A DNA stretch of 64,000 nt from Obrimoposthia wandeli (lineage: Eukaryota). The notes beneath the pieces are model-generated. The model saw only the letters and a list, made by a program, of their open reading frames with translations. It searched no databases and was not told where the DNA came from. The stretch spans positions 248,001-312,000 of the forward strand of contig CDROCS010004085.1 in NCBI GenBank assembly GCA_977020255.1, written 5' to 3'. The position numbers and the translations under genes were made by a program. How positions within the stretch are numbered: the stretch's first letter is position 1; each line of letters starts with the position of its first letter. This document shows, piece by piece, positions 1-64,000 of the stretch.

Positions 1-569
1 ATGGGTTTAATGCCTAATTCAGCAAATACGTCTGCGGTTGGTCGAATTTCACCTTTGTAGATAACCTCTCGTTCGCCAATTAATACAGCAGCAACATACG
101 ATAGCGGTGTTAAATCGCCACTGGCACCGACAGAGCCTTCTTGAGGAATACGAGGTGAAATATCGTGGTTGATTAACGTTATAAGCTGATTAAGCAAATC
201 GTGACTCACGCCTGAAAAGCCTTGAGACAAAGAACACAAACGTGTCGCTAATACTGCGCGGGCTTGCTGGTGGTCAAGATTTTCACCTAAGCCACAGCCG
301 TGAAAACGGGTTAAGTGGAGTGGTAACTCATCAACAAGGTTGGGTGGAATCGCGACAGTGCATGAATCACCATAACCGGTAGTTACACCATAAATAACGC
401 CTTCTTCTTTCAAAAGGCGCTCTAGAAATGCAACACTACGATCGATTTTCGCGGTGTATTCAGGGGTACTGTTCATGGCAGCTGTTGCGCCATTGGCGAT
501 AGACATAACATCTTCAATGGTGAGACGTTCTGCGCCAAAGGTAATAGGTTGCTGTGTATTATTTGTCAT
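1..569 (-). CDS. Aromatic amino acid ammonia-lyase (HAL/PAL/TAL family), N-terminal part; runs off the left edge
   Basis: Manual translation from ATG at 569: MTNNTQQPITFGAERLTIEDV...IYGVTTGYGDS...LTRFHGCG...GSVGASGDLTPL. Contains the YGVTTG loop and the MIO-forming ASG motif. Absent from the ORF track because its stop lies outside the window. Confidence 0.9.
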   Translation of the reverse strand, partial: MTNNTQQPITFGAERLTIEDVMSIANGATAAMNSTPEYTAKIDRSVAFLERLLKEEGVIYGVTTGYGDSCTVAIPPNLVDELPLHLTRFHGCGLGENLDHQQARAVLATRLCSLSQGFSGVSHDLLNQLITLINHDISPRIPQEGSVGASGDLTPLSYVAAVLIGEREVIYKGEIRPTADVFAELGIKP

Positions 570-2247
570 TATCTTTTCCACTTAACTGCCAGAAATTAAA
601 GAAGTTGTACCATTGTAGTGGTGCTTTTATCGTGTAATGCTCTAAACGATTTGCATATTGATTGACCACTTGGGTAAGGGCTTCTTCACGTTGACCTCTG
701 GGCAGTTTGATTTGTTCGCTAAAAGGTTCAAAGTAGACATCAAAGTGCGGTGTCTTTTGATTATCATCCCTAAGTCCAAATAAGAGGTAAACCGGTGCTT
801 TTAGCACGGTTGCCAACATGAATGGACCTTGAGGAAATGGCGCTGGTTGACCAAGAAAATCAGCCCAAACAACACGTTGCTCTTTGGTAACAGAGGTGCG
901 ATCGCCAACAATGACAATCCACTCTCCTTGTTCAATTTTTTGCTGCAGTAAAATGGCGGTATCTGGCCCAAGCGTACTGACTTGAATAAGATTGAGATCA
1001 GATTTTGTGTTAACAGCCTTCATGACGGCATTAAAACGTTCAGCATGTTCGGTAAAAACTAACGCGTTAATTTTTATATGCGTATGACGACGGCTTAATG
1101 CTCGGCAAAGTTCTAAATTGCCTAAATGGGAACCGATAATGACCACGCCACGCTGCTGTTTAACAATGCTGTCAAAATGCTCTTGACCATGTATGGTTAG
1201 GTTTTTTTCAGAAACGTCGCCGCGCCATGCTGCCAGTTTATCCAGCATGGTATGGCCAAAAGACAATAAATGGTTATAGCTACTGAGCTTGGCGGGTAAT
1301 GGTATATTCTGCTGCTGGGCGTGTTTTCTAAGTTGGTTAAGGTATTCTTCTGATGCCTTGCGCGCTTTTTTGCCTGTTAGGTAGTAATACGCCATAACTG
1401 CTTTTAATAATAAATTAAAGGCTGTACGTCCTAATAATGCATATACCGCTAGCAATGCTTTAATACCAAGGATTGTGCCGCGTTCAGTGTGCGATGACCA
1501 ATGTTGTTGCTGGCTGGATTTGCGTTTTAATAGCTTAGGAATTCGCGGCAACATGCCAAAGAATAAGCGGGTATGCATGGCGCTGATTTTCACATTGTCC
1601 CACAATGCATCGAAGTGAGATATTCCGCCTTCTGGGTAGATCACTTTGGTATCAATAAAGCGAACATCACAATCGTCCCAATACATACGAACCATGATTT
1701 CGGTATCGAAATCCATGCGTTTACCAAGACGATTACGTTCTAATATCTTGATAGTGCGGCCAATAGGATAAGAACGGAAACCACACATACTGTCTTTAAT
1801 GGTGAAAGATAGTGTTTCAATCCATACCCAAATATGCGTGGCATAACGCCCATATAAGCGTGATTTAGGCACCGATTCGTCATATACCGGTTGACCAGAA
1901 ATGAGCGCTGTAAGATGGTTTTTCGATTCCGTAATGAGTTTGGGTAACGCGTCTAAATTATGCTGCCCGTCTGCGTCGATTTGAATCGCATGGCTGAAAC
2001 ATTGTTCATACGCTTGATAGATTCCCGCGGTAACCGCGCTGCCTTTTCCTTGATTCTCTGAAAGTGAGATAACAGTGACGTTGTCACGCTGCGATTGCTG
2101 ACTCAAGATTTTTTGTGTGTTTGTTTCGCTACCATCATCAACCACGATAATAGGGAAGCCATAAGGTGCAAGCGAGTCAATAACAGCAGGTACTGTTTCA
2201 CCATGGTTATAACAAGGTATGAGAAAGCAAGGGTGAAAGGTCGTCAT
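559..2247 (-). CDS. GT2 glycosyltransferase fused to a lipid A-type acyltransferase domain (ApeJ-like)
   Basis: N-terminal IPCYN..VVDDGS..QIDADGQH GT2 motifs; C-terminal HLGNLE acyltransferase motif and QWYNFF end; APE cluster context. Confidence 0.85.
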   Translation of the reverse strand: MTTFHPCFLIPCYNHGETVPAVIDSLAPYGFPIIVVDDGSETNTQKILSQQSQRDNVTVISLSENQGKGSAVTAGIYQAYEQCFSHAIQIDADGQHNLDALPKLITESKNHLTALISGQPVYDESVPKSRLYGRYATHIWVWIETLSFTIKDSMCGFRSYPIGRTIKILERNRLGKRMDFDTEIMVRMYWDDCDVRFIDTKVIYPEGGISHFDALWDNVKISAMHTRLFFGMLPRIPKLLKRKSSQQQHWSSHTERGTILGIKALLAVYALLGRTAFNLLLKAVMAYYYLTGKKARKASEEYLNQLRKHAQQQNIPLPAKLSSYNHLLSFGHTMLDKLAAWRGDVSEKNLTIHGQEHFDSIVKQQRGVVIIGSHLGNLELCRALSRRHTHIKINALVFTEHAERFNAVMKAVNTKSDLNLIQVSTLGPDTAILLQQKIEQGEWIVIVGDRTSVTKEQRVVWADFLGQPAPFPQGPFMLATVLKAPVYLLFGLRDDNQKTPHFDVYFEPFSEQIKLPRGQREEALTQVVNQYANRLEHYTIKAPLQWYNFFNFWQLSGKDNDK

Positions 2248-2597
2248 TACTTGGACCTCAATTTAATACGACCAGAAGAGTGTGTGCCTTTATCTGACGT
2301 GTAAACGAAGTGCAATTTTTGTTTTTCATCTGACCATGTTAACGATAATGTGAAGATACTATCGGGTAAAATAGGTTCTTGAAATTTAACTACTTCCATA
2401 CCCGCAAAAAGAGGGTTGGCATGAAGTAATGTTTGACCATAATGCATAGCCCAGTCGATTTGCGTAACACCAGGCAGTAAGGGATGAGATGAAAAGTGAC
2501 CTTGAAAGTCCAATATATCAGCATCAGCTTTTAGCGTGAGTTCGACGCTATTGTCTGATATGTGTTGAGCAATAATGGTTGGCTTACGTTTTATCAT
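2247..2597 (-). CDS. ApeI-like hotdog-fold dehydratase
   Basis: FQGHF..P.LPGVTQ FabA/FabZ-like motif; 116 aa; cluster position. Confidence 0.85.
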   Translation of the reverse strand: MIKRKPTIIAQHISDNSVELTLKADADILDFQGHFSSHPLLPGVTQIDWAMHYGQTLLHANPLFAGMEVVKFQEPILPDSIFTLSLTWSDEKQKLHFVYTSDKGTHSSGRIKLRSK

Positions 2598-2621
2598 TAT
2601 GATCTTATCTACCGTGTTAAT

Positions 2622-4100
2622 TTAATCGATGAACAATTGTTCTAAGTCTCGTACTAAACGCTTACCTTGGCTATTTAGCGGTATTTCATCAACGGTTCGG
2701 TAGCGGCGGGGCACCCCAACGGGTTCGACTGATTGCCGTAAGGCTTGCCGTAATTTTAGCCAAAACTTTCCTTTGCCTAATGTATCAATGGTTTGCTTAC
2801 CATTTTCAGACAATGTGATCACTGCCGCTAGAATCAGTCGGTTGGTTTCTTCTAATGGCAATACCGCAGCCTCTTCAATCCAATCTAATTCGCATAAGCG
2901 CCGTTCAACTTCGGTTAATGAAATCCGCTTTTCTTCTATTTTTACAATGCGATCAGCTCGTCCTTTTAGCATAAAGGTACGCTCACTTAAGCATGCGCAC
3001 TGATCGCTGGTTTGATACCAATTCTTAGGGTCGATAAAAGGCGATAATAAGCGTAAACAGCCTTCAGCATTTAACACCATATTAATCGCAGGAAATAGTA
3101 ACCAAGGTGTTGTGGCATCTTGTTGTTGTCGATACCCAATGCCACCCGTTTCAGTGCTGCCAAAAACTTCAAAAGGGCGTTGTTCAAACAGATTATGGCT
3201 GTGTTGTGCAGCATCGAATGACAGTGGGCCACCAGATGAGAAAATTGCACGATACGGCTTAGACTCGTGTTCGTTAGTTAGACGTTTTAATAACGCAGGG
3301 CTACTAATTAGCGTGGTGTCTTGGTTTGCGTGAGTGATGACTTGTTCTGGGTAAACCACATTTAAACGATCAAATGCACGACCCGCACATAATGGCCATA
3401 AAATACGAAATAATAAGCCGTAAATATGCTGATGTGACACGGTGCTTGTGATGGTTGAATTTGAAAGCTTTTCACCCCAAACCGTATCAAGCTGTTCAAT
3501 TTCAGCATCGAGTAACGAGAGTGTTTTCTCTATTGCTTTGGGGGTGCCGTTTGATCCTGAAGTAAATAACGTTAAACAAATAGTATTAAGAAGTAATGGT
3601 GTAAATAGGGGGCTATTTGTTGCCGTAGAGGTACTCATAATAATAAGCGATGCAGCATTTACGGTGAGCAGCTCGATATTTGTAGTACAAAGTTCGACCA
3701 TGCCATCATGCAAAACGGCATCAAAATGTGGTGTTAGCTCAGCTAAAGCGGCTGGCTGGTAGTTACCCGGTAAGATGATGTGACGATTAGCGTGTGCGGC
3801 AGCCATAAAAGCGACCGCAAAAAAATAGCTATCTTCAAAGCAAATAGCCCAACGTTGATGCTTACTGGCGGTAAGCCGCTGGGTTAACGCATTAACATCT
3901 GAGCGAAACTGAGACCATAATACGTTACCGGAAGCTATACTATTAAAAGGCTTGCTATTAGACATTACGTTATTAGAAATCAAGCTATTAGAAGCCGAAG
4001 AATTAAACGGTGCGATAGCCACGGGGTGCGTATCTGGCCAAGGTTGAGCCATCAAGTTAGTCAGTGATTTTAAGGTCATAATGGCATCTGCTTCTTTCAT
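2622..4100 (-). CDS. AMP-binding acyl-CoA/acyl-ACP synthetase (ApeH-like)
   Basis: FTSGSNGTPK A3 motif, FGSTETGG, GRADRIVKI. Confidence 0.88.
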   Translation of the reverse strand: MKEADAIMTLKSLTNLMAQPWPDTHPVAIAPFNSSASNSLISNNVMSNSKPFNSIASGNVLWSQFRSDVNALTQRLTASKHQRWAICFEDSYFFAVAFMAAAHANRHIILPGNYQPAALAELTPHFDAVLHDGMVELCTTNIELLTVNAASLIIMSTSTATNSPLFTPLLLNTICLTLFTSGSNGTPKAIEKTLSLLDAEIEQLDTVWGEKLSNSTITSTVSHQHIYGLLFRILWPLCAGRAFDRLNVVYPEQVITHANQDTTLISSPALLKRLTNEHESKPYRAIFSSGGPLSFDAAQHSHNLFEQRPFEVFGSTETGGIGYRQQQDATTPWLLFPAINMVLNAEGCLRLLSPFIDPKNWYQTSDQCACLSERTFMLKGRADRIVKIEEKRISLTEVERRLCELDWIEEAAVLPLEETNRLILAAVITLSENGKQTIDTLGKGKFWLKLRQALRQSVEPVGVPRRYRTVDEIPLNSQGKRLVRDLEQLFID

Positions 4101-4106
4101 AATGCT

Positions 4107-4670
4107 TTATTGTTCCTGCTTTCTTTTAACCCATTGACGAATAAACCATTCACCAATAAAGAGACAACCAGCCAATAAGTAACTGATGAGTCCGTTATAC
4201 AGGGTCCAGACTTCTAACGTCATAAAGCACGTTGTTAATGCAATTGAACCGTTGATGATAAAAAAGCCACACCAAACTTTGGTCACTGTACGGGTATAAC
4301 GAATACCACTATCGGGTAACTCTGGTTCTTGTAAGCGAGCAAAGCGTTCAATCATTGTTTGCTTTTGCCATAAACTGGCACTGAACAAACCTAGCATTAA
4401 GGTATTAACGATAACGGGATAGAAGGTAAACCATCCTTCTTGTTTAAATAAGCTGCCAAGTAAAGCCAGCACGATACCAGCCCCACCACTTAGCCAAGCA
4501 ATGTATTTTAGTTCGGGTAAGCGAGTTTGATTTCCTGCAATAATCCGAAGCAAAAATAGCACCACTAGCAATCCAGCAACAACACCGAGCCCCCAACGAC
4601 TAAGCCCGTAGTAAACGGCTAATGGATAGGCTAACAGTGCAATTGCTGACAGTATTGTCAGCCAGCGCAT
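4107..4670 (-). CDS. COG4648-like membrane protein (ApeG-like)
   Basis: Multiple hydrophobic segments; ERFARL and WTLYNGLISY motifs; directly downstream of two ACPs. Confidence 0.75.
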   Translation of the reverse strand: MRWLTILSAIALLAYPLAVYYGLSRWGLGVVAGLLVVLFLLRIIAGNQTRLPELKYIAWLSGGAGIVLALLGSLFKQEGWFTFYPVIVNTLMLGLFSASLWQKQTMIERFARLQEPELPDSGIRYTRTVTKVWCGFFIINGSIALTTCFMTLEVWTLYNGLISYLLAGCLFIGEWFIRQWVKRKQEQ

Positions 4671-4927
4671 TATTCAGCTGTTAGTAGTTCAACGACAGCA
4701 TCAACGATATCGTCAACGGTGCGAACTGCTTTAAATTCGTCAGGTTTGATTTTTTTACCCGTTAAATTTTGTAGATGAACAACAAGGTCAACGGCATCAA
4801 TGCTATCTAAATCAAGTTCTTGATAAAGTTGAGCTTCAGGTTTGATGTCATTAGCATCAATTTCAAACAGTTCAACCAATGCATCGCGCACTTGGTTGAA
4901 AACTTCGTTACGATTTACTTCTGTCAT
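4670..4927 (-). CDS. Acyl carrier protein
   Basis: LDLDSIDAVD phosphopantetheine motif; acidic; 85 aa. Confidence 0.92.
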   Translation of the reverse strand: MTEVNRNEVFNQVRDALVELFEIDANDIKPEAQLYQELDLDSIDAVDLVVHLQNLTGKKIKPDEFKAVRTVDDIVDAVVELLTAE

Positions 4928-4991
4928 AATGTATACGCTTTTTCTGTGCCTACAAATGTTGGCATTACTTATGGCTAGGTATGATGTTTAG

Positions 4992-5249
4992 TTACGCTTT
5001 GTTCTTTGAAATATAACCCGCAAGGTTAGCAACTGATGAAAAATGATCGCGTGTATTGGTATCATCTGCATCAATAATAATGTTGTATTTTTTCTTAATG
5101 GCTAAGCCAAGTTCTAATGCATCAATTGAATCGAGCCCTAAACCGTCACCAAAAAGAGGTGCATCTGTTTCAATATCATTAACCGTGATGTCTTCAAGGT
5201 TAAGTGCTTCAATGATGAGTTCTTTTAATTCGATTTGTAATTGTTCCAC
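4992..5249 (-). CDS. Acyl carrier protein
   Basis: GLGLDSIDALE motif; GTG start. Confidence 0.92.
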   Translation of the reverse strand: MEQLQIELKELIIEALNLEDITVNDIETDAPLFGDGLGLDSIDALELGLAIKKKYNIIIDADDTNTRDHFSSVANLAGYISKNKA

Positions 5250-5283
5250 TGTGGCCTACTTATTTCTATTAGAGTGCTTATTA

Positions 5284-6072
5284 TTACTCTGAAGGTGGAA
5301 AAAGCATCGTAGCAAGGTGGCGGTTAACATGCCTTGCTGCCGATGTTGCTGAATCAGCCTTACAGATAAAAGGTGTAACGGCTATCTTACCTTTCACTTC
5401 AACACGAAAAAAGGGTTTAGTATCGGGAACTTGGTACCATTTCATCTCTTTTGTCAAAAAAGTGGGTGCAACCGTGATATGAATGACGCGTAAGTCGGTT
5501 TTTGTTCTGACTGCAATTTGTGCAGCCCCACGTTGAAGTTTAGATGTTTTGTTTGGTGTCGTACGTGTACCTTCAGGAAATACGAGTAATACATTCCCAC
5601 TTTCTAAGCGTTGATTGCAGTCTTCAATTAAGCTTTCAGGATCTCGATTGGGTATATATCCCGCGGCTTTTACTATGCCTTTTATAAACGGGTTATGCCA
5701 AATACTGGCTTTAACTAAACAATCGCACTGTGGTAGGCACGAGGCAATAAGAACATAATCGATCAGACTTGGGTGATTGGCAACAATTAAGCAATTACGA
5801 TCTTGCTGCAGTGTTTCTACGCCTGTAAATTTGTAATCGATAGCGCCGAAAAATTGCATTGTTCGACAAAAAAAAGCAAAGGATTGCTGAATAACCGACT
5901 GTATACGCATTTCACGTTGATGCTGATTGTTAGCCGATATTGTCATGATTGGAAAAGCGATGAAGGTAAGGCAAAGCGCCCCTAAACCAAAAATAAAAAA
6001 ACATAGGCCAGTCGCAAATACTCGCCACAATTTGTTGATTCTTTGTTTGACTGTAAGAGGTCGAGATTCCAT
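5284..6072 (-). CDS. Lysophospholipid acyltransferase family protein (ApeD-like)
   Basis: NHPSLID (NHxxxxD) and FPEGTR motifs; ATG at 6072 preferred over the longer ORF start at 6135. Confidence 0.85.
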   Translation of the reverse strand: MESRPLTVKQRINKLWRVFATGLCFFIFGLGALCLTFIAFPIMTISANNQHQREMRIQSVIQQSFAFFCRTMQFFGAIDYKFTGVETLQQDRNCLIVANHPSLIDYVLIASCLPQCDCLVKASIWHNPFIKGIVKAAGYIPNRDPESLIEDCNQRLESGNVLLVFPEGTRTTPNKTSKLQRGAAQIAVRTKTDLRVIHITVAPTFLTKEMKWYQVPDTKPFFRVEVKGKIAVTPFICKADSATSAARHVNRHLATMLFPPSE

Positions 6073-6076
6073 CGTG

Positions 6077-6826
6077 CTAACGCTTCCAATGCCATAGCGT
6101 GCGAGGTGCAGCAATTGTCCATTCTTGTTTATCACTTATTAAATTAGCGATTACATTCAGTGTTTGCGGGTATTGCTGTTTTGACTCTTGTACGTTTTTA
6201 TTCTTGAGCCCAGCTTCCCAGGTTAACTGATAGCTATCTCCACCTGAAAGAATCATACCCAAGGCATAGCCGTGATATGTTGGCGTGTTTAGCTCTGCGG
6301 AATCAAATTCTTGATAGGGTTCAGGAAGAGGCTCATCGAAATCAACCAATAACACGTTATGTTCAGGGTTATCGCTTAAGTAAGCTGCACTTTCAATTAA
6401 AGCGGCATGAAGTGTGTTCTCGCAAGCACCGAGCGAGGTAACCGGAATCGCCTGTTTTGTTGCTATCGTGTATAAACCTGCAGCCGTATTATGTACTGAC
6501 TGAGAGAATGCAATCGGCGAGGCATCGTCACCCACTAAGATATCTTGCATTAACTTCACTGTTCTTGTGAGTTCGCCGTGGCGGCTGGCAAAAACGATAT
6601 AGTCAACTTTATGATTTTCCGTTAATGCGAGTGCTGTTTGCATTGCCAGTTTACTTAACGTGCTCATTCGACGGCGCATCATCGGCGGTATCAAATGATG
6701 AGGTACAGGCGTTAGTGGTTCTGGCCACAGCTTTTGATTGCTAGCCCACTCTTGCCACGCATTATGATCTGATAAGCCAGAAGATAGTGCGAGAAAATTA
6801 TTTATATTGAAATGTACACTGTTCAT
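6077..6826 (-). CDS. Beta-ketoacyl synthase chain-length factor (ApeC-like)
   Basis: PPMMRRRMS..SRHGE..SPIAFSQSVHN, typical of KS N-terminal-like CLF; first gene of the minus-strand cluster. Confidence 0.85.
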   Translation of the reverse strand: MNSVHFNINNFLALSSGLSDHNAWQEWASNQKLWPEPLTPVPHHLIPPMMRRRMSTLSKLAMQTALALTENHKVDYIVFASRHGELTRTVKLMQDILVGDDASPIAFSQSVHNTAAGLYTIATKQAIPVTSLGACENTLHAALIESAAYLSDNPEHNVLLVDFDEPLPEPYQEFDSAELNTPTYHGYALGMILSGGDSYQLTWEAGLKNKNVQESKQQYPQTLNVIANLISDKQEWTIAAPRTLWHWKR

Positions 6827-6988
6827 TTTTGGTATTGTATACTCGTTGGCTTATTAGTTCTATCAGTAATATTAATGAATGCGCCATAAGTTGCACTCTG
6901 GGTGAATGCATTTTTGTACTTGATTATCTGTTAACAATACAAAAAAACACCGATAAAAGCCCTTAACTATTAAGAAAAAGGAGAAACA

Positions 6989-7375
6989 ATGAAACTACTT
7001 AAAGGTCTGACCATTGCTGCAATATTATTAGCGGTTTCAGGTTGTAGTCGTGTACAACCAATCCATAATATAGAGAATACCCCAGTTGCTTATAACCTTC
7101 AAATTTCTCAGGTAAAACAATCGATTATCGAGTCTGGCATGAGCCGTGGTTGGATAATGACTGAAACTAAACCCGGTACTATTCGTGGCGAATATTCTAA
7201 GCGATCTCATGATGCAGTCATTGATGTTGAATACAATAATAAAACCTACTCAATTAACTACGTTAGTTCAGAAAACCTCAAGTATAGCGACGGTAAAATA
7301 CACCGTAACTATAACCGTTGGGTAAATAACCTTGATGTCGACATTAAGAAAAAGCTGGCGATGTTAGCCCTTTAA
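6989..7375 (+). CDS. Lipoprotein (ApeA-like)
   Basis: Lipobox VSGC after a hydrophobic signal; IHRNYNRWVNNL C-terminal motif; GGAGA RBS. Confidence 0.75.
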   Translation: MKLLKGLTIAAILLAVSGCSRVQPIHNIENTPVAYNLQISQVKQSIIESGMSRGWIMTETKPGTIRGEYSKRSHDAVIDVEYNNKTYSINYVSSENLKYSDGKIHRNYNRWVNNLDVDIKKKLAMLAL

Positions 7376-7563
7376 TTCTTAAAGCCGTTTAAGGGCGTGT
7401 ACCGTACATAAGATTTTATCGCGGCGTCACATTCTATTCATTTGATAGGTTATGATGTGGCGTGTTGATTGTGGAATTCAGAAATTCGTCATTTTTTTGT
7501 CCTTGAACAACATCTTATTATGATAATTTACTCAAACTACATATTTTATCTTTCGCTTTCATA

Positions 7564-8643
7564 TTGGATTTATCTGTGACTTTATATCAAAACGACCCAT
7601 TTAATGCACTTGATGCAAAAACAGAAGCTCAAAAGTTGGCTTTTGCTCCTATCGTTTTTCATACCGCAAGAACACTACGTGATTTAGGTATTCTTGCTGC
7701 ATTAGATCAAGCGGGCAAGCAAGGGCTCAATGCAGTAGATGTCGCTGCAAAAACCAATGTGAGTGAATATGGTGTAAAGGTCTTACTTGATATGGCATTA
7801 AGTGCGCATATTGTTACGTGGGATAAACCTAATTATGTTTTGGCGAATCTAGGCTATTTCTTAGCGAATGATGGGATGACTCGTGCCAATATGGATTTCA
7901 CTGCAGATGTTTGTTACGCCGCAATGATGCATTTGACCGAAGCGATAGAAGAGGGAACGCCTGCTGGTTTGAAAGAGCTGGGTGATTGGACAACGATCTA
8001 CGAAGGCTTGTCTCAGCTACCAGAAAAAGCGAAAGAGAGTTGGTTCAATTTCGATCATTTTTATTCAGATCGGTCTTTCCCTGTGTTACTCGAACGTGTA
8101 TTTGCCGATAAACCCAAGCGATTATTTGATATTGGTGGAAATACGGGTAAGTGGGCATTGCAATGCTGTAATCATAATCCTGATGTTGAAGTGACTATTA
8201 TTGATTTGCCTCAGCAGATCGAAATGGCATTAAAAAATGCGGATGAAAATGGTTTTGCTGATCGCATAAAAGGTTATCCAACCAATATGTTGGATGCTGC
8301 TAATTCACTGCCAACGGGTGCTGATGTGTGGTGGATGAGTCAGTTTTTGGACTGCTTTTCACCAATGGAAATCCTCAGTATTTTACGTCGTGTACGTGCC
8401 GCAATGTCTGATGATGCGAAGGTCTATATTCTTGAGTTGTTCTGGGATTCGCAACGCTACGATGCCGCTGCATACAGTTTGAATGCCACCTCGTTGTATT
8501 TCACATGCCTTGCTAATGGCAACAGTCGTTTTTATCGAAGTGATGATTTTCTAGAAATAGTCAAAGAGGCGGGTTTTGTGGTTGCAACACGTACCGACGA
8601 TATCGGGCTTGGTCATACTTTACTAGAACTAAAAGCGGGCTAA
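7564..8643 (+). CDS. SAM-dependent O-methyltransferase (ApeB-like)
   Basis: FDIGGNTGKW SAM motif, IIDLP, WMSQFLDCF; N-terminal dimerisation-like region; start codon uncertain (TTG). Confidence 0.85.
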   Translation: MDLSVTLYQNDPFNALDAKTEAQKLAFAPIVFHTARTLRDLGILAALDQAGKQGLNAVDVAAKTNVSEYGVKVLLDMALSAHIVTWDKPNYVLANLGYFLANDGMTRANMDFTADVCYAAMMHLTEAIEEGTPAGLKELGDWTTIYEGLSQLPEKAKESWFNFDHFYSDRSFPVLLERVFADKPKRLFDIGGNTGKWALQCCNHNPDVEVTIIDLPQQIEMALKNADENGFADRIKGYPTNMLDAANSLPTGADVWWMSQFLDCFSPMEILSILRRVRAAMSDDAKVYILELFWDSQRYDAAAYSLNATSLYFTCLANGNSRFYRSDDFLEIVKEAGFVVATRTDDIGLGHTLLELKAG

Positions 8644-8756
8644 TACTAAGGGCTGTTAAACGTTCATGCCATTAATATTGCCATTGGTAGATCTTTTACA
8701 GCCTGTTCTTATTCCAACCTAAATAAGTTATGAGCATTTACTTACCTCGATTGGTA

Positions 8757-9650
8757 TTACTCACTCAACGTTGGCAAGTTGGTATTCGCCACTTGGTATG
8801 AAAAAGTACTTGAATCTGCGGCTTCAAATAATGGTGTCGCTTGATCTAACCAATTCACAATGCGCTTTTGATTATCAGGAAAAGCGTTGGTCATTGCCCG
8901 GGCATGATTACAAGAATCTAATCGCCAGAAAGCTTTGTCACCAGAGAGTTGTTGATAAATTTCTTCGCCTGACGCTATGGGTACAATACTGTCTGATTCA
9001 CAGTGAATCACTAATGATTGCATTTCAGGTAAGGTCGCGACAATTTCTTTCGCCGCATAATTGTCACGCATTACAAGGTGCGCAACCCATGAATATAATT
9101 CTCCAAACGTCCCTTTATCTAATACAAATTTGGCTTCATCAACATAACTTGTAAACGATGAATCAATAATGATCCCATCAAGGTCAATAGGGTAATCAGC
9201 TAGTGCTCGCAAGAAGATATTACCGCCAGTAGACGTCGCAACAATGAAGGCGGGTAACTGAGTATTTGTTTGTAATTCTTCTATGTGTTTCAAAATACTG
9301 ATTGCGTCTAAATAGGCCGATTTATCGCCAGCAGTGCCCGTTGAATGACCAAAGCCAGAGTAATCAAACACCAATACATCATATCCGTGTTTTGCGAGCC
9401 AATCGACTTTTTCTTGTGTTTGCTCCATGTGTCCGCTGTTTCCATGGAAGTGCACAACAAAACCTCGATGCCTAATATCCTCTTCTGCTGGTATCCATAA
9501 ATGGGCAATGTGATTACCCGATTCTGACTCAATCCAGCGAATATCTGGGTTAAGATTTTGTGCTTTGGATGGCGAGAAAAAGGCTGTGTTTGCACACCCT
9601 TGAGTCAAAAATAAGATAACTATTAAACCAATGAAATTTTTCATTATCAC
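8757..9650 (-). CDS. Alpha/beta hydrolase, probable lipoprotein
   Basis: Lipobox TQGC; HFHGNSG, FDYSGFGHS, ATSTGG nucleophile elbow, IHCESDSIVP, CNHA. Confidence 0.8.
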   Translation of the reverse strand: MIMKNFIGLIVILFLTQGCANTAFFSPSKAQNLNPDIRWIESESGNHIAHLWIPAEEDIRHRGFVVHFHGNSGHMEQTQEKVDWLAKHGYDVLVFDYSGFGHSTGTAGDKSAYLDAISILKHIEELQTNTQLPAFIVATSTGGNIFLRALADYPIDLDGIIIDSSFTSYVDEAKFVLDKGTFGELYSWVAHLVMRDNYAAKEIVATLPEMQSLVIHCESDSIVPIASGEEIYQQLSGDKAFWRLDSCNHARAMTNAFPDNQKRIVNWLDQATPLFEAADSSTFSYQVANTNLPTLSE

Positions 9651-9910
9651 CCTCCCGATTTTGTTATTTGTACGGAAGAAAGTAGAAAATGGTTCATATT
9701 AATCTCATCTCATTATTTCTTATGATATTGATTGATGATTCAAAATGATATTCATTCACTAAATGTTAGTACTGCTGAGTATTCATCGTTAATTGAATGC
9801 AGATAATTTGGTATAATTCTCATAATAGAAATTACAATGATTTTATGAGCTAAAGAAAAGACGGGTTGTTATGAAACGTAATAACCATTACTTGAAGCTC
9901 ACTGCCGTTT

Positions 9911-11182
9911 TTGAGGATTTACCGTTTGAGTTCAAAACAGCGTACGCAAGTTGCAATTATTGGTGCTGGCCCTTCTGGTTCGGTTGCCGCGGCATTACTT
10001 CATCAAAAAGGGATTGAGGTGGTAGTGCTTGAGAAAAGTCTTTTCCCACGCTTTTCAATTGGTGAAAGTCTGTTACCTGCCTGTATGGAGGTGATAAAGA
10101 AAGCGAATATGCTATCAGCGGTTGAGCGTGCCCATTTTCAATTTAAAGATGGTGCGGCTTTTCGTCGGAATGGCAAATATACCTGTTTTAATTTTACAGA
10201 TAAGTTTACCGAAGGTGCAGGCACTACGTTTCAAGTACAGCGGGCAAATTTTGATAAAGTGCTTGCCGATGAAGCCGTTGAGCAAGGTATTGAAATTCGT
10301 TATCAACATACATTAATGGACATTGATATTACGGGTGAATGTTCAGTATTAACCGTCAATGATGAACACGATAAGAGTTATGAGTTAGACGCTGATTTTG
10401 TACTGGATGCAAGTGGTTTTGGGCGGGTACTTCCTCGTTTATTAGCATTAGAAGAACCGTCTAGTTTACCGACACGAAGAGCGGTGTTCACCCACATAGT
10501 CGACAATATCGATACATTAGTATCAGGAAATGCGGATTACGATCGCAATAAAATTTTAATCACAGTTCATCCAAAAAATCCGGATGTGTGGTATTGGCTA
10601 ATTCCATTTAGTAATGGAACGTGTTCGTTTGGCATCGTCGCAGAGCCTGCATTTTTTGCTGATTATTCAGAAGATAATATAGCGGCAATTAAACAACTCG
10701 CGAGCGAAGATCCCAGATTTCGTCAATTATTAGCCCAGGCAGAATTTCCCAACCCTGCGGGTGAAATTGGCGGTTATTCTGCGAATGTAAAAACCTTATG
10801 CAGCGATAAATTTGCGCTGTTAGGTAATGCGGGTGAATTTTTAGATCCTGTGTTTTCTTCTGGTGTCACCATTGCGATGAAATCATCTGAAATTGCGACA
10901 GATTTATTGGTTCGACACTTTAATGGCGACTCGATTGATTGGCAGAAAGAGTATGCCGATGCATTAATGATAGGGGTGAATACTTTTAGAGTTTATGTTG
11001 AAGGTTGGTATTCTGGTGAGCTGCAAGATGTGATTTTTCATGAAAACCCGGATCCTAAAATCAAGCAGATGATTTGTTCTATTTTGGCAGGGTACGCATG
11101 GGATACGACCAATCCATTTGTTGCTCAACCTGAACGTCGGTTACGTATCATTGCTGAAATTTGTCGAGATACGAAAAACTAA
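9911..11182 (+). CDS. FAD-dependent oxidoreductase, halogenase-like
   Basis: IGAGPSG FAD motif, PRFSIGESLLP, WYWLIP (WxWxIP), FLDPVFSSG. Confidence 0.85.
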   Translation: MRIYRLSSKQRTQVAIIGAGPSGSVAAALLHQKGIEVVVLEKSLFPRFSIGESLLPACMEVIKKANMLSAVERAHFQFKDGAAFRRNGKYTCFNFTDKFTEGAGTTFQVQRANFDKVLADEAVEQGIEIRYQHTLMDIDITGECSVLTVNDEHDKSYELDADFVLDASGFGRVLPRLLALEEPSSLPTRRAVFTHIVDNIDTLVSGNADYDRNKILITVHPKNPDVWYWLIPFSNGTCSFGIVAEPAFFADYSEDNIAAIKQLASEDPRFRQLLAQAEFPNPAGEIGGYSANVKTLCSDKFALLGNAGEFLDPVFSSGVTIAMKSSEIATDLLVRHFNGDSIDWQKEYADALMIGVNTFRVYVEGWYSGELQDVIFHENPDPKIKQMICSILAGYAWDTTNPFVAQPERRLRIIAEICRDTKN

Positions 11183-11387
11183 CGATTCAATAGATTAGAG
11201 ACGTACCATTTATCTCTATTAAGTAAGTGAGTTAACTCAAGTGATTATCTTCGCATTGAGTGATGGGTTCATTGCATCTTTGCGAACTAAATCGCCAGTT
11301 TTCATCTCGTTATCTAATTTTTTTCTGTCCAATCTTCGTTCATTTACTTGTTAAGAGTGGCATTACTCATTACGCAAAAGGCAATTC

Positions 11388-12044
11388 ATGCATATTACGA
11401 ATAAAACATTTACTGAACATGATTTTAGTGAGCAAGATCTTCAAGATGCTCATTTTGAAAATTGTCAGTTTTATCGTTGTAATTTTAATCGGACAAATTT
11501 ATCTGATGCATCGTTTATCGAATGCCAATTCATTGAACGTGGCGATGTAAATGGTTGTAAATTTGAATATGCAAAATTAAAAGACGCGAGTTTTAAGCAT
11601 TGTGATTTGAGCATGGCGCAATTTAGAGGCGCTCAGTGTTTTGGCATTGAATTGAGAGACAGCCAGTTAAAAGGGGCAGATTTTGTGTTGGCTAGTTTTG
11701 CGAATTACATAACCCACAATACCTTCTTTTGCTCTGCCTACATTTCCCGCTGTAATTTATCGTATGCTAATTTTGAAAATCAACGCTTAGAAAAATGTGA
11801 ATTATTTGAAAATAAATGGAATGGTGCCAATCTATTAGGTGCTACATTCAAGGGCTCTGATTTAAGCCGTGGTGAATTTTCGCAAGAAGCATGGGGGCAA
11901 TTCGATATGACGGAATGTAACTTGTGTCATGTTGATCTTACAGGGCTTGATATTCGTCGGGTAAGTCTTGCAAAGGTGACTATTTGCGATTGGCAGCAAG
12001 AGCAATTGCTTGAGCCTTTAGGGGTTATTGTAATACCGGGTTAA
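11388..12044 (+). CDS. qnr: Qnr-family pentapeptide repeat protein
   Basis: 218 aa of pentapeptide repeats with Qnr-like loop B (FANYITHNTFFCSAYI), LEKCELFENKW and C-terminal WQQEQLLEPLGVIVIPG. Confidence 0.88.
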   Translation: MHITNKTFTEHDFSEQDLQDAHFENCQFYRCNFNRTNLSDASFIECQFIERGDVNGCKFEYAKLKDASFKHCDLSMAQFRGAQCFGIELRDSQLKGADFVLASFANYITHNTFFCSAYISRCNLSYANFENQRLEKCELFENKWNGANLLGATFKGSDLSRGEFSQEAWGQFDMTECNLCHVDLTGLDIRRVSLAKVTICDWQQEQLLEPLGVIVIPG

Positions 12045-12168
12045 TCGTCGCTTGTTAGTAGGCGAAGCGATAAATATCGGGTATAAAATGTAGAATAAGA
12101 CGCGAGAATCATTCATTCAAAGAAATGTCCTTGGAAAGAATGCTCGCACCTTTACTGGCTCACGATAT

Positions 12169-12381
12169 TTATTTTTTCGTGCGCATGTACAGTTCTTCTA
12201 CTTTTGTTCTTGCCCATTCCGTTTTACGTAAAAACTTTAGGCTAGATTTGATGCTTGGATCTTGGTTAAAGCAACGAATGTTGATGCGATAGCCTAGTTC
12301 TTCCCAACCATAATGCTCGACAAGTTCAGTTAATAGCTTTTCGAGAGTGATGCCGTGAAGAGGGTTATTTGTTTGGGTCAT
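12169..12381 (-). CDS. VF530-family (DUF2132) small DNA-binding protein
   Basis: [31 protein letters not shown]; ATG at 12381 chosen. Confidence 0.85.
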
Positions 12382-12424
12382 GTTTATTGCCAATGAAAGA
12401 ATCTAACGCAAGTATATCAGTTTA

Positions 12425-12450
12425 TATACCCAAGTCACCTCAAGGTGCAG
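12425..12450 (+). repeat. ERIC-like intergenic repeat terminus, copy 1
   Basis: TATACCCAAGTCACCTCAAGGTGCAG; related ends at 41456-41482 (-) and 42733-42756 (+). Confidence 0.6.
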
Positions 12451-12509
12451 GAATGGCATTCCTATCCAATCGCCCTTTTATCCGCTTTTTTTTGTTATTT
12501 AGGTAAGTT

Positions 12510-13388
12510 ATGACACAACACAGACGCGCAGACTTATTGATAATTTGTGCAACATTACTGGCTTCGGCAGGTTGGGTTTTTTCTAAACAAACGATTCAAG
12601 GGCTTCCGCCTTTTGGGTTTATTGGTTTACGGTTTGTACTGGCTTCACTGCTTATACTTCCTTTTTGTTACCGTTTATTTAAGCAAGTGAGCTTGAAAGA
12701 TATCGCGCAATCGTTACTGGTCGGTATGTTGTTGGGGGCGGCATTACTGACCTGGATCTACGCTATTTCGGTTAGTGAGACCCTTGGTGAAGGGGCGTTT
12801 ATTATGAGCCTCTCTATGTTATTGGTTCCGTTAGTGGCATGGCCGTTATTTAAACAAAAGCCAAGTCGTCCTTTTTGGATTTCGTTACCCTTTGCCATTG
12901 TTGGTCTGGTTTTATTGTCGTTATCTGGCGGTGGTTGGCATCAATCGACTAACCAAGTGTGGTTTTTATTGGCCGCAGCATTATTGGCATTGCAGTTTAA
13001 TTTTAATAGTCGATATGCCCAGCGTATACCCACGTTATTACTGACGTGTGTCCAATTATTTGCGACGGGTGTAATGGGGCTGATTGCGTCATTGTTGTTT
13101 GAGCAATGGCCACAAACGGTTGATGTAGAAATTTGGGGTTGGTTTGCCTCTAGTGTATTGATTGCAACAAGCATTCGTTATGTATTGCAAACGGCAGGGC
13201 AAAAACAGACGAGTGTGGCTAATGCCGCCATTATTATGGTTTTAGAACCTGTCTGGACGGTGATTTTGAGTATTCTTTGGTATGGCGAGAAGATGCCAGT
13301 AGAAAAGATAATAGGGTGCTCATTAATTCTGTTTGCATTACTGCTGTATCGAGGCTGGTATACCATTACAGGTAAGCTATTTAAATAA
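12510..13388 (+). CDS. DMT/EamA family transporter
   Basis: About 10 TM segments in two EamA repeats; LEPVW motif. Confidence 0.9.
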   Translation: MTQHRRADLLIICATLLASAGWVFSKQTIQGLPPFGFIGLRFVLASLLILPFCYRLFKQVSLKDIAQSLLVGMLLGAALLTWIYAISVSETLGEGAFIMSLSMLLVPLVAWPLFKQKPSRPFWISLPFAIVGLVLLSLSGGGWHQSTNQVWFLLAAALLALQFNFNSRYAQRIPTLLLTCVQLFATGVMGLIASLLFEQWPQTVDVEIWGWFASSVLIATSIRYVLQTAGQKQTSVANAAIIMVLEPVWTVILSILWYGEKMPVEKIIGCSLILFALLLYRGWYTITGKLFK

Positions 13389-13439
13389 TCGGCTTTAAAA
13401 CTCAGTCAGCAAGCCTAAGTGACCCATTATTTACTAATA

Positions 13440-13487
13440 AAAAACAGCCCCCTATTTTCACTAAAATGGAAATAGGGGGCTGTTTTT
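13440..13487. terminator. Bidirectional intrinsic terminator
   Basis: AAAAACAGCCCCCTATTT / AAATAGGGGGCTGTTTTT, an 18-bp perfect stem between convergent genes. Confidence 0.9.
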
Positions 13488-13503
13488 GTTCGTGCTAGTG
13501 ATT

Positions 13504-14328
13504 TTAACACACCAAATATTGTTGTTTTACTAGCTCTTTTTTAGTTGATATCTGCTGGTTTCTCTTACTTAATACAGCACATTTAGGGCAACCATTCCCT
13601 GCGAGATGATTCGATGGTAGTTGCATGAAATCACCATGTAGCGAGCAAATAATCGTGCCCTTTGTTCGTACATTCACATAGCCAAATAAGCTGTAATCAT
13701 AGCGTTCACCGTGAATGAACTTTGCTTGTAGCATGAATTGTTCGTTGGTTTTATTTTTGCTCTTTTTCGCGCAAAGCGGACAACCGACACCGCGTATATG
13801 GGCATCGGGTCGTTGTTCAAAATCCCCGTGTTCAGGGCAGGTAATAATGGCTTTAGAGAGTGCACCTGTATAAATGAATTTCGAATAATCGTATTTACCC
13901 GCATGTACCTTTATCGCTTCATTTACGATCACTTCGCGGCTTTTTGGGTATGATTTCGAGCATTTTGGACACCCTTTACCTGAGAGGTGGGCATTGGGGC
14001 GCTGTTCAAAATTACCATGCACGGGGCATGAAATCACACCTTTAGTCAGTGCGCCTAGGTATTCAAACTGGCTATAGTTATATTTTTTACCATGCAGCTT
14101 TTGGGCTGATAAAACAAATTGCTCTTTTGTTTTCTTTTCTTTGCCAGCACACTTTGGGCACCCTCTGCCAGCAAGGTGTGCATCAGGGCGTTGTTCAAAA
14201 TCGCCATGAAGTGTACAGGTTACGAGACTTTTTGTTTTAGCATTCAGATAAATGAAGTTTTCATAACGGTATAGTTGGCTATGAACATGATGTGCTTCTT
14301 TAATAAATATTTCGGTTGTCTTTTTCAT
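13504..14328 (-). CDS. Four-repeat putative zinc-binding DNA-binding protein (DUF723/CapR-like), no nuclease domain
   Basis: Four ~63-aa repeats, approximately F..A..VHG.KY.YS.F.Y.GA..K..I.CP.HG.FEQRP.AHL.G.GCPKC, fill the whole ORF. Confidence 0.75.
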   Translation of the reverse strand: MKKTTEIFIKEAHHVHSQLYRYENFIYLNAKTKSLVTCTLHGDFEQRPDAHLAGRGCPKCAGKEKKTKEQFVLSAQKLHGKKYNYSQFEYLGALTKGVISCPVHGNFEQRPNAHLSGKGCPKCSKSYPKSREVIVNEAIKVHAGKYDYSKFIYTGALSKAIITCPEHGDFEQRPDAHIRGVGCPLCAKKSKNKTNEQFMLQAKFIHGERYDYSLFGYVNVRTKGTIICSLHGDFMQLPSNHLAGNGCPKCAVLSKRNQQISTKKELVKQQYLVC

Positions 14329-14871
14329 TTAATTGAACTGCCATTGATTACTACTTAAACGAATACTGTTTCATTGCATGGTTGGCACACGATTGAAATA
14401 GCGATTTTTTACTCGTAAAGGTATGTGTAAATATGTTTAATAATAAGTATTCTTATGAACAAGAAGGTGTTCGTAATAACCGTATGCTCTTGTTTTATAT
14501 ATTTCTCTTTTATTGAAAAACAAGCAACACTCAAAAATGAAAATCATTGTTGCATTTTTTATGATGGCGGTCACAGTTTGTATGATGTAAATTTCAACCA
14601 TCAAGTTTCTAATGAAGAACACGTCAATATTAATGATTCCAAAAACTTTTTATAAGTACAGGTGATCCACATTGCAGTTTTTGTAATTAAATAAAACCTT
14701 GGACGTTTATTTTAAGGGTTTTTCCTTTTGATATGAATGTGCTCTTAGTATTTTAAGTAATTACATATATTGTAATAGTGATAAAGGATGGACGTTGTTT
14801 TCTTGATTAATAAAGTATTGCCGTAAGGAGTAGGTGGATATAAATACTGTTTAATGTAAGAGGAATAATCT

Positions 14872-16039
<1,168 letters not shown>

Positions 16040-16126
16040 TTATTTAGCGTCTTAGCTATTAACAATCTCTAGCCACTATTTATCTTATTTATCGTTAATT
16101 TAATTTATAAAAATTTGGAGTCATTC

Positions 16127-16363
16127 ATGGATATCGTAAGTGCAGTTCTTTACGTTGCTGGCGCACTATTAATTGGTTTAGGTGCGGCAGGTGCTGCAAG
16201 TGGTATTGGTAACTTGGCGGGTAAATACCTTGAAGGTGTGGCGCGTCAACCTGATCTTACTCCAATGCTTCGAACACAGTTCTTCATCATGATGGGTCTT
16301 GTCGATGCGGTTCCAATGATCGGTGTTGGTATTGGTCTATATATCATTTTCGCTGTTGCTTAA
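16127..16363 (+). CDS. atpE: ATP synthase F0 subunit c
   Basis: ARQPDL loop and GLVDAVP with the carboxylate Asp; GGAG at 16117-16120 favours ATG 16127 (78 aa). Confidence 0.95.
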
Positions 16364-16447
16364 TAAATGACTATTGCGGTGATACAGCGCGAAGTACTTG
16401 ATGTTTAGCGCTGTTGTTACCAAGCATTAATTAAAGAGTGAGGATGT

Positions 16448-16918
16448 ATGAATTTAAATGCAACCATGCTTGGCCAAGCAATATCCTTCGTGATTTTTGT
16501 ATGGTTATGTATGAAATACGTATGGCCACCATTGACCGCATTGATAGATGAACGTCAGCGTGAAATAGCCGAAGGGCTTAGCCAAATGGATCTAGCGGCT
16601 AAAGAACTTGAATTAGCAAAGGCCAACGGTGATCAACTGATGGTTGAAGCGAAACAAAGTGCTAGTGATTTGGTTGAACAAGGCAATAAACGCCGTAATC
16701 AAATTATTGAAGATGCCAAGCTAGAAGGTGATACCGAGAAATCGCGCATTATTGCTCAAGGTCAATCAGAGCTTGAAAGTGAGCGCAATCGCCTAAGGCA
16801 AGAACTTCGTCAAGAAATGTCAGATTTGGTTATCGAAAGCGCGGAAAAATTGATTAAACGCAACCTTGATAATGCTGCAAACCGTGAATTTGTTAATAAG
16901 CTAATTACGGAAATGTAA
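16448..16918 (+). CDS. atpF: ATP synthase F0 subunit b
   Basis: MNLNATMLGQAISFVIFVWLCMKYVWPPL followed by coiled coil; 156 aa. Confidence 0.95.
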   Translation: MNLNATMLGQAISFVIFVWLCMKYVWPPLTALIDERQREIAEGLSQMDLAAKELELAKANGDQLMVEAKQSASDLVEQGNKRRNQIIEDAKLEGDTEKSRIIAQGQSELESERNRLRQELRQEMSDLVIESAEKLIKRNLDNAANREFVNKLITEM

Positions 16919-16932
16919 TCGGGGAGATCACC

Positions 16933-17481
16933 ATGTCAGATCTAAAAACGATAGCTCAACCTTATGCCAAAGCCGCGTTTGATTTTGCTTTAGCCAATAA
17001 GTCGCTCGACCAGTGGGCATACATGTTAATGGCCGCAGCAGATGTTGCTCACCAGCCCGTGATTCTTCAGGAAATCAAAGAGATTGATTTCAAAGGCGCG
17101 AAAAACGCCGAGGCTTTTACTCAGATGTTTTTAGATATCTGTGAAGGCTTACTTGATGAACATGGTCAGAATTTTGTTCGAGTGATGGCTGAAAATAGCC
17201 GATTAAGTGTTCTTCCTGACGTTCTAAATCTTTTCATGGAAATGAAAGCGGACTTTGAACGCACTATAGAAGCGACAGTGTTATCTGTTGAACCATTAAC
17301 GGAAGAACAAAAAGTTAATTTGGTTAAAGCATTAGAAAAGCGTCTTTCTCGCAGTGTTGAGTTGGATTGTCAGATAGATGAATCGCTTGTTGGCGGCATG
17401 CTTATCAAAGCTGGAGAACTGGTTATTGATGGCACTCTCAAGAGCTCGATAAACCGACTAGCAAGTAGTCTACAAGCGTAA
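16933..17481 (+). CDS. atpH: ATP synthase F1 delta subunit
   Basis: TIAQPYAKAAF..LVGGMLIKAGELVIDGT. Confidence 0.95.
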   Translation: MSDLKTIAQPYAKAAFDFALANKSLDQWAYMLMAAADVAHQPVILQEIKEIDFKGAKNAEAFTQMFLDICEGLLDEHGQNFVRVMAENSRLSVLPDVLNLFMEMKADFERTIEATVLSVEPLTEEQKVNLVKALEKRLSRSVELDCQIDESLVGGMLIKAGELVIDGTLKSSINRLASSLQA

Positions 17482-17493
17482 CGGGTAATAGAT

Positions 17494-19035
17494 ATGCAAT
17501 TAAATTCAAATGAAATCAGCGATCTAATTAAACAACGTATCGCAACCTTTAATGTGACGAGCCAAGCTCGCAACGAAGGCACAATCGTCTCGGTAAGTGA
17601 CGGTATTATTAGTATTGATGGCCTTGCTGATGTAATGCAGGGCGAGATGATTGAACTACCAGGTAATCGCTACGCATTGGCGCTTAACCTAGAGCGTCAT
17701 TCCGTAGGTGCTGTGGTAATGGGTCCGTATTCGGATCTTGCCGAAGGTCTTAAAGTAAAAGGGACTGGACGTATTCTTGAAGTACCAGTAGGTCGTGGCT
17801 TGCTAGGCCGTGTTCTGAATACGCTCGGCCAACCGATTGACGGTAAAGGTGCAATTGAAAATGATGGTTATTCACCCGTCGAAATTATTGCCCCTGGTGT
17901 TATTGAACGTCAATCAGTCGATCAGCCTATCCAAACGGGTTATAAAGCGGTTGATTCCATGGTGCCAATTGGTCGTGGACAACGTGAACTGATTATCGGT
18001 GACCGTCAAACGGGTAAAACGGCGATGGCGATCGACGCCATTATTAACCAGAAAGATTCTGGTATTAAATGTGTTTACGTGGCGATTGGTCAGAAAGCAT
18101 CAACCATTGCTAACGTAGTACGTAAGCTGGAAGAGCACGACGCGTTAAAAAATACGATTGTGGTTGTTGCAACAGCATCTGATGCGGCTGCACTGCAATA
18201 TTTAGCGCCTTATTCTGGTTGCACCATGGGTGAATATTTCCGTGACCGTGGTGAAGATGCACTGATTGTTTATGATGATCTGTCTAAACAAGCGGTTGCT
18301 TACCGTCAAATCTCACTACTGCTTAAGCGCCCACCGGGTCGTGAAGCTTTCCCTGGCGATGTGTTCTACCTCCACTCTCGTCTGTTAGAGCGCGCATCTC
18401 GTGTCAACGTTACATATGTTGAACGCTTTACTAAAGGTAAAGTAAAAGGCAAAACGGGGTCGTTAACAGCACTACCAATTATCGAAACCCAAGCGGGTGA
18501 TGTATCAGCTTTCGTACCGACGAATGTGATCTCGATTACTGATGGACAGATCTTCCTACAAACGCATTTATTTAACTCGGGTTTACGCCCAGCGGTTGAC
18601 CCTGGTATTTCGGTATCTCGTGTTGGCGGTGCGGCGCAAACGAAAATTGTGAAGAAACTGTCGGGTGGTATTCGTACTGCACTTGCTCAGTATCGTGAAC
18701 TTGCGGCTTTTGCTCAGTTCTCATCAGATCTTGATGAAGCAACACGTAAGCAACTTGATCACGGTGAAAAAGTGACAGAGTTGATGAAGCAAAAGCAGTA
18801 CGCACCAATGTCTGTTGCAGAGCAAGCGCTCGCTATTTTCTCTGCTGAAAAAGGCTATTTAGGTGATGTGCCACTAGCCAATATTGGGGATTTTGAATCT
18901 GCATTAATGGCGTATGCGAAAAGCGAACACTCGGCGTTGCTAGATACCATCAATCAGACGGGTCAATACAACGACGATATTGAACAAAGCCTGCACAAGC
19001 TACTGAAAACATTCACGGCGACACAGTCGTGGTAA
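17494..19035 (+). CDS. atpA: ATP synthase F1 alpha subunit
   Basis: GDRQTGKT P-loop, [23 protein letters not shown]-type motif; 513 aa. Confidence 0.98.
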
Positions 19036-19109
19036 ATCGAAACAGGGTAAATACAGCGTGGTAAAACTCGCTGACTTCAACCCATCGTGAATGTTGATAG
19101 GAGCTTAAA

Positions 19110-19985
19110 ATGGCAAACGCAAAAGAAATTCGCACCAAGATAGCGAGCGTACAAAATACGCAAAAGATCACCAGTGCAATGGAAATGGTTGCCGCAAGTA
19201 AGATGCGGAAGGTGCAAGACAACATGGCGGCAACCCGTCCTTACGCTGAAAACATGCGTAAGGTAATCAGCCATGTTGCATCTGGCTCATTAGAATATAA
19301 GCACCCCTATCTTGAAGAGCGTGAAGCAAAACGTGTGGCGTACATCATCATATCTTCAGATAGAGGCTTATGTGGTGGCTTAAATAGCAACTTGTTTAAG
19401 CGAGCCTTAACAGATATGCGCCAATGGCAAGAGAAAAACGTTGAAGTCGATTTGACGTTAATCGGTTCAAAAGCTATTTCGTTTTTCCACCGTTTTGGCA
19501 ATGTTATTGCGCAAACATCGGGTTTGGGTGATAAGCCTAAATTGGAAGATCTACTCGGTGCTGTTAAAGCCATGCTTGAGCACTTTGATGACGGTAAAAT
19601 TGATCGCTTGTATTTGGTATACAACGAGTTCGTTAATACGATGGTACAGAATCCACGCATAACGCAATTATTGCCTCATCCAGATAAAGATGAGTCGCAA
19701 GACAGTAAACCCAATAACGGAACTAGCCGTTGGGATTACATCTACGAGCCTGAACCAAAAGACATACTCAACGCCTTAATGCTGCGTTACATCGAATCTC
19801 AGGTGTATCAAGGCACCGTTGAAAGTATCGCTTGTGAGCAAGCCGCAAGAATGGTCGCGATGAAATCGGCGACAGATAATGCAGGCGACATTATTAACGA
19901 TTTGCAGCTGGTTTATAACAAAGCCCGCCAAAGTGCTATAACCCAAGAGCTAAGTGAAATCGTAGCCGGTGCACAAGCCGTTTAA
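19110..19985 (+). CDS. atpG: ATP synthase F1 gamma subunit
   Basis: [34 protein letters not shown]. Confidence 0.97.
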
Positions 19986-21392
<1,407 letters not shown>

Positions 21393-21407
21393 GTTTGAGG
21401 AGGATTT

Positions 21408-21851
21408 ATGGCTATCGGCGTTACTCAGAATACATTCCAACTCAACATTGTGAGTGCAGAAGGTCCGTTATTTAGTGGAAAAGCACATGCTTTGGCTATT
21501 TCGGGTCTTGATGGTGAACTTGGTATTCGCCCTGGTCACTCTCCTTTGCTGAGTCGTATTAAACCTGGCGTTGCTTGTTTTCAAACTGATTTGAAAGGGG
21601 ATGACGAAGTTCTCTACATTTCAGGCGGTATTCTTGAGGTTCAACCTTCATTAGTAACGGTACTGGCTGATACAGCCATGCACGGTAAAGATATTGATGA
21701 AGCTCGTGCGAATGAAGCACGACGTGCAGCAGAAGAGAATATTAATAAGCAGGGTCACGATATCAACTTTGCGCAAGCGCAGATGGATTTGGCGAAAGCA
21801 ATGGCGCAATTACGTGCCGTTGAATTAACCCAAAAACAGAGGCGTCGCTAA
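21408..21851 (+). CDS. atpC: ATP synthase F1 epsilon subunit
   Basis: GELGIRPGHSPLL, ISGGILEVQP, C-terminal helices. Confidence 0.95.
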   Translation: MAIGVTQNTFQLNIVSAEGPLFSGKAHALAISGLDGELGIRPGHSPLLSRIKPGVACFQTDLKGDDEVLYISGGILEVQPSLVTVLADTAMHGKDIDEARANEARRAAEENINKQGHDINFAQAQMDLAKAMAQLRAVELTQKQRRR

Positions 21852-21877
21852 ACAACTCCAGTACCATCACTATCGAT

Positions 21878-21917
21878 CGAATGCTCTGATATGTACTGAT
21901 ATCAGAGCATTTTTTTG
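21878..21917 (+). terminator. Intrinsic terminator of the atp operon; palindromic repeat copy 1
   Basis: 13-bp stem AATGCTCTGATAT/ATATCAGAGCATT, 6-nt loop, T-tract; identical stem at 40121-40152. Confidence 0.85.
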
Positions 21918-22463
21918 TCTGTAATTTGATGTATTGTTTTTGTTTCAAAGTAGAGTCGCTAATTATCACGTTTTCAATCAGTAGGATAGGTAGTGTCTCG
22001 ATAATACTATACGTCCTTGAATCTGTGATATACCTTCGCTAAGTTCAATTGACTGGCTATCATTAAGGCTATCACAGGGTAGATCTGTCTTATCTGACTA
22101 TTTCCTATTTATTTCATTATAATTAGTCCTTTTTCGGAAGGTTCATTTAATAAGGTAACGGTAATTAGCAAGTTGTCACGTCAATATGATCTCGAGTTCA
22201 TACCCTTGTGAAGTGTAGAACCCTTTATATGACCTTTAAATGTTACAAACAGAAAATTTTGCGCAATGGTTCAATATTACGTTCAGAATAAGTAGCGTTA
22301 CGCCCCCCTTCCTTCTGCATAGCAATAAAATAAATTTTCCGTACTAAAACTTAGGCGTAAAGTAGGAGCCACTTTTCAATAACGTATTAGTTGATAGTGA
22401 TCAACACAATATGATTCAAGTAGGTAATAGTATTGAGAGAAATATTAATAATTGGTTGTCCTC

Positions 22464-22797
22464 ATGAAAAAACCTTTTGCCGTACTGTCATTTTTTTGCT
22501 ATCTGGATGTGTCTCAACTCAAGGTGACGTGCAAGATTACCTTGTAACAAATGCAGATTTGCCAACAATGCAGATTTGCCAACAAAGCAGAAGATCAACC
22601 ATCTAAAAGAAAATGTCCCATCTGATGGGTATGACGCAAGTGGGCCTTGTAACACCTTATTAGAGTGTGCTGTTTATACCAAGGATATTTGTCATCGATT
22701 GTGCGATTTACCCCCCTGCATCAATTCCCTACGCGTATTTTTCGGTCGGAGTAAAGTAATGGTACTATTCGACTCTAGGTTTCTTAAAGCCTTTTAA
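22464..22797 (+). pseudogene. Decayed lipoprotein gene with two frameshifts
   Basis: ATG 22464 MKKPFAVLSFF; adding one T to the T7 run at 22491-22497 gives LLSGC (lipobox); removing one copy of the 17-bp duplication joins it in frame to ORF 22576-22797. Confidence 0.6.
22550..22583 (+). repeat. Perfect 17-bp tandem duplication
   Basis: AATGCAGATTTGCCAAC x2 (22550-22566, 22567-22583). Confidence 0.95.
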
Positions 22798-22891
22798 TAC
22801 CCACTTACTAATGGTCGAGCTCTATGGATTTTCTAATTGGCTTCAATGAGGTTGAGATTGATGCGCTCGAAAATGAAAGCGTTGAAGCCGT

Positions 22892-23596
22892 TTGGACTTA
22901 CTACACGTTGAAGGGAATCAGCACTATATCGTGCCTGATGGTAGAGCAGACGTTATCTTTACATTCGATGTTCAGGTGGGAGGACAATTAAGCAATATTA
23001 TGCCAATTATCTCCCCTCTTTTTACGAAAGCTCACTTAATAAGGGTCGGTGCCCATCAAGGTTTCATCGGACTTCGATTGAGAGCTGGTTCAGCAGGTGC
23101 TTTCCTAAGAACGCCACTTTCTAGAATCGCTGGCAACCTCCAATATGGGAAACATGCAGTAGGTCATGTATCTTGGATCCGCGATCTTTGTCGTGACAAA
23201 AACAACACGAGCCAGCTAATCACGAATATTAACCAACATGTTTGTGCAGCCCCATCGCAGGCAAAGTCTACAATGGTTTTGGATATTCTAAGCTTAATAA
23301 ACGAAGCTCAAGGTATCACGCAAATCAACAATATTGCACACCAGATAAAAGTGTCTGAACGAACAATCAACAGACAATTTACGAATGCTGTGGGTTTATC
23401 CCCCAAGCAATTTTCATCCATAGCTAGGTTAAGAAGGGCAATTGACTGCCTAACTAACCCATCTTATGCCATTTCATCTATAGCTGTAGATTGTGGTTTT
23501 TCAGACCAAGCCCACACGACAAGAGAAATCAAAAGCTACATGGGTCAAACACCGACCCTATTACGTAAAATGTTAGATACAGAAATTCTTCTCTAG
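22892..23596 (+). CDS. AraC-family HTH transcriptional regulator, possibly 5'-truncated
   Basis: IVPDGRADVIF N-terminal motif; C-terminal VGLSPKQF..R and CGFSDQAH AraC signature; TTG start. Confidence 0.8.
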   Translation: MDLLHVEGNQHYIVPDGRADVIFTFDVQVGGQLSNIMPIISPLFTKAHLIRVGAHQGFIGLRLRAGSAGAFLRTPLSRIAGNLQYGKHAVGHVSWIRDLCRDKNNTSQLITNINQHVCAAPSQAKSTMVLDILSLINEAQGITQINNIAHQIKVSERTINRQFTNAVGLSPKQFSSIARLRRAIDCLTNPSYAISSIAVDCGFSDQAHTTREIKSYMGQTPTLLRKMLDTEILL

Positions 23597-23765
23597 CTAT
23601 CAACCTCGCATTCACGCCGCTTCAATGGGTTAACCCGTCTGTAAAAAACCTTAAAAGTTATCTGTCCGGACTGATTTATTCAATACGGCATAGCCTCATT
23701 TTTTTAGCATGTACTGAAACCAATAGACGAGGAAAAGATTCTTCGTAAGCACTAGGATTTATTAT

Positions 23766-24100
23766 ATGTTCAAAGAATTAGCCCAAATACATCAAAAGCC
23801 AGAAGTCTTCTCGCTTTATACCACCGACAAATTATGGACTGAGCCTCACCTTGCTGAACAAATGTTGCAGGCTCACTTAAGTCAAGAAACGCCAATGGCA
23901 TCACGCCCTTTGGTTGAAAGGGGCACGTATCCCGAAGCCGTGGTTAAGGGTTGAAGTTGATATGAAACTCTGAAATTTTGGGTCAGATGATACCGGAAGA
24001 AAGTGACAGGTATCGATTTTCCGGATGAATCCATTTTATCGCTAATGCACAACATACATGAACAAAACATAAGTATATGTATATTACGCATAGATTGAAT
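23766..24100 (+). pseudogene. Class I SAM-dependent methyltransferase remnant
   Basis: N-terminus MFKEL..KPEVFSLYTTDKLWTEPHLAEQMLQAHL..ASR stops at 23954; a VTGIDF..SI fragment reappears at 24003; the glycine-rich SAM motif is missing. Confidence 0.55.
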
Positions 24101-24260
24101 GCAAACGTTTCATTTTCTCATAAAAAATATCCGTAGTATTTTTATGGTGTAAGTCTGTTTATGGGCTCTTATTTTTTATATGAAAAATCCCTTTTGAGCG
24201 CTCTTGTGAGTTTAGGAGTATTCCATATAAGAATTAATCTATATTAAGGAATATTGGTAA

Positions 24261-27200
24261 ATGACTAAGTTAATCGAAGAAATAAAACTTGGATTATCAC
24301 AAGCTACGCTTAAAAACCGTATTGTAATGGCTCCTATGACCATTCAGTCCGCTTTTTTTGATGGTGGTGTCACGCAGGAGATGGTTGATTATTACGCTTC
24401 TCGTTCAGGCGATGCCGGCGCAATCATCGTTGAAAGTGCTTTCGTTGAAAATTACGGTCGAGCTTTTCCTGGTGCGTTAGGTATTAATAGCGACAGCAAA
24501 ATTGCGGGACTTAAAAAGCTTGCAACCGCCATTAAAGCAAAAGGTTCCAAAGCGATTCTTCAAATCTACCATGCCGGACGTATGGCAAACGGGGAATACA
24601 ATGGCGGTCATCAGCCAATTTCTGCTAGTCCAGTAGCCGCACTTCGCGACAGCGCAGAAACCCCTATTGAGCTGACTCAAGAACAAATCGAAGGCATGAT
24701 CGAGAACTTTGGTCATGCAGTAAATCGTGCAATTCTTGCGGGATTTGAGGGTGTTGAAATTCATGGCGCCAATACATACCTTATCCAACAATTCTTCTCA
24801 CCTCATTCAAACCGCCGTACTGACAAATGGGGTGGCGATATTGAAAAGCGCACAGCATTTCCGGTAGCGATATTAGAAGAAGCAAAGAAAGTTGTTGCCT
24901 CTCACCAGTTAACAGATTTCATTATTGGCTACCGCTTCTCTCCTGAAGAAATTGAAGAGCCAGGTATTCGCTTTGAAGATAGTATGTTTCTTCTTGATAA
25001 GCTTGCAACATGTGGCCTTGATTACTTCCACTTCTCAATGGGGAACTACACCCGAAATTCTATTGTGAATCCTGTAGATAAAGAGCCTCTCATTAGTAAA
25101 TACCATACTCTGAAGTCTGAAAGTGTTGCTAAGATTCCCGTCATTGGTGTGGGTGGAATCGCCCAGCGCTCTGATGCTGATAATGCCATCGAACAAGGTT
25201 ATGACCTGGTAAGCATTGGTAAAGGCTTTCTAGTTGAGCCAACATGGGCAACGAAAGCGATTAACGGTGAGCTTTGTGCAGAATTTGCAGATATCGCACA
25301 GCAAGAAGAACTAATGATTCCTACTCCGTTGTGGGAAATCATGGATTACATGATTGTTGATAGTGCTGCCGAGGCATTGAAACACCAACGTATCAAAAAA
25401 CTTCAGAATATTGACATTAAGTTCGAGCCTGGTGAATACACGGCTTATGGCTATGGTCACAACGGTAAACTGCCTGTAACTGTGACACTCTCTGAAGACA
25501 GAATTCTTGAGGTGTTGGTTGATTCATCGAAGGAATCTGATGGTATCGCGAACCCTGCATTTGAACGGATTCCTCAACAAATTCTCGATGGTCAAACACT
25601 AAACATTGACGTTATCTCGGGCGCAACAGTAAGTAGTCAGGCCGTTATTGATGGCGTATCCAATGCTGTAGATTTGGCTGGTGGTAACTCAGAAGCGCTT
25701 CGCTGTAAGGCTCGTGAAGCTGTGGAATGGTCAACGGAAACTATCGAAGAAACCGTTGACGTTGTGGTGGTTGGCGGCGGTGGTGCGGGTTTGAGTGCTG
25801 CACTGACAGCGTTAGACAGCGGCAAGTCTGTTGTCGTACTTGAGAAGTTCCCTGCTATTGGTGGCAACACTGTTCGCACTGGTGGTTGGGTTAACGCCGC
25901 TGAACCTCAGTGGCAAAAAGACTTCCCAGCGATTGCAGGTGAAGCTGACTACTTAAAAGGTATTGCTGATACCCCAGAGTCCGACATTGCACAAGAGTAC
26001 CTATCGGATTTCCGTGCACTTAAAGATCAATTGGCTAACTACTTCCTCGATATTGAAAGTGGCAAAAACTATCTATTTGATTCAATGGAACTTCATTTAA
26101 TCCAAACGTATCTTGGTGGTAAACGAACTAACCTTGATGGTGCGTCAATCCATGGTCAGTATGATCTTGTTCATACTCTTACCAGTCGTGCTATGGAATC
26201 GATCGATTGGCTGACAGAAAAAGGCATCGATTTTAACCGCGATATGGTTGATATCGCTGTCGGTGCGCTATGGCGCCGTGCACATAAGCCAAATCGTCCA
26301 AAAGGTGTTGAGTTTGTTGAGAAACTTCAAAAACACATCATTGCTCAAGGTGGACGCATTATCACCGATACGCGTGCTGAAGATTTAATTGTTGAAGATA
26401 GTAAGGTCGTCGGCATTAAAGCAACTCATTCTAATGGCACCAAATACAAACTGAATACGAATCATGGTGTGGTGCTAGCTTCTGGTGGTTTTGGTGCAAA
26501 CACGAAAATGCTTCAAAAGTACAACAACTATTGGAACGAGATCGCGGATGACATTAAAACGACTAACTCACCGGCGCTAATTGGTGACGGTATTGAGATT
26601 GGTGAAAAAGCAGGTGCTGATTTAGTTGGTATGGAATACATCCAACTAATGCCAATTGGCGACCCTAAATCTGGTGCGCTTCTCACTGGTCTAATTGTTC
26701 CACCTGAAAACTTCGTTTTTGTTAACAAGCAAGGTAAGCGATTCGTTGATGAGTGCGAGAGCCGCGATGTTCTTTCTAACTCATTCTTTGATAACGGTGG
26801 CGTGGTTTACATGATTGCTGACGAAGAGATTCGCAAGACCGCTGCCAATACGACTTACGAAACAATTGAGCGCGAAATTGAGGAAGGCGTCATCATAAAA
26901 GCTGACTCTATTGAAGAGTTGGCGGAGAAAATTGATGTTCCGCCAGCCGAACTCTCCGAGACCATTCGTCGCTATAATTCTTATGTAAATGAAGGTCGTG
27001 ATCCTGAGTTCCATAAGGGTGCGCTTGGCCTGAAAGTTGAGAAGGCTCCGTTCTACGCAACACCACGTAAACCATCTGTTCACCATACTATGGGTGGTCT
27101 GAAGATCGATGCCAAAGCTTGTGTATTGGATAAAAATGGCTTACCTATCCCAGGCTTATATGCCGCTGGTGAGATAACTGGTGGTATTCATGCCGGTAAC

Positions 27201-27272
27201 CGTCTAGGTGGTAACGCTTTGATTGATATATTCACTTACGGTCGCATTGCGGGCGACAGTGTATCTGAATGA
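24261..27272 (+). CDS. Multidomain NADH-dependent flavoprotein reductase (OYE domain + covalent FMN domain + FAD-binding flavocytochrome-c-type domain)
   Basis: OYE: MAPMT, EIHGANTYL, GYRFSPEE; flavinylation site DVISGAT (Thr456); FAD domain: VGGGGAG, HHTMGG, GNRLGGNAL; no signal peptide. Confidence 0.9.
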   Translation: MTKLIEEIKLGLSQATLKNRIVMAPMTIQSAFFDGGVTQEMVDYYASRSGDAGAIIVESAFVENYGRAFPGALGINSDSKIAGLKKLATAIKAKGSKAILQIYHAGRMANGEYNGGHQPISASPVAALRDSAETPIELTQEQIEGMIENFGHAVNRAILAGFEGVEIHGANTYLIQQFFSPHSNRRTDKWGGDIEKRTAFPVAILEEAKKVVASHQLTDFIIGYRFSPEEIEEPGIRFEDSMFLLDKLATCGLDYFHFSMGNYTRNSIVNPVDKEPLISKYHTLKSESVAKIPVIGVGGIAQRSDADNAIEQGYDLVSIGKGFLVEPTWATKAINGELCAEFADIAQQEELMIPTPLWEIMDYMIVDSAAEALKHQRIKKLQNIDIKFEPGEYTAYGYGHNGKLPVTVTLSEDRILEVLVDSSKESDGIANPAFERIPQQILDGQTLNIDVISGATVSSQAVIDGVSNAVDLAGGNSEALRCKAREAVEWSTETIEETVDVVVVGGGGAGLSAALTALDSGKSVVVLEKFPAIGGNTVRTGGWVNAAEPQWQKDFPAIAGEADYLKGIADTPESDIAQEYLSDFRALKDQLANYFLDIESGKNYLFDSMELHLIQTYLGGKRTNLDGASIHGQYDLVHTLTSRAMESIDWLTEKGIDFNRDMVDIAVGALWRRAHKPNRPKGVEFVEKLQKHIIAQGGRIITDTRAEDLIVEDSKVVGIKATHSNGTKYKLNTNHGVVLASGGFGANTKMLQKYNNYWNEIADDIKTTNSPALIGDGIEIGEKAGADLVGMEYIQLMPIGDPKSGALLTGLIVPPENFVFVNKQGKRFVDECESRDVLSNSFFDNGGVVYMIADEEIRKTAANTTYETIEREIEEGVIIKADSIEELAEKIDVPPAELSETIRRYNSYVNEGRDPEFHKGALGLKVEKAPFYATPRKPSVHHTMGGLKIDAKACVLDKNGLPIPGLYAAGEITGGIHAGNRLGGNALIDIFTYGRIAGDSVSE

Positions 27273-27287
27273 GCTTAGTTAAATAAA

Positions 27288-27315
27288 AGGGAAGCCAAAA
27301 GCTTCCCTCTCTTTT
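27288..27315 (+). terminator. Terminator-like hairpin between the reductase gene and apbE
   Basis: AGGGAAGC-CAAAA-GCTTCCCT followed by CTCTTTTT. Confidence 0.65.
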
Positions 27316-27338
27316 TCATTTAAACGTGAGTTCACAAA

Positions 27339-28283
27339 ATGCCAAGTTACAAAACTCGCTTTCAAATGATGGGAACCTTCATTGATCTCGCTATTCATCA
27401 TGATAATGGCGAAGAGTTAATAAGAGATAGTTACCTTCAGCTTCAGCAATTCGCGCAACGCTTCACTGTCAATCAGTCACAATCTGAACTCATGCACGTA
27501 AATAACTACGCGGGAGTTCGTCCCGTTCGTGTAAAAGCAGATTTGTATGAGTTACTAAAGAAAGCCAAAGAAATTAGCGTAGATACCGCTAACCCATTTA
27601 ATGTCGCGATTGGACCGCTTGTCAAAGCATGGCGTATTGGATTCCAAGATGCGAGGCTTCCAACCAGCGCTGAACTTACTGATAAGCTAGCCATTGTTGA
27701 TCCTACAAAAATCGTTTTAGACGAACTGTATCAGACGGTATATCTAACTAGACATGACATGCAGATAGATCTGGGAGCGATAGCAAAAGGCTATTTTGCC
27801 GATCGGATAAAAGAATACCTTGTGAGTGAAGGGGTTGAGTATGGTTACATTAATTTAGGTGGCAACGTGCTAACCATCGGGTATTCGCCTGACAATGCTT
27901 CTAAAGCATGGAACGTAGGGATTCAAGATCCGCTATCTTCTCGAGGTAAAATTAGCCGAGTTGTACCTCTTCGAGATCACTCAATGGTGACTTCTGGTAT
28001 AAATGAACGTTACTTTGGGGTGAATGGCCAACGATATCATCACCTACTTGATGCAAAAACAGGTAAACCGATTACAACAAATATAGCGAGTGTAACCATT
28101 ATTTCAAAGCAGTCTGTTGATGGCGAAATATGGAGCACAGCAGGGTTTCTAGCATCAATTGAAGAAGCATTATCCTACTTAAACAAGCAAGTGGGAATTG
28201 AGGCAGTATTGATTTCGAATCAAGGCAAAGTTTATGTTACAAATGGTCTGAAGGACGATGGTCGATGCATTCTGCAGAAATGA
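27339..28283 (+). CDS. apbE: FAD:protein FMN transferase, cytoplasmic type
   Basis: MMGT, DLGAIAKGY, NLGGN, VTSG..ERY, HHLLD; no lipoprotein signal; adjacent to an SGAT-containing target. Confidence 0.92.
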   Translation: MPSYKTRFQMMGTFIDLAIHHDNGEELIRDSYLQLQQFAQRFTVNQSQSELMHVNNYAGVRPVRVKADLYELLKKAKEISVDTANPFNVAIGPLVKAWRIGFQDARLPTSAELTDKLAIVDPTKIVLDELYQTVYLTRHDMQIDLGAIAKGYFADRIKEYLVSEGVEYGYINLGGNVLTIGYSPDNASKAWNVGIQDPLSSRGKISRVVPLRDHSMVTSGINERYFGVNGQRYHHLLDAKTGKPITTNIASVTIISKQSVDGEIWSTAGFLASIEEALSYLNKQVGIEAVLISNQGKVYVTNGLKDDGRCILQK

Positions 28284-28733
28284 AATCATCGTGCGAGCTT
28301 ACTTTAAGTCGGCAACGAGTCTTTTGACAACTTAGTATATGGAACTGAACTTAATGTCTTCCTGTAACTCACTTTTAGCACATAGCCAGCATCAACGGTT
28401 TCAAGATACTTTTTCTTATCTAATCAAAGTGCGTTTCAATTGAAGACCTAATTCACTTCTGTCCATCTTCGAATCAGCGAGAACAATGATGACTTGAGTT
28501 CTTGCTGATACTGGCTTTTCTCAAAAATGCCAACGTTCGGTAATTTATGTTTATCCAGTAATGGATTTGGCCTACCCGTTGGTATCCGGATCTCTCTATT
28601 GTTATTTCTTACTAGCGACGCTTTGAGTTTCCGGAAAGGACATCTAATGGTTTTATTTTAGGGCACTTTATGGTTTTAGTTTATTTTTAACGTTTGATAG
28701 GTGCCGGCTTCGCGACACATATCCTTATCTGTT

Positions 28734-29087
28734 CTACACCAACACTTGCCGTGTGTTCCTGATGTAATGATGGATCTGACGCTCGGTTTTTAAGTCAATC
28801 ATCTCTTTTGGGCGACAACCATTTGGACAGGGCATCCGCGGTGTTGTGCCAAACAATCGGCAGATCAATGGTCGTTCCCCGTACACAGTGCAACCCTTAG
28901 GACCGAGGTGTACACAATCAAACTCATTTAATGCGGCTTCATGTTCTGCATCCGTTTTCACTGGCAGGCGCGACATTTCTTCCGAAGAAGTCGTTACTGG
29001 TCCGCAACAATCGTGGCATCCCGGCACACATTCGAACGACGGAATGCGCTCGCGTAGAAGCGCGATTATCTCTCGGTTATTGTTCAT
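28734..29087 (-). CDS. YkgJ-family cysteine-cluster protein
   Basis: CVPGCHDCCG, CVHL..GCTVY..RPLICR. Confidence 0.85.
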   Translation of the reverse strand: MNNNREIIALLRERIPSFECVPGCHDCCGPVTTSSEEMSRLPVKTDAEHEAALNEFDCVHLGPKGCTVYGERPLICRLFGTTPRMPCPNGCRPKEMIDLKTERQIHHYIRNTRQVLV

Positions 29088-29332
29088 TCATACCTAACTT
29101 TTGTGCAGTTCGCGATCATTATAATTCTACACCAAATTCACTAGAAGTTGACAATGCCTTTAAATTTACTGTGTGCCACAACGCTGTGCATTAATTAGCG
29201 ATTGGACAATGCACATCTTTCGGCTTAAAAAATTGTTGCTGAAAACAGTAGGTGCCCGAAAAAATACATTTATTTTGCGTCTTTTTTTCTCTTACCGCGT
29301 CTTATTAATATCAGCGAAAATAATGAGAGAAA

Positions 29333-30553
29333 ATGATGTTTAATGTAGCACCTACTCACCCACACATTAATGACAACTTTATTAAGCACGATAGCCAAAT
29401 GCTTAACCAGATCTATGGCTGTGATGATGTAGTGCCGTATTGGATCGCAGATATGGATTTTCCAATTGCATCACCAATTAGCCAAGCAATGCAGCAGTTA
29501 GTTAGCCGTGAAACTTACTCTTATGAGTTCGATTCTAAAACGGTATTTCAATCGATTTCAGGCTGGAATAAAGAACGCCATAATCTTGACCTAAACTCAG
29601 ACCACTTTGTTCAGGTGCCTGGTGTATTGAGCGCGATCGCACTATTGATCCGTGATTTCACACAGGAAGGTGATGGAGTGCTGATACAAACGCCGGTCTA
29701 TCACCAATTCCGCCGCTTAATTGAATCTGCGGGTCGAAAAGTGGTGAATAACACACTGAAAATTGAAGATGACCGCTATGTCATGGATTTTGATGAACTT
29801 GAACAACAGCTCAAAAGTGGCGAGGTTAAGATGATGCTGCTTTGCAATCCTCATAACCCTGTTGGTCGTGTGTGGACGAAAGAAGAGTTAGAACGATTGG
29901 TAGCAATTGCGAAAAAGTATCAGACGTTGATCATCAGTGATGAAGTGCATGGAGATATTATATTTGAAGGGTCAACCTTTACCAGTATGGCGGCATTAGG
30001 CTATGACAACAGCCTAACGATTATTGGTTCTCCTGCTAAGAATTTTGGCCTTAATAGTATCTCAAATGGTTATGTATACAGCGATAATCAGGCTTTACGC
30101 GAGAAGATAAAAGCGACCTCAGCATCGATGTCACTTGATCATGGCAATGCGTTTACAACCTATGCAACCATTGCAGCTTATCAGCATGGTAAAGAATGGT
30201 TTGATGCATTTTTGAATTACACCCAAAACAGCCGTAACTGGATTGTTCATTTTGTGGCTGAGCAATTTCCACAGGTGAAAGCATTCGTTCCTGAGGGAAC
30301 CAATCAGATTTGGTTTGATTTTTCGGGGGTAGGTTTGGATGCGACAGAGCTTAAGCTATTACTCACAGCGAAAGCGAGAATGGCACTAACACCTGGCGCC
30401 TGGTTTGGTGAGCCGAACGAAAATTTCTATCGCATGAATTTTGCTTCACCGCTAGATCAGATTCAGACGTCATTTCATTTACTTAAATCAGCCATCGACG
30501 GCATTCAACAACATGATTTAACAAGATCAGATCTTTCTGAAAAAAAGGAGTGA
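29333..30553 (+). CDS. MalY/PatB-family PLP enzyme (cystathionine beta-lyase-like)
   Basis: WIADMDF, LCNPHNPVGRVW, ISDEVHGD, SPAKNF, RMNFA. Confidence 0.9.
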   Translation: MMFNVAPTHPHINDNFIKHDSQMLNQIYGCDDVVPYWIADMDFPIASPISQAMQQLVSRETYSYEFDSKTVFQSISGWNKERHNLDLNSDHFVQVPGVLSAIALLIRDFTQEGDGVLIQTPVYHQFRRLIESAGRKVVNNTLKIEDDRYVMDFDELEQQLKSGEVKMMLLCNPHNPVGRVWTKEELERLVAIAKKYQTLIISDEVHGDIIFEGSTFTSMAALGYDNSLTIIGSPAKNFGLNSISNGYVYSDNQALREKIKATSASMSLDHGNAFTTYATIAAYQHGKEWFDAFLNYTQNSRNWIVHFVAEQFPQVKAFVPEGTNQIWFDFSGVGLDATELKLLLTAKARMALTPGAWFGEPNENFYRMNFASPLDQIQTSFHLLKSAIDGIQQHDLTRSDLSEKKE

Positions 30554-30692
30554 GTCAATCGCTGGGTGATGTTGCTAATTATTATTTTAATACTAATTTA
30601 TGCACGGTAAATACCCCAAATAGGGCAACATTCTATCTTGATATTGGATGCAGCAAAGTCGCTGTAGCTGCGTTTTTACAACGAGAAAATTT

Positions 30693-31091
30693 ATGGTACA
30701 AACTATTACCAAAGGTATTAAGGCCTTAACAGAAGAAGCCTATCGCACCGTTGAAGATATCTCTATAGAAGAGGCAAAGGCGCTACATAACAACGAAAAC
30801 TATATCTTTGTTGATGTTAGAGAGGCTGAAGAAAGGCAAAATTTGGGCATTATACCGGGGGCTTTTACTTGCCCAAGAGGCATGCTTGAATTTTTGATTG
30901 ATCCAGAATGTCCTGTTCACAATAAGGTATTTGATCAAGACAAAACCTATGTTTTTTATTGTGCTCACGGGTTACGTTCACTCTATGCCGCGAAGTTGGC
31001 ATCAGATATGGGGCTAGACCCTGTAAAGAACTTAGCTGGTGGCTTTGCGGCTTGGGCCAATAATGCAGGCAAGGTTGAACAGGTAGATTAA
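30693..31091 (+). CDS. Rhodanese-like domain protein
   Basis: VDVRE..E..GIIPGA, RGMLEF, YCAHGLRS, LAGGFAAW; ATG 30693 preferred. Confidence 0.88.
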   Translation: MVQTITKGIKALTEEAYRTVEDISIEEAKALHNNENYIFVDVREAEERQNLGIIPGAFTCPRGMLEFLIDPECPVHNKVFDQDKTYVFYCAHGLRSLYAAKLASDMGLDPVKNLAGGFAAWANNAGKVEQVD

Positions 31092-31184
31092 CGCTCTTCG
31101 TACAATGGCAGCTTCTCTGTACCTATAGAGTATATTTATATTTCTGGTATTATGGAATAATAAGTTTTCAATATAGGCAGAGAA

Positions 31185-31757
31185 GTGATGTTAGCAGAGT
31201 GGTTAGTGCATAAAGAGCAGCTTAGACATTACATTGTTAAGCAAATGGGCGATCAAAATGCTGCGGATGATGTTCTTCCAGAGGTGTATATTAAAGCGAG
31301 TAATAAGGTTCATCAGTTAGAGTCACAAGGTAAATTAAAAAACTGGCTGTTCCGTATTACTCACAATACGATCATGGACTATTATCGATCCCATCAAGCA
31401 CATGATGAATTGATTGATAATCAAGTAGTAGAAGAACTGCCACAAGAACAAGTAAATTTACAGGAGATAGGGCAATGCTTACGCCCAATGCTTGACTGTT
31501 TACCTGTCAAATATCGCGAAGCCATGATTATTTCAGAGCTAGAGGGATTTTCTCAGCAGGCGGTTGCGGACCAATTAGGCTTGTCACTTTCTGGTACAAA
31601 GAGCCGGATTCAAAGAGGACGAACAAAGCTTAAAGAAATATTGTTAAACTGCTGCAATCTGGAAGTGGGCCGAAAAGGGATCCTTGATTTCTATCCTAGC
31701 CCTGAGTGTGAGCATATGGTTAACGAACGTACTGCTTTTTCCTCTAGCCGACACTAA
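31185..31757 (+). CDS. ECF sigma factor, SigZ-like
   Basis: WLFRITHNTIMDYYR region 2; LSLSGTKSRIQRGR region 4; C-terminal CC..C. Confidence 0.85.
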   Translation: MMLAEWLVHKEQLRHYIVKQMGDQNAADDVLPEVYIKASNKVHQLESQGKLKNWLFRITHNTIMDYYRSHQAHDELIDNQVVEELPQEQVNLQEIGQCLRPMLDCLPVKYREAMIISELEGFSQQAVADQLGLSLSGTKSRIQRGRTKLKEILLNCCNLEVGRKGILDFYPSPECEHMVNERTAFSSSRH

Positions 31758-31866
31758 TCCGCCCTAAATTTTGCCTATCAGTAAACTTCGTAAGATCACC
31801 GTTTTATAGATTTGCCATATCGTAGGTAATGCGTTAAAAAAGATACTACTGTTATCAGCTTAACTC

Positions 31867-33039
31867 ATGAGGAAACGCAATATGAGAGCACTCTCTTTAC
31901 CTCAGGCGAGAAAGCTTGCGTTGCTTTCACAATGTATTTCAACAAGGTCGCTAAAAGGTAGTGCGTATTCAGAAACCTTAAACGTGTTTGAGCACTTAGG
32001 TTATGTGCAGATAGATACCATATCAGTCGTTCAACGCGCACATCACCATACACTTTGGAGTCGAAACCCCAGATATCAAGTTGCTCACCTTGATCAGCTC
32101 GTTGCAGACAAAAAGGTATTTGAGTATTGGTCGCATGCTGCCTCTTATCTGCCAATGAGGGACTACCGATTCAGTCTACCTCGCAAGACGGCGCTTAAAT
32201 TGGGCCAACAAAACCATTGGTTTAAGAAAGATCACAAACTGATGGCTGATGTGCTTAAGCGAATAGAGAGTGAAGGCCCATTAATGGCGAAAGACTTTGT
32301 CTCTAAAAGTCATAAAACGAATGGCTGGGGCAGTAAGCCAACTAAACAAGCCTTAGAAACGTTATTTATGCAGGGGGATCTCATGATCGCTGAGCGTAAA
32401 AATTTTCATAAGGTTTATGATTTAACGCAGCGAGTATTACCAAATGATGTAGATGCCTCAATACCTACAGAGCAAGAACATGGGCAATTTTTAGTATTGA
32501 GTTACTTAAGATCTCATGGCTTCGGAAATCTAGCTGAAATCACTTACCTGCTTAAAAATGTTAAAGCTCTGGCTAGCCAAGCGTTGAATGTGTTGCTTGA
32601 AAGTGGCGATATCAAAACAGTCATCATTAATGAGTCTGTTTATTTTGCTTGCTGTGATGCTTTGCTTCTACTCGACAAGCGACTAAATAAAAAACAAGTT
32701 CATATTCTTTCCCCATTCGATAACTTGCTCATCCAGCGAAAGCGAACACAGTCTATTTTTAACTTTAAATATTTTCTTGAATGCTATGTTCCTGCAGCCA
32801 AGCGTCAGTTTGGCTATTTTTGCTTACCGATTTTGTGGGATGGGAAGTTAGTTGCGAGGGCAGATTGTAAGGTCGATAGACAAATCAATACACTCAATGT
32901 GATTCACTTATTCATTGAACCTTCAGTGAATGAAAAAGAAACATTTATTATCGCGTTAGAGGAAAAACTTCAGAAGTTTTCACAGTTTAACCAATGTAGT
33001 CATTATTCTATCCAGAAAGTATCTTCCCACACTGTTTAA
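31867..33039 (+). CDS. ycaQ: YcaQ/AlkZ-family winged-helix DNA glycosylase
   Basis: VQIDTISVV (Q-phi-D), FEYWSH, LSPFDNL, LECYVP, RQFGYFCLPILW. Confidence 0.85.
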   Translation: MRKRNMRALSLPQARKLALLSQCISTRSLKGSAYSETLNVFEHLGYVQIDTISVVQRAHHHTLWSRNPRYQVAHLDQLVADKKVFEYWSHAASYLPMRDYRFSLPRKTALKLGQQNHWFKKDHKLMADVLKRIESEGPLMAKDFVSKSHKTNGWGSKPTKQALETLFMQGDLMIAERKNFHKVYDLTQRVLPNDVDASIPTEQEHGQFLVLSYLRSHGFGNLAEITYLLKNVKALASQALNVLLESGDIKTVIINESVYFACCDALLLLDKRLNKKQVHILSPFDNLLIQRKRTQSIFNFKYFLECYVPAAKRQFGYFCLPILWDGKLVARADCKVDRQINTLNVIHLFIEPSVNEKETFIIALEEKLQKFSQFNQCSHYSIQKVSSHTV

Positions 33040-33619
33040 AGTTATTTACCCATGTATTCCCAAATACCTCCTCAACGTATTTGTATTATCGATCGGCGAA
33101 CCCGCTTCTGCCCCTTTGCTTGTTAACGTAATTACTTATTCACAGGCTGTTAATATTGTTTTGTGATACTAAATGTCATTTGGAGGCTATTGTAACAACT
33201 CAAGAATCGAAAAAGATCGGCAATTGAGGGTCAGTTCAAATGGCGGCCTTTGATTTAATGTGTTGTTGTAGTTCGCTTTACGGGCGAAATGGTAAATATG
33301 GCATGTATATTGCTTTGTTTAACCCAGTGGCAATGAATGGCCACATATAAAAGGTTCTTGGTATGATGTTTTTAAGAAAGATTTGCAGTGTAATGAATAA
33401 AGAAGAAAAACAATTAAAAAAACAAAAAGCTTTAAAAGAAAAATTACTATTTGCTATGTCACAATCAATTGAACGAATTGTCTTATAATATCGTGCTATA
33501 CCAGAGACCCAAAAGGCTACCCGTTGGCAGCCTTTCGAAATTCTTATTACGAGTGTTATGGTAAATCTAGCCAATATGTCTATTTATTACATAACCTAAT
33601 GTGTACAAAGTAAAAAAAA

Positions 33620-33643
33620 GCTCATTCAAATGTTTGAATGAGC
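33620..33643 (-). terminator. Intrinsic terminator on the minus strand with no assigned gene
   Basis: GCTCATTCAAA/TTTGAATGAGC 11-bp stem preceded on + by an A8 run. Confidence 0.6.
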
Positions 33644-34029
33644 CTATATAAAGTTGTACGTCTGTAATTACAGAGAATAGCACTGGTCATACCAGATGTT
33701 AAGTTTTTAGTTGAGTTTTTGATTCTTGCTTCAAAGTTCCGATGTAGATTATGTCTATTACATTAATTCGAATGCTTGATGGAGACGTTGAACAAGGCGT
33801 TAATACCATTCTCTTTTGCCCGCGATATCTCATTCCTTCTGTGTTTAATCTGGTTAATAGTTAAAAATTTTGACTGAAAATTCAGATTTGTTTTGCTTAA
33901 ATTGTTTCACTTCACACTTTCATATCTTATGAATGGTCATATAAGGCCTACTTTAATTAGGGTTATTTTTTTACATTGATCTTTATAAACAATGGCTTAT
34001 TGGTTAAATAAAAATTAATAATTTCACCA

Positions 34030-34077
34030 CATCGGTTTTTCCAATGCTTTGCATTACAGCTTTCGATTTAACTGATG
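34030..34077 (+). promoter_or_regulatory. Two candidate LysR-type T-N11-A boxes upstream of the DASS gene
   Basis: CATCGGTTTTTCCAATG (34030-34046, partial dyad) and TCGATTTAACTGA (34063-34075); the motif is weak on its own. Confidence 0.4.
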
Positions 34078-34189
34078 ATAGTCTTATCTGTAATGTTTTG
34101 GTCAAGCGTTTGGGGAATTGAAACGCCATAATAACTAGGCGGTATGCCTAGAATAATCAATGTGAAGCAAATAATAAGGAGACTGAGAG

Positions 34190-35656
34190 ATGATCGCCAT
34201 TGCAAGAAATCTCAGTAGCAAAAGTAAAACGGAAAAAATCATGTATTACCTCGGGCTACCTTTGGCCATGGTGGTACTTATGCTGTTCTATTCAATACCA
34301 ACACCGGATGGAATTACTTTTGAAGGCAAGATGTCTCTTGGGATATTCTTTTTTGCTTTAATCCTTTGGATCAGTGAGTCGCTACCTAACTATGCGACAT
34401 CAATGCTCGCCATTGCGCTGTTATCGGTGTTAGGTGGTTGGGCAGAAAAAGAGGCGCTCGGCACGTTAGGTTACGGTGTAATTTGGCTGATGGTTTCAGC
34501 GTTTATTATTACCTCCGGTATGGAAAAAAGTGGACTGGCAAAACGTATTGCCCTCGCGATCATTACGCGATTTGGTAAAACGTGGCAGTCAATTCTCATG
34601 TCTTTAATGGCGGCTAACTTTACCATCGCCTTCATTATTCCTTCGACCACGGCTCGCGCAGCCATGCTATTACCAATCGTATTGCTGATTGCCAAAGCGT
34701 ATAACGTTGAAAGTGGTAATAGGAACCTCGGTAAATTGCTTGCGATTCAAGGGCTACAAGCCAACAACATCTCTACCAGTGCCATTGTTACCGCAACCGC
34801 ACCACAAATTTTAGCGATTGGTTTACTAAAAGAATATACGGGTTCTGAAGTCTCTTGGGGTGAATGGTTTATTGCTTCTGCGCCGATTGCCATTTTGACG
34901 CTTATCGCTTCCTTCTTCATCGGCTTAATGCTGTTTAGGCCGAAAGTAGATGGTAAAGCGGGTGGTGATGAAATTAATAAAATCCAAAAGCAATATGATG
35001 ATTTGGGTAAAGTGTCACTCGATGAGAAAAAAGCCGCGGGTATTTTCTTACTAACCATTACGTTGTGGGCAACGGATAAGTGGCATCTCGATATTTTTGG
35101 CTTCCAATTTAGTTTGGTGATGGTCGCAATTATTGCAGCTTCAATGTTCTTCATGCCTTATATCGGAATCTTGACGTGGAAAGAAGCTAAAATTCCATGG
35201 AACTTGATGATATTTGCTGCCGGAGCCTACGCTTGCGGGGTATCACTGAGTGATACTGGCGTCGCAACTTGGGCGTTGAGTGGATTATTCTCTAGCCTTG
35301 GCGTGCAACACATGAGTTTCAGCATGCTCTATGGGGTGGTGATTGCGATATCCAGTTTTAGTCATTTTGTATTTACCAGTAAAACGGTACGAACCATTAT
35401 TCTTATCCCAACCTTGATTGGTTTGGCTGAAACCGCTGGTGTATCACCTCTAATGCTTGCTCTTCCTGCGGCCTTTACCATTGCCGATACCATTACTTTG
35501 CCACCGCACAGTAAAGCGAACTTGGTTTATTACAGTACTGGTTATTTCTCAGTAAATGATCAATTGATCTACGGCATTCTGACTCTGATGGCGAAATGGT
35601 GCATCTTGTTCGGCGCGTCATTTACATGGTTTGCTTATCTTGGCATTACCGCTTAA
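34190..35656 (+). CDS. DASS/SLC13-family anion transporter
   Basis: Polytopic; PSTTARAA and TSKTVR loop motifs; LPPHSKAN near the C-terminus; AAGGAG RBS. Confidence 0.88.
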   Translation: MIAIARNLSSKSKTEKIMYYLGLPLAMVVLMLFYSIPTPDGITFEGKMSLGIFFFALILWISESLPNYATSMLAIALLSVLGGWAEKEALGTLGYGVIWLMVSAFIITSGMEKSGLAKRIALAIITRFGKTWQSILMSLMAANFTIAFIIPSTTARAAMLLPIVLLIAKAYNVESGNRNLGKLLAIQGLQANNISTSAIVTATAPQILAIGLLKEYTGSEVSWGEWFIASAPIAILTLIASFFIGLMLFRPKVDGKAGGDEINKIQKQYDDLGKVSLDEKKAAGIFLLTITLWATDKWHLDIFGFQFSLVMVAIIAASMFFMPYIGILTWKEAKIPWNLMIFAAGAYACGVSLSDTGVATWALSGLFSSLGVQHMSFSMLYGVVIAISSFSHFVFTSKTVRTIILIPTLIGLAETAGVSPLMLALPAAFTIADTITLPPHSKANLVYYSTGYFSVNDQLIYGILTLMAKWCILFGASFTWFAYLGITA

Positions 35657-35672
35657 TTGGGAGGGAAACAGT

Positions 35673-36437
35673 ATGAAAAAGACAATCAAATATCTATCGG
35701 CAGGTTCTCTCATTCTCGTAGCTGCAAATATTCAAGCGACTGAACTCGGCGAGATCCTTCATTACAGTGAAAATATACAACCTGTAGATCGAGACGGAGA
35801 AATCAACGTTACGGTTACTGGTGTCACCAATGATCAAGGAGTGCTTTACCTACCAAGCTACGAAGACAGTTCGGTGAGTGCGTACTCAGCATTGAGCGGT
35901 AAATTGAAGCAAGGGCCTGAGGTGACGAGTGTTCATGGACGAGAGGTATTGGCTTATCAGTTTTCTGAACCGAATAGCGAGGTAAGACTGCAACAGACAT
36001 TATTCGTTGAGGATGTGTATAAAACAAAGAAAGCCAAAATAAAATATAGCCAGCCAGGCGGTGTAAAACGGATTTCGTATGCGTTCATGAACACTTCGCC
36101 AGTGACGATTGATACATATTCCGGTCAACTTAGCGTGCCTCAGAAAACCGAGTTGTATGGTGTTGTAACGCCTGAGCGGTCAAAAAAGAAAAAAACCTAT
36201 GAGATTAAACGAGATGGCGATTGGAAAGTGATTGAGGTTAATCGCAAGCAAGTGTCTTCAGGCGATGACGTTAAATTTAAGATCCGTACCTATTCACCAT
36301 CCCCAGCAATCAAGTGGACATTATGGTCTTTGGTGGTATTTCTATCGGGAGCGCTATTGTGGAAACGTCGTGATGTTCTCATGAATTTAGAGGCCAAACC
36401 TACGGTAGAAAAGCCACTGCGAACTAAGGAGTTATGA
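35673..36437 (+). CDS. Hypothetical exported protein with a C-terminal membrane anchor
   Basis: GGAGGG RBS then ATG 35673; signal peptide ending ANIQA; beta-rich body; TM segment IKWTLWSLVVFLSGALLW then KRR; stop overlaps the next start. Confidence 0.75.
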   Translation: MKKTIKYLSAGSLILVAANIQATELGEILHYSENIQPVDRDGEINVTVTGVTNDQGVLYLPSYEDSSVSAYSALSGKLKQGPEVTSVHGREVLAYQFSEPNSEVRLQQTLFVEDVYKTKKAKIKYSQPGGVKRISYAFMNTSPVTIDTYSGQLSVPQKTELYGVVTPERSKKKKTYEIKRDGDWKVIEVNRKQVSSGDDVKFKIRTYSPSPAIKWTLWSLVVFLSGALLWKRRDVLMNLEAKPTVEKPLRTKEL

Positions 36438-37684
36438 TGAAAAAACAAGCGTTGCTGCTTATCGCAGATGGAATGGGGGATTTACCGAATCCACAACTCG
36501 ATGGTAAAACACCATTAGAATACGCCCATACTCCGCATATGACTTATTTAGCGTCTCAAGGGCTGTTTGGTAATGTTCATCCAGTCCAAGCTGGGGTTCC
36601 TGTAGGTACGGATGTCGGTCATTTAGCCATCTTTGGTTATGATCCATATGAAGTCTATACTGGCCGAGGCCCTATAGAAGCTTATGGCGCTGAAATTGAC
36701 ATGCTGCCGGGAGATATCGCATTTCGTGGCAATTTCGCCACCGTTGATGATGAATTTATCGTATTGGATCGTCGCGCAGAGCGGATAAATGTAGGAACAC
36801 ATGATCTTGCAGAAGCCGTCGATGGAATAAGGCTTTCCAACGGTACTCAAGTGATTGCCAGAGCGCTCAGCGCGCACCGAGTGGCAGTGGTTTTACGTGG
36901 TAATGGCTTATCTGAAAAGGTTACTACGTCTGATCCTGGTACGGCGAAAGAGGGCAGTAAAGTTGTTCATTCAACACCATTGGATGATTCAGTAGATGCT
37001 CAAATGACTGCGCAGTTAATTAATGAATTGAGTGAGAAGTTTTACTCAATTTTAAGCCTGCATCCTGTTAATAGTGCTCGGAGACAAAGCAAACAAGCAC
37101 CAGCAAATATGATTTTGTTACGTGGAATAGGGAAAGAGATCCAAGCGCCTAAAGTGACGGAGAAATACGGTATTACTGGCGCTTGTATTGCCGGTGATCG
37201 AACGGTTCTCGGCATTGCCAGAATGTCAGGTTTGGATACGTTTCATCAGCCAAGCTTTACCGCAGGTTTTGATACAGATTTTTTAGGTAAGGCTAAAGTG
37301 GCCGTTGAAAAACTAAAGCAAGGGTATGATTGGGTTGTGCTGCATGTAAAAGCCCCGGATCTTGCTGGTCATGATGATTTACCACATATGAAAGTGGAAA
37401 TGGCTGAAAAGTTTGATCAGATGGTTGGCTTTATTATGGAGCATATTGATCTCGACAATTGTTACATTGGCTATACCAGCGATCATTCAACGCCATGTAT
37501 TCGTCGCGACCATTCCGGAGATCCCGTTCCTACATTTTTTGCGGGTACGGATGTACGTAAAACAGAATTGCATGGCTTTGGCGAAAAATACCTTAACCAT
37601 GGCGCACTGAATAATTTGACAGGACGGGAGTTCTTTTTCACTCAAATGGATTATCTTGGTGTCGTACCTAAATTAGGCGCTTAG
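36434..37684 (+). CDS. ApgM-like (archaeal-type cofactor-independent phosphoglycerate mutase family) alkaline-phosphatase-superfamily enzyme
   Basis: ADGMGD, GKTPLEYA.TP, GTDVGHLAIFGYDP, GRGPIEA, KAPDLAGH, SDHSTP, HSGDPVP. Confidence 0.85.
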   Translation: MMKKQALLLIADGMGDLPNPQLDGKTPLEYAHTPHMTYLASQGLFGNVHPVQAGVPVGTDVGHLAIFGYDPYEVYTGRGPIEAYGAEIDMLPGDIAFRGNFATVDDEFIVLDRRAERINVGTHDLAEAVDGIRLSNGTQVIARALSAHRVAVVLRGNGLSEKVTTSDPGTAKEGSKVVHSTPLDDSVDAQMTAQLINELSEKFYSILSLHPVNSARRQSKQAPANMILLRGIGKEIQAPKVTEKYGITGACIAGDRTVLGIARMSGLDTFHQPSFTAGFDTDFLGKAKVAVEKLKQGYDWVVLHVKAPDLAGHDDLPHMKVEMAEKFDQMVGFIMEHIDLDNCYIGYTSDHSTPCIRRDHSGDPVPTFFAGTDVRKTELHGFGEKYLNHGALNNLTGREFFFTQMDYLGVVPKLGA

Positions 37685-37750
37685 GCCAAGATATAAGATA
37701 TGAATTATGGAAAACACAGTACTTGGTTAGAGAGTGCTTGTTTTTCCTTT

Positions 37751-37787
37751 AAAGGCAGCGACAAAGTAATGTTGCTGCCTTTTTTTG
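37751..37787 (+). terminator. Intrinsic terminator
   Basis: AAAGGCAGCGAC/GTTGCTGCCTTT stem plus T-tract. Confidence 0.85.
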
Positions 37788-37804
37788 GATTCAGGGAGTA
37801 GAGA

Positions 37805-38740
37805 ATGAAGATTGAAAATTTAGAAGCATTTGTCACCATTGCAAAATTCAGAAGTTTTACTCAAGCGGCGGATACCTGTTTTTGTACCCAAGCAACCATG
37901 TCTCAACGTTTAAAAAACTTGGAAAATCACTTCAAGACTCAACTGTTAGATAGAGTAGGACGTAACATTGAGCTAACGGAAGCGGGTAGAAGAATTTTAC
38001 CTTATTGTCAATCTGCTCTTGCGGCAATCCATCAATCAAAAATTGAGTTGGAGGCAATCAATGGCCTTTCCACAGGCAGTTTATTACTTTGCAGTTCGAA
38101 TACACCTGGCATCTATATTTTGCCGCAAGTGTTAGCAGATTTTCATCTTCAATACCCGGGGGTGTTGATTGAATCTCGAATTAAATATGCGAAGGATGTA
38201 CTGCAAGAGATCTCTTTTGAAGGAGAGGCAGAGTTGGGGTTAATCTCTCAACCAAATGTCATTGATGATAAAAAATTATGTTTTGAACCGATTTTGAAAG
38301 ATCAACTCACCGTTGTTGTATCGCCAAACCACAGTAGTATCGCGAAGTGGAAAGACAAAGGTAGAATCAGTCTAAAGGATTTGCAAAAAAACAACTTACT
38401 GGTATCCAATAGCAAGAGTTCTATTTTACAAAACTTAGAGCGAGCGAGTGATACAAAAATTGATTTCAATACCACTATCGTTTTGGGCAGTATGGAAGCG
38501 GTAAAAAAGTCCGTAATGCTAAATGCGGGTATCGCGATCGTGTCTAACTTTCTTGTCGAAGAGGACGTCGCTGATGGCAAGTTAGTTTCTTTTGATATAG
38601 CCGGTGTAGAGATGCAACGAAAAATCATGTTGGTATATCGAAAAAATTGCAGTTTATCTCCTGCAGCAAAGGCATTTATTCAGACCTTAAAAGCAGATTT
38701 ATCAGACAAGTACCCCAATTTATATGTCCCTAGTCATTAA
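37805..38740 (+). CDS. LysR-family transcriptional regulator
   Basis: SFTQAA..TQATMSQRLKNLE HTH; SNTPGIYILP; EAVKKSV. Confidence 0.93.
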   Translation: MKIENLEAFVTIAKFRSFTQAADTCFCTQATMSQRLKNLENHFKTQLLDRVGRNIELTEAGRRILPYCQSALAAIHQSKIELEAINGLSTGSLLLCSSNTPGIYILPQVLADFHLQYPGVLIESRIKYAKDVLQEISFEGEAELGLISQPNVIDDKKLCFEPILKDQLTVVVSPNHSSIAKWKDKGRISLKDLQKNNLLVSNSKSSILQNLERASDTKIDFNTTIVLGSMEAVKKSVMLNAGIAIVSNFLVEEDVADGKLVSFDIAGVEMQRKIMLVYRKNCSLSPAAKAFIQTLKADLSDKYPNLYVPSH

Positions 38741-38922
38741 AGCAGTGACCATATCATGGCTAACATTAAGCACCCCATGATTGATAATATAGGCACAAGT
38801 AGACACTGCCATGATTGCCATTTTTTGTTATATATTGCTTTATTTGTATCAGCAAGAAGCTTTAATACTTTTTGCCTGTCCTTGTCTTCTTTTAACGTTT
38901 GTTTCTTTGCATCCATCATCAT
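38737..38922 (-). CDS. Small hypothetical protein with a C-terminal TM segment
   Basis: Charged N-terminal half then LLVPILSIMGCLMLAMIWSLL; lies just downstream of 38935-39237. Confidence 0.45.
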   Translation of the reverse strand: MMMDAKKQTLKEDKDRQKVLKLLADTNKAIYNKKWQSWQCLLVPILSIMGCLMLAMIWSLL

Positions 38923-38934
38923 ATATGTGGCCCT

Positions 38935-39237
38935 TTACGATAGCTCTAGGCTGACAACTCTTAGGTTTAATGTGTTTCGGATAGTCCCGAAGTCACCGCG
39001 AGTAATATCAAATGATATTTTTCCATCAGTGCCTTTAATTGCGAATGCTTTGGCACGAGGTTCTATATCAATTACCTCAGAAAGGTATACGTTAGCTTGA
39101 TTTGACGTAAACGATATGCGCTCTGATTCAGCCATGAAGAAGCCATTATCCGTATAACTGATTTTTAACCCATACTTAAGCTCGTCAATTTCTTTTATCG
39201 TGTGGGGATGCGTTTTTTTTACTTGGCCTAACATCAT
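38935..39237 (-). CDS. Hypothetical protein
   Basis: 100-aa ORF of plausible composition; no family recognised. Confidence 0.5.
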   Translation of the reverse strand: MMLGQVKKTHPHTIKEIDELKYGLKISYTDNGFFMAESERISFTSNQANVYLSEVIDIEPRAKAFAIKGTDGKISFDITRGDFGTIRNTLNLRVVSLELS

Positions 39238-39326
39238 TTTCTAATCTCAATTAACTCGGAGGTGAGTCACAGCCTCGATAGTAGGGACTACCGATTAAAG
39301 GACAGAAAGAGGCAGCAACTCGTGAA

Positions 39327-39752
39327 TTAAAGTTTTAGTAGTAACAAGTCACAAGGCATTGTTTTTACTAATGGTTCAGTTGGGGATAATGAAATTTTAT
39401 TAAGCATGTCTGATTTGTGATGACCCATAACTAATAGATCAACGCCGTTTTCAATCACACCACGATAAATCTCATCTTCGATTGTGCCAGAGTAGAGTAG
39501 GTGCTTATGAATTGGAGTTCTCAAATTATCAAGTAGCTTTCTCATCATGGCAACTGAGTTGTGGTGCTCTGCTGCTTCATGTTCACTTAAGTTAACGCTT
39601 AGAATGCCGTCATAAAAGCTAGCAATATCCCTATCCACATGAATTATGCTTAACTTCGCGCCATGCGTTACTGCCATTTCTTCTGCTTTGTATACTAAAG
39701 AACTGGCGTTCATATCTAATCCAACGGCTAACATTACGTGTTTATAGTGCAT
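39327..39752 (-). CDS. uspA: Universal stress protein
   Basis: MHYKHVMLAV, VDLLVMGHH, MPCDLLLL; AGGA RBS. Confidence 0.85.
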   Translation of the reverse strand: MHYKHVMLAVGLDMNASSLVYKAEEMAVTHGAKLSIIHVDRDIASFYDGILSVNLSEHEAAEHHNSVAMMRKLLDNLRTPIHKHLLYSGTIEDEIYRGVIENGVDLLVMGHHKSDMLNKISLSPTEPLVKTMPCDLLLLKL

Positions 39753-39767
39753 GCTTATTATTCCTAG

Positions 39768-39860
39768 TTAGTTAAAAATACTGTGAACGCCAATGGAAGT
39801 GCCGAAGCCACCAAAGATAAGCCAAGCAACAAACGTTATAAGTAACCTGCTTAAATACAT
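39768..39860 (-). CDS. Candidate 30-aa small membrane protein
   Basis: MYLSRLLITFVAWLIFGGFGTSIGVHSIFN; AAGG upstream; stop 15 bp before the uspA ATG; below the ORF-track cutoff. Confidence 0.5.
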   Translation of the reverse strand: MYLSRLLITFVAWLIFGGFGTSIGVHSIFN

Positions 39861-40118
39861 CGTGGAAATGCCTTTAGCTCTGAACTGAATGGATACTAAG
39901 GTACTTCGATGTTTAATAAAAACTTATAGTATTTAAATGGTGGTTAAGTATTATTTAACAGACTGGTTGTTTGTTAACTTTACGGTGTCTATTGGTAAGT
40001 GGTTATTGAACTAAATAGGGGCAGATATGTTTTACAAAATGTGTGATGACTTGTTTGATTGCGAGAAGGCAATTTATGATGGGTATTAATGTTTCCATAT
40101 GTAGGATACCGAATCGTT

Positions 40119-40156
40119 CGAATGCTCTGATATACAGTGATATCAGAGCATTTTTA
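40119..40156. repeat. Palindromic repeat copy 2, probable terminator of the DMT gene
   Basis: CGAATGCTCTGATAT-ACAGTG-ATATCAGAGCATTTTT; same stem as 21880-21911. Confidence 0.85.
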
Positions 40157-40172
40157 TCAGAACGTTGGTCTA

Positions 40173-41084
40173 TTAAGCACTCGTGACCAGCTTACGGGCT
40201 GCTTTAAATTTACTTAACGGTACTTTAGTCAGTAAGATTCCGCTTAATAAAGGCAATAACATTAAGAGCGATTGTTCTGAAATAACTGTGCCAGATGTCG
40301 CAGCAGAAAGTGCCAAAGCAACCAATGGGAAAATAAGGAAACAGATTGATGCCGTAAAGGGTGTCGAAATCTGCCCAAGTTTAAAGTACGCCACAATACC
40401 GCCCACACTGGCGAAGATGCCTAAATAGCCTACTGCCATTAGTGATGATGAAGAGAAAGCCTGTACGTCTATATTTTCAAATGCTAATGAGGTGATAAAC
40501 AACAAGATAGCAGCCACGAAGCTGGGTAATGCGTTGTAGGTAATGACTTGAATATCTTTACAATGCTTCTGCACCATCACATACATTACAGCGTGAATAG
40601 CAACTGCTAGCCCCAATGCCCCAGATCCAATCAGTAAGTTGTCACCTCCGATCCCTAACTCGTTCGACAGAATAATAAAGAGGCTAATCACCGCAATAAA
40701 AAGTCCGATAAATTGGTGAACGGCAAGACGTAGACTTAAAAAGAGGGTGGATGTGATCATCACTGCAATGGGCATATTAGCGAAAATGATCGAGGCTAAT
40801 CCTGATGAAATGTACATTTCACCCGCAATCATTAAGGTGAAAGGAATTGCGAAATAGAACACTGCCACAATGGCAATCCATTTGTTTTTACCTTTTGGAA
40901 AAAGTAGTGGTTGATTAAAGATCTTCGACAGCAAAACTAAAATTGGTGACGCAATCAGAAAACGTAAACTCGTAGCGAAAATGGGTGGGATGGTATCGAC
41001 AGCGATCTCCATAGCTAACCACGTGGTTCCCCAAATAAAGCATACAGAGCAAAATAATAGCAGTGGAAGGTGTTTCTTATTCAT
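40173..41084 (-). CDS. DMT/EamA family transporter
   Basis: CFIWGTTW, LRFLIA, about 10 TMs; ATG 41084 (MNKKHL) preferred to the ORF-track start 41288. Confidence 0.88.
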   Translation of the reverse strand: MNKKHLPLLLFCSVCFIWGTTWLAMEIAVDTIPPIFATSLRFLIASPILVLLSKIFNQPLLFPKGKNKWIAIVAVFYFAIPFTLMIAGEMYISSGLASIIFANMPIAVMITSTLFLSLRLAVHQFIGLFIAVISLFIILSNELGIGGDNLLIGSGALGLAVAIHAVMYVMVQKHCKDIQVITYNALPSFVAAILLFITSLAFENIDVQAFSSSSLMAVGYLGIFASVGGIVAYFKLGQISTPFTASICFLIFPLVALALSAATSGTVISEQSLLMLLPLLSGILLTKVPLSKFKAARKLVTSA

Positions 41085-41455
41085 AGTTAATATCCGTTTT
41101 AATTCCCAGCTACGCCGACGTATAGCCTTGTTTTTATAGTGGTTTAATATTGTGTCTTGCAGTAAATATGTGGGTAATATACGTGCTTCACTGGGGAATA
41201 ACTTACTAAGATATAAGCTTATAAATACATATTTAGAAATTAATTCTATTTTTGGGCTGTATGTGGAAAAGTTTTCTACATCGGTCAAATATAAATAACA
41301 TTATGCGCACTTAGCGTATTTTAAGAGTGTATTTTTCTCTACTGATTATGCGTGAGCCATGGCTTTTAACGGTAAAGTCGAATTAGATACAGTGGTTCTG
41401 CGTTGAAGATTAGCTAGCTCCCAATCAAACTCGCTCTTCCGGAGTCACTCTAAAT

Positions 41456-41482
41456 CCAGCACCGTCAGGTAACTTGGGTATA
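41456..41482 (-). repeat. ERIC-like intergenic repeat terminus, copy 2
   Basis: Reverse complement reads TATACCCAAGTTACCTGACGGTGCTGG. Confidence 0.6.
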
Positions 41483-41519
41483 TAGTTATTACTAATAGCG
41501 ATAATGTATCTGTATAACC

Positions 41520-42425
41520 GTGAGGGAAATTATGGCTAATAATCAATTTATTAATAACAAGCCCGTTAATAATCAGTTGAATAATAAGACGTTCATTATA
41601 CGTACTATGACGGCTGATGACGTTTCGCTTGCGGTGAATTGGGCAGGACAAGAAGGGTGGAATCCTGGCCTTAACGATGCTTCGACCTTTTATCATGCAG
41701 ACCCGAGCGGTTTTTTTGTTGGTGAGCTTGATAATCAAATCATCGCGGTAGGCAGTGCGGTTATTTATGATGATCAATTTGCTTTTTGCGGGCTATATAT
41801 CGTTGCACCTAAATACCGTGGTAAGGGGTATGGTTTAGCGCTAACAAAACATCGCCTAACACATTGTGGTGATCGCAATATCGGTATCGATGGTGTGTTA
41901 GAAAACGTGAATATTTATCAGCGCATCGGTTACGTTCCTTATTATGAAAATCGCCGTTATCAGTTTACGGCATCGGAAAAATCATTTAATCCTATCTATA
42001 TCAAACCTATAACGAATGATGATTTACCGCAGATTTTCATTTATGACCGTCAGTGTTTTCCTGCTCCTAGAGACAACTTTTTAACACATTGGATTACACA
42101 GCCACAGGTAAAATCACTGTTCTATACTGTAGACGGTAAAATTAAGGGGTATGTTGTCAGACGTCGTTGCCTTGAAGGGTATAAAATTGGTCCTTTATTT
42201 GCTGATAATGCCGAGGTCGCCCAGCAGTTATTAAACGCGGTTCAGGCCGATATCGAAGGGCAAACAGTATTACTTGATGTACCTGAAATTAATAATGAAG
42301 CGGTCAAAATAGCTGAGCAAGAAAAGATGAGTGTTGTATTTGCTACCGCGAGAATGTACCAAAAAGGGCTACCCAATATTGATAATAATAAAATCTTTGG
42401 TATTACGACGTTTGAGTTGGGGTAG
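41520..42425 (+). CDS. GNAT-family N-acetyltransferase (two-domain, YitH-like)
   Basis: WAGQEGWNPG, YRGKGYG, KIGPLFAD, TARMY, FGITTFELG; exact start uncertain. Confidence 0.88.
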   Translation: MREIMANNQFINNKPVNNQLNNKTFIIRTMTADDVSLAVNWAGQEGWNPGLNDASTFYHADPSGFFVGELDNQIIAVGSAVIYDDQFAFCGLYIVAPKYRGKGYGLALTKHRLTHCGDRNIGIDGVLENVNIYQRIGYVPYYENRRYQFTASEKSFNPIYIKPITNDDLPQIFIYDRQCFPAPRDNFLTHWITQPQVKSLFYTVDGKIKGYVVRRRCLEGYKIGPLFADNAEVAQQLLNAVQADIEGQTVLLDVPEINNEAVKIAEQEKMSVVFATARMYQKGLPNIDNNKIFGITTFELG

Positions 42426-42491
42426 CAAACTATACCGTTTCGCTTCGATATTAAGATATGTAGCAGATACTTATCCGCTCGTTTTTGTGTT

Positions 42492-42710
42492 TTATTTATT
42501 GTTATTTGCCCACTGAAAAACCAACGCAATAGGAAAGGGCGAAATCAGTACCAAGCCTAAACCAATCAAACTACTGATAACGACCATGCCTGTTACATTC
42601 TGTCCAATGTCTGTCATGAACAGGCTTATCGCGCCAGCAAGAAACAGAACTAATCCGATGACGTGCAGTATTTTGAAAACCTTAATTATTGGGTGTTGTG
42701 CCTGAGCCAT
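42492..42710 (-). CDS. Small two-TM membrane protein
   Basis: Two hydrophobic segments; AAGGA RBS. Confidence 0.65.
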   Translation of the reverse strand: MAQAQHPIIKVFKILHVIGLVLFLAGAISLFMTDIGQNVTGMVVISSLIGLGLVLISPFPIALVFQWANNNK

Positions 42711-42732
42711 GGGTATGTTCCTTTTTGATCGT

Positions 42733-42820
42733 TATATCCAAGTTACCTTAAGATGCTTGTTTCAGCGAGAATTTATTGGATTCTAGGCAAGGTGCTAATT
42801 AATAGGCCTAGTGGCTTTAC
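42733..42820 (+). repeat. ERIC-like intergenic repeat, copy 3 (longer remnant)
   Basis: TATATCCAAGTTACCTTAAGATGCTTGTTTCAGCGAG...; right end not defined. Confidence 0.55.
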
Positions 42821-43182
42821 GTTGAAAAAAACCATCACTCCTCTTCGCCAGTGCTTAATGTATTCTGCTGATTCAATATTTATGACTGTCTCTTTAATCA
42901 TTATTGAATTTTTCTTGTTGGTTTGCTCGCGTAGTCTATTTCTATAAATTTAATAATAGTAAGGCTCAGCATGTCGTTTAAAGTGACGTATTTTATTTGG
43001 TTTTCAATGGCAACGGTATTATGGATTGGTTTCCCATTTCTGATTTTGGCGTAAGCTTTAGCATTGATGACTTTGTTTATATTTGCGCGTTGGTAGCGAT
43101 TAGCTATCAGCTGCGCATATAGAATGTTGTTATACGTAAAAGTCACGATAGCTACCCATAATGCTTCTGTGAATACGCGTAC

Positions 43183-43248
43183 CCGTCATCTAAACGTCAT
43201 GTTTTCTTTTCATAACTGTCATCAATGTGAATCTGCACTGTCATAAAT
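43183..43248 (+). promoter_or_regulatory. Pho-box array (PhoB sites)
   Basis: CCGTCAT 43183, ACGTCAT 43194, CTGTCAT 43216, CTGTCAT 43238, all in one 11-bp register; the last is CTGTCATAAAT. Confidence 0.75.
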
Positions 43249-43301
43249 ACCCTCTAATATCCTCCTCAACAAAACTGACCTAGTCCAGAGGATGGAAACC
43301 A

Positions 43302-44351
43302 ATGAAACAACTTATTGCTGGCCTTACTTTTGCTGCGATTACCGTAAGCACGGCTGCACAAGCTCAACCCAATGTTGAACAATTAATTAAAGCGGCTCAA
43401 AAAGAAGGGCAAGTTTATAGTGTCGGTATGCCTGATGGCTGGGCAAACTGGAAAGGTACGTGGGCTGATATGGCATCAACCTATGGCTTGAAACACCAAG
43501 ATACAGACATGAGCTCAGCACAAGAAATTGCGAAGTTCGCGGCCGAGAAAAAAAATGCGACCGCAGATATTGGCGATGTGGGTTTTGCCTTTGGTCGAGT
43601 CGCAGTGAAAAAAGGGGTAACTCAACCTTATAAACCGACTACATGGGCAGACATTCCAGATTGGGCGAAAGATAAAGATGGCCATTGGATGCTCGCCTAT
43701 ACCGGCACAATCGCTTTTATTATCAATAATAACCTCGTTAAAGATACGCCTAAAAGTTGGGACGATTTAGTGAAAGGGCAATATCGCGTCACCGTGGGTG
43801 ATGTGGGTGTGGCAGCACAAGCAAACAATGCGGTATTAGCGGCGGCCTTTGCGAAAGGTGGTAATGAGCAAAATATTAAACCTGCATTACAGTTATTTGG
43901 TGAGCTGGCAAAACAAGGCCGTTTATCACTGAATGATCCAAGTATCGCCAATCTTGAAAAAGGTGAAGTGGAAGTGGGCATAATGTGGGACTTCAATGCC
44001 TTGAACTACCGTGACCAAATCGACCGTTCTCGCTTTACGGTTGTTATCCCTTCTGATGGCTCGGTTATTTCGGGCTACACCACCATTATCAATAAGTTTG
44101 CGAAAAACCCTAATGCTGCCAAATTGGCACGTGAATATATTCTGAGTGATAAAGGTCAGATTAACTTAGCACGTGGTTATGCGCGTCCTATTCGTTCATC
44201 AATCACTTTACCTGATGATGTGAAAGCCAAGTTATTGCCTAACGAACAATACACCAATGCTAAGCCAATCTCAGACTTTGAACGTTGGGAAAAAACAGCC
44301 CGTAAATTGCCGCGTCAATGGCAAGAAAACGTTCTAATTCACATGCAGTAA
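43302..44351 (+). CDS. ABC transporter substrate-binding protein (PotD/AfuA-like class)
   Basis: Signal peptide AQA; GMPDGWANW, DTDMSSAQE, ADIGDVG, WDFNAL. Confidence 0.9.
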   Translation: MKQLIAGLTFAAITVSTAAQAQPNVEQLIKAAQKEGQVYSVGMPDGWANWKGTWADMASTYGLKHQDTDMSSAQEIAKFAAEKKNATADIGDVGFAFGRVAVKKGVTQPYKPTTWADIPDWAKDKDGHWMLAYTGTIAFIINNNLVKDTPKSWDDLVKGQYRVTVGDVGVAAQANNAVLAAAFAKGGNEQNIKPALQLFGELAKQGRLSLNDPSIANLEKGEVEVGIMWDFNALNYRDQIDRSRFTVVIPSDGSVISGYTTIINKFAKNPNAAKLAREYILSDKGQINLARGYARPIRSSITLPDDVKAKLLPNEQYTNAKPISDFERWEKTARKLPRQWQENVLIHMQ

Positions 44352-44360
44352 GAGGTCGAT

Positions 44361-45191
44361 ATGCGCAATAAGGTGATTCTTGTTGTGCTTGATGGACTGA
44401 ACTATCAGGTAGCCCATGATTGTATGGGCTACCTAAACGGTTTAATCGAAACTCATCAAGCCACGTTGTATAAAGTACAGGCACAGCTGCCATCTATGTC
44501 ACGCCCGTTATATGAATGTATTTTAACGGGTAAGCGTCCTGTTGAAAGCGGCATTGTGAATAACGAAGTCGTGCGTTTATCCCATCACAGTAGCGTATTT
44601 AGTTTAGCGAAAGACGCTGGATTAATTACAGCAGCAGCGGCTTATCACTGGATGAGTGAACTGTATAACCGCGCCCCGTACGATGCTATTCGTGACCGCG
44701 TAACAAATGATGAAACGTTGAATATTCAGCATGGCTGTTTTTATCATTCAGATCATTACCCCGACGAGCATTTGTTTTTGGATGCCGAGTATTTACGCCG
44801 TCAGTACAATCCTAATTTTCTCTTAATCCACCCGATGAACATTGATGATACTGGTCATAAGTTTGGTTTAGATTCATCGCAATACCGTAATTCAGCACGT
44901 TATGCCGATATTTATCTGTCGCGTTTTGTTCCTGAATGGATAGATCAAGGTTATCAAATTATTGTAACCAGCGATCATGGTATGAATAACGATCGTAGCC
45001 ATGGCGGTGCATTAGCAGAAGAGCGTGAAGTACCGATGTTTGTTATAGGAAGCCAGTTTGCACATCGTCATGTTGTCGAAAATATTGAGCCTCCGAAACA
45101 GACTGAAATTTGTGGTTTAGTGTGTGATTTACTGGGTATAGAGCATCACGATAAAGCCAGCTGTAAGATGTTATTAGCAGGGTCTAAATGA
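44361..45191 (+). CDS. Alkaline phosphatase-superfamily (nucleotide pyrophosphatase-like) protein
   Basis: LVVLDGL, LPSMSRP, HPMNIDDTGH, VTSDHGM, SHGG; no signal peptide. Confidence 0.85.
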   Translation: MRNKVILVVLDGLNYQVAHDCMGYLNGLIETHQATLYKVQAQLPSMSRPLYECILTGKRPVESGIVNNEVVRLSHHSSVFSLAKDAGLITAAAAYHWMSELYNRAPYDAIRDRVTNDETLNIQHGCFYHSDHYPDEHLFLDAEYLRRQYNPNFLLIHPMNIDDTGHKFGLDSSQYRNSARYADIYLSRFVPEWIDQGYQIIVTSDHGMNNDRSHGGALAEEREVPMFVIGSQFAHRHVVENIEPPKQTEICGLVCDLLGIEHHDKASCKMLLAGSK

Positions 45192-46111
45192 GTGAATTAA
45201 TCTCAACGGCTTCCTCTGTCAAGAAGCCAAGTAATGGTACAAGCGTTAATACTGTTCAGGTGGCATCACGCGTTAAGCCACGCTTTAAACACTGGCGTCC
45301 GGCGTTATTATTATTGCCATTTAGTGTGGTGTTTTTCTTCTTCCAACTTGCGCCAATGATATGGGTTTTCGTTAATAGCTTTATTTACGATGAATCGTGG
45401 TCGGTTGAACACTACCATGAAATTTTCGACTCTAATTTCTTATTACAGTCTTTTGGTAACAGCATGTCGATTGCAATGTGGTCGAGTGTGGTGGGCCTAG
45501 CCATTGCGACTGTTGGTGTTGCATCGTTACGACGGGTTGATTGTAAAATACGTGACTGGGTCGTGGCCTTTACGAATATGGCGAGCAATTTCAGTGGGGT
45601 GCCGCTGGCGTTTGCTTTCGTGATTATTCTTGGTTTTAACGGTGCCATTACCTTGCTGTTAAAACAATGGGGTTGGATTGATGATTTCAATTTGTACTCT
45701 AAAACGGGCTTAACGTTTATCTATATATATTTTCAAATTCCACTGGCTATGTTGTTGCTGTACCCCGCCTTTGATGCCCTGCGAGATGATTGGGAAGAAG
45801 CGGCGGCGTTACTGGGCGCGAATAAATGGCGCTATTGGTTACATATCGCTTTACCGGTGTTATCGCCAGCATTATTGGGTACGTTAATTATTCTGATTGC
45901 TAACGCGATGGGGGCGTATGCCAGTGCTTATGCGTTAACAACGGGTAATTACAACTTAGTGACAATTCGTATCGCGAGTTTAGTGTCGGGTGATTTGTTC
46001 CTTGAGCCCAATTTAGCAGCTGCTTTATCGGTATTACTCATGATCATTTTGGGTTTCGTAACAGCGATAAATCAATGGTTGCTGAAAAGGAGCTACCATG
46101 CAAAACGTTAA
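45188..46111 (+). CDS. ABC transporter permease
   Basis: SGVPLAFAF; EEAAALLGA EAA motif. Confidence 0.92.
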   Translation: MSELISTASSVKKPSNGTSVNTVQVASRVKPRFKHWRPALLLLPFSVVFFFFQLAPMIWVFVNSFIYDESWSVEHYHEIFDSNFLLQSFGNSMSIAMWSSVVGLAIATVGVASLRRVDCKIRDWVVAFTNMASNFSGVPLAFAFVIILGFNGAITLLLKQWGWIDDFNLYSKTGLTFIYIYFQIPLAMLLLYPAFDALRDDWEEAAALLGANKWRYWLHIALPVLSPALLGTLIILIANAMGAYASAYALTTGNYNLVTIRIASLVSGDLFLEPNLAAALSVLLMIILGFVTAINQWLLKRSYHAKR

Positions 46112-46889
46112 TTTTAAAATGAGTGCAGCGACATACCATAAATCAGTGGTATATGGATTAATCTCGCTACTCGCCATTCCTGTTATTGCCACGTTAGCGT
46201 ACTCACTAGCCCAACGATGGGGCGCAACCATTACTCCCGATGGCTTTACGTTTGATTGGTATTTACAGTTGTGGCAAGACCCGCGATTTCTAGCGGCGTT
46301 TGGTCGTTCGTTATTACTTTGCTTTGTTTCGTTAGCGGTGAGTTGCGCGTTAATTATTCCGACTATTTTTGTGGTGTTTTATTATTTTCCACGATTAGAC
46401 AGTTGGATGAATTTACTGATATTACTGCCATTCGCTGTGCCGCCGGTTGTGTCTTCGGTTGGGTTATTACAGCTCTATGCTGATGGTCCAATACCGATTG
46501 TGGGTACACCATGGGTATTAATTGGTACGTATTTCACCATTGCATTACCGTTTATGTATCGCGCCCTAGCAAACAGCCTACAGGGTATTAATTTGCGTGA
46601 TTTGATGGATGCCGCGCATTTACTGGGAGCGAGCACACCCCGTGCTTTTGTTTCGATAGTACTGCCCAATATTCGTAAAGGCTTGTTAGCGTCGTTATTT
46701 TTGTCGTTCTCTTTTCTGCTTGGGGAATTTGTTTTCGCCAATATCTTGGTTGGAACGCGCTTTGAAACCTTACAAGTTTATCTCTACAACATGCGCCAAA
46801 CCAGTGGTCACTTTACCTCTGCGTTGGTGATGTCTTATTTCTTTTTCACGTTATTTCTAACGTGGTTAGCAACGCGCTTTAGCCGTTAG
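46098..46889 (+). CDS. ABC transporter permease
   Basis: PFAVPPVV; MDAAHLLGAS EAA motif. Confidence 0.92.
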   Translation: MQNVNFKMSAATYHKSVVYGLISLLAIPVIATLAYSLAQRWGATITPDGFTFDWYLQLWQDPRFLAAFGRSLLLCFVSLAVSCALIIPTIFVVFYYFPRLDSWMNLLILLPFAVPPVVSSVGLLQLYADGPIPIVGTPWVLIGTYFTIALPFMYRALANSLQGINLRDLMDAAHLLGASTPRAFVSIVLPNIRKGLLASLFLSFSFLLGEFVFANILVGTRFETLQVYLYNMRQTSGHFTSALVMSYFFFTLFLTWLATRFSR

Positions 46890-46908
46890 AACACAGGAAA
46901 GTTGAACC

Positions 46909-47958
46909 ATGAATTACGTTGAAGTTTCAAATTTAAGTAAATGCTTTGGTCAAAACACTGTGTTTGAAGGTATTAACCTGACGATTAAACAGGGTGAATT
47001 GGTTACTTTGCTTGGCCCGAGTGGTTGTGGTAAATCGACACTATTACGTTGTATAGCCGGCCTGAATGATGTTGATAACGGTAATATTATCGTTAAAGGT
47101 GAAGATATTACCCATGCAGCGCCGCAAACGCGTGGCATCGGTATGGTGTTTCAGAGCTATGCGTTATTTCCCAATATGACCGCATGGGACAATATTGCGT
47201 TTGGCTTGAAAATGCAGAAAGTGTCAGCGGCTGATCTCACGCAGCAAGTCAGTAAAGTGATTGAATTAGTCGAGCTTAATGGCCGTGAGCAATATTACCC
47301 TCATCAATTATCTGGCGGGCAGCGCCAGCGTGTTGCTTTAGCGCGCGCATTGGTGGTTAAACCCAGAATTCTACTATTGGATGAGCCTTTATCAGCATTG
47401 GATGCACGTATTCGTAAGCACCTTCGTGAGCAAATCCGAACCATTCAAAAAGAGATGAACTTAACCACTATTTTTGTGACCCACGATCAAGAAGAAGCCT
47501 TAACGATGTCAGATCGTATCTTCCTGATGAATAAAGGCGAAATTGTACAAAGCGGCACTGCGGAAGAAATATATACCCAGCCCGCGAGTGAGTTTGTTGC
47601 CAGTTTTATGGGAAATTACAATTTACTGGGTGCAAAACAAGTGCACGATATTTTCGGTATGTCGATTAATGGAAAACTCGCGATTAGACCAGAATCTATC
47701 TATGTACGTGAAGCGGGTCGTCAGTATGGTGATCATATTTCAGCCCCAGTATTAGCGAATGTGGTTAGCCATCAATTATTGGGTAATGTGATTCGTTATC
47801 AGGTTGTGCTTTCTCAAGACGAAATGCAGCAACCAAGCGTATCACCAACGCCAAGCATTATTGTTGATATGTTGAACCGTTCATCAGAACGCTTATTCGA
47901 GCAAGGCACAAAGCTTGAATTGATGTTCAATAAAAACGAGATGCAAGAAGTGGCGTAA
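46909..47958 (+). CDS. ABC transporter ATP-binding protein
   Basis: GPSGCGKST, LSGGQRQR, LLLDEP, VTHDQEEA; C-terminal TOBE-like region. Confidence 0.95.
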   Translation: MNYVEVSNLSKCFGQNTVFEGINLTIKQGELVTLLGPSGCGKSTLLRCIAGLNDVDNGNIIVKGEDITHAAPQTRGIGMVFQSYALFPNMTAWDNIAFGLKMQKVSAADLTQQVSKVIELVELNGREQYYPHQLSGGQRQRVALARALVVKPRILLLDEPLSALDARIRKHLREQIRTIQKEMNLTTIFVTHDQEEALTMSDRIFLMNKGEIVQSGTAEEIYTQPASEFVASFMGNYNLLGAKQVHDIFGMSINGKLAIRPESIYVREAGRQYGDHISAPVLANVVSHQLLGNVIRYQVVLSQDEMQQPSVSPTPSIIVDMLNRSSERLFEQGTKLELMFNKNEMQEVA

Positions 47959-47986
47959 TTAGCGTGGGTATTCTGCTTTAATCTTG

Positions 47987-48014
47987 AAAACGCCAACTTA
48001 ATTGTTGGCGTTTT
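47987..48014. terminator. Bidirectional terminator
   Basis: AAAACGCCAAC/GTTGGCGTTTT between convergent operons. Confidence 0.85.
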
Positions 48015-48064
48015 TACATCATCTGTTTGAAAAATGGAAATAATTTAAGTGTATTCTTTACTGA

Positions 48065-49059
48065 TCAAGTTTGTTGTTGTCTCCCAGCTTCGAGAAACAA
48101 AATAAAGAGGATCGTTATAATCGGCATGTGACCAACAAGCTCTTCTAATCCCGACAGTAGAAAGGTGGTCATAAATATAGCCAGCAACAGACCGTATATG
48201 ATCCGATTGGCAAGGTTGGCTATAAGTATTAGTCCAAGAATGACTTCGCTGATACCGACAAAAACAACAAAATGCAGATTACTAATTTGCGGTAGGCTAA
48301 GCAGCGGAAAGAAATTGTAATAGTCATTTTGGTTGATGAAAGCCAATGCCATACCAGGCAGCATTAACTTATTGTGGAGACCTAATTCCAGTAATTGGAG
48401 CCCTAGCCCTATACGGACTAGATGGACTGCGATTCTGCGCCATTGTTCTTTATCTTGATTCCAATACTTGCATAGTCGGTAGTCATTATTGTTTAAGCTG
48501 GGGCCAATGAAGATAAGCGACAGACCAACAAATAAGAATTCAAAGAGGTAATCAAACGCGATAAAAAAAGGAAAGAAAATGAATAGAGCGAGTGATGTTA
48601 GCGCAATCGCGACACCTGTTAGGCTAACCGAGACGGCCATTAGCACGATTGCCGAAGTCTGAATGATAACGCCATACAGCGCAAGTTGAGGTGATAAGTA
48701 GAGGTTTGGAGCCAGAAACTCCCCCAGCAACAGGTTAACTGCAAGATAACAATTAATGACGAGTACCAGAAAGTACCATATCCAAGGGTGTGGTGTGACA
48801 ATCGGTTGAGTTAGCCCTGCTTTTAGCTTGTTAGGCAGTATGGGAACGTATGCGATCATCGTTGCAAACAAAAAAGGCTGAGTGTTGTGATAACAATAGC
48901 CAAAGAGATGGTATCGAAAGGGAGGCTTGTCTCTGGATTGGTACCATCAGCAATAAACCACCTCACGTGAGCATAGCTAGATTGACTAAAACAAAGCGCA
49001 GGAAAAGAAGCGACGATGCAGAGCCATTGTTTAGCGCGTATTCGTTGTATTCTGTTCAT
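48065..49059 (-). pseudogene. Polytopic membrane protein (DoxX-like C-terminal half) split by a frameshift; may be a sequencing error
   Basis: ORF 48856-49059 (signal peptide ..SSYA|HVRWF) and ORF 48065-48871 join if the A6 run at 48870-48875 were A7. Confidence 0.65.
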
Positions 49060-49089
49060 TATCAGTTCTTCCAAAGGGTAAACCTGCGA

Positions 49090-50352
49090 TTATCTTATTG
49101 GCTCGTTGGTGTTTTCTTCCGTCAACGTTAAAAGAAATACTTCGAGCTGGTTGAGTTGGTAAGGTAATAATTTCAACGGTGCTAAATCTGAATGTGTCCC
49201 GAATGGCGTGGCAGCCCGATTGTAATAGTGGAGTACTTCTGTGAGTGTATTGAATTGTCCTGCATGCATATAAGGGGCGGTATTGGCAATGTTCCTCAAA
49301 CTCGGCACTTTTGTCGCACCCTTTAATTCATCACTGGCTCTTTTGGTAAAGTTCAGCTCTTTACATTGTGCTGATTCGCTATCGCTATAGTAACCAAGGC
49401 AATTAAATGGGTCTTTAAGAGCATGCTCTACTCCCGCAAATCGCCCTTTCTGGGCGGAAAGGTGAGGCATCGGAACCGTTGTCGCGTGAAAGTCACCATT
49501 CGAAAAGAGTGCGCCGTTATGGCAACGAATACATTGCCCTTGTTCGCTGATAAACAGTTTAAGCCCAGCGATTTCGTCTGCGCTTAATAAAGGCTTTTCG
49601 CCGATATCTGGCGATCTGGATGACGCGGTGACTTGATCGATATAGCGATCGAACCGTGTATCTCTAGGCCACAAGGTTGCTTGATAAGCGGCTAATGATT
49701 TGCCTATATTTGCGTAAACACGGTTAATTTCCGTTTGTATTTGAGTGCTTAGCCGTTGCCAGTTCTTTTGTTCATCTACGTATTGGCTGGTCGGAGAGGC
49801 CTGTTCCGGTAAAATGGTATTCATAAGCAGGGCAGGGAGGCTACCGAAAGCAGCCTGATAAAGTTGTGGGTATCGATTTAACACGTATTGCACATATTGC
49901 GTACGAGTGCCGCCATGTTCAATCTGATTTTCTAGTGGTTTTAATGCTTGTGCCCATAGACTATCAGCACTGCCATCCAGCATAAACCAGTTGAAGCTAG
50001 CAACACCCAACAATGTTGGTACTTGTTTATCTAACGAGATATCACTATTGGCTGCTAGGGTGAAATAGTGCTCTGGCTGGTGGCAGCTTGCACAGGCGAT
50101 TTGCTGATAGCGGCTCAGTTGAGTATCAGAAAAAAGTAACTTACCAAGTAATGCTGCCTGCGGCTTGAGTAAGTAGTTATTAGAGGGATCACTTGTTTTC
50201 CATTTACTTGGAAGGCGCAAGCTGCGAAGTATGGCTAATTCCTCCTGAGTCCAAATTGTTATTACAGGCGCAGAGTTATAGGTTATAAAGTAAATTAATA
50301 ATACTGTTATAGCTGAGCTTATAATTACCATTGCTTTATTTAGTGTTATCAT
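49090..50352 (-). CDS. Diheme cytochrome c peroxidase/MauG/MbnH-family protein
   Basis: CASCH and CIRCH heme sites; DGSADSLWAQA..P; PSLRNIA.TAPYMHAG; N-terminal TM anchor. Confidence 0.88.
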   Translation of the reverse strand: MITLNKAMVIISSAITVLLIYFITYNSAPVITIWTQEELAILRSLRLPSKWKTSDPSNNYLLKPQAALLGKLLFSDTQLSRYQQIACASCHQPEHYFTLAANSDISLDKQVPTLLGVASFNWFMLDGSADSLWAQALKPLENQIEHGGTRTQYVQYVLNRYPQLYQAAFGSLPALLMNTILPEQASPTSQYVDEQKNWQRLSTQIQTEINRVYANIGKSLAAYQATLWPRDTRFDRYIDQVTASSRSPDIGEKPLLSADEIAGLKLFISEQGQCIRCHNGALFSNGDFHATTVPMPHLSAQKGRFAGVEHALKDPFNCLGYYSDSESAQCKELNFTKRASDELKGATKVPSLRNIANTAPYMHAGQFNTLTEVLHYYNRAATPFGTHSDLAPLKLLPYQLNQLEVFLLTLTEENTNEPIR

Positions 50353-50749
50353 GATCCAGATCAAATTCTATTTTGTGATGAAATTGTGAGTTGGGATTTA
50401 AATCAATTAATTCGATTCGCCACGTTCCATACATATTAAACTTCACGCCATCAATGATGTATTCTCCTGGCTTCGGTTCATTAATTAGCTCAGGTTGCGT
50501 TGGTAAGCCATGCTGATGGGCGGGCATCCCTCCCTTTATTTGGAACTCTAACCCTTGAACAGGCTGACCTGTTGTGTCATCGATATGAATAACCCAAGAG
50601 TGAATTTTATTTAAAATAATAGGGAATTCAATAGGTTCTGCGGTGATGTTGTGTTGAGGTGTTTGTACGATGACGGGCAGCGTTGACGAGGCCATAGATG
50701 GGTTGTTCATCAATACGAGTAATATAACTATATTATATTTATACAACAC
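50336..50749 (-). CDS. FixH/YtkA-like exported protein
   Basis: Signal-like N-terminus; GGMPAHQHGLPTQP; GVKFNMYGTW. Confidence 0.7.
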   Translation of the reverse strand: MLYKYNIVILLVLMNNPSMASSTLPVIVQTPQHNITAEPIEFPIILNKIHSWVIHIDDTTGQPVQGLEFQIKGGMPAHQHGLPTQPELINEPKPGEYIIDGVKFNMYGTWRIELIDLNPNSQFHHKIEFDLDHDNTK

Positions 50750-51042
50750 AGCAACCTAGTTTGTTAATTATTATATTTAGTGTTTGAAGTATTGTATTAA
50801 GAACGTTATTGATCAAGCTCAGCGTTAAGATTAATAGAAATATCTAGCCTTATATAAATATCACAGTTGATGTTTGGTATTAATAATTAGTTATATTCCT
50901 ATTTACAAAGTGGTATTTTTTTACTTATTTGTTGGTAGTTATTTGCGCGATGTTTGTCAGTATTGAAAATAGAGTTAAGCGTATTTCTTATTGCGTGAAC
51001 TACACTAAAAGACTTGTAGCGCATACATGAAAGGATAACCAG

Positions 51043-51774
51043 ATGAAGAAGCTGCTAGCAACATTATTGTTTTTATCAACGTTTGTGCTTGCTGCACAAG
51101 GAGAATCTGTAAGCTATCAAGTCAATGGCGAAGAATATGAAGGCTTTTATATGGCACCCAAAAAAGGTGCGCCTTTAATCTTGATGGTTCATGATTGGGA
51201 TGGACTCACCGCTTATGAAAAAAAGCGCGTAGGTATGCTTAATGATGAAGGTTACGCGGTGTTCGCAGCTGATCTCTTTGGTAAAGGTGTACGCCCTACA
51301 GAAACAGAAGAAAAGAAAAAGCTAACAGGTGCTTTATATCAAGATAGAGAAAAAATGTTGGGCTTGCTTGATGGTGCATTAGAGAAAGCTGCATCACTGG
51401 GTGCAAAAGCCGATAATACCGTAGCAATGGGGTATTGTTTTGGCGGGTCAGCAGTACTTGAAATGGCTCGCAGTGGTGCTGGTATGAAAGCATATGTCAC
51501 CTTCCATGGCGGGTTAAAAACACCAGAAGGGGCTGATTACGCGAAAACGAAAGGCAAGGTACTCGTGTTCCATGGTGGTGGCGATACTTCTGTAACTATG
51601 GCTGACTTTGCCGAACTTTCTACCGCCCTTGAAGCCAGTAATGTCGATAGCGAAATGATTGTATACAGTGGTGCACCACACGGCTTTACTGTTGAAGGCT
51701 CAGATCGTTATCAAGCAGCAGCCGATCAAAAATCTTGGGCGCGTTTTGTTGAATTTTTAGCGGAAATTAAATAA
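51043..51774 (+). CDS. Dienelactone hydrolase family protein (exported)
   Basis: Signal peptide; HDWDG, GYCFGG, HGGGD, YSGAPHGF. Confidence 0.92.
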   Translation: MKKLLATLLFLSTFVLAAQGESVSYQVNGEEYEGFYMAPKKGAPLILMVHDWDGLTAYEKKRVGMLNDEGYAVFAADLFGKGVRPTETEEKKKLTGALYQDREKMLGLLDGALEKAASLGAKADNTVAMGYCFGGSAVLEMARSGAGMKAYVTFHGGLKTPEGADYAKTKGKVLVFHGGGDTSVTMADFAELSTALEASNVDSEMIVYSGAPHGFTVEGSDRYQAAADQKSWARFVEFLAEIK

Positions 51775-51783
51775 CTGTCTCTG

Positions 51784-51805
51784 CAAGGCTAATTTATTAG
51801 CCTTG
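51784..51805 (+). terminator. Terminator-like hairpin
   Basis: CAAGGCTAA/TTAGCCTTG directly after the stop codon. Confidence 0.6.
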
Positions 51806-51972
51806 TTCTGGTGTCGAGTAAAAAGGGTTGCATTAAACGTAACCTTTTTACTATAAGGGAAGAATCATGGTGTAATTATTGATTCGATTGTGAGTAAATA
51901 ATTTTGCGAGCATACTGATTTATGTCATGGTAATGCAGATGTAAACTTTTGAATAACTAAAAGGAAATTATT

Positions 51973-52287
51973 ATGTTATGTGTTACAACGTCAGACATTA
52001 TTGGACGAGAAATTATAGAAACACTGGGTGTTGTTACGGGCAATGTTGTGCAATCTAAGCACGTAGGTCGAGACATTATGGCAGGTTTTAAAACTATCTT
52101 TGGTGGTGAAATTCGGGGCTATACTGAAATGCTCACAGAAGCGCGTGAAGAAGCCTTAAGTCGTGCAATTGCCGATGCACAATCGCAAGGCGCTGATGCC
52201 ATCGTGAACCTTAGGTTTACAACCAGTGCCATTATGCAGGGCGCTTCAGAAATTCTTGCCTACGGTACTGCGGTTAAACTACGTTAA
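51973..52287 (+). CDS. YbjQ/UPF0145 family protein
   Basis: GRDIMAGFKTIFGGEI.GYT.ML..AR; GTAVKL. Confidence 0.92.
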   Translation: MLCVTTSDIIGREIIETLGVVTGNVVQSKHVGRDIMAGFKTIFGGEIRGYTEMLTEAREEALSRAIADAQSQGADAIVNLRFTTSAIMQGASEILAYGTAVKLR

Positions 52288-52295
52288 CTTATAAG

Positions 52296-52325
52296 ACTTA
52301 TGCTTTTGTCGCTGAAAGCATAAGT
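52296..52325 (+). terminator. Terminator-like hairpin
   Basis: ACTTATGCTTT/AAAGCATAAGT. Confidence 0.6.
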
Positions 52326-52720
52326 TGTTCTAATAAACCCTATTCGAAGCCGTTTGCGGGTAATTATTACAGAATCATAGGGTAGAATTACCGGATCTAA
52401 TTAGTTACCTATTTATTAAAATAAAAACAGCAAAACACATAAAAAAGTAATGAATAAAACTTCAAGTGTAATTAAGTTTTTATAATTAAAAATATCCAAA
52501 TTTTCATTTGAAAAACAGATGTCAATATCGTTAATTAAATATTGAAGATCGTTTAAACGCACTTTCCCATAATCCATATGTAAACCCTTTGTTAGTTGAG
52601 AGTTCTAATTTAATAATGCTGAATTAAAATAATCAAATATAGTTCATTGTAAATTTAAGGTTGTAAGCCTGACAATGAATATAATTGTTAAGCCAGCATC
52701 AGTATGGTTTTTCTTTTATT

Positions 52721-52763
52721 AAACTTGTCAAAAACACTTTTATATAGTGAGTTTGACAAGTTT
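52721..52763 (-). terminator. Terminator downstream of catalase
   Basis: AAACTTGTCAAA/TTTGACAAGTTT. Confidence 0.65.
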
Positions 52764-52775
52764 TAATTTATGGCA

Positions 52776-54209
52776 TTAACCAAATAATGTTACTTGAAGA
52801 CCTCGTCCATATTTTTCATCGGCTTTGGTTGCATTGGCAATGTGGCGCTCTTTGATAAATGCAGGTACACCGTTCATAGCACGTGCAGTGTTTTCAAATA
52901 AAATCTGCTGTTGTTCTTTAGTCATTAGGCGGAATAAGTCACCAGCTTGGCTGAAGTAGTCATCATCATCTTCTCGGAAATCATAATGTCCAGCTGAACC
53001 GAATACATCTAGCATCGGCTCTTCAAATTCAGGCTGTTCTGCCCACTCACCAAATGAATTTGGTTCATATCCAATTGTTTCTCCATGATTATCATCAACA
53101 CGCATTGGGCCATCGCGGTGTGAAGCATTAACAGGACAGCGAGGAGCATTGACGGGGATCTGATGATGATTAACCCCTAAACGATAACGCTGTGCATCTG
53201 AATAAGCGAATAATCTACCTTGAAGCATTTTATCTGGCGAGAAACTAATACCCGGTACGACAGCAGCTGGATTGAAAGCCACTTGTTCTACATCTGAGAA
53301 GAAGTTATTCGGATTGCGGTTTAATTCCATGATGCCCACTTCAATAAGTGGAAATTCATTTTTTGGCCAGACCTTAGTTAAATCAAATGGATTAAACGGG
53401 CTTATTTCAGCTTGTTGCTCTGTCATAACTTGGATTGACATTGTCCACTTAGGAAAGTTTCCATCGTCAATTGAATTAAATAAGTCACGTTGGTTACTTT
53501 CAGTGTCGCCGCTAATTACATCAGCAGCTTCACTATCAGTGAGATTTTTTATTCCTTGTTGAGAAATAAAATGAAATTTAACCCACACACGTTCTTTATC
53601 AGCGTTAATCATACTAAATGTATGGCTACCAAAACCATGCATATGACGATAAGACGCTGGAATGCCACGATCACTCATTACAATGGTTACCTGGTGCAAA
53701 GCTTCAGGTAATAATGTCCAAAAATCCCAGTTACTTGTTGGGTTGTGCATATTTGTTTTTGGATCGCGTTTAACTACACGATTCAAGTCAGGGAATTTTA
53801 ATGGGTCACGCAGGAAGAATACTGGCGTGTTATTACCAACTAAATCCCAGTTACCCTCCTCAGTGTAGAATTTCAAAGCAAAACCACGAATATCACGAAC
53901 AGCATCCGGAGCACCACGTTCACCTGCTACTGAAGTAAAACGAGCAAACATTTCAGTTTCTTTACCCACATCCGAAAAGATTTTAGCACGAGTGTATTTT
54001 GTAATATCATTTGTGACTGTAAATTTCCCAAATGCACCTGAGCCTTTAGCATGCATACGACGTTCTGGAATAACTTCTCGATTAAAATGAGCTAATTTTT
54101 CTTGATACCAAATATCCTGTAGAAGCATAGGACCACGAGGGCCAGCTGTCATTACATTGTTGTTATTAGCAACTGGGCAACCTGCTGCGGTAGTTAATTT
54201 TTTAGTCAT
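52776..54209 (-). CDS. Monofunctional small-subunit heme catalase
   Basis: PERRMHAKG (distal His), [20 protein letters not shown] (proximal Tyr). Confidence 0.96.
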
Positions 54210-54264
54210 AATTTATCCCTTTGATTGAACGTCATGGCTTATAGAAGGAAGATCACGTTACTAA

Positions 54265-55362
54265 TTAAAATGTATCGAGTACTGGATAATCAATGTAGCC
54301 AAGCTCGTTTCCACCAAATAACGTAGCGCCATTTAAGTCGGCCAGTTCATTGTTGTTTTTTAAACGTGAAACTAAGTCGGGGTTTGATACGAACGGACGA
54401 CCAAAGGCGACCAAATCAGCATATCCTTTCTCGATAACTTCATTAGCGCGTTCTTTCGTGTAACTACCAGCAACGATAATAGTGTTGGTGAAGACTTCAC
54501 GAAGCTCAACGCGGAAGCTTTCAGGTATTACAGGTGCATCATCCCAGTCAGCCTCAGACAAATGCATATATGCGATATCTCGTGTTTGAAGTTCTTTTGA
54601 GGCATCGATGATAGTTGGAACGATGTCTGGGCAGTCCATGTCTTTGAATGTGACGAATGGTGCTAGGCGAACCCCTACTTTATCTGCACCAATTGATTCG
54701 ATGACAGCATCAATAACTTCAAGTAGGAATCGAGTGCGATTCTCACGTGAACCACCATATTTATCTGTGCGTTTGTTTGAGTTAGTACGTAAGAACTGAT
54801 CGATTAGGTATCCATTACCACCGTGTATTTCAACCCCATCAAAACCAGCATCAATCGCCATCTTAGCTGAGGTCGCGAAGTCTTTTATAACGCGGTCAAT
54901 ATCAGACTGGTCCATTTCGCGTGGTTGAATGCAGTCATACATTGCACCATTACCTTCATCGTCAGAAATCCATACTTTAGTTTCGATAGGCGCTAAAGCT
55001 GAAGGGCCGATAGGAAGGCCACCTTTTTGAAACGTTGGATGTGATACGCGACCAACATGCCATAGCTGACAAAACATAGCAGCACCGCTATCTTTAACGT
55101 CTTTAGTTACAGCTTTCCAACCTTCAACTTGTTCGTTTGTGTATACGCCAGGAGTGAATGAATAGCCTTGCGAGTCATCAGAGATTTGAGTTGCTTCAGA
55201 AATGATAAGTCCAGCAGTAGATCGCTGCTTGTAATACTGGGCCATCATTGAGTTTGGAATGTTTCCCGGCTGGTCTGTGCGAGCACGTGTCATTGGGGCC
55301 ATAACGACACGGTTTTGCAGCTCTAAACCCTTCATGTTTGTCTTTTGGAATAACTTGCTCAT
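54265..55362 (-). CDS. Old yellow enzyme / alkene reductase (NemA-like)
   Basis: MAPMTRAR, QLWHVGR, EIHGGNGYL, FGRPFVSNPDL. Confidence 0.93.
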   Translation of the reverse strand: MSKLFQKTNMKGLELQNRVVMAPMTRARTDQPGNIPNSMMAQYYKQRSTAGLIISEATQISDDSQGYSFTPGVYTNEQVEGWKAVTKDVKDSGAAMFCQLWHVGRVSHPTFQKGGLPIGPSALAPIETKVWISDDEGNGAMYDCIQPREMDQSDIDRVIKDFATSAKMAIDAGFDGVEIHGGNGYLIDQFLRTNSNKRTDKYGGSRENRTRFLLEVIDAVIESIGADKVGVRLAPFVTFKDMDCPDIVPTIIDASKELQTRDIAYMHLSEADWDDAPVIPESFRVELREVFTNTIIVAGSYTKERANEVIEKGYADLVAFGRPFVSNPDLVSRLKNNNELADLNGATLFGGNELGYIDYPVLDTF

Positions 55363-55371
55363 TTCTAAACC

Positions 55372-56001
55372 TTACTTCATTAGTTTAACGTTTGATTTTT
55401 TACTTACAGATTCCATCCAGTCTTTAACTGATGGGTTCCAATTAATCTCTGTCATGCTGAAAAAGCCGCGAAGTATTGAGAACAAAATTGCTTGATCTAC
55501 GATCTTCATTACTTTGTGTGAATTAAGAATGACCCAAGCCTTATCAATTAATGCTTCAGCTTCTTTCGCTATCAACTCTGAATCAGAAAGAAGCTTATCG
55601 AAGTTCAATTCTTCTGTTTCTTTCTTGCCACGCCATGCTTCTTTTGAAGAGTCTGATTCAAACTCTTTAAGGTCCATTTGATACCAACGTGGATAGCCAA
55701 TCTTTTGAAGCACACCAAATGATTGTCGTTGCCACTCAAGAATATCTTCTGATGGAGTACTTGCTTCTATTGAGTCGGCCAAGTTAAGAAAGTGTTCAAC
55801 TATGTCTAGGCTTTCTGAGATGATGCCACCATCGCCTCTAACCATCAGTGGAACTTGTTTCTTTCCGCTAATTGCGACAGTCGTTTTGTCATCGTCATAG
55901 TCAATAACTGCAATATCAATGGCTATGTTTAGTATTCCAGCTACATATCGCACGCGAGCGCAGAAAGGGCAGTGTTCGTAGATATAAAGTTTCATAATCA
56001 T
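55372..56001 (-). CDS. grxB: Glutaredoxin 2 family protein
   Basis: MKLYIYEHCPFC, GKKQVP, ESLDIV; about 209 aa. Confidence 0.85.
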   Translation of the reverse strand: MIMKLYIYEHCPFCARVRYVAGILNIAIDIAVIDYDDDKTTVAISGKKQVPLMVRGDGGIISESLDIVEHFLNLADSIEASTPSEDILEWQRQSFGVLQKIGYPRWYQMDLKEFESDSSKEAWRGKKETEELNFDKLLSDSELIAKEAEALIDKAWVILNSHKVMKIVDQAILFSILRGFFSMTEINWNPSVKDWMESVSKKSNVKLMK

Positions 56002-56025
56002 ATTCCTATAAGTTGTATTAATTTC

Positions 56026-56886
56026 TTAAGCTTGCTTGAGCGGTATTTGTTCTTTTAACCAGCTATCAATCGATGATTTTCCACCACCCGCCAACATGAA
56101 TACCCCTGAAACAAATATCCACATTGCTGGGAATTCCCAACCGCCAGTAGGAAGTACCCATACATATCCGACAGCATAGTGGCCACCAAGACCTACCGAA
56201 ACGAAGAGGTATATTGCAGATCCAAAACCAGCTAAACGAGTCATAAACCCAAATGAAAGCATGATGGCAAGAGATAGCTCGATAACCCCCGCTAACACTA
56301 CAAATACTTGAGGGAATGGAAGCCCAATGCCACCGAAGTAATCGGTGAAGACAGCAAATGGAGCGCCACCAGCTAATAGGTGACCAGTGAAGTGAGCGAC
56401 GAACATCATGCCAACGTAAATTCTTACTAGCGTCATTCCCCATTCGTAAGCATTTGGATTTCCAATTGTTCGACTTTGAACTGACATCCTTTTTAGCCAA
56501 GGAAGTCTTACTATTTGAACGACCAATAAAGCGACAAGTAATGTACTTGTGAATTCAATGCTTTGTATGCCAGGCCCCGTTTCAGCCACCATGAGTGGGT
56601 CAAGTGACGACAGCGTTGAAAGCTCTATCGTTTCAAGGTGCATTGTTGAGAACAGTCTTCCAAGCGTTAACCCACCAAGCATCGAGCCAATCAACCCAAA
56701 AAATTCAACGTTACCTTTTTTGTACGTCTCAATGAGTGAAGCAATAAGAACCGTTATAAATGCACCCGTTGAAATAAATACCCAGGAACTTAGCCCGTTT
56801 TCTAGCAATGAGTGTACTGAAAAGAAGATAGTGACAACGGCAGTAATGATGGTTAGTAGTCGTAATGACTTATCAAAAGTGTTCAT
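56026..56886 (-). CDS. DoxX-family membrane protein with an extra N-terminal membrane domain
   Basis: LVRIYVGMMFVAH, GFMTR, GGWEFP, GGGKSSID. Confidence 0.8.
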   Translation of the reverse strand: MNTFDKSLRLLTIITAVVTIFFSVHSLLENGLSSWVFISTGAFITVLIASLIETYKKGNVEFFGLIGSMLGGLTLGRLFSTMHLETIELSTLSSLDPLMVAETGPGIQSIEFTSTLLVALLVVQIVRLPWLKRMSVQSRTIGNPNAYEWGMTLVRIYVGMMFVAHFTGHLLAGGAPFAVFTDYFGGIGLPFPQVFVVLAGVIELSLAIMLSFGFMTRLAGFGSAIYLFVSVGLGGHYAVGYVWVLPTGGWEFPAMWIFVSGVFMLAGGGKSSIDSWLKEQIPLKQA

Positions 56887-56932
56887 TTAATTCACCTTTA
56901 ATTAATGGCCCAGTAGATGGGCCTTAACTTGA

Positions 56933-58120
56933 TTAGTTGGCTATTGTCGCTGGTTTTCCATTTACGGCTTCATCATTGCGGTTTGCTTTAGCGATGAAGA
57001 ACAGCCCGATAATAGGCACTACAATTGCTGCGTATGGGATCATTCCAGCGCCAAGGTTGCTATCCAGCACCATTCCACCAAGGAGTCCACCAAATGCGTT
57101 AGCCAAGTTGAACGCTGAGATGTTAGCTGTAGCAGCGAGTTCTTGACCATCACCACCATGCTTCATCACTCGAAGTTGCATCGCTGGAACATTGGCGAAT
57201 GATGCAACACCAAAGATGAATGCAGCGATTACGAATAAGATCTTGTTATCAACAACCAGACCAACAACAACAAGTGATACGATCATCGCAATGGCCCAGA
57301 ACATTGAAGCTTTATTTAGATCTTTGTCTGAAGAGCGACCGCCAAGCGTGTTACCTATGATTAGACCTGCACCCACGATGACAAGGATCCATGTAACAGC
57401 ATTTTCACCGTAACCGGTTACGTGCATAGCAATAGGTGCTAAGTAACCGTAAAGCGTCATGAATCCAGACCAAGCAAAGACTGTGATAGCTAAGCTGATA
57501 AGTAGGGCAGGGTTTTTGAATGCGCGTAGCTGAGACTTAACATCTTTAGCTTCACCGTGCCCCGTTGACTTGATGAATGCAATAATAGAGATCATTGCTA
57601 AAGCACCTAATGCAGCAACAACGAGGAACGTTGAATGCCAGCCATAAGTAAGACCAATCCAAGTACCTGCTGGAACACCAAGAACATTCGCCAAGGTGAG
57701 GCCAGCGAACATCTGACCAACTGCGCGACCTGCCATTTTCTCAGATACCAGATTAGTGGCTACAACTGCACCAATGCCATAGAACGGACCTTGAACCAGA
57801 CCAGCTACAATCCGGCTAATGAACAGCAGATTGTAAGTAGGTGCGAATGCAGATAGAACATTACCAATGATGAATAAGATCATCAGGCCAGATAGAACGG
57901 CTTTCTTATTAAAACGTGATAGATAAATGGTAAGAATAGGGCCGCCAATTACAATTGCTAGCGCATAGGCACTGATTAAATAACCTGCTTGGCCCTCTGT
58001 AATGGTTAATGATGTGGCTATTTGAGGAAGAATACCTGCAATAACAAACTCAGCAGTACCAATTGCAAATGCCGCGAGTGTTAATATCCAAACCTGGAAT
58101 GGTATAGATTCTTTTTTCAT
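56933..58120 (-). CDS. MFS transporter (DHA1/AraJ-like)
   Basis: AAFAIGTAEF, GLTLANVLGVP; 12 TMs. Confidence 0.93.
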   Translation of the reverse strand: MKKESIPFQVWILTLAAFAIGTAEFVIAGILPQIATSLTITEGQAGYLISAYALAIVIGGPILTIYLSRFNKKAVLSGLMILFIIGNVLSAFAPTYNLLFISRIVAGLVQGPFYGIGAVVATNLVSEKMAGRAVGQMFAGLTLANVLGVPAGTWIGLTYGWHSTFLVVAALGALAMISIIAFIKSTGHGEAKDVKSQLRAFKNPALLISLAITVFAWSGFMTLYGYLAPIAMHVTGYGENAVTWILVIVGAGLIIGNTLGGRSSDKDLNKASMFWAIAMIVSLVVVGLVVDNKILFVIAAFIFGVASFANVPAMQLRVMKHGGDGQELAATANISAFNLANAFGGLLGGMVLDSNLGAGMIPYAAIVVPIIGLFFIAKANRNDEAVNGKPATIAN

Positions 58121-58180
58121 TTTATTTTCCTAGGGTATTGGCTGCTGATTAGAAATAACTCAGCAGCTTGTTTGGATTTA

Positions 58181-58849
58181 TTAGTTAACTAACGCGCCGC
58201 CATCAACATCGATGATCGAGCCTGTCATGTATTTGTTGTTGATTGCCAGTGAGTAAGCCATCGCAATTTCAGATGCTTCCCCCGCTTTGCCTGCTGGAAG
58301 GTTAGAGGCTGCATTGGCAAACATTGCATTACGATTAGTTTCATCCATGCTCTTGTAGGCGGCAGTCATCGTTAGACCAGGGCTAATTGCGTTAACTCGA
58401 ACGGGTGATAGCTCTTTAGCTAACACTTTAGTAACAGCTTCAAGGGCTGCATTAATGGCTGTTTTGGTGTAAGTGTTTGCAACAACCTTTCTTGATAACA
58501 TGCCAGTCGTTATGGTGATTGAACCTGTTGGTTTAATGAATCTTGCGGCATGTTTAGCTGCGTTAATTGTTCCCCAGAACTTGGTATCAAACGCTGCTTT
58601 AGCGTCAGCGATATCAACATCTATTACTTTTCCTGCTGGCGCGTATGAGCCCGCAGTAATAATTAGATGATCAAAAGCACCAATTGACTCGAAGTAAGCA
58701 CAGACTTGTTTCTCGTCACTAACATCCAGTCCAGTGCTACGGCTAGCAACATGAATGATGTTGTCATCACCTAGAAGGTTATTGGCGACAGCTTCACCAA
58801 TACCGGAAGTTCCACCAATGATTACGAATGTTTGCTTTTCTTTTAACAT
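58181..58849 (-). CDS. Short-chain dehydrogenase/reductase (atypical)
   Basis: IGGTSGIG, RVNAISPG, MTGSIIDVDGG; no canonical YxxxK. Confidence 0.88.
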   Translation of the reverse strand: MLKEKQTFVIIGGTSGIGEAVANNLLGDDNIIHVASRSTGLDVSDEKQVCAYFESIGAFDHLIITAGSYAPAGKVIDVDIADAKAAFDTKFWGTINAAKHAARFIKPTGSITITTGMLSRKVVANTYTKTAINAALEAVTKVLAKELSPVRVNAISPGLTMTAAYKSMDETNRNAMFANAASNLPAGKAGEASEIAMAYSLAINNKYMTGSIIDVDGGALVN

Positions 58850-59357
58850 GATTATTACCACCTTTCCCGTTAATGGTTGCCATTATATTCATAAACATAA
58901 AATTGATAATTGTATAAAATATGAAATCATTATTCGGATAAACTGAATAGTGGATGTGTGCAGATGTGGCGTTCTAGGTCTGACCAATGAAAAGGGCATG
59001 GTATATGAATGGGTATACAGCGAACTTCTTCAAATAATTAGGTGCTATCTGAGCTGTTCAACAAAGTCTTAAGGGTAAGGGGCAATGAATAATATAAGCT
59101 TTAAGAATATTAAAATGTTGATATGAAATATAAATATATAGCTACAATCTCATTGTTGTTTTAATTTTTATCAATGGCTGAAAGCTTAATGCTATTAATT
59201 AACTCAGTAGGCGATGGGTCTACTCTCGAGGCTAAGTTTTTTATTAAACAGAATAAATTGGATTAGTCATATTAAATAAAACAAGTACTACGGAGACTGT
59301 GGGGGGCAATCTGAATAAGTGACGAAAACACCATCAAAGCGACCATTAATACAAGGA

Positions 59358-59945
59358 TTACTGTCTATGGTACCTGTTTATCACATTTTCTATGGTCATT
59401 ATTCCAAACATAATTTTTCTGACAAATGACTCAGAAGTGCCAACGAAGTAGAAGTGAGGATGCCTAGACCAGATCTTCTGCAGTTTTTTATCTAATTGTA
59501 CAGCCTGTTCAGCAGATTCGTTTCTTACCGGATTGTTACTGTTTATATCATGTCCGGTGGCTGCCGCTGATTCAAAAAAAATCACGGCATCATAACGAGC
59601 GATTTCATGGTCAAAGGTTGAATTTACATCTTTAAAAAAGTCGCTTTCTGTACCCGGCCAGTAGGCTAGGCCGTCAAGTGACCCGCGATCGCAGACCAAC
59701 AACCTATCCGGAAATTGTTTTTTATGGATATTTTCCAGATTTTTCTGTAGCTGAAAAATTGTTTTCTGAATCATTCTGACTGTTTGCTCATCATCTGATC
59801 GTGTTATCCCTCCGGAAAAGAGCAAGGTTGCAGCCTCGGGAACAACGGCAATTTTATGGCGTAGCTCTCTACGAAAGAGATCCAGCGCTGTGGTTTTTCC
59901 TCCACCGGGCCCACCCGTTACGACAACTTGCAACTGCTTTTTCAT
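59358..59945 (-). CDS. AAA_28/NadR-like P-loop protein
   Basis: VVTGGPGGGKTT, VPEAAT, CDRGSLD. Confidence 0.85.
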   Translation of the reverse strand: MKKQLQVVVTGGPGGGKTTALDLFRRELRHKIAVVPEAATLLFSGGITRSDDEQTVRMIQKTIFQLQKNLENIHKKQFPDRLLVCDRGSLDGLAYWPGTESDFFKDVNSTFDHEIARYDAVIFFESAAATGHDINSNNPVRNESAEQAVQLDKKLQKIWSRHPHFYFVGTSESFVRKIMFGIMTIENVINRYHRQ

Positions 59946-60055
59946 TACGACCTCTAACTAGCTAGTTGTGATCTAAGAAGCTTAGTCAAAAGTTGAAAAT
60001 AATGTTTGTGGGGTTCAAAATTATGCACTCTTCTGTCTACGTCCTTCTTACTATC

Positions 60056-60084
60056 GATACGACAGATATTGATACGACAGATAT
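60056..60084 (+). repeat. 15-bp-period tandem duplication
   Basis: GATACGACAGATAT-T-GATACGACAGATAT. Confidence 0.85.
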
Positions 60085-60341
60085 GTTCAATTCGGCAACT
60101 TCAGACCAGAGGATGAACCTTCAAAGAGTGGCATGAAAATACAAATAAATTAACGCCTGATGCTTCAATAACTCCAACCATGAACATCGCTGTACGGTTG
60201 AGTCCATATTTATGGAAGAATGCTAACTGCGGCCGCAAATGAACTCAATACCACTCAAAGCGCGGTCAGTAATAAGATAGCGTGGCTGGAAACAAAAAAT
60301 AGCCAGAGGGTAGAGCACTTAATAAGTTTATGAAGATGCAG

Positions 60342-60722
60342 TTATAACCAGCGTGTCCTAATGATTTGAGCTACAGCATTCCCCCAGTGTTGATAGATTT
60401 CAGGTCCAGGATGGAATCCATCACTTGCCATTTGTTCGGGTGCTAATTGGTGCTCAATGTTAATTATTTCGCAATTACGTAACTGATCAATGAGGTACTT
60501 TTGCTGTTTCATCCATTCGCTAGAACTCAATGGCGTCGTCACATCGTTCACCCCTAAAGAGACAATAACAATGTCGTAATCTTGCTTAGGGTGCTCTGAA
60601 AGGTTTCGCCACACTTTCTTTGTAGTAACACCCGTTTTAGCAATTAACTGCCAATCTATTTTAAATTGATCACATAGCGCGCTAATAATTTGTCCTGATA
60701 ATGCCTGTGATTGATGTAACAT
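60342..60722 (-). pseudogene. SGNH/GDSL hydrolase remnant
   Basis: Keeps AKTG (block II), LGVND (III) and DGFHP (V) but lacks the GDS catalytic block I and the segment between blocks III and V. Confidence 0.65.
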
Positions 60723-61099
60723 GGTATCTCCTTATCAAATGTATTTATCACCAGCCTTATCAATCATAGAGCCAATTTTTATTAATAGGGTGAAAGTCAC
60801 CATAAATCACATTACACATATCAATGCATGCAATTAGAACCCCATTTGGGTCATAACGAGCACTAATTTATTCCACCAAAAAACCTTGTTTCTGAGTTTG
60901 ATTTGAAAAGCTGACATATAGTTGTTAACTAAATAGAATGAGTTTCAAAGCTTGGGCAGCATTATGAGATCGCCATCGATGCAATGAGATCACTATTTCA
61001 CCTCAGGATGCTCAATCGTTATCGAGTGGCTTAATCATAGTAAAAATTTTTTTTTGAGGCGTGCAATAAAAGTGATGTTTGTGGTGAGGAATATTAAAA

Positions 61100-61729
61100 T
61101 TATTTATCTTCAAGTATTTTGTCAATATTCAGTCTTGCAGTAATAGCAATCAGTTCTGCAAGTGACGAGACATCGAGCTTTTTGAAAATTTTAGCACGAT
61201 AAACCTCAATACTTCGTGTGGAAAGGTTTAATTCATTGGCTATTACTTTGTTCTGCATGCCAGTTGTAACCCGCAGTAAAACTTGTTTTTCCTTGTTGGT
61301 CAGGCTTGCTATTTTATGTAGATATTTAGTGGCATACGACTGATTTTTAGAATGTGTTAGTGATTCGAGTAAAACCTTGTTTAGTTTATCTCTCTCTATC
61401 GGTTTTTGAAGGAAATCAAATGCCCCATTTTTTATTGAATTTACGGCCATGGGTATATCACCGCACCCCGTTAAAAAAATGACAGAGAAGGTACACCCGA
61501 GTTTAATTATCTCTTCATATACGGTTAATCCGTCCATTTTCGGCATGTTAATATCGAGAATAACTGCGCCTTCTTTGTAGATTTCTTCTTCGAGTGTTTT
61601 GATGTGATCTAAAAAATGAATGCCTGATGTAAAAACAATAGGTTTGTAACCTTCAATTTCTAAAGAGAATTGTAGTGCGTCAGCCATGCTTTCGTCATCA
61701 TCGACGATATAGATATGTTTTGTAGACAT
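61100..61729 (-). CDS. FixJ/TtrR-type response regulator
   Basis: IVDDD, LDINMP, FLTGCG, FLQKP; LuxR-type HTH. Confidence 0.92.
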   Translation of the reverse strand: MSTKHIYIVDDDESMADALQFSLEIEGYKPIVFTSGIHFLDHIKTLEEEIYKEGAVILDINMPKMDGLTVYEEIIKLGCTFSVIFLTGCGDIPMAVNSIKNGAFDFLQKPIERDKLNKVLLESLTHSKNQSYATKYLHKIASLTNKEKQVLLRVTTGMQNKVIANELNLSTRSIEVYRAKIFKKLDVSSLAELIAITARLNIDKILEDK

Positions 61730-61734
61730 TGTTT

Positions 61735-63483
61735 TTACTCAGTAAGTGGAAGGGTTACGGTAACAATAGCCCCTTTGCATGCATCATTGTGTAGATGGAT
61801 AGTTCCTTTATGATAACTGATGATATCTTGACAAATACTTAAGCCGAGTCCAAGCCCGCCATCATCTTTTTTGCTGGTATAAAACGGTTCAAATAGTGTC
61901 GTTTCGTCACTTTTGAAGCCAGCACCTGTGTCATGTATCATTAATATAATCTTGTCTGTTTTCTTGTCTAAGTTAATGTTGATCTCGTTACCTTTCTCTA
62001 GGTAGGTTGCATCAATAGCGTTTGTGATGAGATTAACAAGTACTTGTTGAATGGCTGTTTTGTCACCCAAAAAGGAGATATTTTTCTTTGATGACTTTAC
62101 GTTAATTGTGATATTTTTTTTAAGTACGTACCAGTCAATCATATTGATTGTAGAGTGTAGTAGGTCATCAAAAATGAATGTTGTTCTATCCGGTGGGGCC
62201 AGTCTAAGCATGATGCTATAACGTTTAATGACGTTCTCGCTTCGTTCTAGTTGCACTAGAATTTTACTTAAAATACCGTCATAGAATTTAGCATCACTTT
62301 CTTTTTTGGCTATACCACTTTCTGCATATAAGCGCATGGCGCCTAGCGGTTGATTCATTTCATGCGCTAAATTTCCGCCAAGTTTTCCTATTAATGCTCT
62401 TTTTTGTGATAGTTGTAGAGTGTGTTGTAGCTTCTGTTTTTCATTTTGTGTGTTGCGAAATTTAATCGTGAGGTAGATGTGGTACGACGGTAGTATCAAG
62501 AACAGCATGAAAATTGTCCAAGCAATATATTGATATTCATAAATATAACTGCTGATTGTTTCTGTTAGTGTTCTTGCTTGTGGGTGCATTCCAAGGTCGT
62601 AAAAAAGGCTGTCTAGCTCTGTTTGTGATTCGGGTACGCTCCAACCTAAAGATTTTGCTGCTTTTGCTTCAGCGCTTTGTGGTTCGACCGAAAATAGGAC
62701 GGAGACAATTTTTTTGGCTAGTTGTCTATCTGCGTGGGCTGACATAGCAAATGACCAATTTGGGTATAAGCGAGAACTCACTTTACATTGGAAGCCAGCA
62801 GGGGTTTTATCGTTGATTAGCCTGAAATCATTAATATCGATATTATTCAGCCGAGTATATTCTTCCATAAAGCAAGTGGGAATAACGACCGCGTCCGCCT
62901 TGCGGTTCACTAACTGCATAATCGCACTTTCATGTGGATACTCTGTAAACATCACGTTTTTAAAGTATTCACTATCATAGTTATTATCTTTAACTTCACG
63001 TGCATAAGCGAGATATCCACCGAATGCCAAAGGGCTGACGGCAGCTATTTTTTGTTGATAAATATCATCCATCGAGTAGTAAGGGCTATCGCTGCGAACC
63101 CATACGGCAGATGCAATTGATTGTGTTGTTCCTCCGGAGAGGGGGCTAATCAGTGTGGCCAACCATGATAATGTGTTTACTTTTCCCACTCGTATAGATT
63201 CACCTGGGTTTATAAATACAAATGGGACTTCTTTATTAACAATTGCTTGGCGCATTTTTTTTTGTTTTATAGGGTGCAAGGTGAAATTATAATCAGGTAA
63301 TCGAGTGTTGAGTAGGCTTATTATTGCCATCCACCGGTCTTGGCTTTCTTTGAAGCCGTGATCAGAAAAAGCACCAATTTTAATCTCTTGCTGGTTTTCA
63401 GCGGCATAGCCCAGCATTGAGTAAAATTGGCTTACAAGCACTACAATAATGATTATATTTTTCATTGAGCCGCAATCTTTCAT
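61735..63483 (-). CDS. TtrS-like sensor histidine kinase with a PhnD/SsuA-type periplasmic domain
   Basis: Signal/TM; AFGGY and LYPNWSFA sensor motifs; AHEMNQPL H-box; NLITNA, DTGAG, GLGLGL. Confidence 0.85.
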   Translation of the reverse strand: MKDCGSMKNIIIIVVLVSQFYSMLGYAAENQQEIKIGAFSDHGFKESQDRWMAIISLLNTRLPDYNFTLHPIKQKKMRQAIVNKEVPFVFINPGESIRVGKVNTLSWLATLISPLSGGTTQSIASAVWVRSDSPYYSMDDIYQQKIAAVSPLAFGGYLAYAREVKDNNYDSEYFKNVMFTEYPHESAIMQLVNRKADAVVIPTCFMEEYTRLNNIDINDFRLINDKTPAGFQCKVSSRLYPNWSFAMSAHADRQLAKKIVSVLFSVEPQSAEAKAAKSLGWSVPESQTELDSLFYDLGMHPQARTLTETISSYIYEYQYIAWTIFMLFLILPSYHIYLTIKFRNTQNEKQKLQHTLQLSQKRALIGKLGGNLAHEMNQPLGAMRLYAESGIAKKESDAKFYDGILSKILVQLERSENVIKRYSIMLRLAPPDRTTFIFDDLLHSTINMIDWYVLKKNITINVKSSKKNISFLGDKTAIQQVLVNLITNAIDATYLEKGNEININLDKKTDKIILMIHDTGAGFKSDETTLFEPFYTSKKDDGGLGLGLSICQDIISYHKGTIHLHNDACKGAIVTVTLPLTE

Positions 63484-64000
63484 TAAAAGTAAAGTTTTAC
63501 ATTCAATGGCGTATTCACGTCAAGTAGTACTGAAATTTCGTCAATTAAATTTCGGGTAATTAATCCAATTTGGCGATAAAAAACAGTTTTAGCATTCGTG
63601 ACAAGGAGTATTAAGAAACGGTCAAGCCAAGGTAAAAGATGCTGAGAAAGAAAAATCCTTACCGTTCGCTTTGATGTCTCATCATCTGGAGTTAGACCCA
63701 TTCTTTCAAGGAGTAGCGCCAGTATTTCTAAGCAGAAGCCAATATGATCAATGGGTTGAAGCTCTGATGGTTTAAATTTCAGCTGATTTTTTTCTACAAA
63801 GTCTCTCAGATCATAAGTTGAGTCTTGTTGTAATAAGTTTTCATCATGAAGGTAAACGGATCCCCATGGTGGTGCTTTTGGCATTCCTAGCCCTACTATT
63901 AACGCTAAGTGGTCTGCGGCGATTTCTTTTATCTCATTATCAAGCTCATTATCTACTGATAAATTGTTCACTATAGAGGTAAGCTTCTGCCAATCGCTCG
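63483..64000 (-). CDS. DmsD/TorD-family molybdoenzyme chaperone, 5' end beyond the window
   Basis: KAPPWGSVY, PIDHIG, HLLPW; the frame stays open upstream of the GTG at 63971 (..SDWQKLTSIV) to the edge. Confidence 0.85.
   Translation of the reverse strand, partial: SDWQKLTSIVNNLSVDNELDNEIKEIAADHLALIVGLGMPKAPPWGSVYLHDENLLQQDSTYDLRDFVEKNQLKFKPSELQPIDHIGFCLEILALLLERMGLTPDDETSKRTVRIFLSQHLLPWLDRFLILLVTNAKTVFYRQIGLITRNLIDEISVLLDVNTPLNVKLYF

What the first reader, a model, noticed from the sequence alone, without database searches (positions are those of the whole stretch)
13504..14328. Nuclease-less homing-endonuclease-type repeat protein divergent from the atp operon (possible domesticated regulator or phage-interference factor)
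Seen: the whole protein is four ~63-aa repeats, each with CxxH-x9-H-x5-CxxC (HGxFEQRPxAHLxGxGCPKC). There is no appended GIY-YIG, HNH, T5orf172 or PD-(D/E)xK domain. It has a strong terminator and shares a ~540-bp AT-rich divergent region with atpI. Established: such repeats (DUF723/CapR-homology) are DNA-binding modules of phage free-standing endonucleases, and the V. cholerae PLE protein CapR is a nuclease-less derivative that represses phage ICP1 capsid genes. Inference: a chromosomal gene with no satellite or prophage around it, which may bind phage DNA or regulate the adjacent atp operon. A truncated phage relic is the alternative, but the ORF is intact and cleanly terminated.
Basis: partly seen in the sequence, partly recalled or inferred. 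Interest (0 to 1): 0.72.

Follow-up and report, generated by a model that had tools for sequence, protein, structure and literature searches.

The report
Nuclease-free zinc-ribbon protein beside second ATP synthase
This is an intact, strongly conserved Photobacterium gene made only of the four zinc-binding DNA-recognition repeats that phage homing endonucleases use, without their cutting domain. In nearly every species examined it sits back-to-back with the cell's second ATP synthase operon, so it is a candidate for that operon's unknown regulator.

Summary
ORF 13504-14328 (-) encodes 274 aa built from four 60-64-aa repeats, each carrying C-x2-H-x9-H-x5-C-x2-C. It matches Pfam DUF4379 and DUF723 and has no nuclease domain. 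A strong bidirectional terminator follows it, and a 543-bp, 29% GC region separates it from the atp operon.

New findings:
- The window comes from the Photobacterium profundum clade. The operon is the chromosome-2 "ATPase-II" operon (PBPRB0129-0137), and the gene corresponds to PBPRB0128, which published RNA-seq data show with an 86-nt 5'UTR.
- Orthologues with four repeats and no nuclease occur in all 13 genomes that carry the gene. They are always divergent from atp-II, while the other flank varies.
- The gene tree recovers the same major clades as the atp-II tree. dN/dS is 0.03-0.06.
- Of the 109 closest non-Photobacterium relatives, 83 carry a C-terminal tail of nuclease-domain size, of DUF559 or T5orf172 type in 82.

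It is therefore a domesticated, vertically inherited DNA-binding array, not a relic. A role as local regulator of atp-II is plausible but unproven. P. leiognathi keeps atp-II and its conserved promoter core without this gene at the locus, and Vibrio atp-II operons lack both the gene and the core. Phage interference is disfavoured.

The parts
13504..14328 (-). CDS of the 274-aa four-repeat Zn-ribbon protein (orthologue of P. profundum PBPRB0128); the stop codon is 13504-13506
14149..14328 (-). Repeat 1 (residues 1-60; Zn ligands C38, H41, C57, C60, plus conserved H51)
13960..14148 (-). Repeat 2 (residues 61-123; C101, H104, H114, C120, C123)
13771..13959 (-). Repeat 3 (residues 124-186; C164, H167, H177, C183, C186)
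13579..13770 (-). Repeat 4 (residues 187-250; C228, H231, H241, C247, C250), the most divergent repeat
13507..13578 (-). C-terminal tail (residues 251-274). Its length (23-49 aa) and sequence vary across the genus, model confidence is low, and it holds no nuclease remnant
13440..13487 (.). Bidirectional intrinsic terminator hairpin shared with the convergent EamA gene
14329..14871 (.). 543-bp, 29% GC divergent control region between the repeat-protein gene and atpI2
14472..14646 (.). 175-bp block that is 96-97% identical among profundum-clade species, against 71-85% in the flanks. It covers most of the ~178 bp between the two transcript 5' ends mapped across from SS9. No RNA structure and no Rfam family
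14533..14554 (+). Genus-wide conserved core AAAAATGAAAATCATTGTTGCA, about -70 to -49 from the inferred atp-II transcription start. It is retained in P. leiognathi, which lacks the gene at this locus, and is absent upstream of Vibrio atp-II
14588..14593 (+). Conserved -10-like TAAATT of the atp-II promoter. The SS9 RNA-seq 5' end (263-nt UTR) maps to about window 14603
   Evidence: position transferred by alignment; inference
14872..15270 (+). atpI-like first gene of the second F1Fo operon (orthologue of PBPRB0129)
15272..21851 (+). atpBEFHAGDC of the chromosome-2 type 'ATPase-II' operon

Best explanation
The gene is a domesticated derivative of a phage-type free-standing homing endonuclease. 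It has kept only the array of four treble-clef-like Zn-ribbon DNA-recognition modules and lost the nuclease. It entered the slot upstream of the second F1Fo ATP synthase operon (ATPase-II) in an ancestor of Photobacterium and has since been inherited vertically with that operon under strong purifying selection. I propose that the basic (pI ~9.4), four-zinc protein binds specific DNA in the shared divergent control region and tunes transcription of atp-II and/or of itself, most likely as a repressor or modulator that contributes to the known tight silencing and conditional induction of ATPase-II. Shown here: the architecture, the loss of the nuclease, the locked synteny, the selection and the transcription. 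Inferred: DNA binding, the target and the sign of regulation.
For: Architecture and ancestry:
- Four repeats with invariant Zn ligands across 40 homologues.
- DUF4379 and DUF723 score above Pfam thresholds. PHROG 681 'endonuclease' matches at 7e-91, but only its central repeat part, profile positions 237-432 of 576.
- Of the 109 best non-Photobacterium relatives, 83 carry a C-terminal tail of at least 90 aa. 68 form one cluster of DUF559/Vsr-like type (one member, P0012, reaches PF04480 at 24.5 bits against a 20.6 cut-off) and 14 are T5orf172-like.
- The nuclease parts of both tail HMMs find nothing in the orthologues or in the DNA downstream of them.
- The AlphaFold model has pLDDT 90.8. Each repeat is a helix, a beta-hairpin ribbon and a short helix. 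219 viral predicted structures match at E<=1e-3, including T5orf172, GIY-YIG and CapR-homology proteins.

Domestication:
- dN/dS is 0.03-0.06 where dS is 0.12-0.61.
- Identity to distant orthologues is 56-69%, similar to AtpH2 (55-68%) and above AtpI2 (35-55%).
- Orthologous repeats are 63% identical against 50% for paralogous repeats, so each repeat has kept its own identity.
- GC and GC3 match the neighbouring genes.

Linkage:
- In all 13 genomes that carry the gene it lies divergent from atpI2, with a 497-589-bp AT-rich spacer. The other flank is EamA, VF530, ppsA or bioD.
- The gene tree recovers the same four major clades as the atp-II tree.

Expression and the open question:
- SS9 RNA-seq lists an 86-nt 5'UTR for PBPRB0128 and a 263-nt 5'UTR for PBPRB0129.
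- ATPase-II transcripts are about 100-fold lower than ATPase-I in rich medium and are induced 15-27-fold when ATPase-I is disrupted; the paper says the mechanism is unknown (PMC10054830).
- The region lying mostly between the two transcript 5' ends mapped across from SS9 is 96-97% identical within the clade, against 71-85% in the flanks.
- The protein is basic, with pI 9.3-9.8.
- Related CapR Zn-finger domains bind DNA and repress a promoter (PMC8096241).
Against: - No DNA-binding or regulatory experiment exists for this protein.
- P. leiognathi has atp-II and a 23/24-conserved promoter core but no copy or remnant of the gene at the locus. The gene is therefore dispensable for atp-II there, and the best-conserved cis element is probably not its operator.
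- Vibrio atp-II operons lack the gene.
- No motif was found in the spacer that is both repeated and specific to genomes carrying the gene, apart from 13 bp next to the core, which could equally be the gene's own promoter.
- Conserved adjacency can persist by descent alone.
- Expression values for PBPRB0128 could not be retrieved because the table was cut when stored.
Confidence: 0.42

Rival explanations
1. It is a domesticated DNA- or RNA-binding protein with a cellular role unrelated to atp-II, such as regulation of distant genes, nucleoid association, or binding the long atp-II 5'UTR RNA. In this reading its position beside atp-II is only inherited adjacency.
For: Purifying selection and vertical inheritance show that it has a function but not what it acts on. 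P. leiognathi runs atp-II, with the conserved core, without the gene at this locus. Vibrio atp-II lacks it. No operator tied to the gene was found.
Against: The atp-side junction is intact in all 13 genomes, whereas the other flank changed at least four times. The spacer length is held at 497-589 bp and contains a block far more conserved than synonymous sites.
Confidence: 0.3
2. It is a phage-interference or immunity factor. The nuclease-free array would occupy the recognition sites of related phage homing endonucleases or phage promoters, as CapR does, protecting the host or blocking phage gene expression.
For: 740 phage records, 294 of them from Vibrio phages, encode relatives. CapR is a precedent for a nuclease-free relative that represses phage genes. 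Repeat arrays are proposed to be an evolvable recognition device (PMC10448857).
Against: There is no PADLOC hit and no defence-island, satellite or prophage context. Inheritance is vertical across the genus at one locus. dN/dS of 0.03-0.06 and position-specific conservation of each repeat are the opposite of arms-race diversification. All CapR-like precedents reside on mobile elements.
Confidence: 0.12
3. It is a decaying relic of a homing endonuclease or prophage gene with no function.
For: It lacks the nuclease that most of its closest relatives carry. It is absent from the locus in P. leiognathi.
Against: The ORF is intact in 13 genomes spanning four major clades, and all 16 Zn ligands are invariant. 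dN/dS is 0.03-0.06. It is transcribed from its own start. It has its own terminator.
Confidence: 0.03

Closest known systems
Free-standing phage homing endonucleases with DUF723/DUF4379/CapR-type Zn-finger arrays fused to DUF559 (Vsr-like PD-(D/E)xK) or T5orf172 nuclease domains (PHROG 681/559; PMC10448857)
   Same: They share the same repeat module with 37-49% identity over the whole array, the same ligand pattern and the same predicted fold.
   Different: Here there is no nuclease domain and there are four repeats rather than the usual five. The gene is chromosomal, vertically inherited and not in a mobile element.
CapR of the Vibrio cholerae phage satellite PLE (PMC8096241)
   Same: Both are nuclease-free derivatives of a homing-endonuclease Zn-finger DNA-binding domain. 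CapR binds a promoter region and represses transcription, which is the working model proposed here.
   Different: CapR has a CxxC...CxC motif and resides on a satellite that targets phage ICP1. Here the motif is CxxH...CxxC, present four times, PF21817 scores below threshold (15.2 against 24.2 bits), and the gene is a core-like chromosomal gene beside a housekeeping-type operon.
WhiA (actinobacterial/Firmicute transcription factor derived from a LAGLIDADG homing endonuclease; PMC3240954, seen, otherwise from my own knowledge)
   Same: It is a precedent for a catalytically dead homing-endonuclease scaffold retained as a vertically inherited bacterial transcription factor.
   Different: The fold is unrelated (LAGLIDADG plus HTH) and there is no homology; this is an analogy only.
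Divergently transcribed local regulators of bacterial operons (general class)
   Same: Conserved head-to-head arrangement with a long AT-rich control region, and back-to-back transcript 5' ends about 180 bp apart.
   Different: No HTH or other recognised transcription-factor domain is present, and binding and regulation are untested.

Membership tests
DUF723 / DUF4379 treble-clef Zn-ribbon repeat family (PF05265, PF14311) | Profile match above the Pfam gathering score | tested here: met
   DUF4379 37.3 bits (cut-off 24.5); DUF723 33.7 bits (cut-off 20.9)
DUF723 / DUF4379 treble-clef Zn-ribbon repeat family (PF05265, PF14311) | Conserved four-ligand Zn knuckle pair in every repeat | tested here: met
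   C-x2-H...C-x2-C occurs four times and is invariant in 40 homologues and 13 orthologues. Zinc binding itself is not testable here.
CapR homology domain (PF21817) | Profile match above the gathering score | tested here: not met
   15.2 bits against a cut-off of 24.2, E = 0.025
CapR homology domain (PF21817) | CxxC ... CxC cysteine pairs 24-26 residues apart (PMC8096241) | tested here: not met
   Here the pattern is CxxH-x15-CxxC
CapR homology domain (PF21817) | Sequence-specific promoter binding and repression | not testable with these tools
   Needs EMSA, footprinting or genetics
Free-standing homing endonuclease (T5orf172, GIY-YIG, HNH or DUF559 type) | A nuclease domain joined to the DNA-binding array | tested here: not met
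   No Pfam or NCBIfam nuclease hit. The nuclease parts of both tail HMMs find nothing in the orthologues or in downstream DNA.
Free-standing homing endonuclease (T5orf172, GIY-YIG, HNH or DUF559 type) | Mobile, patchy distribution in phage or mobile-element context | tested here: not met
   Fixed locus, and the gene tree recovers the same major clades as the atp-II tree. No mobile-element genes nearby.
Local transcription regulator of the divergent operon | Conserved divergent gene pair with a shared control region | tested here: met
   All 13 genomes that carry the gene
Local transcription regulator of the divergent operon | Regulator and target operon co-occur phyletically | tested here: inconclusive
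   The gene was never seen without atp-II, but atp-II occurs without the gene at the locus in P. leiognathi and in Vibrio. An unlinked copy in P. leiognathi could not be checked.
Local transcription regulator of the divergent operon | Binding to an operator in the control region, and an effect on transcription | not testable with these tools
   A conserved block and core exist, but which protein binds them is unknown
Known anti-phage defence systems (PADLOC-DB 2.0) | Match to a defence-protein model | tested here: not met
   0 families at E<=1
I-TevI-type zinc finger or any solved Zn-ribbon DNA-binding fold | Significant structural or sequence similarity to a solved structure | tested here: not met
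   PDB phmmer best E = 0.3. Foldseek against PDB: whole protein best E = 8e-4 with TM 0.19; single repeat best E = 0.34.

The most novel reading that the evidence does not exclude
The protein is the missing local switch of the second ATP synthase. In this reading a homing-endonuclease DNA-recognition array was co-opted in the Photobacterium ancestor to hold ATPase-II silent and release it when the primary ATP synthase fails or conditions change (pressure, medium). That would be the first case of a DUF723-type endonuclease array recruited to regulate core bioenergetics.
Probability: 0.3. Interest if true: 0.72.

Novelty: new variant of a known kind. Interest (0 to 1): 0.55.

Why it matters
Domestication of homing-endonuclease DNA-binding domains is documented for a phage satellite (CapR) and, with an unrelated fold, for WhiA. 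This would be a chromosomal, genus-wide, vertically inherited example from the very abundant DUF723/DUF4379 repeat class, for which I found no solved structure and no reported cellular function.

It also offers a concrete, testable candidate for a stated open question in P. profundum: what keeps the chromosome-2 ATP synthase roughly 100-fold down and induces it when ATPase-I is disrupted (PMC10054830). The natural absence of the gene from the P. leiognathi locus, and the back-to-back transcript 5' ends reported for SS9 and transferred here by alignment, provide ready-made controls for that test.

Tried and rejected
- **Structured RNA or sRNA in the spacer.** Rfam found nothing relevant at E<=1. 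Folding z-scores for the conserved block were +1.7 and +0.2. The SS9 sRNA table lists no sRNA there.
- **A 66-aa ORF (14455-14655, +) inside the conserved block.** It is not conserved as an ORF; by eye, the same frame in the P. rosenbergii sequence contains a stop. The block is also conserved at synonymous positions.
- **A nuclease remnant in the C-terminal tail or downstream DNA.** None was found.
- **Solved-structure relatives.** None were found by sequence or by fold.
- **A defence system.** No PADLOC hit.
- **The AraC-family gene that occupies the slot in P. leiognathi.** I asked whether it is orthologous to the AraC genes downstream of atp-II in the window and in L022. It is not; only the HTH region aligns, at about 31-32% identity. 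I give it no weight.
- **The core as a Fur box.** It matches 14 of 19 positions of the E. coli consensus as I recall it. This comes from memory and was not scored with a matrix, so it is a lead only.
- **Searching the window for further copies of the core.** The result is uninformative, because my pattern was one base longer than the window's own copy.
- **The V. scophthalmi atp-II locus.** It is uninformative because three IS copies replace its upstream part.
- **Expression values for PBPRB0128.** The table was cut when stored.
- **The large representative-protein search.** I did not run it, because no claim here rests on the absence of relatives.

Full report
**1.

ORF 13504-14328 on the minus strand encodes 274 aa. 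The motif C-x2-H-x9-H-x5-C-x2-C occurs exactly four times, ending at residues 60, 123, 186 and 250. This divides the protein into repeats of 60, 63, 63 and 64 aa that are 43-53% identical to one another, followed by a 24-aa tail.

Pfam places the repeats in DUF4379 ('probable treble clef zinc finger', 37.3 bits) and DUF723 (33.7 bits), both above their thresholds. The CapR homology domain scores only 15.2 bits against a cut-off of 24.2. PHROG 681 ('endonuclease') matches at 7e-91, but only over its central positions 237-432 of 576. NCBIfam and PADLOC give nothing useful.

A hairpin at 13440-13487 (dG -29.9 kcal/mol, z = -6.7) with U-runs on both strands terminates this gene and the convergent EamA gene. 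The spacer to the next gene is 543 bp at 29% GC. No phage, satellite or integrase genes are nearby. GC and GC3 match the neighbours.

**2. Where the window comes from and which operon this is**

The genome scan returned 92-93% identical orthologues in P. frigidiphilum, P. indicum and P. profundum ATCC BAA-1252, with the same gene order: halogenase, pentapeptide protein, VF530, EamA, this gene, atpI-like, atpBEFHA.

Two papers identify the operon as the chromosome-2 'ATPase-II' of P. profundum SS9, PBPRB0129-0137, with PBPRB0129 as the AtpI-like ORF (PMC3505737; PMC10054830). The RNA-seq UTR table of PMC3505737 lists PBPRB0125(+), 0126(-), 0127(+, COG class GER), 0128(-) and 0129(+), the same order and strands as in the window. 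It gives an 86-nt 5'UTR for PBPRB0128 and a 263-nt 5'UTR for PBPRB0129. PBPRB0128 is therefore the orthologue of this gene, and it is transcribed from its own start.

**3. Relatives and loss of the nuclease**

The word search found more than 7,500 relatives. Among the best 120, 11 are Photobacterium proteins of 273-316 aa with four repeats and a short tail.

The other 109 mostly have five repeats. 83 of them carry a C-terminal extension of at least 90 aa:

| C-terminal extension | Count | Basis |
|---|---|---|
| One cluster with consensus ...D-F-y-x-P...I-E-x-x-G-x-Q-H | 68 | One member (P0012) reaches Pfam DUF559 above threshold, i.e. Vsr-like PD-(D/E)xK |
| T5orf172/MUG113-like | 14 | |
| Other | 1 | |
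| Short tail of 30 aa or less (repeat-only) | 10 | |

HMMs of both nuclease tails find no nuclease part in the Photobacterium proteins or in the DNA downstream of them. The other genome-scan hits I inspected are nuclease-bearing and sit in a prophage (L008, Acinetobacter) or next to an integrase-sized ORF that I did not scan against any family (L007, Mariniflexile). 740 phage records encode relatives, 294 of them from Vibrio phages.

**4. It is domesticated, not decaying**

Thirteen genomes carry the gene: the window, frigidiphilum, indicum, profundum, damselae, kishitanii, sp. S4TG1, rosenbergii, satsumensis, kagoshimensis, sanguinicancri, jeanii and an SRA assembly. In the ten orthologues aligned, the four repeats align without gaps and every Zn ligand is invariant, while the tail varies in length (23-49 aa) and sequence. 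The other three are called at 273-299 aa with the same Pfam families.

- In the repeat region dN/dS is 0.03-0.06 wherever dS is unsaturated (0.12-0.61).
- Divergence (56-69% identity to distant species) equals that of the delta subunit encoded next door and is less than that of AtpI2.
- Orthologous repeats are more alike (63%) than paralogous ones (50%). The four-repeat array was therefore fixed before the genus radiated, and each position has kept its own sequence signature.
- The protein is basic, with pI 9.3-9.8.

AlphaFold gives a confident model (pLDDT 90.8). Each repeat is a helix, a beta-hairpin ribbon and a short helix. The arrangement between repeats is less certain (pTM 0.57). No solved structure resembles it, whereas 219 predicted viral structures do.

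**5. Linkage to atp-II**

In all 13 genomes the gene is divergent from atpI2 across a 497-589-bp spacer at 25-31% GC. The gene on its other side is EamA, VF530, ppsA or bioD. The gene tree recovers the same four major clades as a concatenated AtpI-B-F-H-A tree.

There are exceptions in the other direction:
- P. leiognathi is nested inside the gene-bearing lineages as sister to the kishitanii clade (100/99 support). It has atp-II but no copy or remnant at the locus. An AraC-family gene and 1.3 kb of AT-rich DNA lie between VF530 and atpI2.
- Two Vibrio loci carrying a related atp operon on ~2-3-Mb contigs have a two-component system or cobA upstream instead.

The gene was therefore gained in the Photobacterium lineage and apparently lost at least once.

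**6. The control region**

Within the profundum clade a 175-bp block (14472-14646) is 96-97% identical, while the flanks are 71-85% identical and synonymous sites of the adjacent gene have dS up to 0.6. It has no RNA-structure signal and no Rfam match.

Across the genus only a 22-27-bp core survives (window 14533-14554, AAAAATGAAAATCATTGTTGCA), followed about 33 bp later by a conserved GTAaATT. Transferring the SS9 5' end (263 nt upstream of atpI2) by alignment puts the atp-II transcription start near 14603. That is 10 nt after the TAAATT at 14588-14593, which I read as the -10 element. The core then spans about -70 to -49, an activator-like position, and I saw no good -35 element by eye (inference). 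The PBPRB0128 5' end maps near 14425, about 178 bp away on the other strand.

The core is 23/24 conserved in P. leiognathi and absent upstream of Vibrio atp-II. It is therefore a Photobacterium-specific atp-II promoter element that does not depend on this gene being next to it. Only the 13 bp just beyond the core (AACAWSCAASnnCC) are conserved exclusively in gene-bearing species. That stretch could be an operator or simply part of the gene's own promoter.

**7. Interpretation**

What the gene is can be stated with high confidence: a nuclease-free, vertically inherited, selected derivative of a DUF723-type homing endonuclease.

What it does is inferred. The model that best explains the locked head-to-head arrangement, the constrained spacer, the DNA-binding ancestry and the basic charge is a local DNA-binding regulator of the divergent promoters. 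This is attractive because ATPase-II is about 100-fold lower than ATPase-I in rich medium, rises 15-27-fold when ATPase-I is disrupted, and responds to pressure and to a toxR mutation, with an unknown mechanism.

The P. leiognathi case shows the gene is not required for atp-II to be retained, and that the strongest cis element is probably bound by something else. I therefore hold this model at about 0.4. The rivals are:
- a cellular nucleic-acid-binding role unrelated to atp-II (0.3);
- phage interference (0.12), disfavoured by the lack of diversification, defence context or mobility;
- a functionless relic (0.03).

**8. Comparison and novelty**

The gene belongs to the DUF723/DUF4379 repeat family. 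It is not a CapR-family member by the Pfam criterion or by ligand pattern, and it is not a homing endonuclease because the nuclease is absent. It may work like CapR (promoter binding by a nuclease-free array). As a vertically inherited bacterial gene it is analogous to WhiA.

I found no paper mentioning PBPRB0128's domain content or linking DUF723 proteins to ATP synthase.

I rate it a new variant of a known kind, with interest 0.55.

Noticed in passing
window 14472-14646: A 175-bp intergenic block is 96-97% identical among four species whose synonymous divergence reaches 0.6, while the flanks are 71-85% identical. It covers most of the interval between the two divergent transcript 5' ends mapped across from SS9. 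It has no RNA structure and no Rfam family.
   Followed up: partly
window 14533-14554 and 14588-14593; L018:4677-4749: A Photobacterium-wide promoter core and a -10-like element lie upstream of atp-II. They are retained in P. leiognathi, which lacks the repeat-protein gene at this locus, and are absent from Vibrio atp-II. The core matches 14 of 19 positions of the Fur-box consensus as I recall it (untested).
   Followed up: partly
L018:2603-5000, L019: In P. leiognathi an AraC-family gene plus 1.3 kb of AT-rich non-coding DNA occupies the slot between VF530 and atpI2 where the repeat-protein gene lies in sister clades. This AraC gene is not orthologous to the AraC genes found downstream of atp-II elsewhere.
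   Followed up: partly
window 22892-23596; L022:12578-13435; L023:12645-13511: Unrelated AraC-family regulator genes lie roughly 0.6-1 kb downstream of atpC in several species. This is probably coincidence, but it could bear on atp-II regulation.
   Followed up: partly
window 11388-12044: A 218-aa pentapeptide-repeat protein, which looks Qnr-like to me; the orthologue of PBPRB0125 carries a 224-nt 5'UTR in SS9.
   Followed up: no
window 5284-11182: A cluster encoding a Ketoacyl-synt_2 protein, an acyltransferase, an O-methyltransferase, an alpha/beta hydrolase and a Trp-halogenase-like flavoprotein (aryl-polyene-like or lipid biosynthesis). The same genes flank the locus in P. kishitanii.
   Followed up: no
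L021:1296-6044 (Vibrio scophthalmi): Three copies of a DDE_Tnp_1 IS element replace atpI and atpB of the second atp operon, so the operon looks inactivated in that strain.
   Followed up: no
P. profundum SS9 chr2 154678-154929 (PMC3505737, supplement table S10): A 252-nt 5'UTR is listed for PBPRB0134 (atpA2 by gene order), suggesting an internal transcription start within atp-II. This agrees with the failure to amplify atp-II intergenic junctions from cDNA reported in PMC10054830.
   Followed up: no
window 24261-28283: A 1003-aa fusion protein with Oxidored_FMN, FMN_bind and FAD_binding_2 domains is followed by an ApbE flavin transferase. This may be an extracytoplasmic flavinylated reductase module.
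   Followed up: no

What the first reader, a model, noticed from the sequence alone, without database searches (positions are those of the whole stretch)
34030..38740. Uncharacterised uptake/catabolism system: DASS carrier + membrane-anchored periplasmic protein + Thr-nucleophile ApgM-like enzyme + LysR
Seen: three tightly coupled genes (16-bp gap, 4-bp overlap), a terminator, then a LysR; two T-N11-A boxes upstream. The middle protein has a signal peptide, Lys-rich patches (KTKKAKIK, RSKKKK) and a C-terminal anchor, and I recognise no family. The enzyme keeps all AlkP-superfamily metal ligands but has Thr59 (GTD) where ApgM mutases typically have Ser (GSD). Established: DASS carriers move di/tricarboxylates, sulfate or phosphate and usually need no periplasmic partner; Thr nucleophiles occur in phosphopentomutase and phosphonoacetate hydrolase; Vibrionaceae normally use GpmM/GpmA for glycolysis. 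Inference: a dedicated pathway importing and converting a phosphorylated or phosphonated organic acid, with a novel accessory subunit. I know of no description of this combination.
Basis: partly seen in the sequence, partly recalled or inferred. Interest (0 to 1): 0.72.

Follow-up and report, generated by a model that had tools for sequence, protein, structure and literature searches.

The report
Conserved phospho-anion uptake gene cassette
A four-gene unit (exchanger-type DASS carrier, an unnamed membrane-anchored outer-face protein, an archaeal-type phosphoglycerate-mutase-like enzyme and a LysR regulator) is real, kept together in bacteria of at least two named phyla and many unassigned metagenome contigs, has not been described, and most likely imports and converts a phosphate-bearing acid such as phosphoglycerate.

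Summary
DASS (34190-35656), a 254-aa signal-peptide/C-terminal-anchor protein ("MID", 35673-36437), an ApgM-family enzyme with Thr59 (36434-37684), a terminator and a LysR gene (37805-38740) lie exactly as described.

The four genes sit in the same order in 10 Vibrionaceae genomes of six genera, with unrelated flanks. The same set, with LysR usually divergent, recurs in Clostridium, a Rhodospirillales MAG and dozens of metagenome contigs.

Three corrections:
- **Thr nucleophile:** it is the rule for a large bacterial ApgM clade, not special to this locus. One Thr-type member sits beside a 2-phosphoglycerate kinase homologue. The conserved charged residues match archaeal mutases, so a phosphoglycerate-like substrate is likeliest.
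- **Lys-rich patches:** these are lineage-specific.
- **The carrier:** it is of the Na-independent exchanger type, with extra Lys/Arg at the substrate hairpin.

MID has no Pfam family and a ribophorin-I/Ost1-like fold. Its distant relatives sit beside this DASS subfamily or a PiT carrier in CYTH/PhoU/phosphate-porin clusters, which ties it to phosphate-type anions.

The substrate is inferred, not shown. No description was found in the literature searched.

The parts
34043..34075 (+). Conserved upstream block (partial dyad AATGC-N3-GCATT followed by CTTTCGATTTAAC). Candidate LysR operator, about 115-150 nt before the start codon.
   Evidence: Alignment of 8 Vibrionaceae promoter regions. Binding was not tested.
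34052..34095 (+). 8-bp perfect inverted repeat CATTACAG / CTGTAATG with 28 nt between the arms.
   Evidence: Only partly conserved outside close relatives.
34176..34181 (+). AAGGAG ribosome-binding site of the DASS gene.
   Evidence: Sequence. GGAG is invariant in the 8 aligned promoters.
34190..35656 (+). DASS carrier, 488 aa, of the exchanger (DASS-E) type. Invariant subfamily motifs: VPSTTARA, SH..FTSK[TN]VR, ITLPPHSK.N.
   Evidence: Family scores. Best solved relatives are chloroplast DiT2.1/DiT1 and LaINDY. Motifs are invariant in 62 cassette carriers. Exchanger hallmark from PMC7553777.
35673..36437 (+). MID, 254 aa: signal peptide, one ~185-residue beta-sandwich ectodomain, a C-terminal transmembrane helix and a KRRD tail. 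Unnamed family.
   Evidence: No Pfam, NCBIfam or PDB sequence match. Model pLDDT 79. Fold resembles Ost1/ribophorin I (Z 12.9 and 11.8) and the N-domain of M1 aminopeptidases. 241 cluster representatives in 1.84 billion.
36434..37684 (+). ApgM-family binuclear metalloenzyme, 416 aa, with Thr59 at the nucleophile position.
37751..37792 (+). Intrinsic-terminator-like hairpin (13-bp stem) plus T run.
   Evidence: RNA-library contigs cross it, so read-through is possible.
37805..38740 (+). LysR-type regulator, 311 aa, of the same LysR subgroup as the regulators of all other cassettes.
   Evidence: Ten cassette LysRs all hit NF040786 best, at 178-217 bits, below the cut-off of 250.

Best explanation
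This is a LysR-controlled uptake-and-entry module for an external phosphoglycerate-type anion (3- or 2-phosphoglycerate, perhaps phosphoenolpyruvate).

1. The DASS protein is a sodium-independent exchanger. Its substrate hairpin carries an extra Lys and an Arg, which suits a phosphate-plus-carboxylate anion. It probably swaps the external phospho-acid for internal phosphate or a product.
2. MID is a single-pass protein with a ribophorin-I-like beta-sandwich on the outer face of the membrane. It works with the carrier as a non-catalytic partner, either capturing substrate or stabilising the carrier.
3. The cytoplasmic ApgM-type enzyme passes the phosphate through phospho-Thr59 on its two-metal centre. 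It interconverts the 3- and 2-phospho forms so the carbon enters lower glycolysis.
4. LysR switches the operon on with the substrate or a product.

**Shown:** gene order, coupling, co-conservation, family and motif assignments, fold, and the presence of a separate housekeeping GpmI.

**Inferred:** the substrate, the exchange mode, physical contact between DASS and MID, and the LysR effector.
For: - **Conserved cassette:** present in 10 of 10 Vibrionaceae loci, in Clostridium, a Rhodospirillales MAG and unassigned assemblies, and in most metagenome loci with at least 47% identity.
- **Tree:** a 33-row clade (support 99) is almost entirely DASS+MID+LysR-linked.
- **The enzyme looks like a real mutase:** it scores 3.9e-94 against the P. 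horikoshii enzyme 2zkt, with the Arg/His/Asp residues kept. It scores 451 bits against a cut-off of 489 on the mutase equivalog. 72 of 101 invariant positions are shared with Ser-type enzymes. A Thr-type relative lies in an operon with a 2-phosphoglycerate kinase homologue.
- **Carrier type:** the Arg of PSTTAR aligns with LaINDY Arg159. The LaINDY His392 position is Arg here, and there is an added Lys.
- **MID and this DASS subfamily recur in phosphate-acquisition clusters:** CYTH, PhoU_div, PHO4, phosphate porin, phytase-like. One cassette uses an RpiR/SIS regulator.
- **Expression hint:** RNA-library contigs of close relatives lie on all four genes and bridge the gene junctions.
Against: - All carriers tested already have GpmI, so a second plain mutase looks redundant.
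- About half of the non-Vibrio cassettes add a further metal hydrolase: beta-CASP MBL, HD, MBL or AP_endonuclease-2 fold. This hints at a diester or doubly phosphorylated substrate.
- No DASS is known to me to carry organophosphates in bacteria.
- MID is missing in some cassettes (L017, L063, L084-87), so it is not essential everywhere.
- The RNA evidence comes from contigs, and DNA carry-over is not excluded.
- No experiment exists.
Confidence: 0.38

Rival explanations
1. The architecture is the same, but the substrate is a doubly phosphorylated or otherwise different phospho-acid. Candidates are 2,3-bisphosphoglycerate, cyclic 2,3-diphosphoglycerate, or a phospho- or phosphono-hydroxy acid. 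The ApgM-like enzyme would then act as a phosphatase or phosphotransferase rather than a simple mutase.
For: - It explains why a second enzyme exists beside GpmI.
- It explains why unrelated phosphohydrolase folds (HD, MBL, beta-CASP, AP_endonuclease-2) take turns at the fourth position.
- The extra Lys/Arg/His in the carrier suit a highly charged anion.
- Thr-type ApgM is linked to 2-phosphoglycerate kinase, which makes 2,3-bisphosphoglycerate.
- The ApgM family includes transferases such as PhpG and a proposed homoserine kinase.
Against: - The Vibrionaceae cassette has no extra hydrolase.
- There is no active-site residue change relative to the mutases.
- There is no direct evidence for any of these compounds.
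Confidence: 0.28
2. The DASS-MID pair moves inorganic phosphate, pyrophosphate or tripolyphosphate. The ApgM-like enzyme is a phosphate-homeostasis accessory, for example adjusting phosphoglycerate pools or a phosphate store.
For: - Distant MID relatives sit in CYTH-DASS-MID-PhoU_div-PHO4-phosphate-porin clusters, and next to PHO4 without any DASS.
- A Thr-type ApgM lies next to a Na/Pi cotransporter, PhoU and Ppx.
Against: - Regulation is by LysR (or RpiR/SIS), not by a Pho-type system.
- The tight pairing with a phosphoglycerate-mutase-like enzyme is not explained.
- The carriers of the two contexts are only 41-42% identical and differ in parts of the motifs.
Confidence: 0.12
3. The carrier is an ordinary di- or tricarboxylate exchanger. 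It is co-transcribed with a spare phosphoglycerate mutase to support gluconeogenic growth on those acids, and MID has an unrelated envelope role.
For: The best solved relatives of the carrier are dicarboxylate exchangers: DiT1, DiT2.1 and LaINDY.
Against: - Similarity to those carriers is low (about 100 bits).
- The clade-specific basic residues lie at the binding hairpin.
- MID follows this DASS subfamily even where ApgM is absent.
- The recurring neighbours are phosphate-related.
Confidence: 0.08

Closest known systems
DASS exchangers (DASS-E): LaINDY, CitT, TtdT, chloroplast DiT1/DiT2
   Same: Same family, and the same Arg in the first hairpin motif that replaces the Na1 ion.
   Different: The hairpin-2 motif is TSKTVR rather than ASGTAH/ASQTGH, so it has an extra Lys and an Arg in place of His. 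It has a further HSK motif. It has a dedicated single-pass partner gene and is paired with a phospho-enzyme rather than with carboxylate metabolism.
Archaeal cofactor-independent phosphoglycerate mutase ApgM (PDB 2zkt, 3idd, 3kd8)
   Same: Full-length similarity, the same metal-ligand and Arg-rich motifs, and above the TIGR00306 cut-off.
   Different: Thr replaces Ser at the nucleophile. It scores below the mutase equivalog cut-off (451 vs 489). It is an accessory enzyme beside GpmI and belongs to a bacterial clade linked to a transporter.
PgtP phosphoglycerate transport system of Salmonella (from my own knowledge, not tested here)
   Same: Proposed physiological role: inducible uptake of 3PG, 2PG or PEP by anion exchange.
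   Different: PgtP is an MFS organophosphate:phosphate antiporter with a two-component PgtABC control system and no dedicated mutase. No sequence relation.
Binding-protein-dependent secondary carriers (TRAP, TTT) (from my own knowledge)
   Same: Concept: a secondary carrier with an extracytoplasmic partner encoded next to it.
   Different: MID is not a DctP- or TctC-type two-lobe binding protein. It is a membrane-anchored beta-sandwich, and ligand binding by MID is unproven.
Ost1 / ribophorin I of oligosaccharyltransferase
   Same: A beta-sandwich on the non-cytoplasmic side followed by one C-terminal transmembrane helix. Best structural match, Z 12.9 and 11.8.
   Different: About 10% identity, no Pfam Ribophorin_I match, and a different partner and process.

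Membership tests
DASS (TIGR00785 / PF00939) | Score above the curated cut-offs over the full length | tested here: met
   236.6 bits (cut-off 198.6) and 248.8 bits (cut-off 27).
DASS-E exchanger subgroup | Arg at the Na1 position (LaINDY Arg159) | tested here: met
   IPSTTAR aligns with LaINDY IPSNSAR. Invariant in 62 cassette carriers. Hallmark taken from PMC7553777.
DASS-E exchanger subgroup | His at the Na2 position (LaINDY His392) | tested here: not met
   The aligned residue is Arg (FTSKTVR against FFASGTAH). It is still a cationic side chain, so a Na surrogate remains plausible.
ApgM subfamily (TIGR00306) | Score above the cut-off | tested here: met
   398.6 bits against 320.
Phosphoglycerate mutase equivalog NF003104 | Score above the equivalog cut-off | tested here: not met
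   451 bits against 489.
Phosphoglycerate mutase (ApgM type) | Ser nucleophile in the GSD motif | tested here: not met
   Thr59 in GTD. Thr is the rule in the bacterial clade.
Phosphoglycerate mutase (ApgM type) | Binuclear metal ligands (Asp12, Asp309/His313, Asp350/His351, His360) | tested here: met
   Invariant in alignment A3 and aligned with 2zkt.
Phosphoglycerate mutase (ApgM type) | 3PG/2PG interconversion activity | not testable with these tools
   Needs an enzyme assay.
LysR-type regulators | HTH_1 plus LysR_substrate domains | tested here: met
   70.5 and 127.6 bits.
Selenium-metabolism-associated LysR (NF040786) | Score above 250 bits | tested here: not met
   205.1 bits here, and 178-217 bits for ten other cassette regulators.
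Ribophorin I (PF04597) | Sequence match to the family model | tested here: not met
   None of 18 members matched, even at E up to 1. The resemblance is in fold only.
TRAP/TTT-type binding-protein-dependent carriers | Partner of the DctP or TctC binding-protein fold | tested here: not met
   MID is an all-beta sandwich with a membrane anchor.

The most novel reading that the evidence does not exclude
MID founds a new class of extracytoplasmic, single-pass partner subunits for phosphate-type anion carriers. It accompanies a distinct DASS subfamily, and in one lineage a PiT carrier. If it hands anionic substrate to the carrier, this DASS-MID pair would be a third kind of binding-protein-assisted secondary transporter, and the cassette would be a previously unrecognised bacterial route for taking up phosphoglycerate-type organophosphates.
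Probability: 0.3. Interest if true: 0.8.

Novelty: new variant of a known kind. Interest (0 to 1): 0.6.

Why it matters
DASS carriers are regarded as self-sufficient di/tricarboxylate or sulfate carriers. Here a subfamily has phosphate-suited binding residues and a conserved partner protein with no named family. It is locked to an accessory phosphoglycerate-mutase-like enzyme in marine vibrios, gut and soil clostridia and other bacteria. This points to an unstudied way of using external phospho-acids. It also gives a concrete, testable function to an unnamed protein family and to the 'second' ApgM-type mutases that bacterial genomes annotate routinely.

Tried and rejected
- **Literature:** searches for the combination or its parts found nothing relevant.
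- **Leader RNA:** no riboswitch or other Rfam family in the leader. There is only a sub-threshold VrrA-like hit at 33612-33693.
- **Plasmids:** no plasmid-borne copy of MID.
- **Composition:** the cassette is only slightly richer in G+C (0.43-0.45) than its flanks (0.38-0.40), which is not a clear island signal.
- **Selenium link:** the LysR's best match suggested one, but every cassette regulator scores below that family's cut-off.
- **Lys-rich patches as a family-wide polyanion site:** rejected. Across phyla, G56, N140, I146 and P156 are the most conserved ectodomain positions, and the others at 80% or more are Y116, Y149 and E160; no His, Asp or Cys is conserved. The lysine runs are not conserved.
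- **Thr59 as a marker of new chemistry:** rejected.
- **Extra paralogue cassettes in the Clostridium genome:** the weak extra hits were 406-aa proteins that match none of the cassette proteins.
- **The recurring MBL neighbours:** they belong to different MBL subfamilies, so no single named enzyme could be assigned.
- **Solute-binding protein in L025:** the cassette variant that uses an ABC importer gave only weak iron-binding-protein similarity.
- **Genome handles:** the genomes of L105, L107, L109 and L110 are not held, so their groups could not be surveyed.
Full report
**Setting.** The window is a bacterial contig inside a 1.35-Gb, eukaryote-sized assembly. Its proteins are 97-98% identical to those of Photobacterium sagamiensis and of a metagenome contig. 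It is therefore a Photobacterium-like associate or contaminant. The reads tool was given 4,711 letters.

**Observation.**
- One search gives DASS at 34190-35656, the middle gene at 35673-36437 (16-nt gap), the ApgM-like gene at 36434-37684 (4-nt overlap) and LysR at 37805-38740.
- One search gives a 13-bp-stem terminator at 37751-37782.
- Family scans confirm DASS, ApgM (TIGR00306 398.6 bits against 320; mutase equivalog NF003104 451 against 489) and LysR. They find nothing for the middle protein.
- One search shows Thr59 where the solved archaeal enzymes have Ser, with all metal-ligand motifs kept.

**Co-conservation.**
- The middle protein (MID) has 16 close clusters, all from Vibrionaceae or unnamed.
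- Ten genome loci from Photobacterium, a Vibrio MAG, Aliivibrio, Enterovibrio, Grimontia and Veronia all have DASS-MID-ApgM-LysR in the same order. The flanks are unrelated.
- Identities are 83-97% for DASS, 70-97% for ApgM, 59-94% for LysR and 49-83% for MID.
- The cassette is sporadic. MID was found in 12 of 401 Vibrionaceae species, 0 of 400 other Pseudomonadota and 3 of 401 Bacillota sampled.
- The nearest ApgM relatives outside Vibrionaceae include Clostridium, a Rhodospirillales MAG and an unassigned assembly. Each shows LysR / DASS / ~240-aa family-less protein / ApgM. Those middle proteins are homologous to MID at 27-34% identity.
- A metagenome scan gave 80 loci. Nearly every locus with at least 47% identity and enough flank has the set. 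ORF-caller misses in L040 and L058 were resolved.
- On a tree, a 33-row clade (support 99) is almost wholly cassette-linked.
- Variants exist:
  - DASS directly abutting ApgM without MID (L017, L056, L063, L064, L084-87).
  - A small ORF in place of MID (L070-79).
  - An ABC importer in place of DASS (L025).
  - An RpiR/SIS regulator in place of LysR (L105).
- A fourth gene is frequent and is always a metal-dependent phosphohydrolase-type fold, though not the same one each time. It is beta-CASP MBL, HD, plain MBL or AP_endonuclease-2. The Vibrionaceae version lacks it.

**The enzyme.**
- All 120 best homologues have G-T-D. So do Thr-type enzymes outside the cassette.
- These other enzymes sit with a CBS-pair gene. 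In L077 they also sit with a 2-phosphoglycerate kinase homologue (NF003259, 334 bits). In L051 they sit with a Na/Pi cotransporter, PhoU and Ppx.
- Of 101 positions at least 95% conserved in the cassette clade, 72 are also kept in non-cassette Thr-type and Ser-type enzymes. No charged residue is replaced.
- Thr is therefore a clade trait, and the chemistry is probably that of a phosphoglycerate mutase.
- All five carrier genomes tested also encode a canonical GpmI above 720 bits. None has a GpmA above cut-off. The enzyme is therefore an extra one.

**The carrier.**
- Its best solved relatives are the exchangers DiT2.1, DiT1 and LaINDY.
- The Arg of PSTTAR aligns with LaINDY Arg159, the Na1 surrogate that marks exchangers (PMC7553777).
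- At the second hairpin the motif is TSKTVR. It has Arg at the His392 position and an added Lys at the tip. A further HSK motif follows.
- All three motifs are invariant in 62 cassette carriers. This is what one would expect for a more highly charged, phosphate-bearing anion (inference).

**MID.**
- The model (pLDDT 79) shows a signal peptide, one beta-sandwich ectodomain and a C-terminal helix followed by KRRD.
- The best structural matches are Ost1/ribophorin I (Foldseek E 3.5e-6; VIA Z 12.9 and 11.8) and the N-domain of M1 aminopeptidases at Z 10-11. Atlas neighbours are unnamed bacterial clusters.
- No Pfam or PDB sequence match appears even with a profile of 18 members.
- An exhaustive profile search finds 241 cluster representatives, almost all stand-alone proteins of 230-270 aa.
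- Across phyla, G56, N140, I146 and P156 are the most conserved ectodomain positions. Y116, Y149 and E160 are also kept at 80% or more. The lysine runs are lineage-specific. No conserved His, Asp or Cys suggests catalysis, so a non-enzymatic partner role is likeliest.
- Distant members are again next to a carrier:
  - CYTH-DASS-MID-PhoU_div-PHO4-phosphate porin-phytase-like (L106, L107).
  - DASS-MID-phosphonate-type binding protein-sensor kinase (L109).
  - CYTH-MID-PHO4 without DASS (L110).
- The DASS of L106 and L107 keeps SH..FTSKT.R.
- MID and this DASS subfamily are thus tied to phosphate-type anion handling.

**Regulation and expression.**
- Eight Vibrionaceae promoters share a block at 34043-34075. 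An 8-bp inverted repeat lies at 34052-34095.
- Ten cassette LysRs belong to one subgroup, with best hit NF040786 always below cut-off.
- Contigs from three marine-sediment RNA libraries match all four genes at 95-99% identity. They bridge the DASS/MID, MID/ApgM and ApgM/LysR junctions. This is compatible with co-transcription and terminator read-through. However, contigs cannot prove a single transcript, and DNA carry-over is possible.

**Reading.**
- The unit is most likely an inducible uptake-and-entry route for a phosphoglycerate-type anion. The main alternative is a doubly phosphorylated or related phospho-acid.
- Inorganic (poly)phosphate and ordinary dicarboxylates are less likely.
- The substrate, the exchange partner, DASS-MID contact and the LysR effector are all inferred.
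- I found no description of the cassette, of MID, or of a partner subunit for any DASS in the papers searched.

Noticed in passing
whole window (G000:C4085): The assembly is 1.35 Gb in 6,912 contigs, but this contig is bacterial (Photobacterium-like, 97-98% protein identity to P. sagamiensis and to a metagenome contig). It is a symbiont, associate or contaminant contig in a eukaryote assembly.
   Followed up: partly
window 33612-33693 (-): Sub-threshold VrrA-like Rfam hit (28.4 bits, gathering score 50). It overlaps a terminator-like hairpin at 33645-33618 in the 1.1-kb AT-rich spacer upstream of the cassette. Possibly a small RNA.
   Followed up: no
L077:6516-10724: A metagenome operon with a 2-phosphoglycerate kinase homologue (ATP-cone plus P-loop; NF003259 334 bits), a 441-aa family-less protein, a Thr-type ApgM and a CBS pair. 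Candidate bacterial route to 2,3-bisphosphoglycerate or a related solute.
   Followed up: partly
L106:2333-10723, L107:2355-10741, L110:3590-8276: Phosphate-acquisition clusters that hold a MID relative: 194-202-aa unknown, CYTH, (DASS), MID, PhoU_div, PHO4, phosphate-selective porin, LTD, phytase-like. In L110 the MID relative abuts PHO4 with no DASS.
   Followed up: partly
L051:6309-10715: A Thr-type ApgM downstream of a Na/Pi cotransporter, PhoU and Ppx/GppA, and followed by a CBS pair. This is a second link between this enzyme clade and phosphate homeostasis.
   Followed up: no
L009 (Enterovibrio MAG) and L021 (G447): The DASS gene of L009 is split into two ORFs, and the MID match of L021 contains one TAA. 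These are possible pseudogenes or assembly errors in those copies.
   Followed up: no
window 31867-33039 (+): AlkZ-like DNA glycosylase gene (PF06224, 245 bits) immediately upstream. It is not conserved next to the cassette in other genomes.
   Followed up: no
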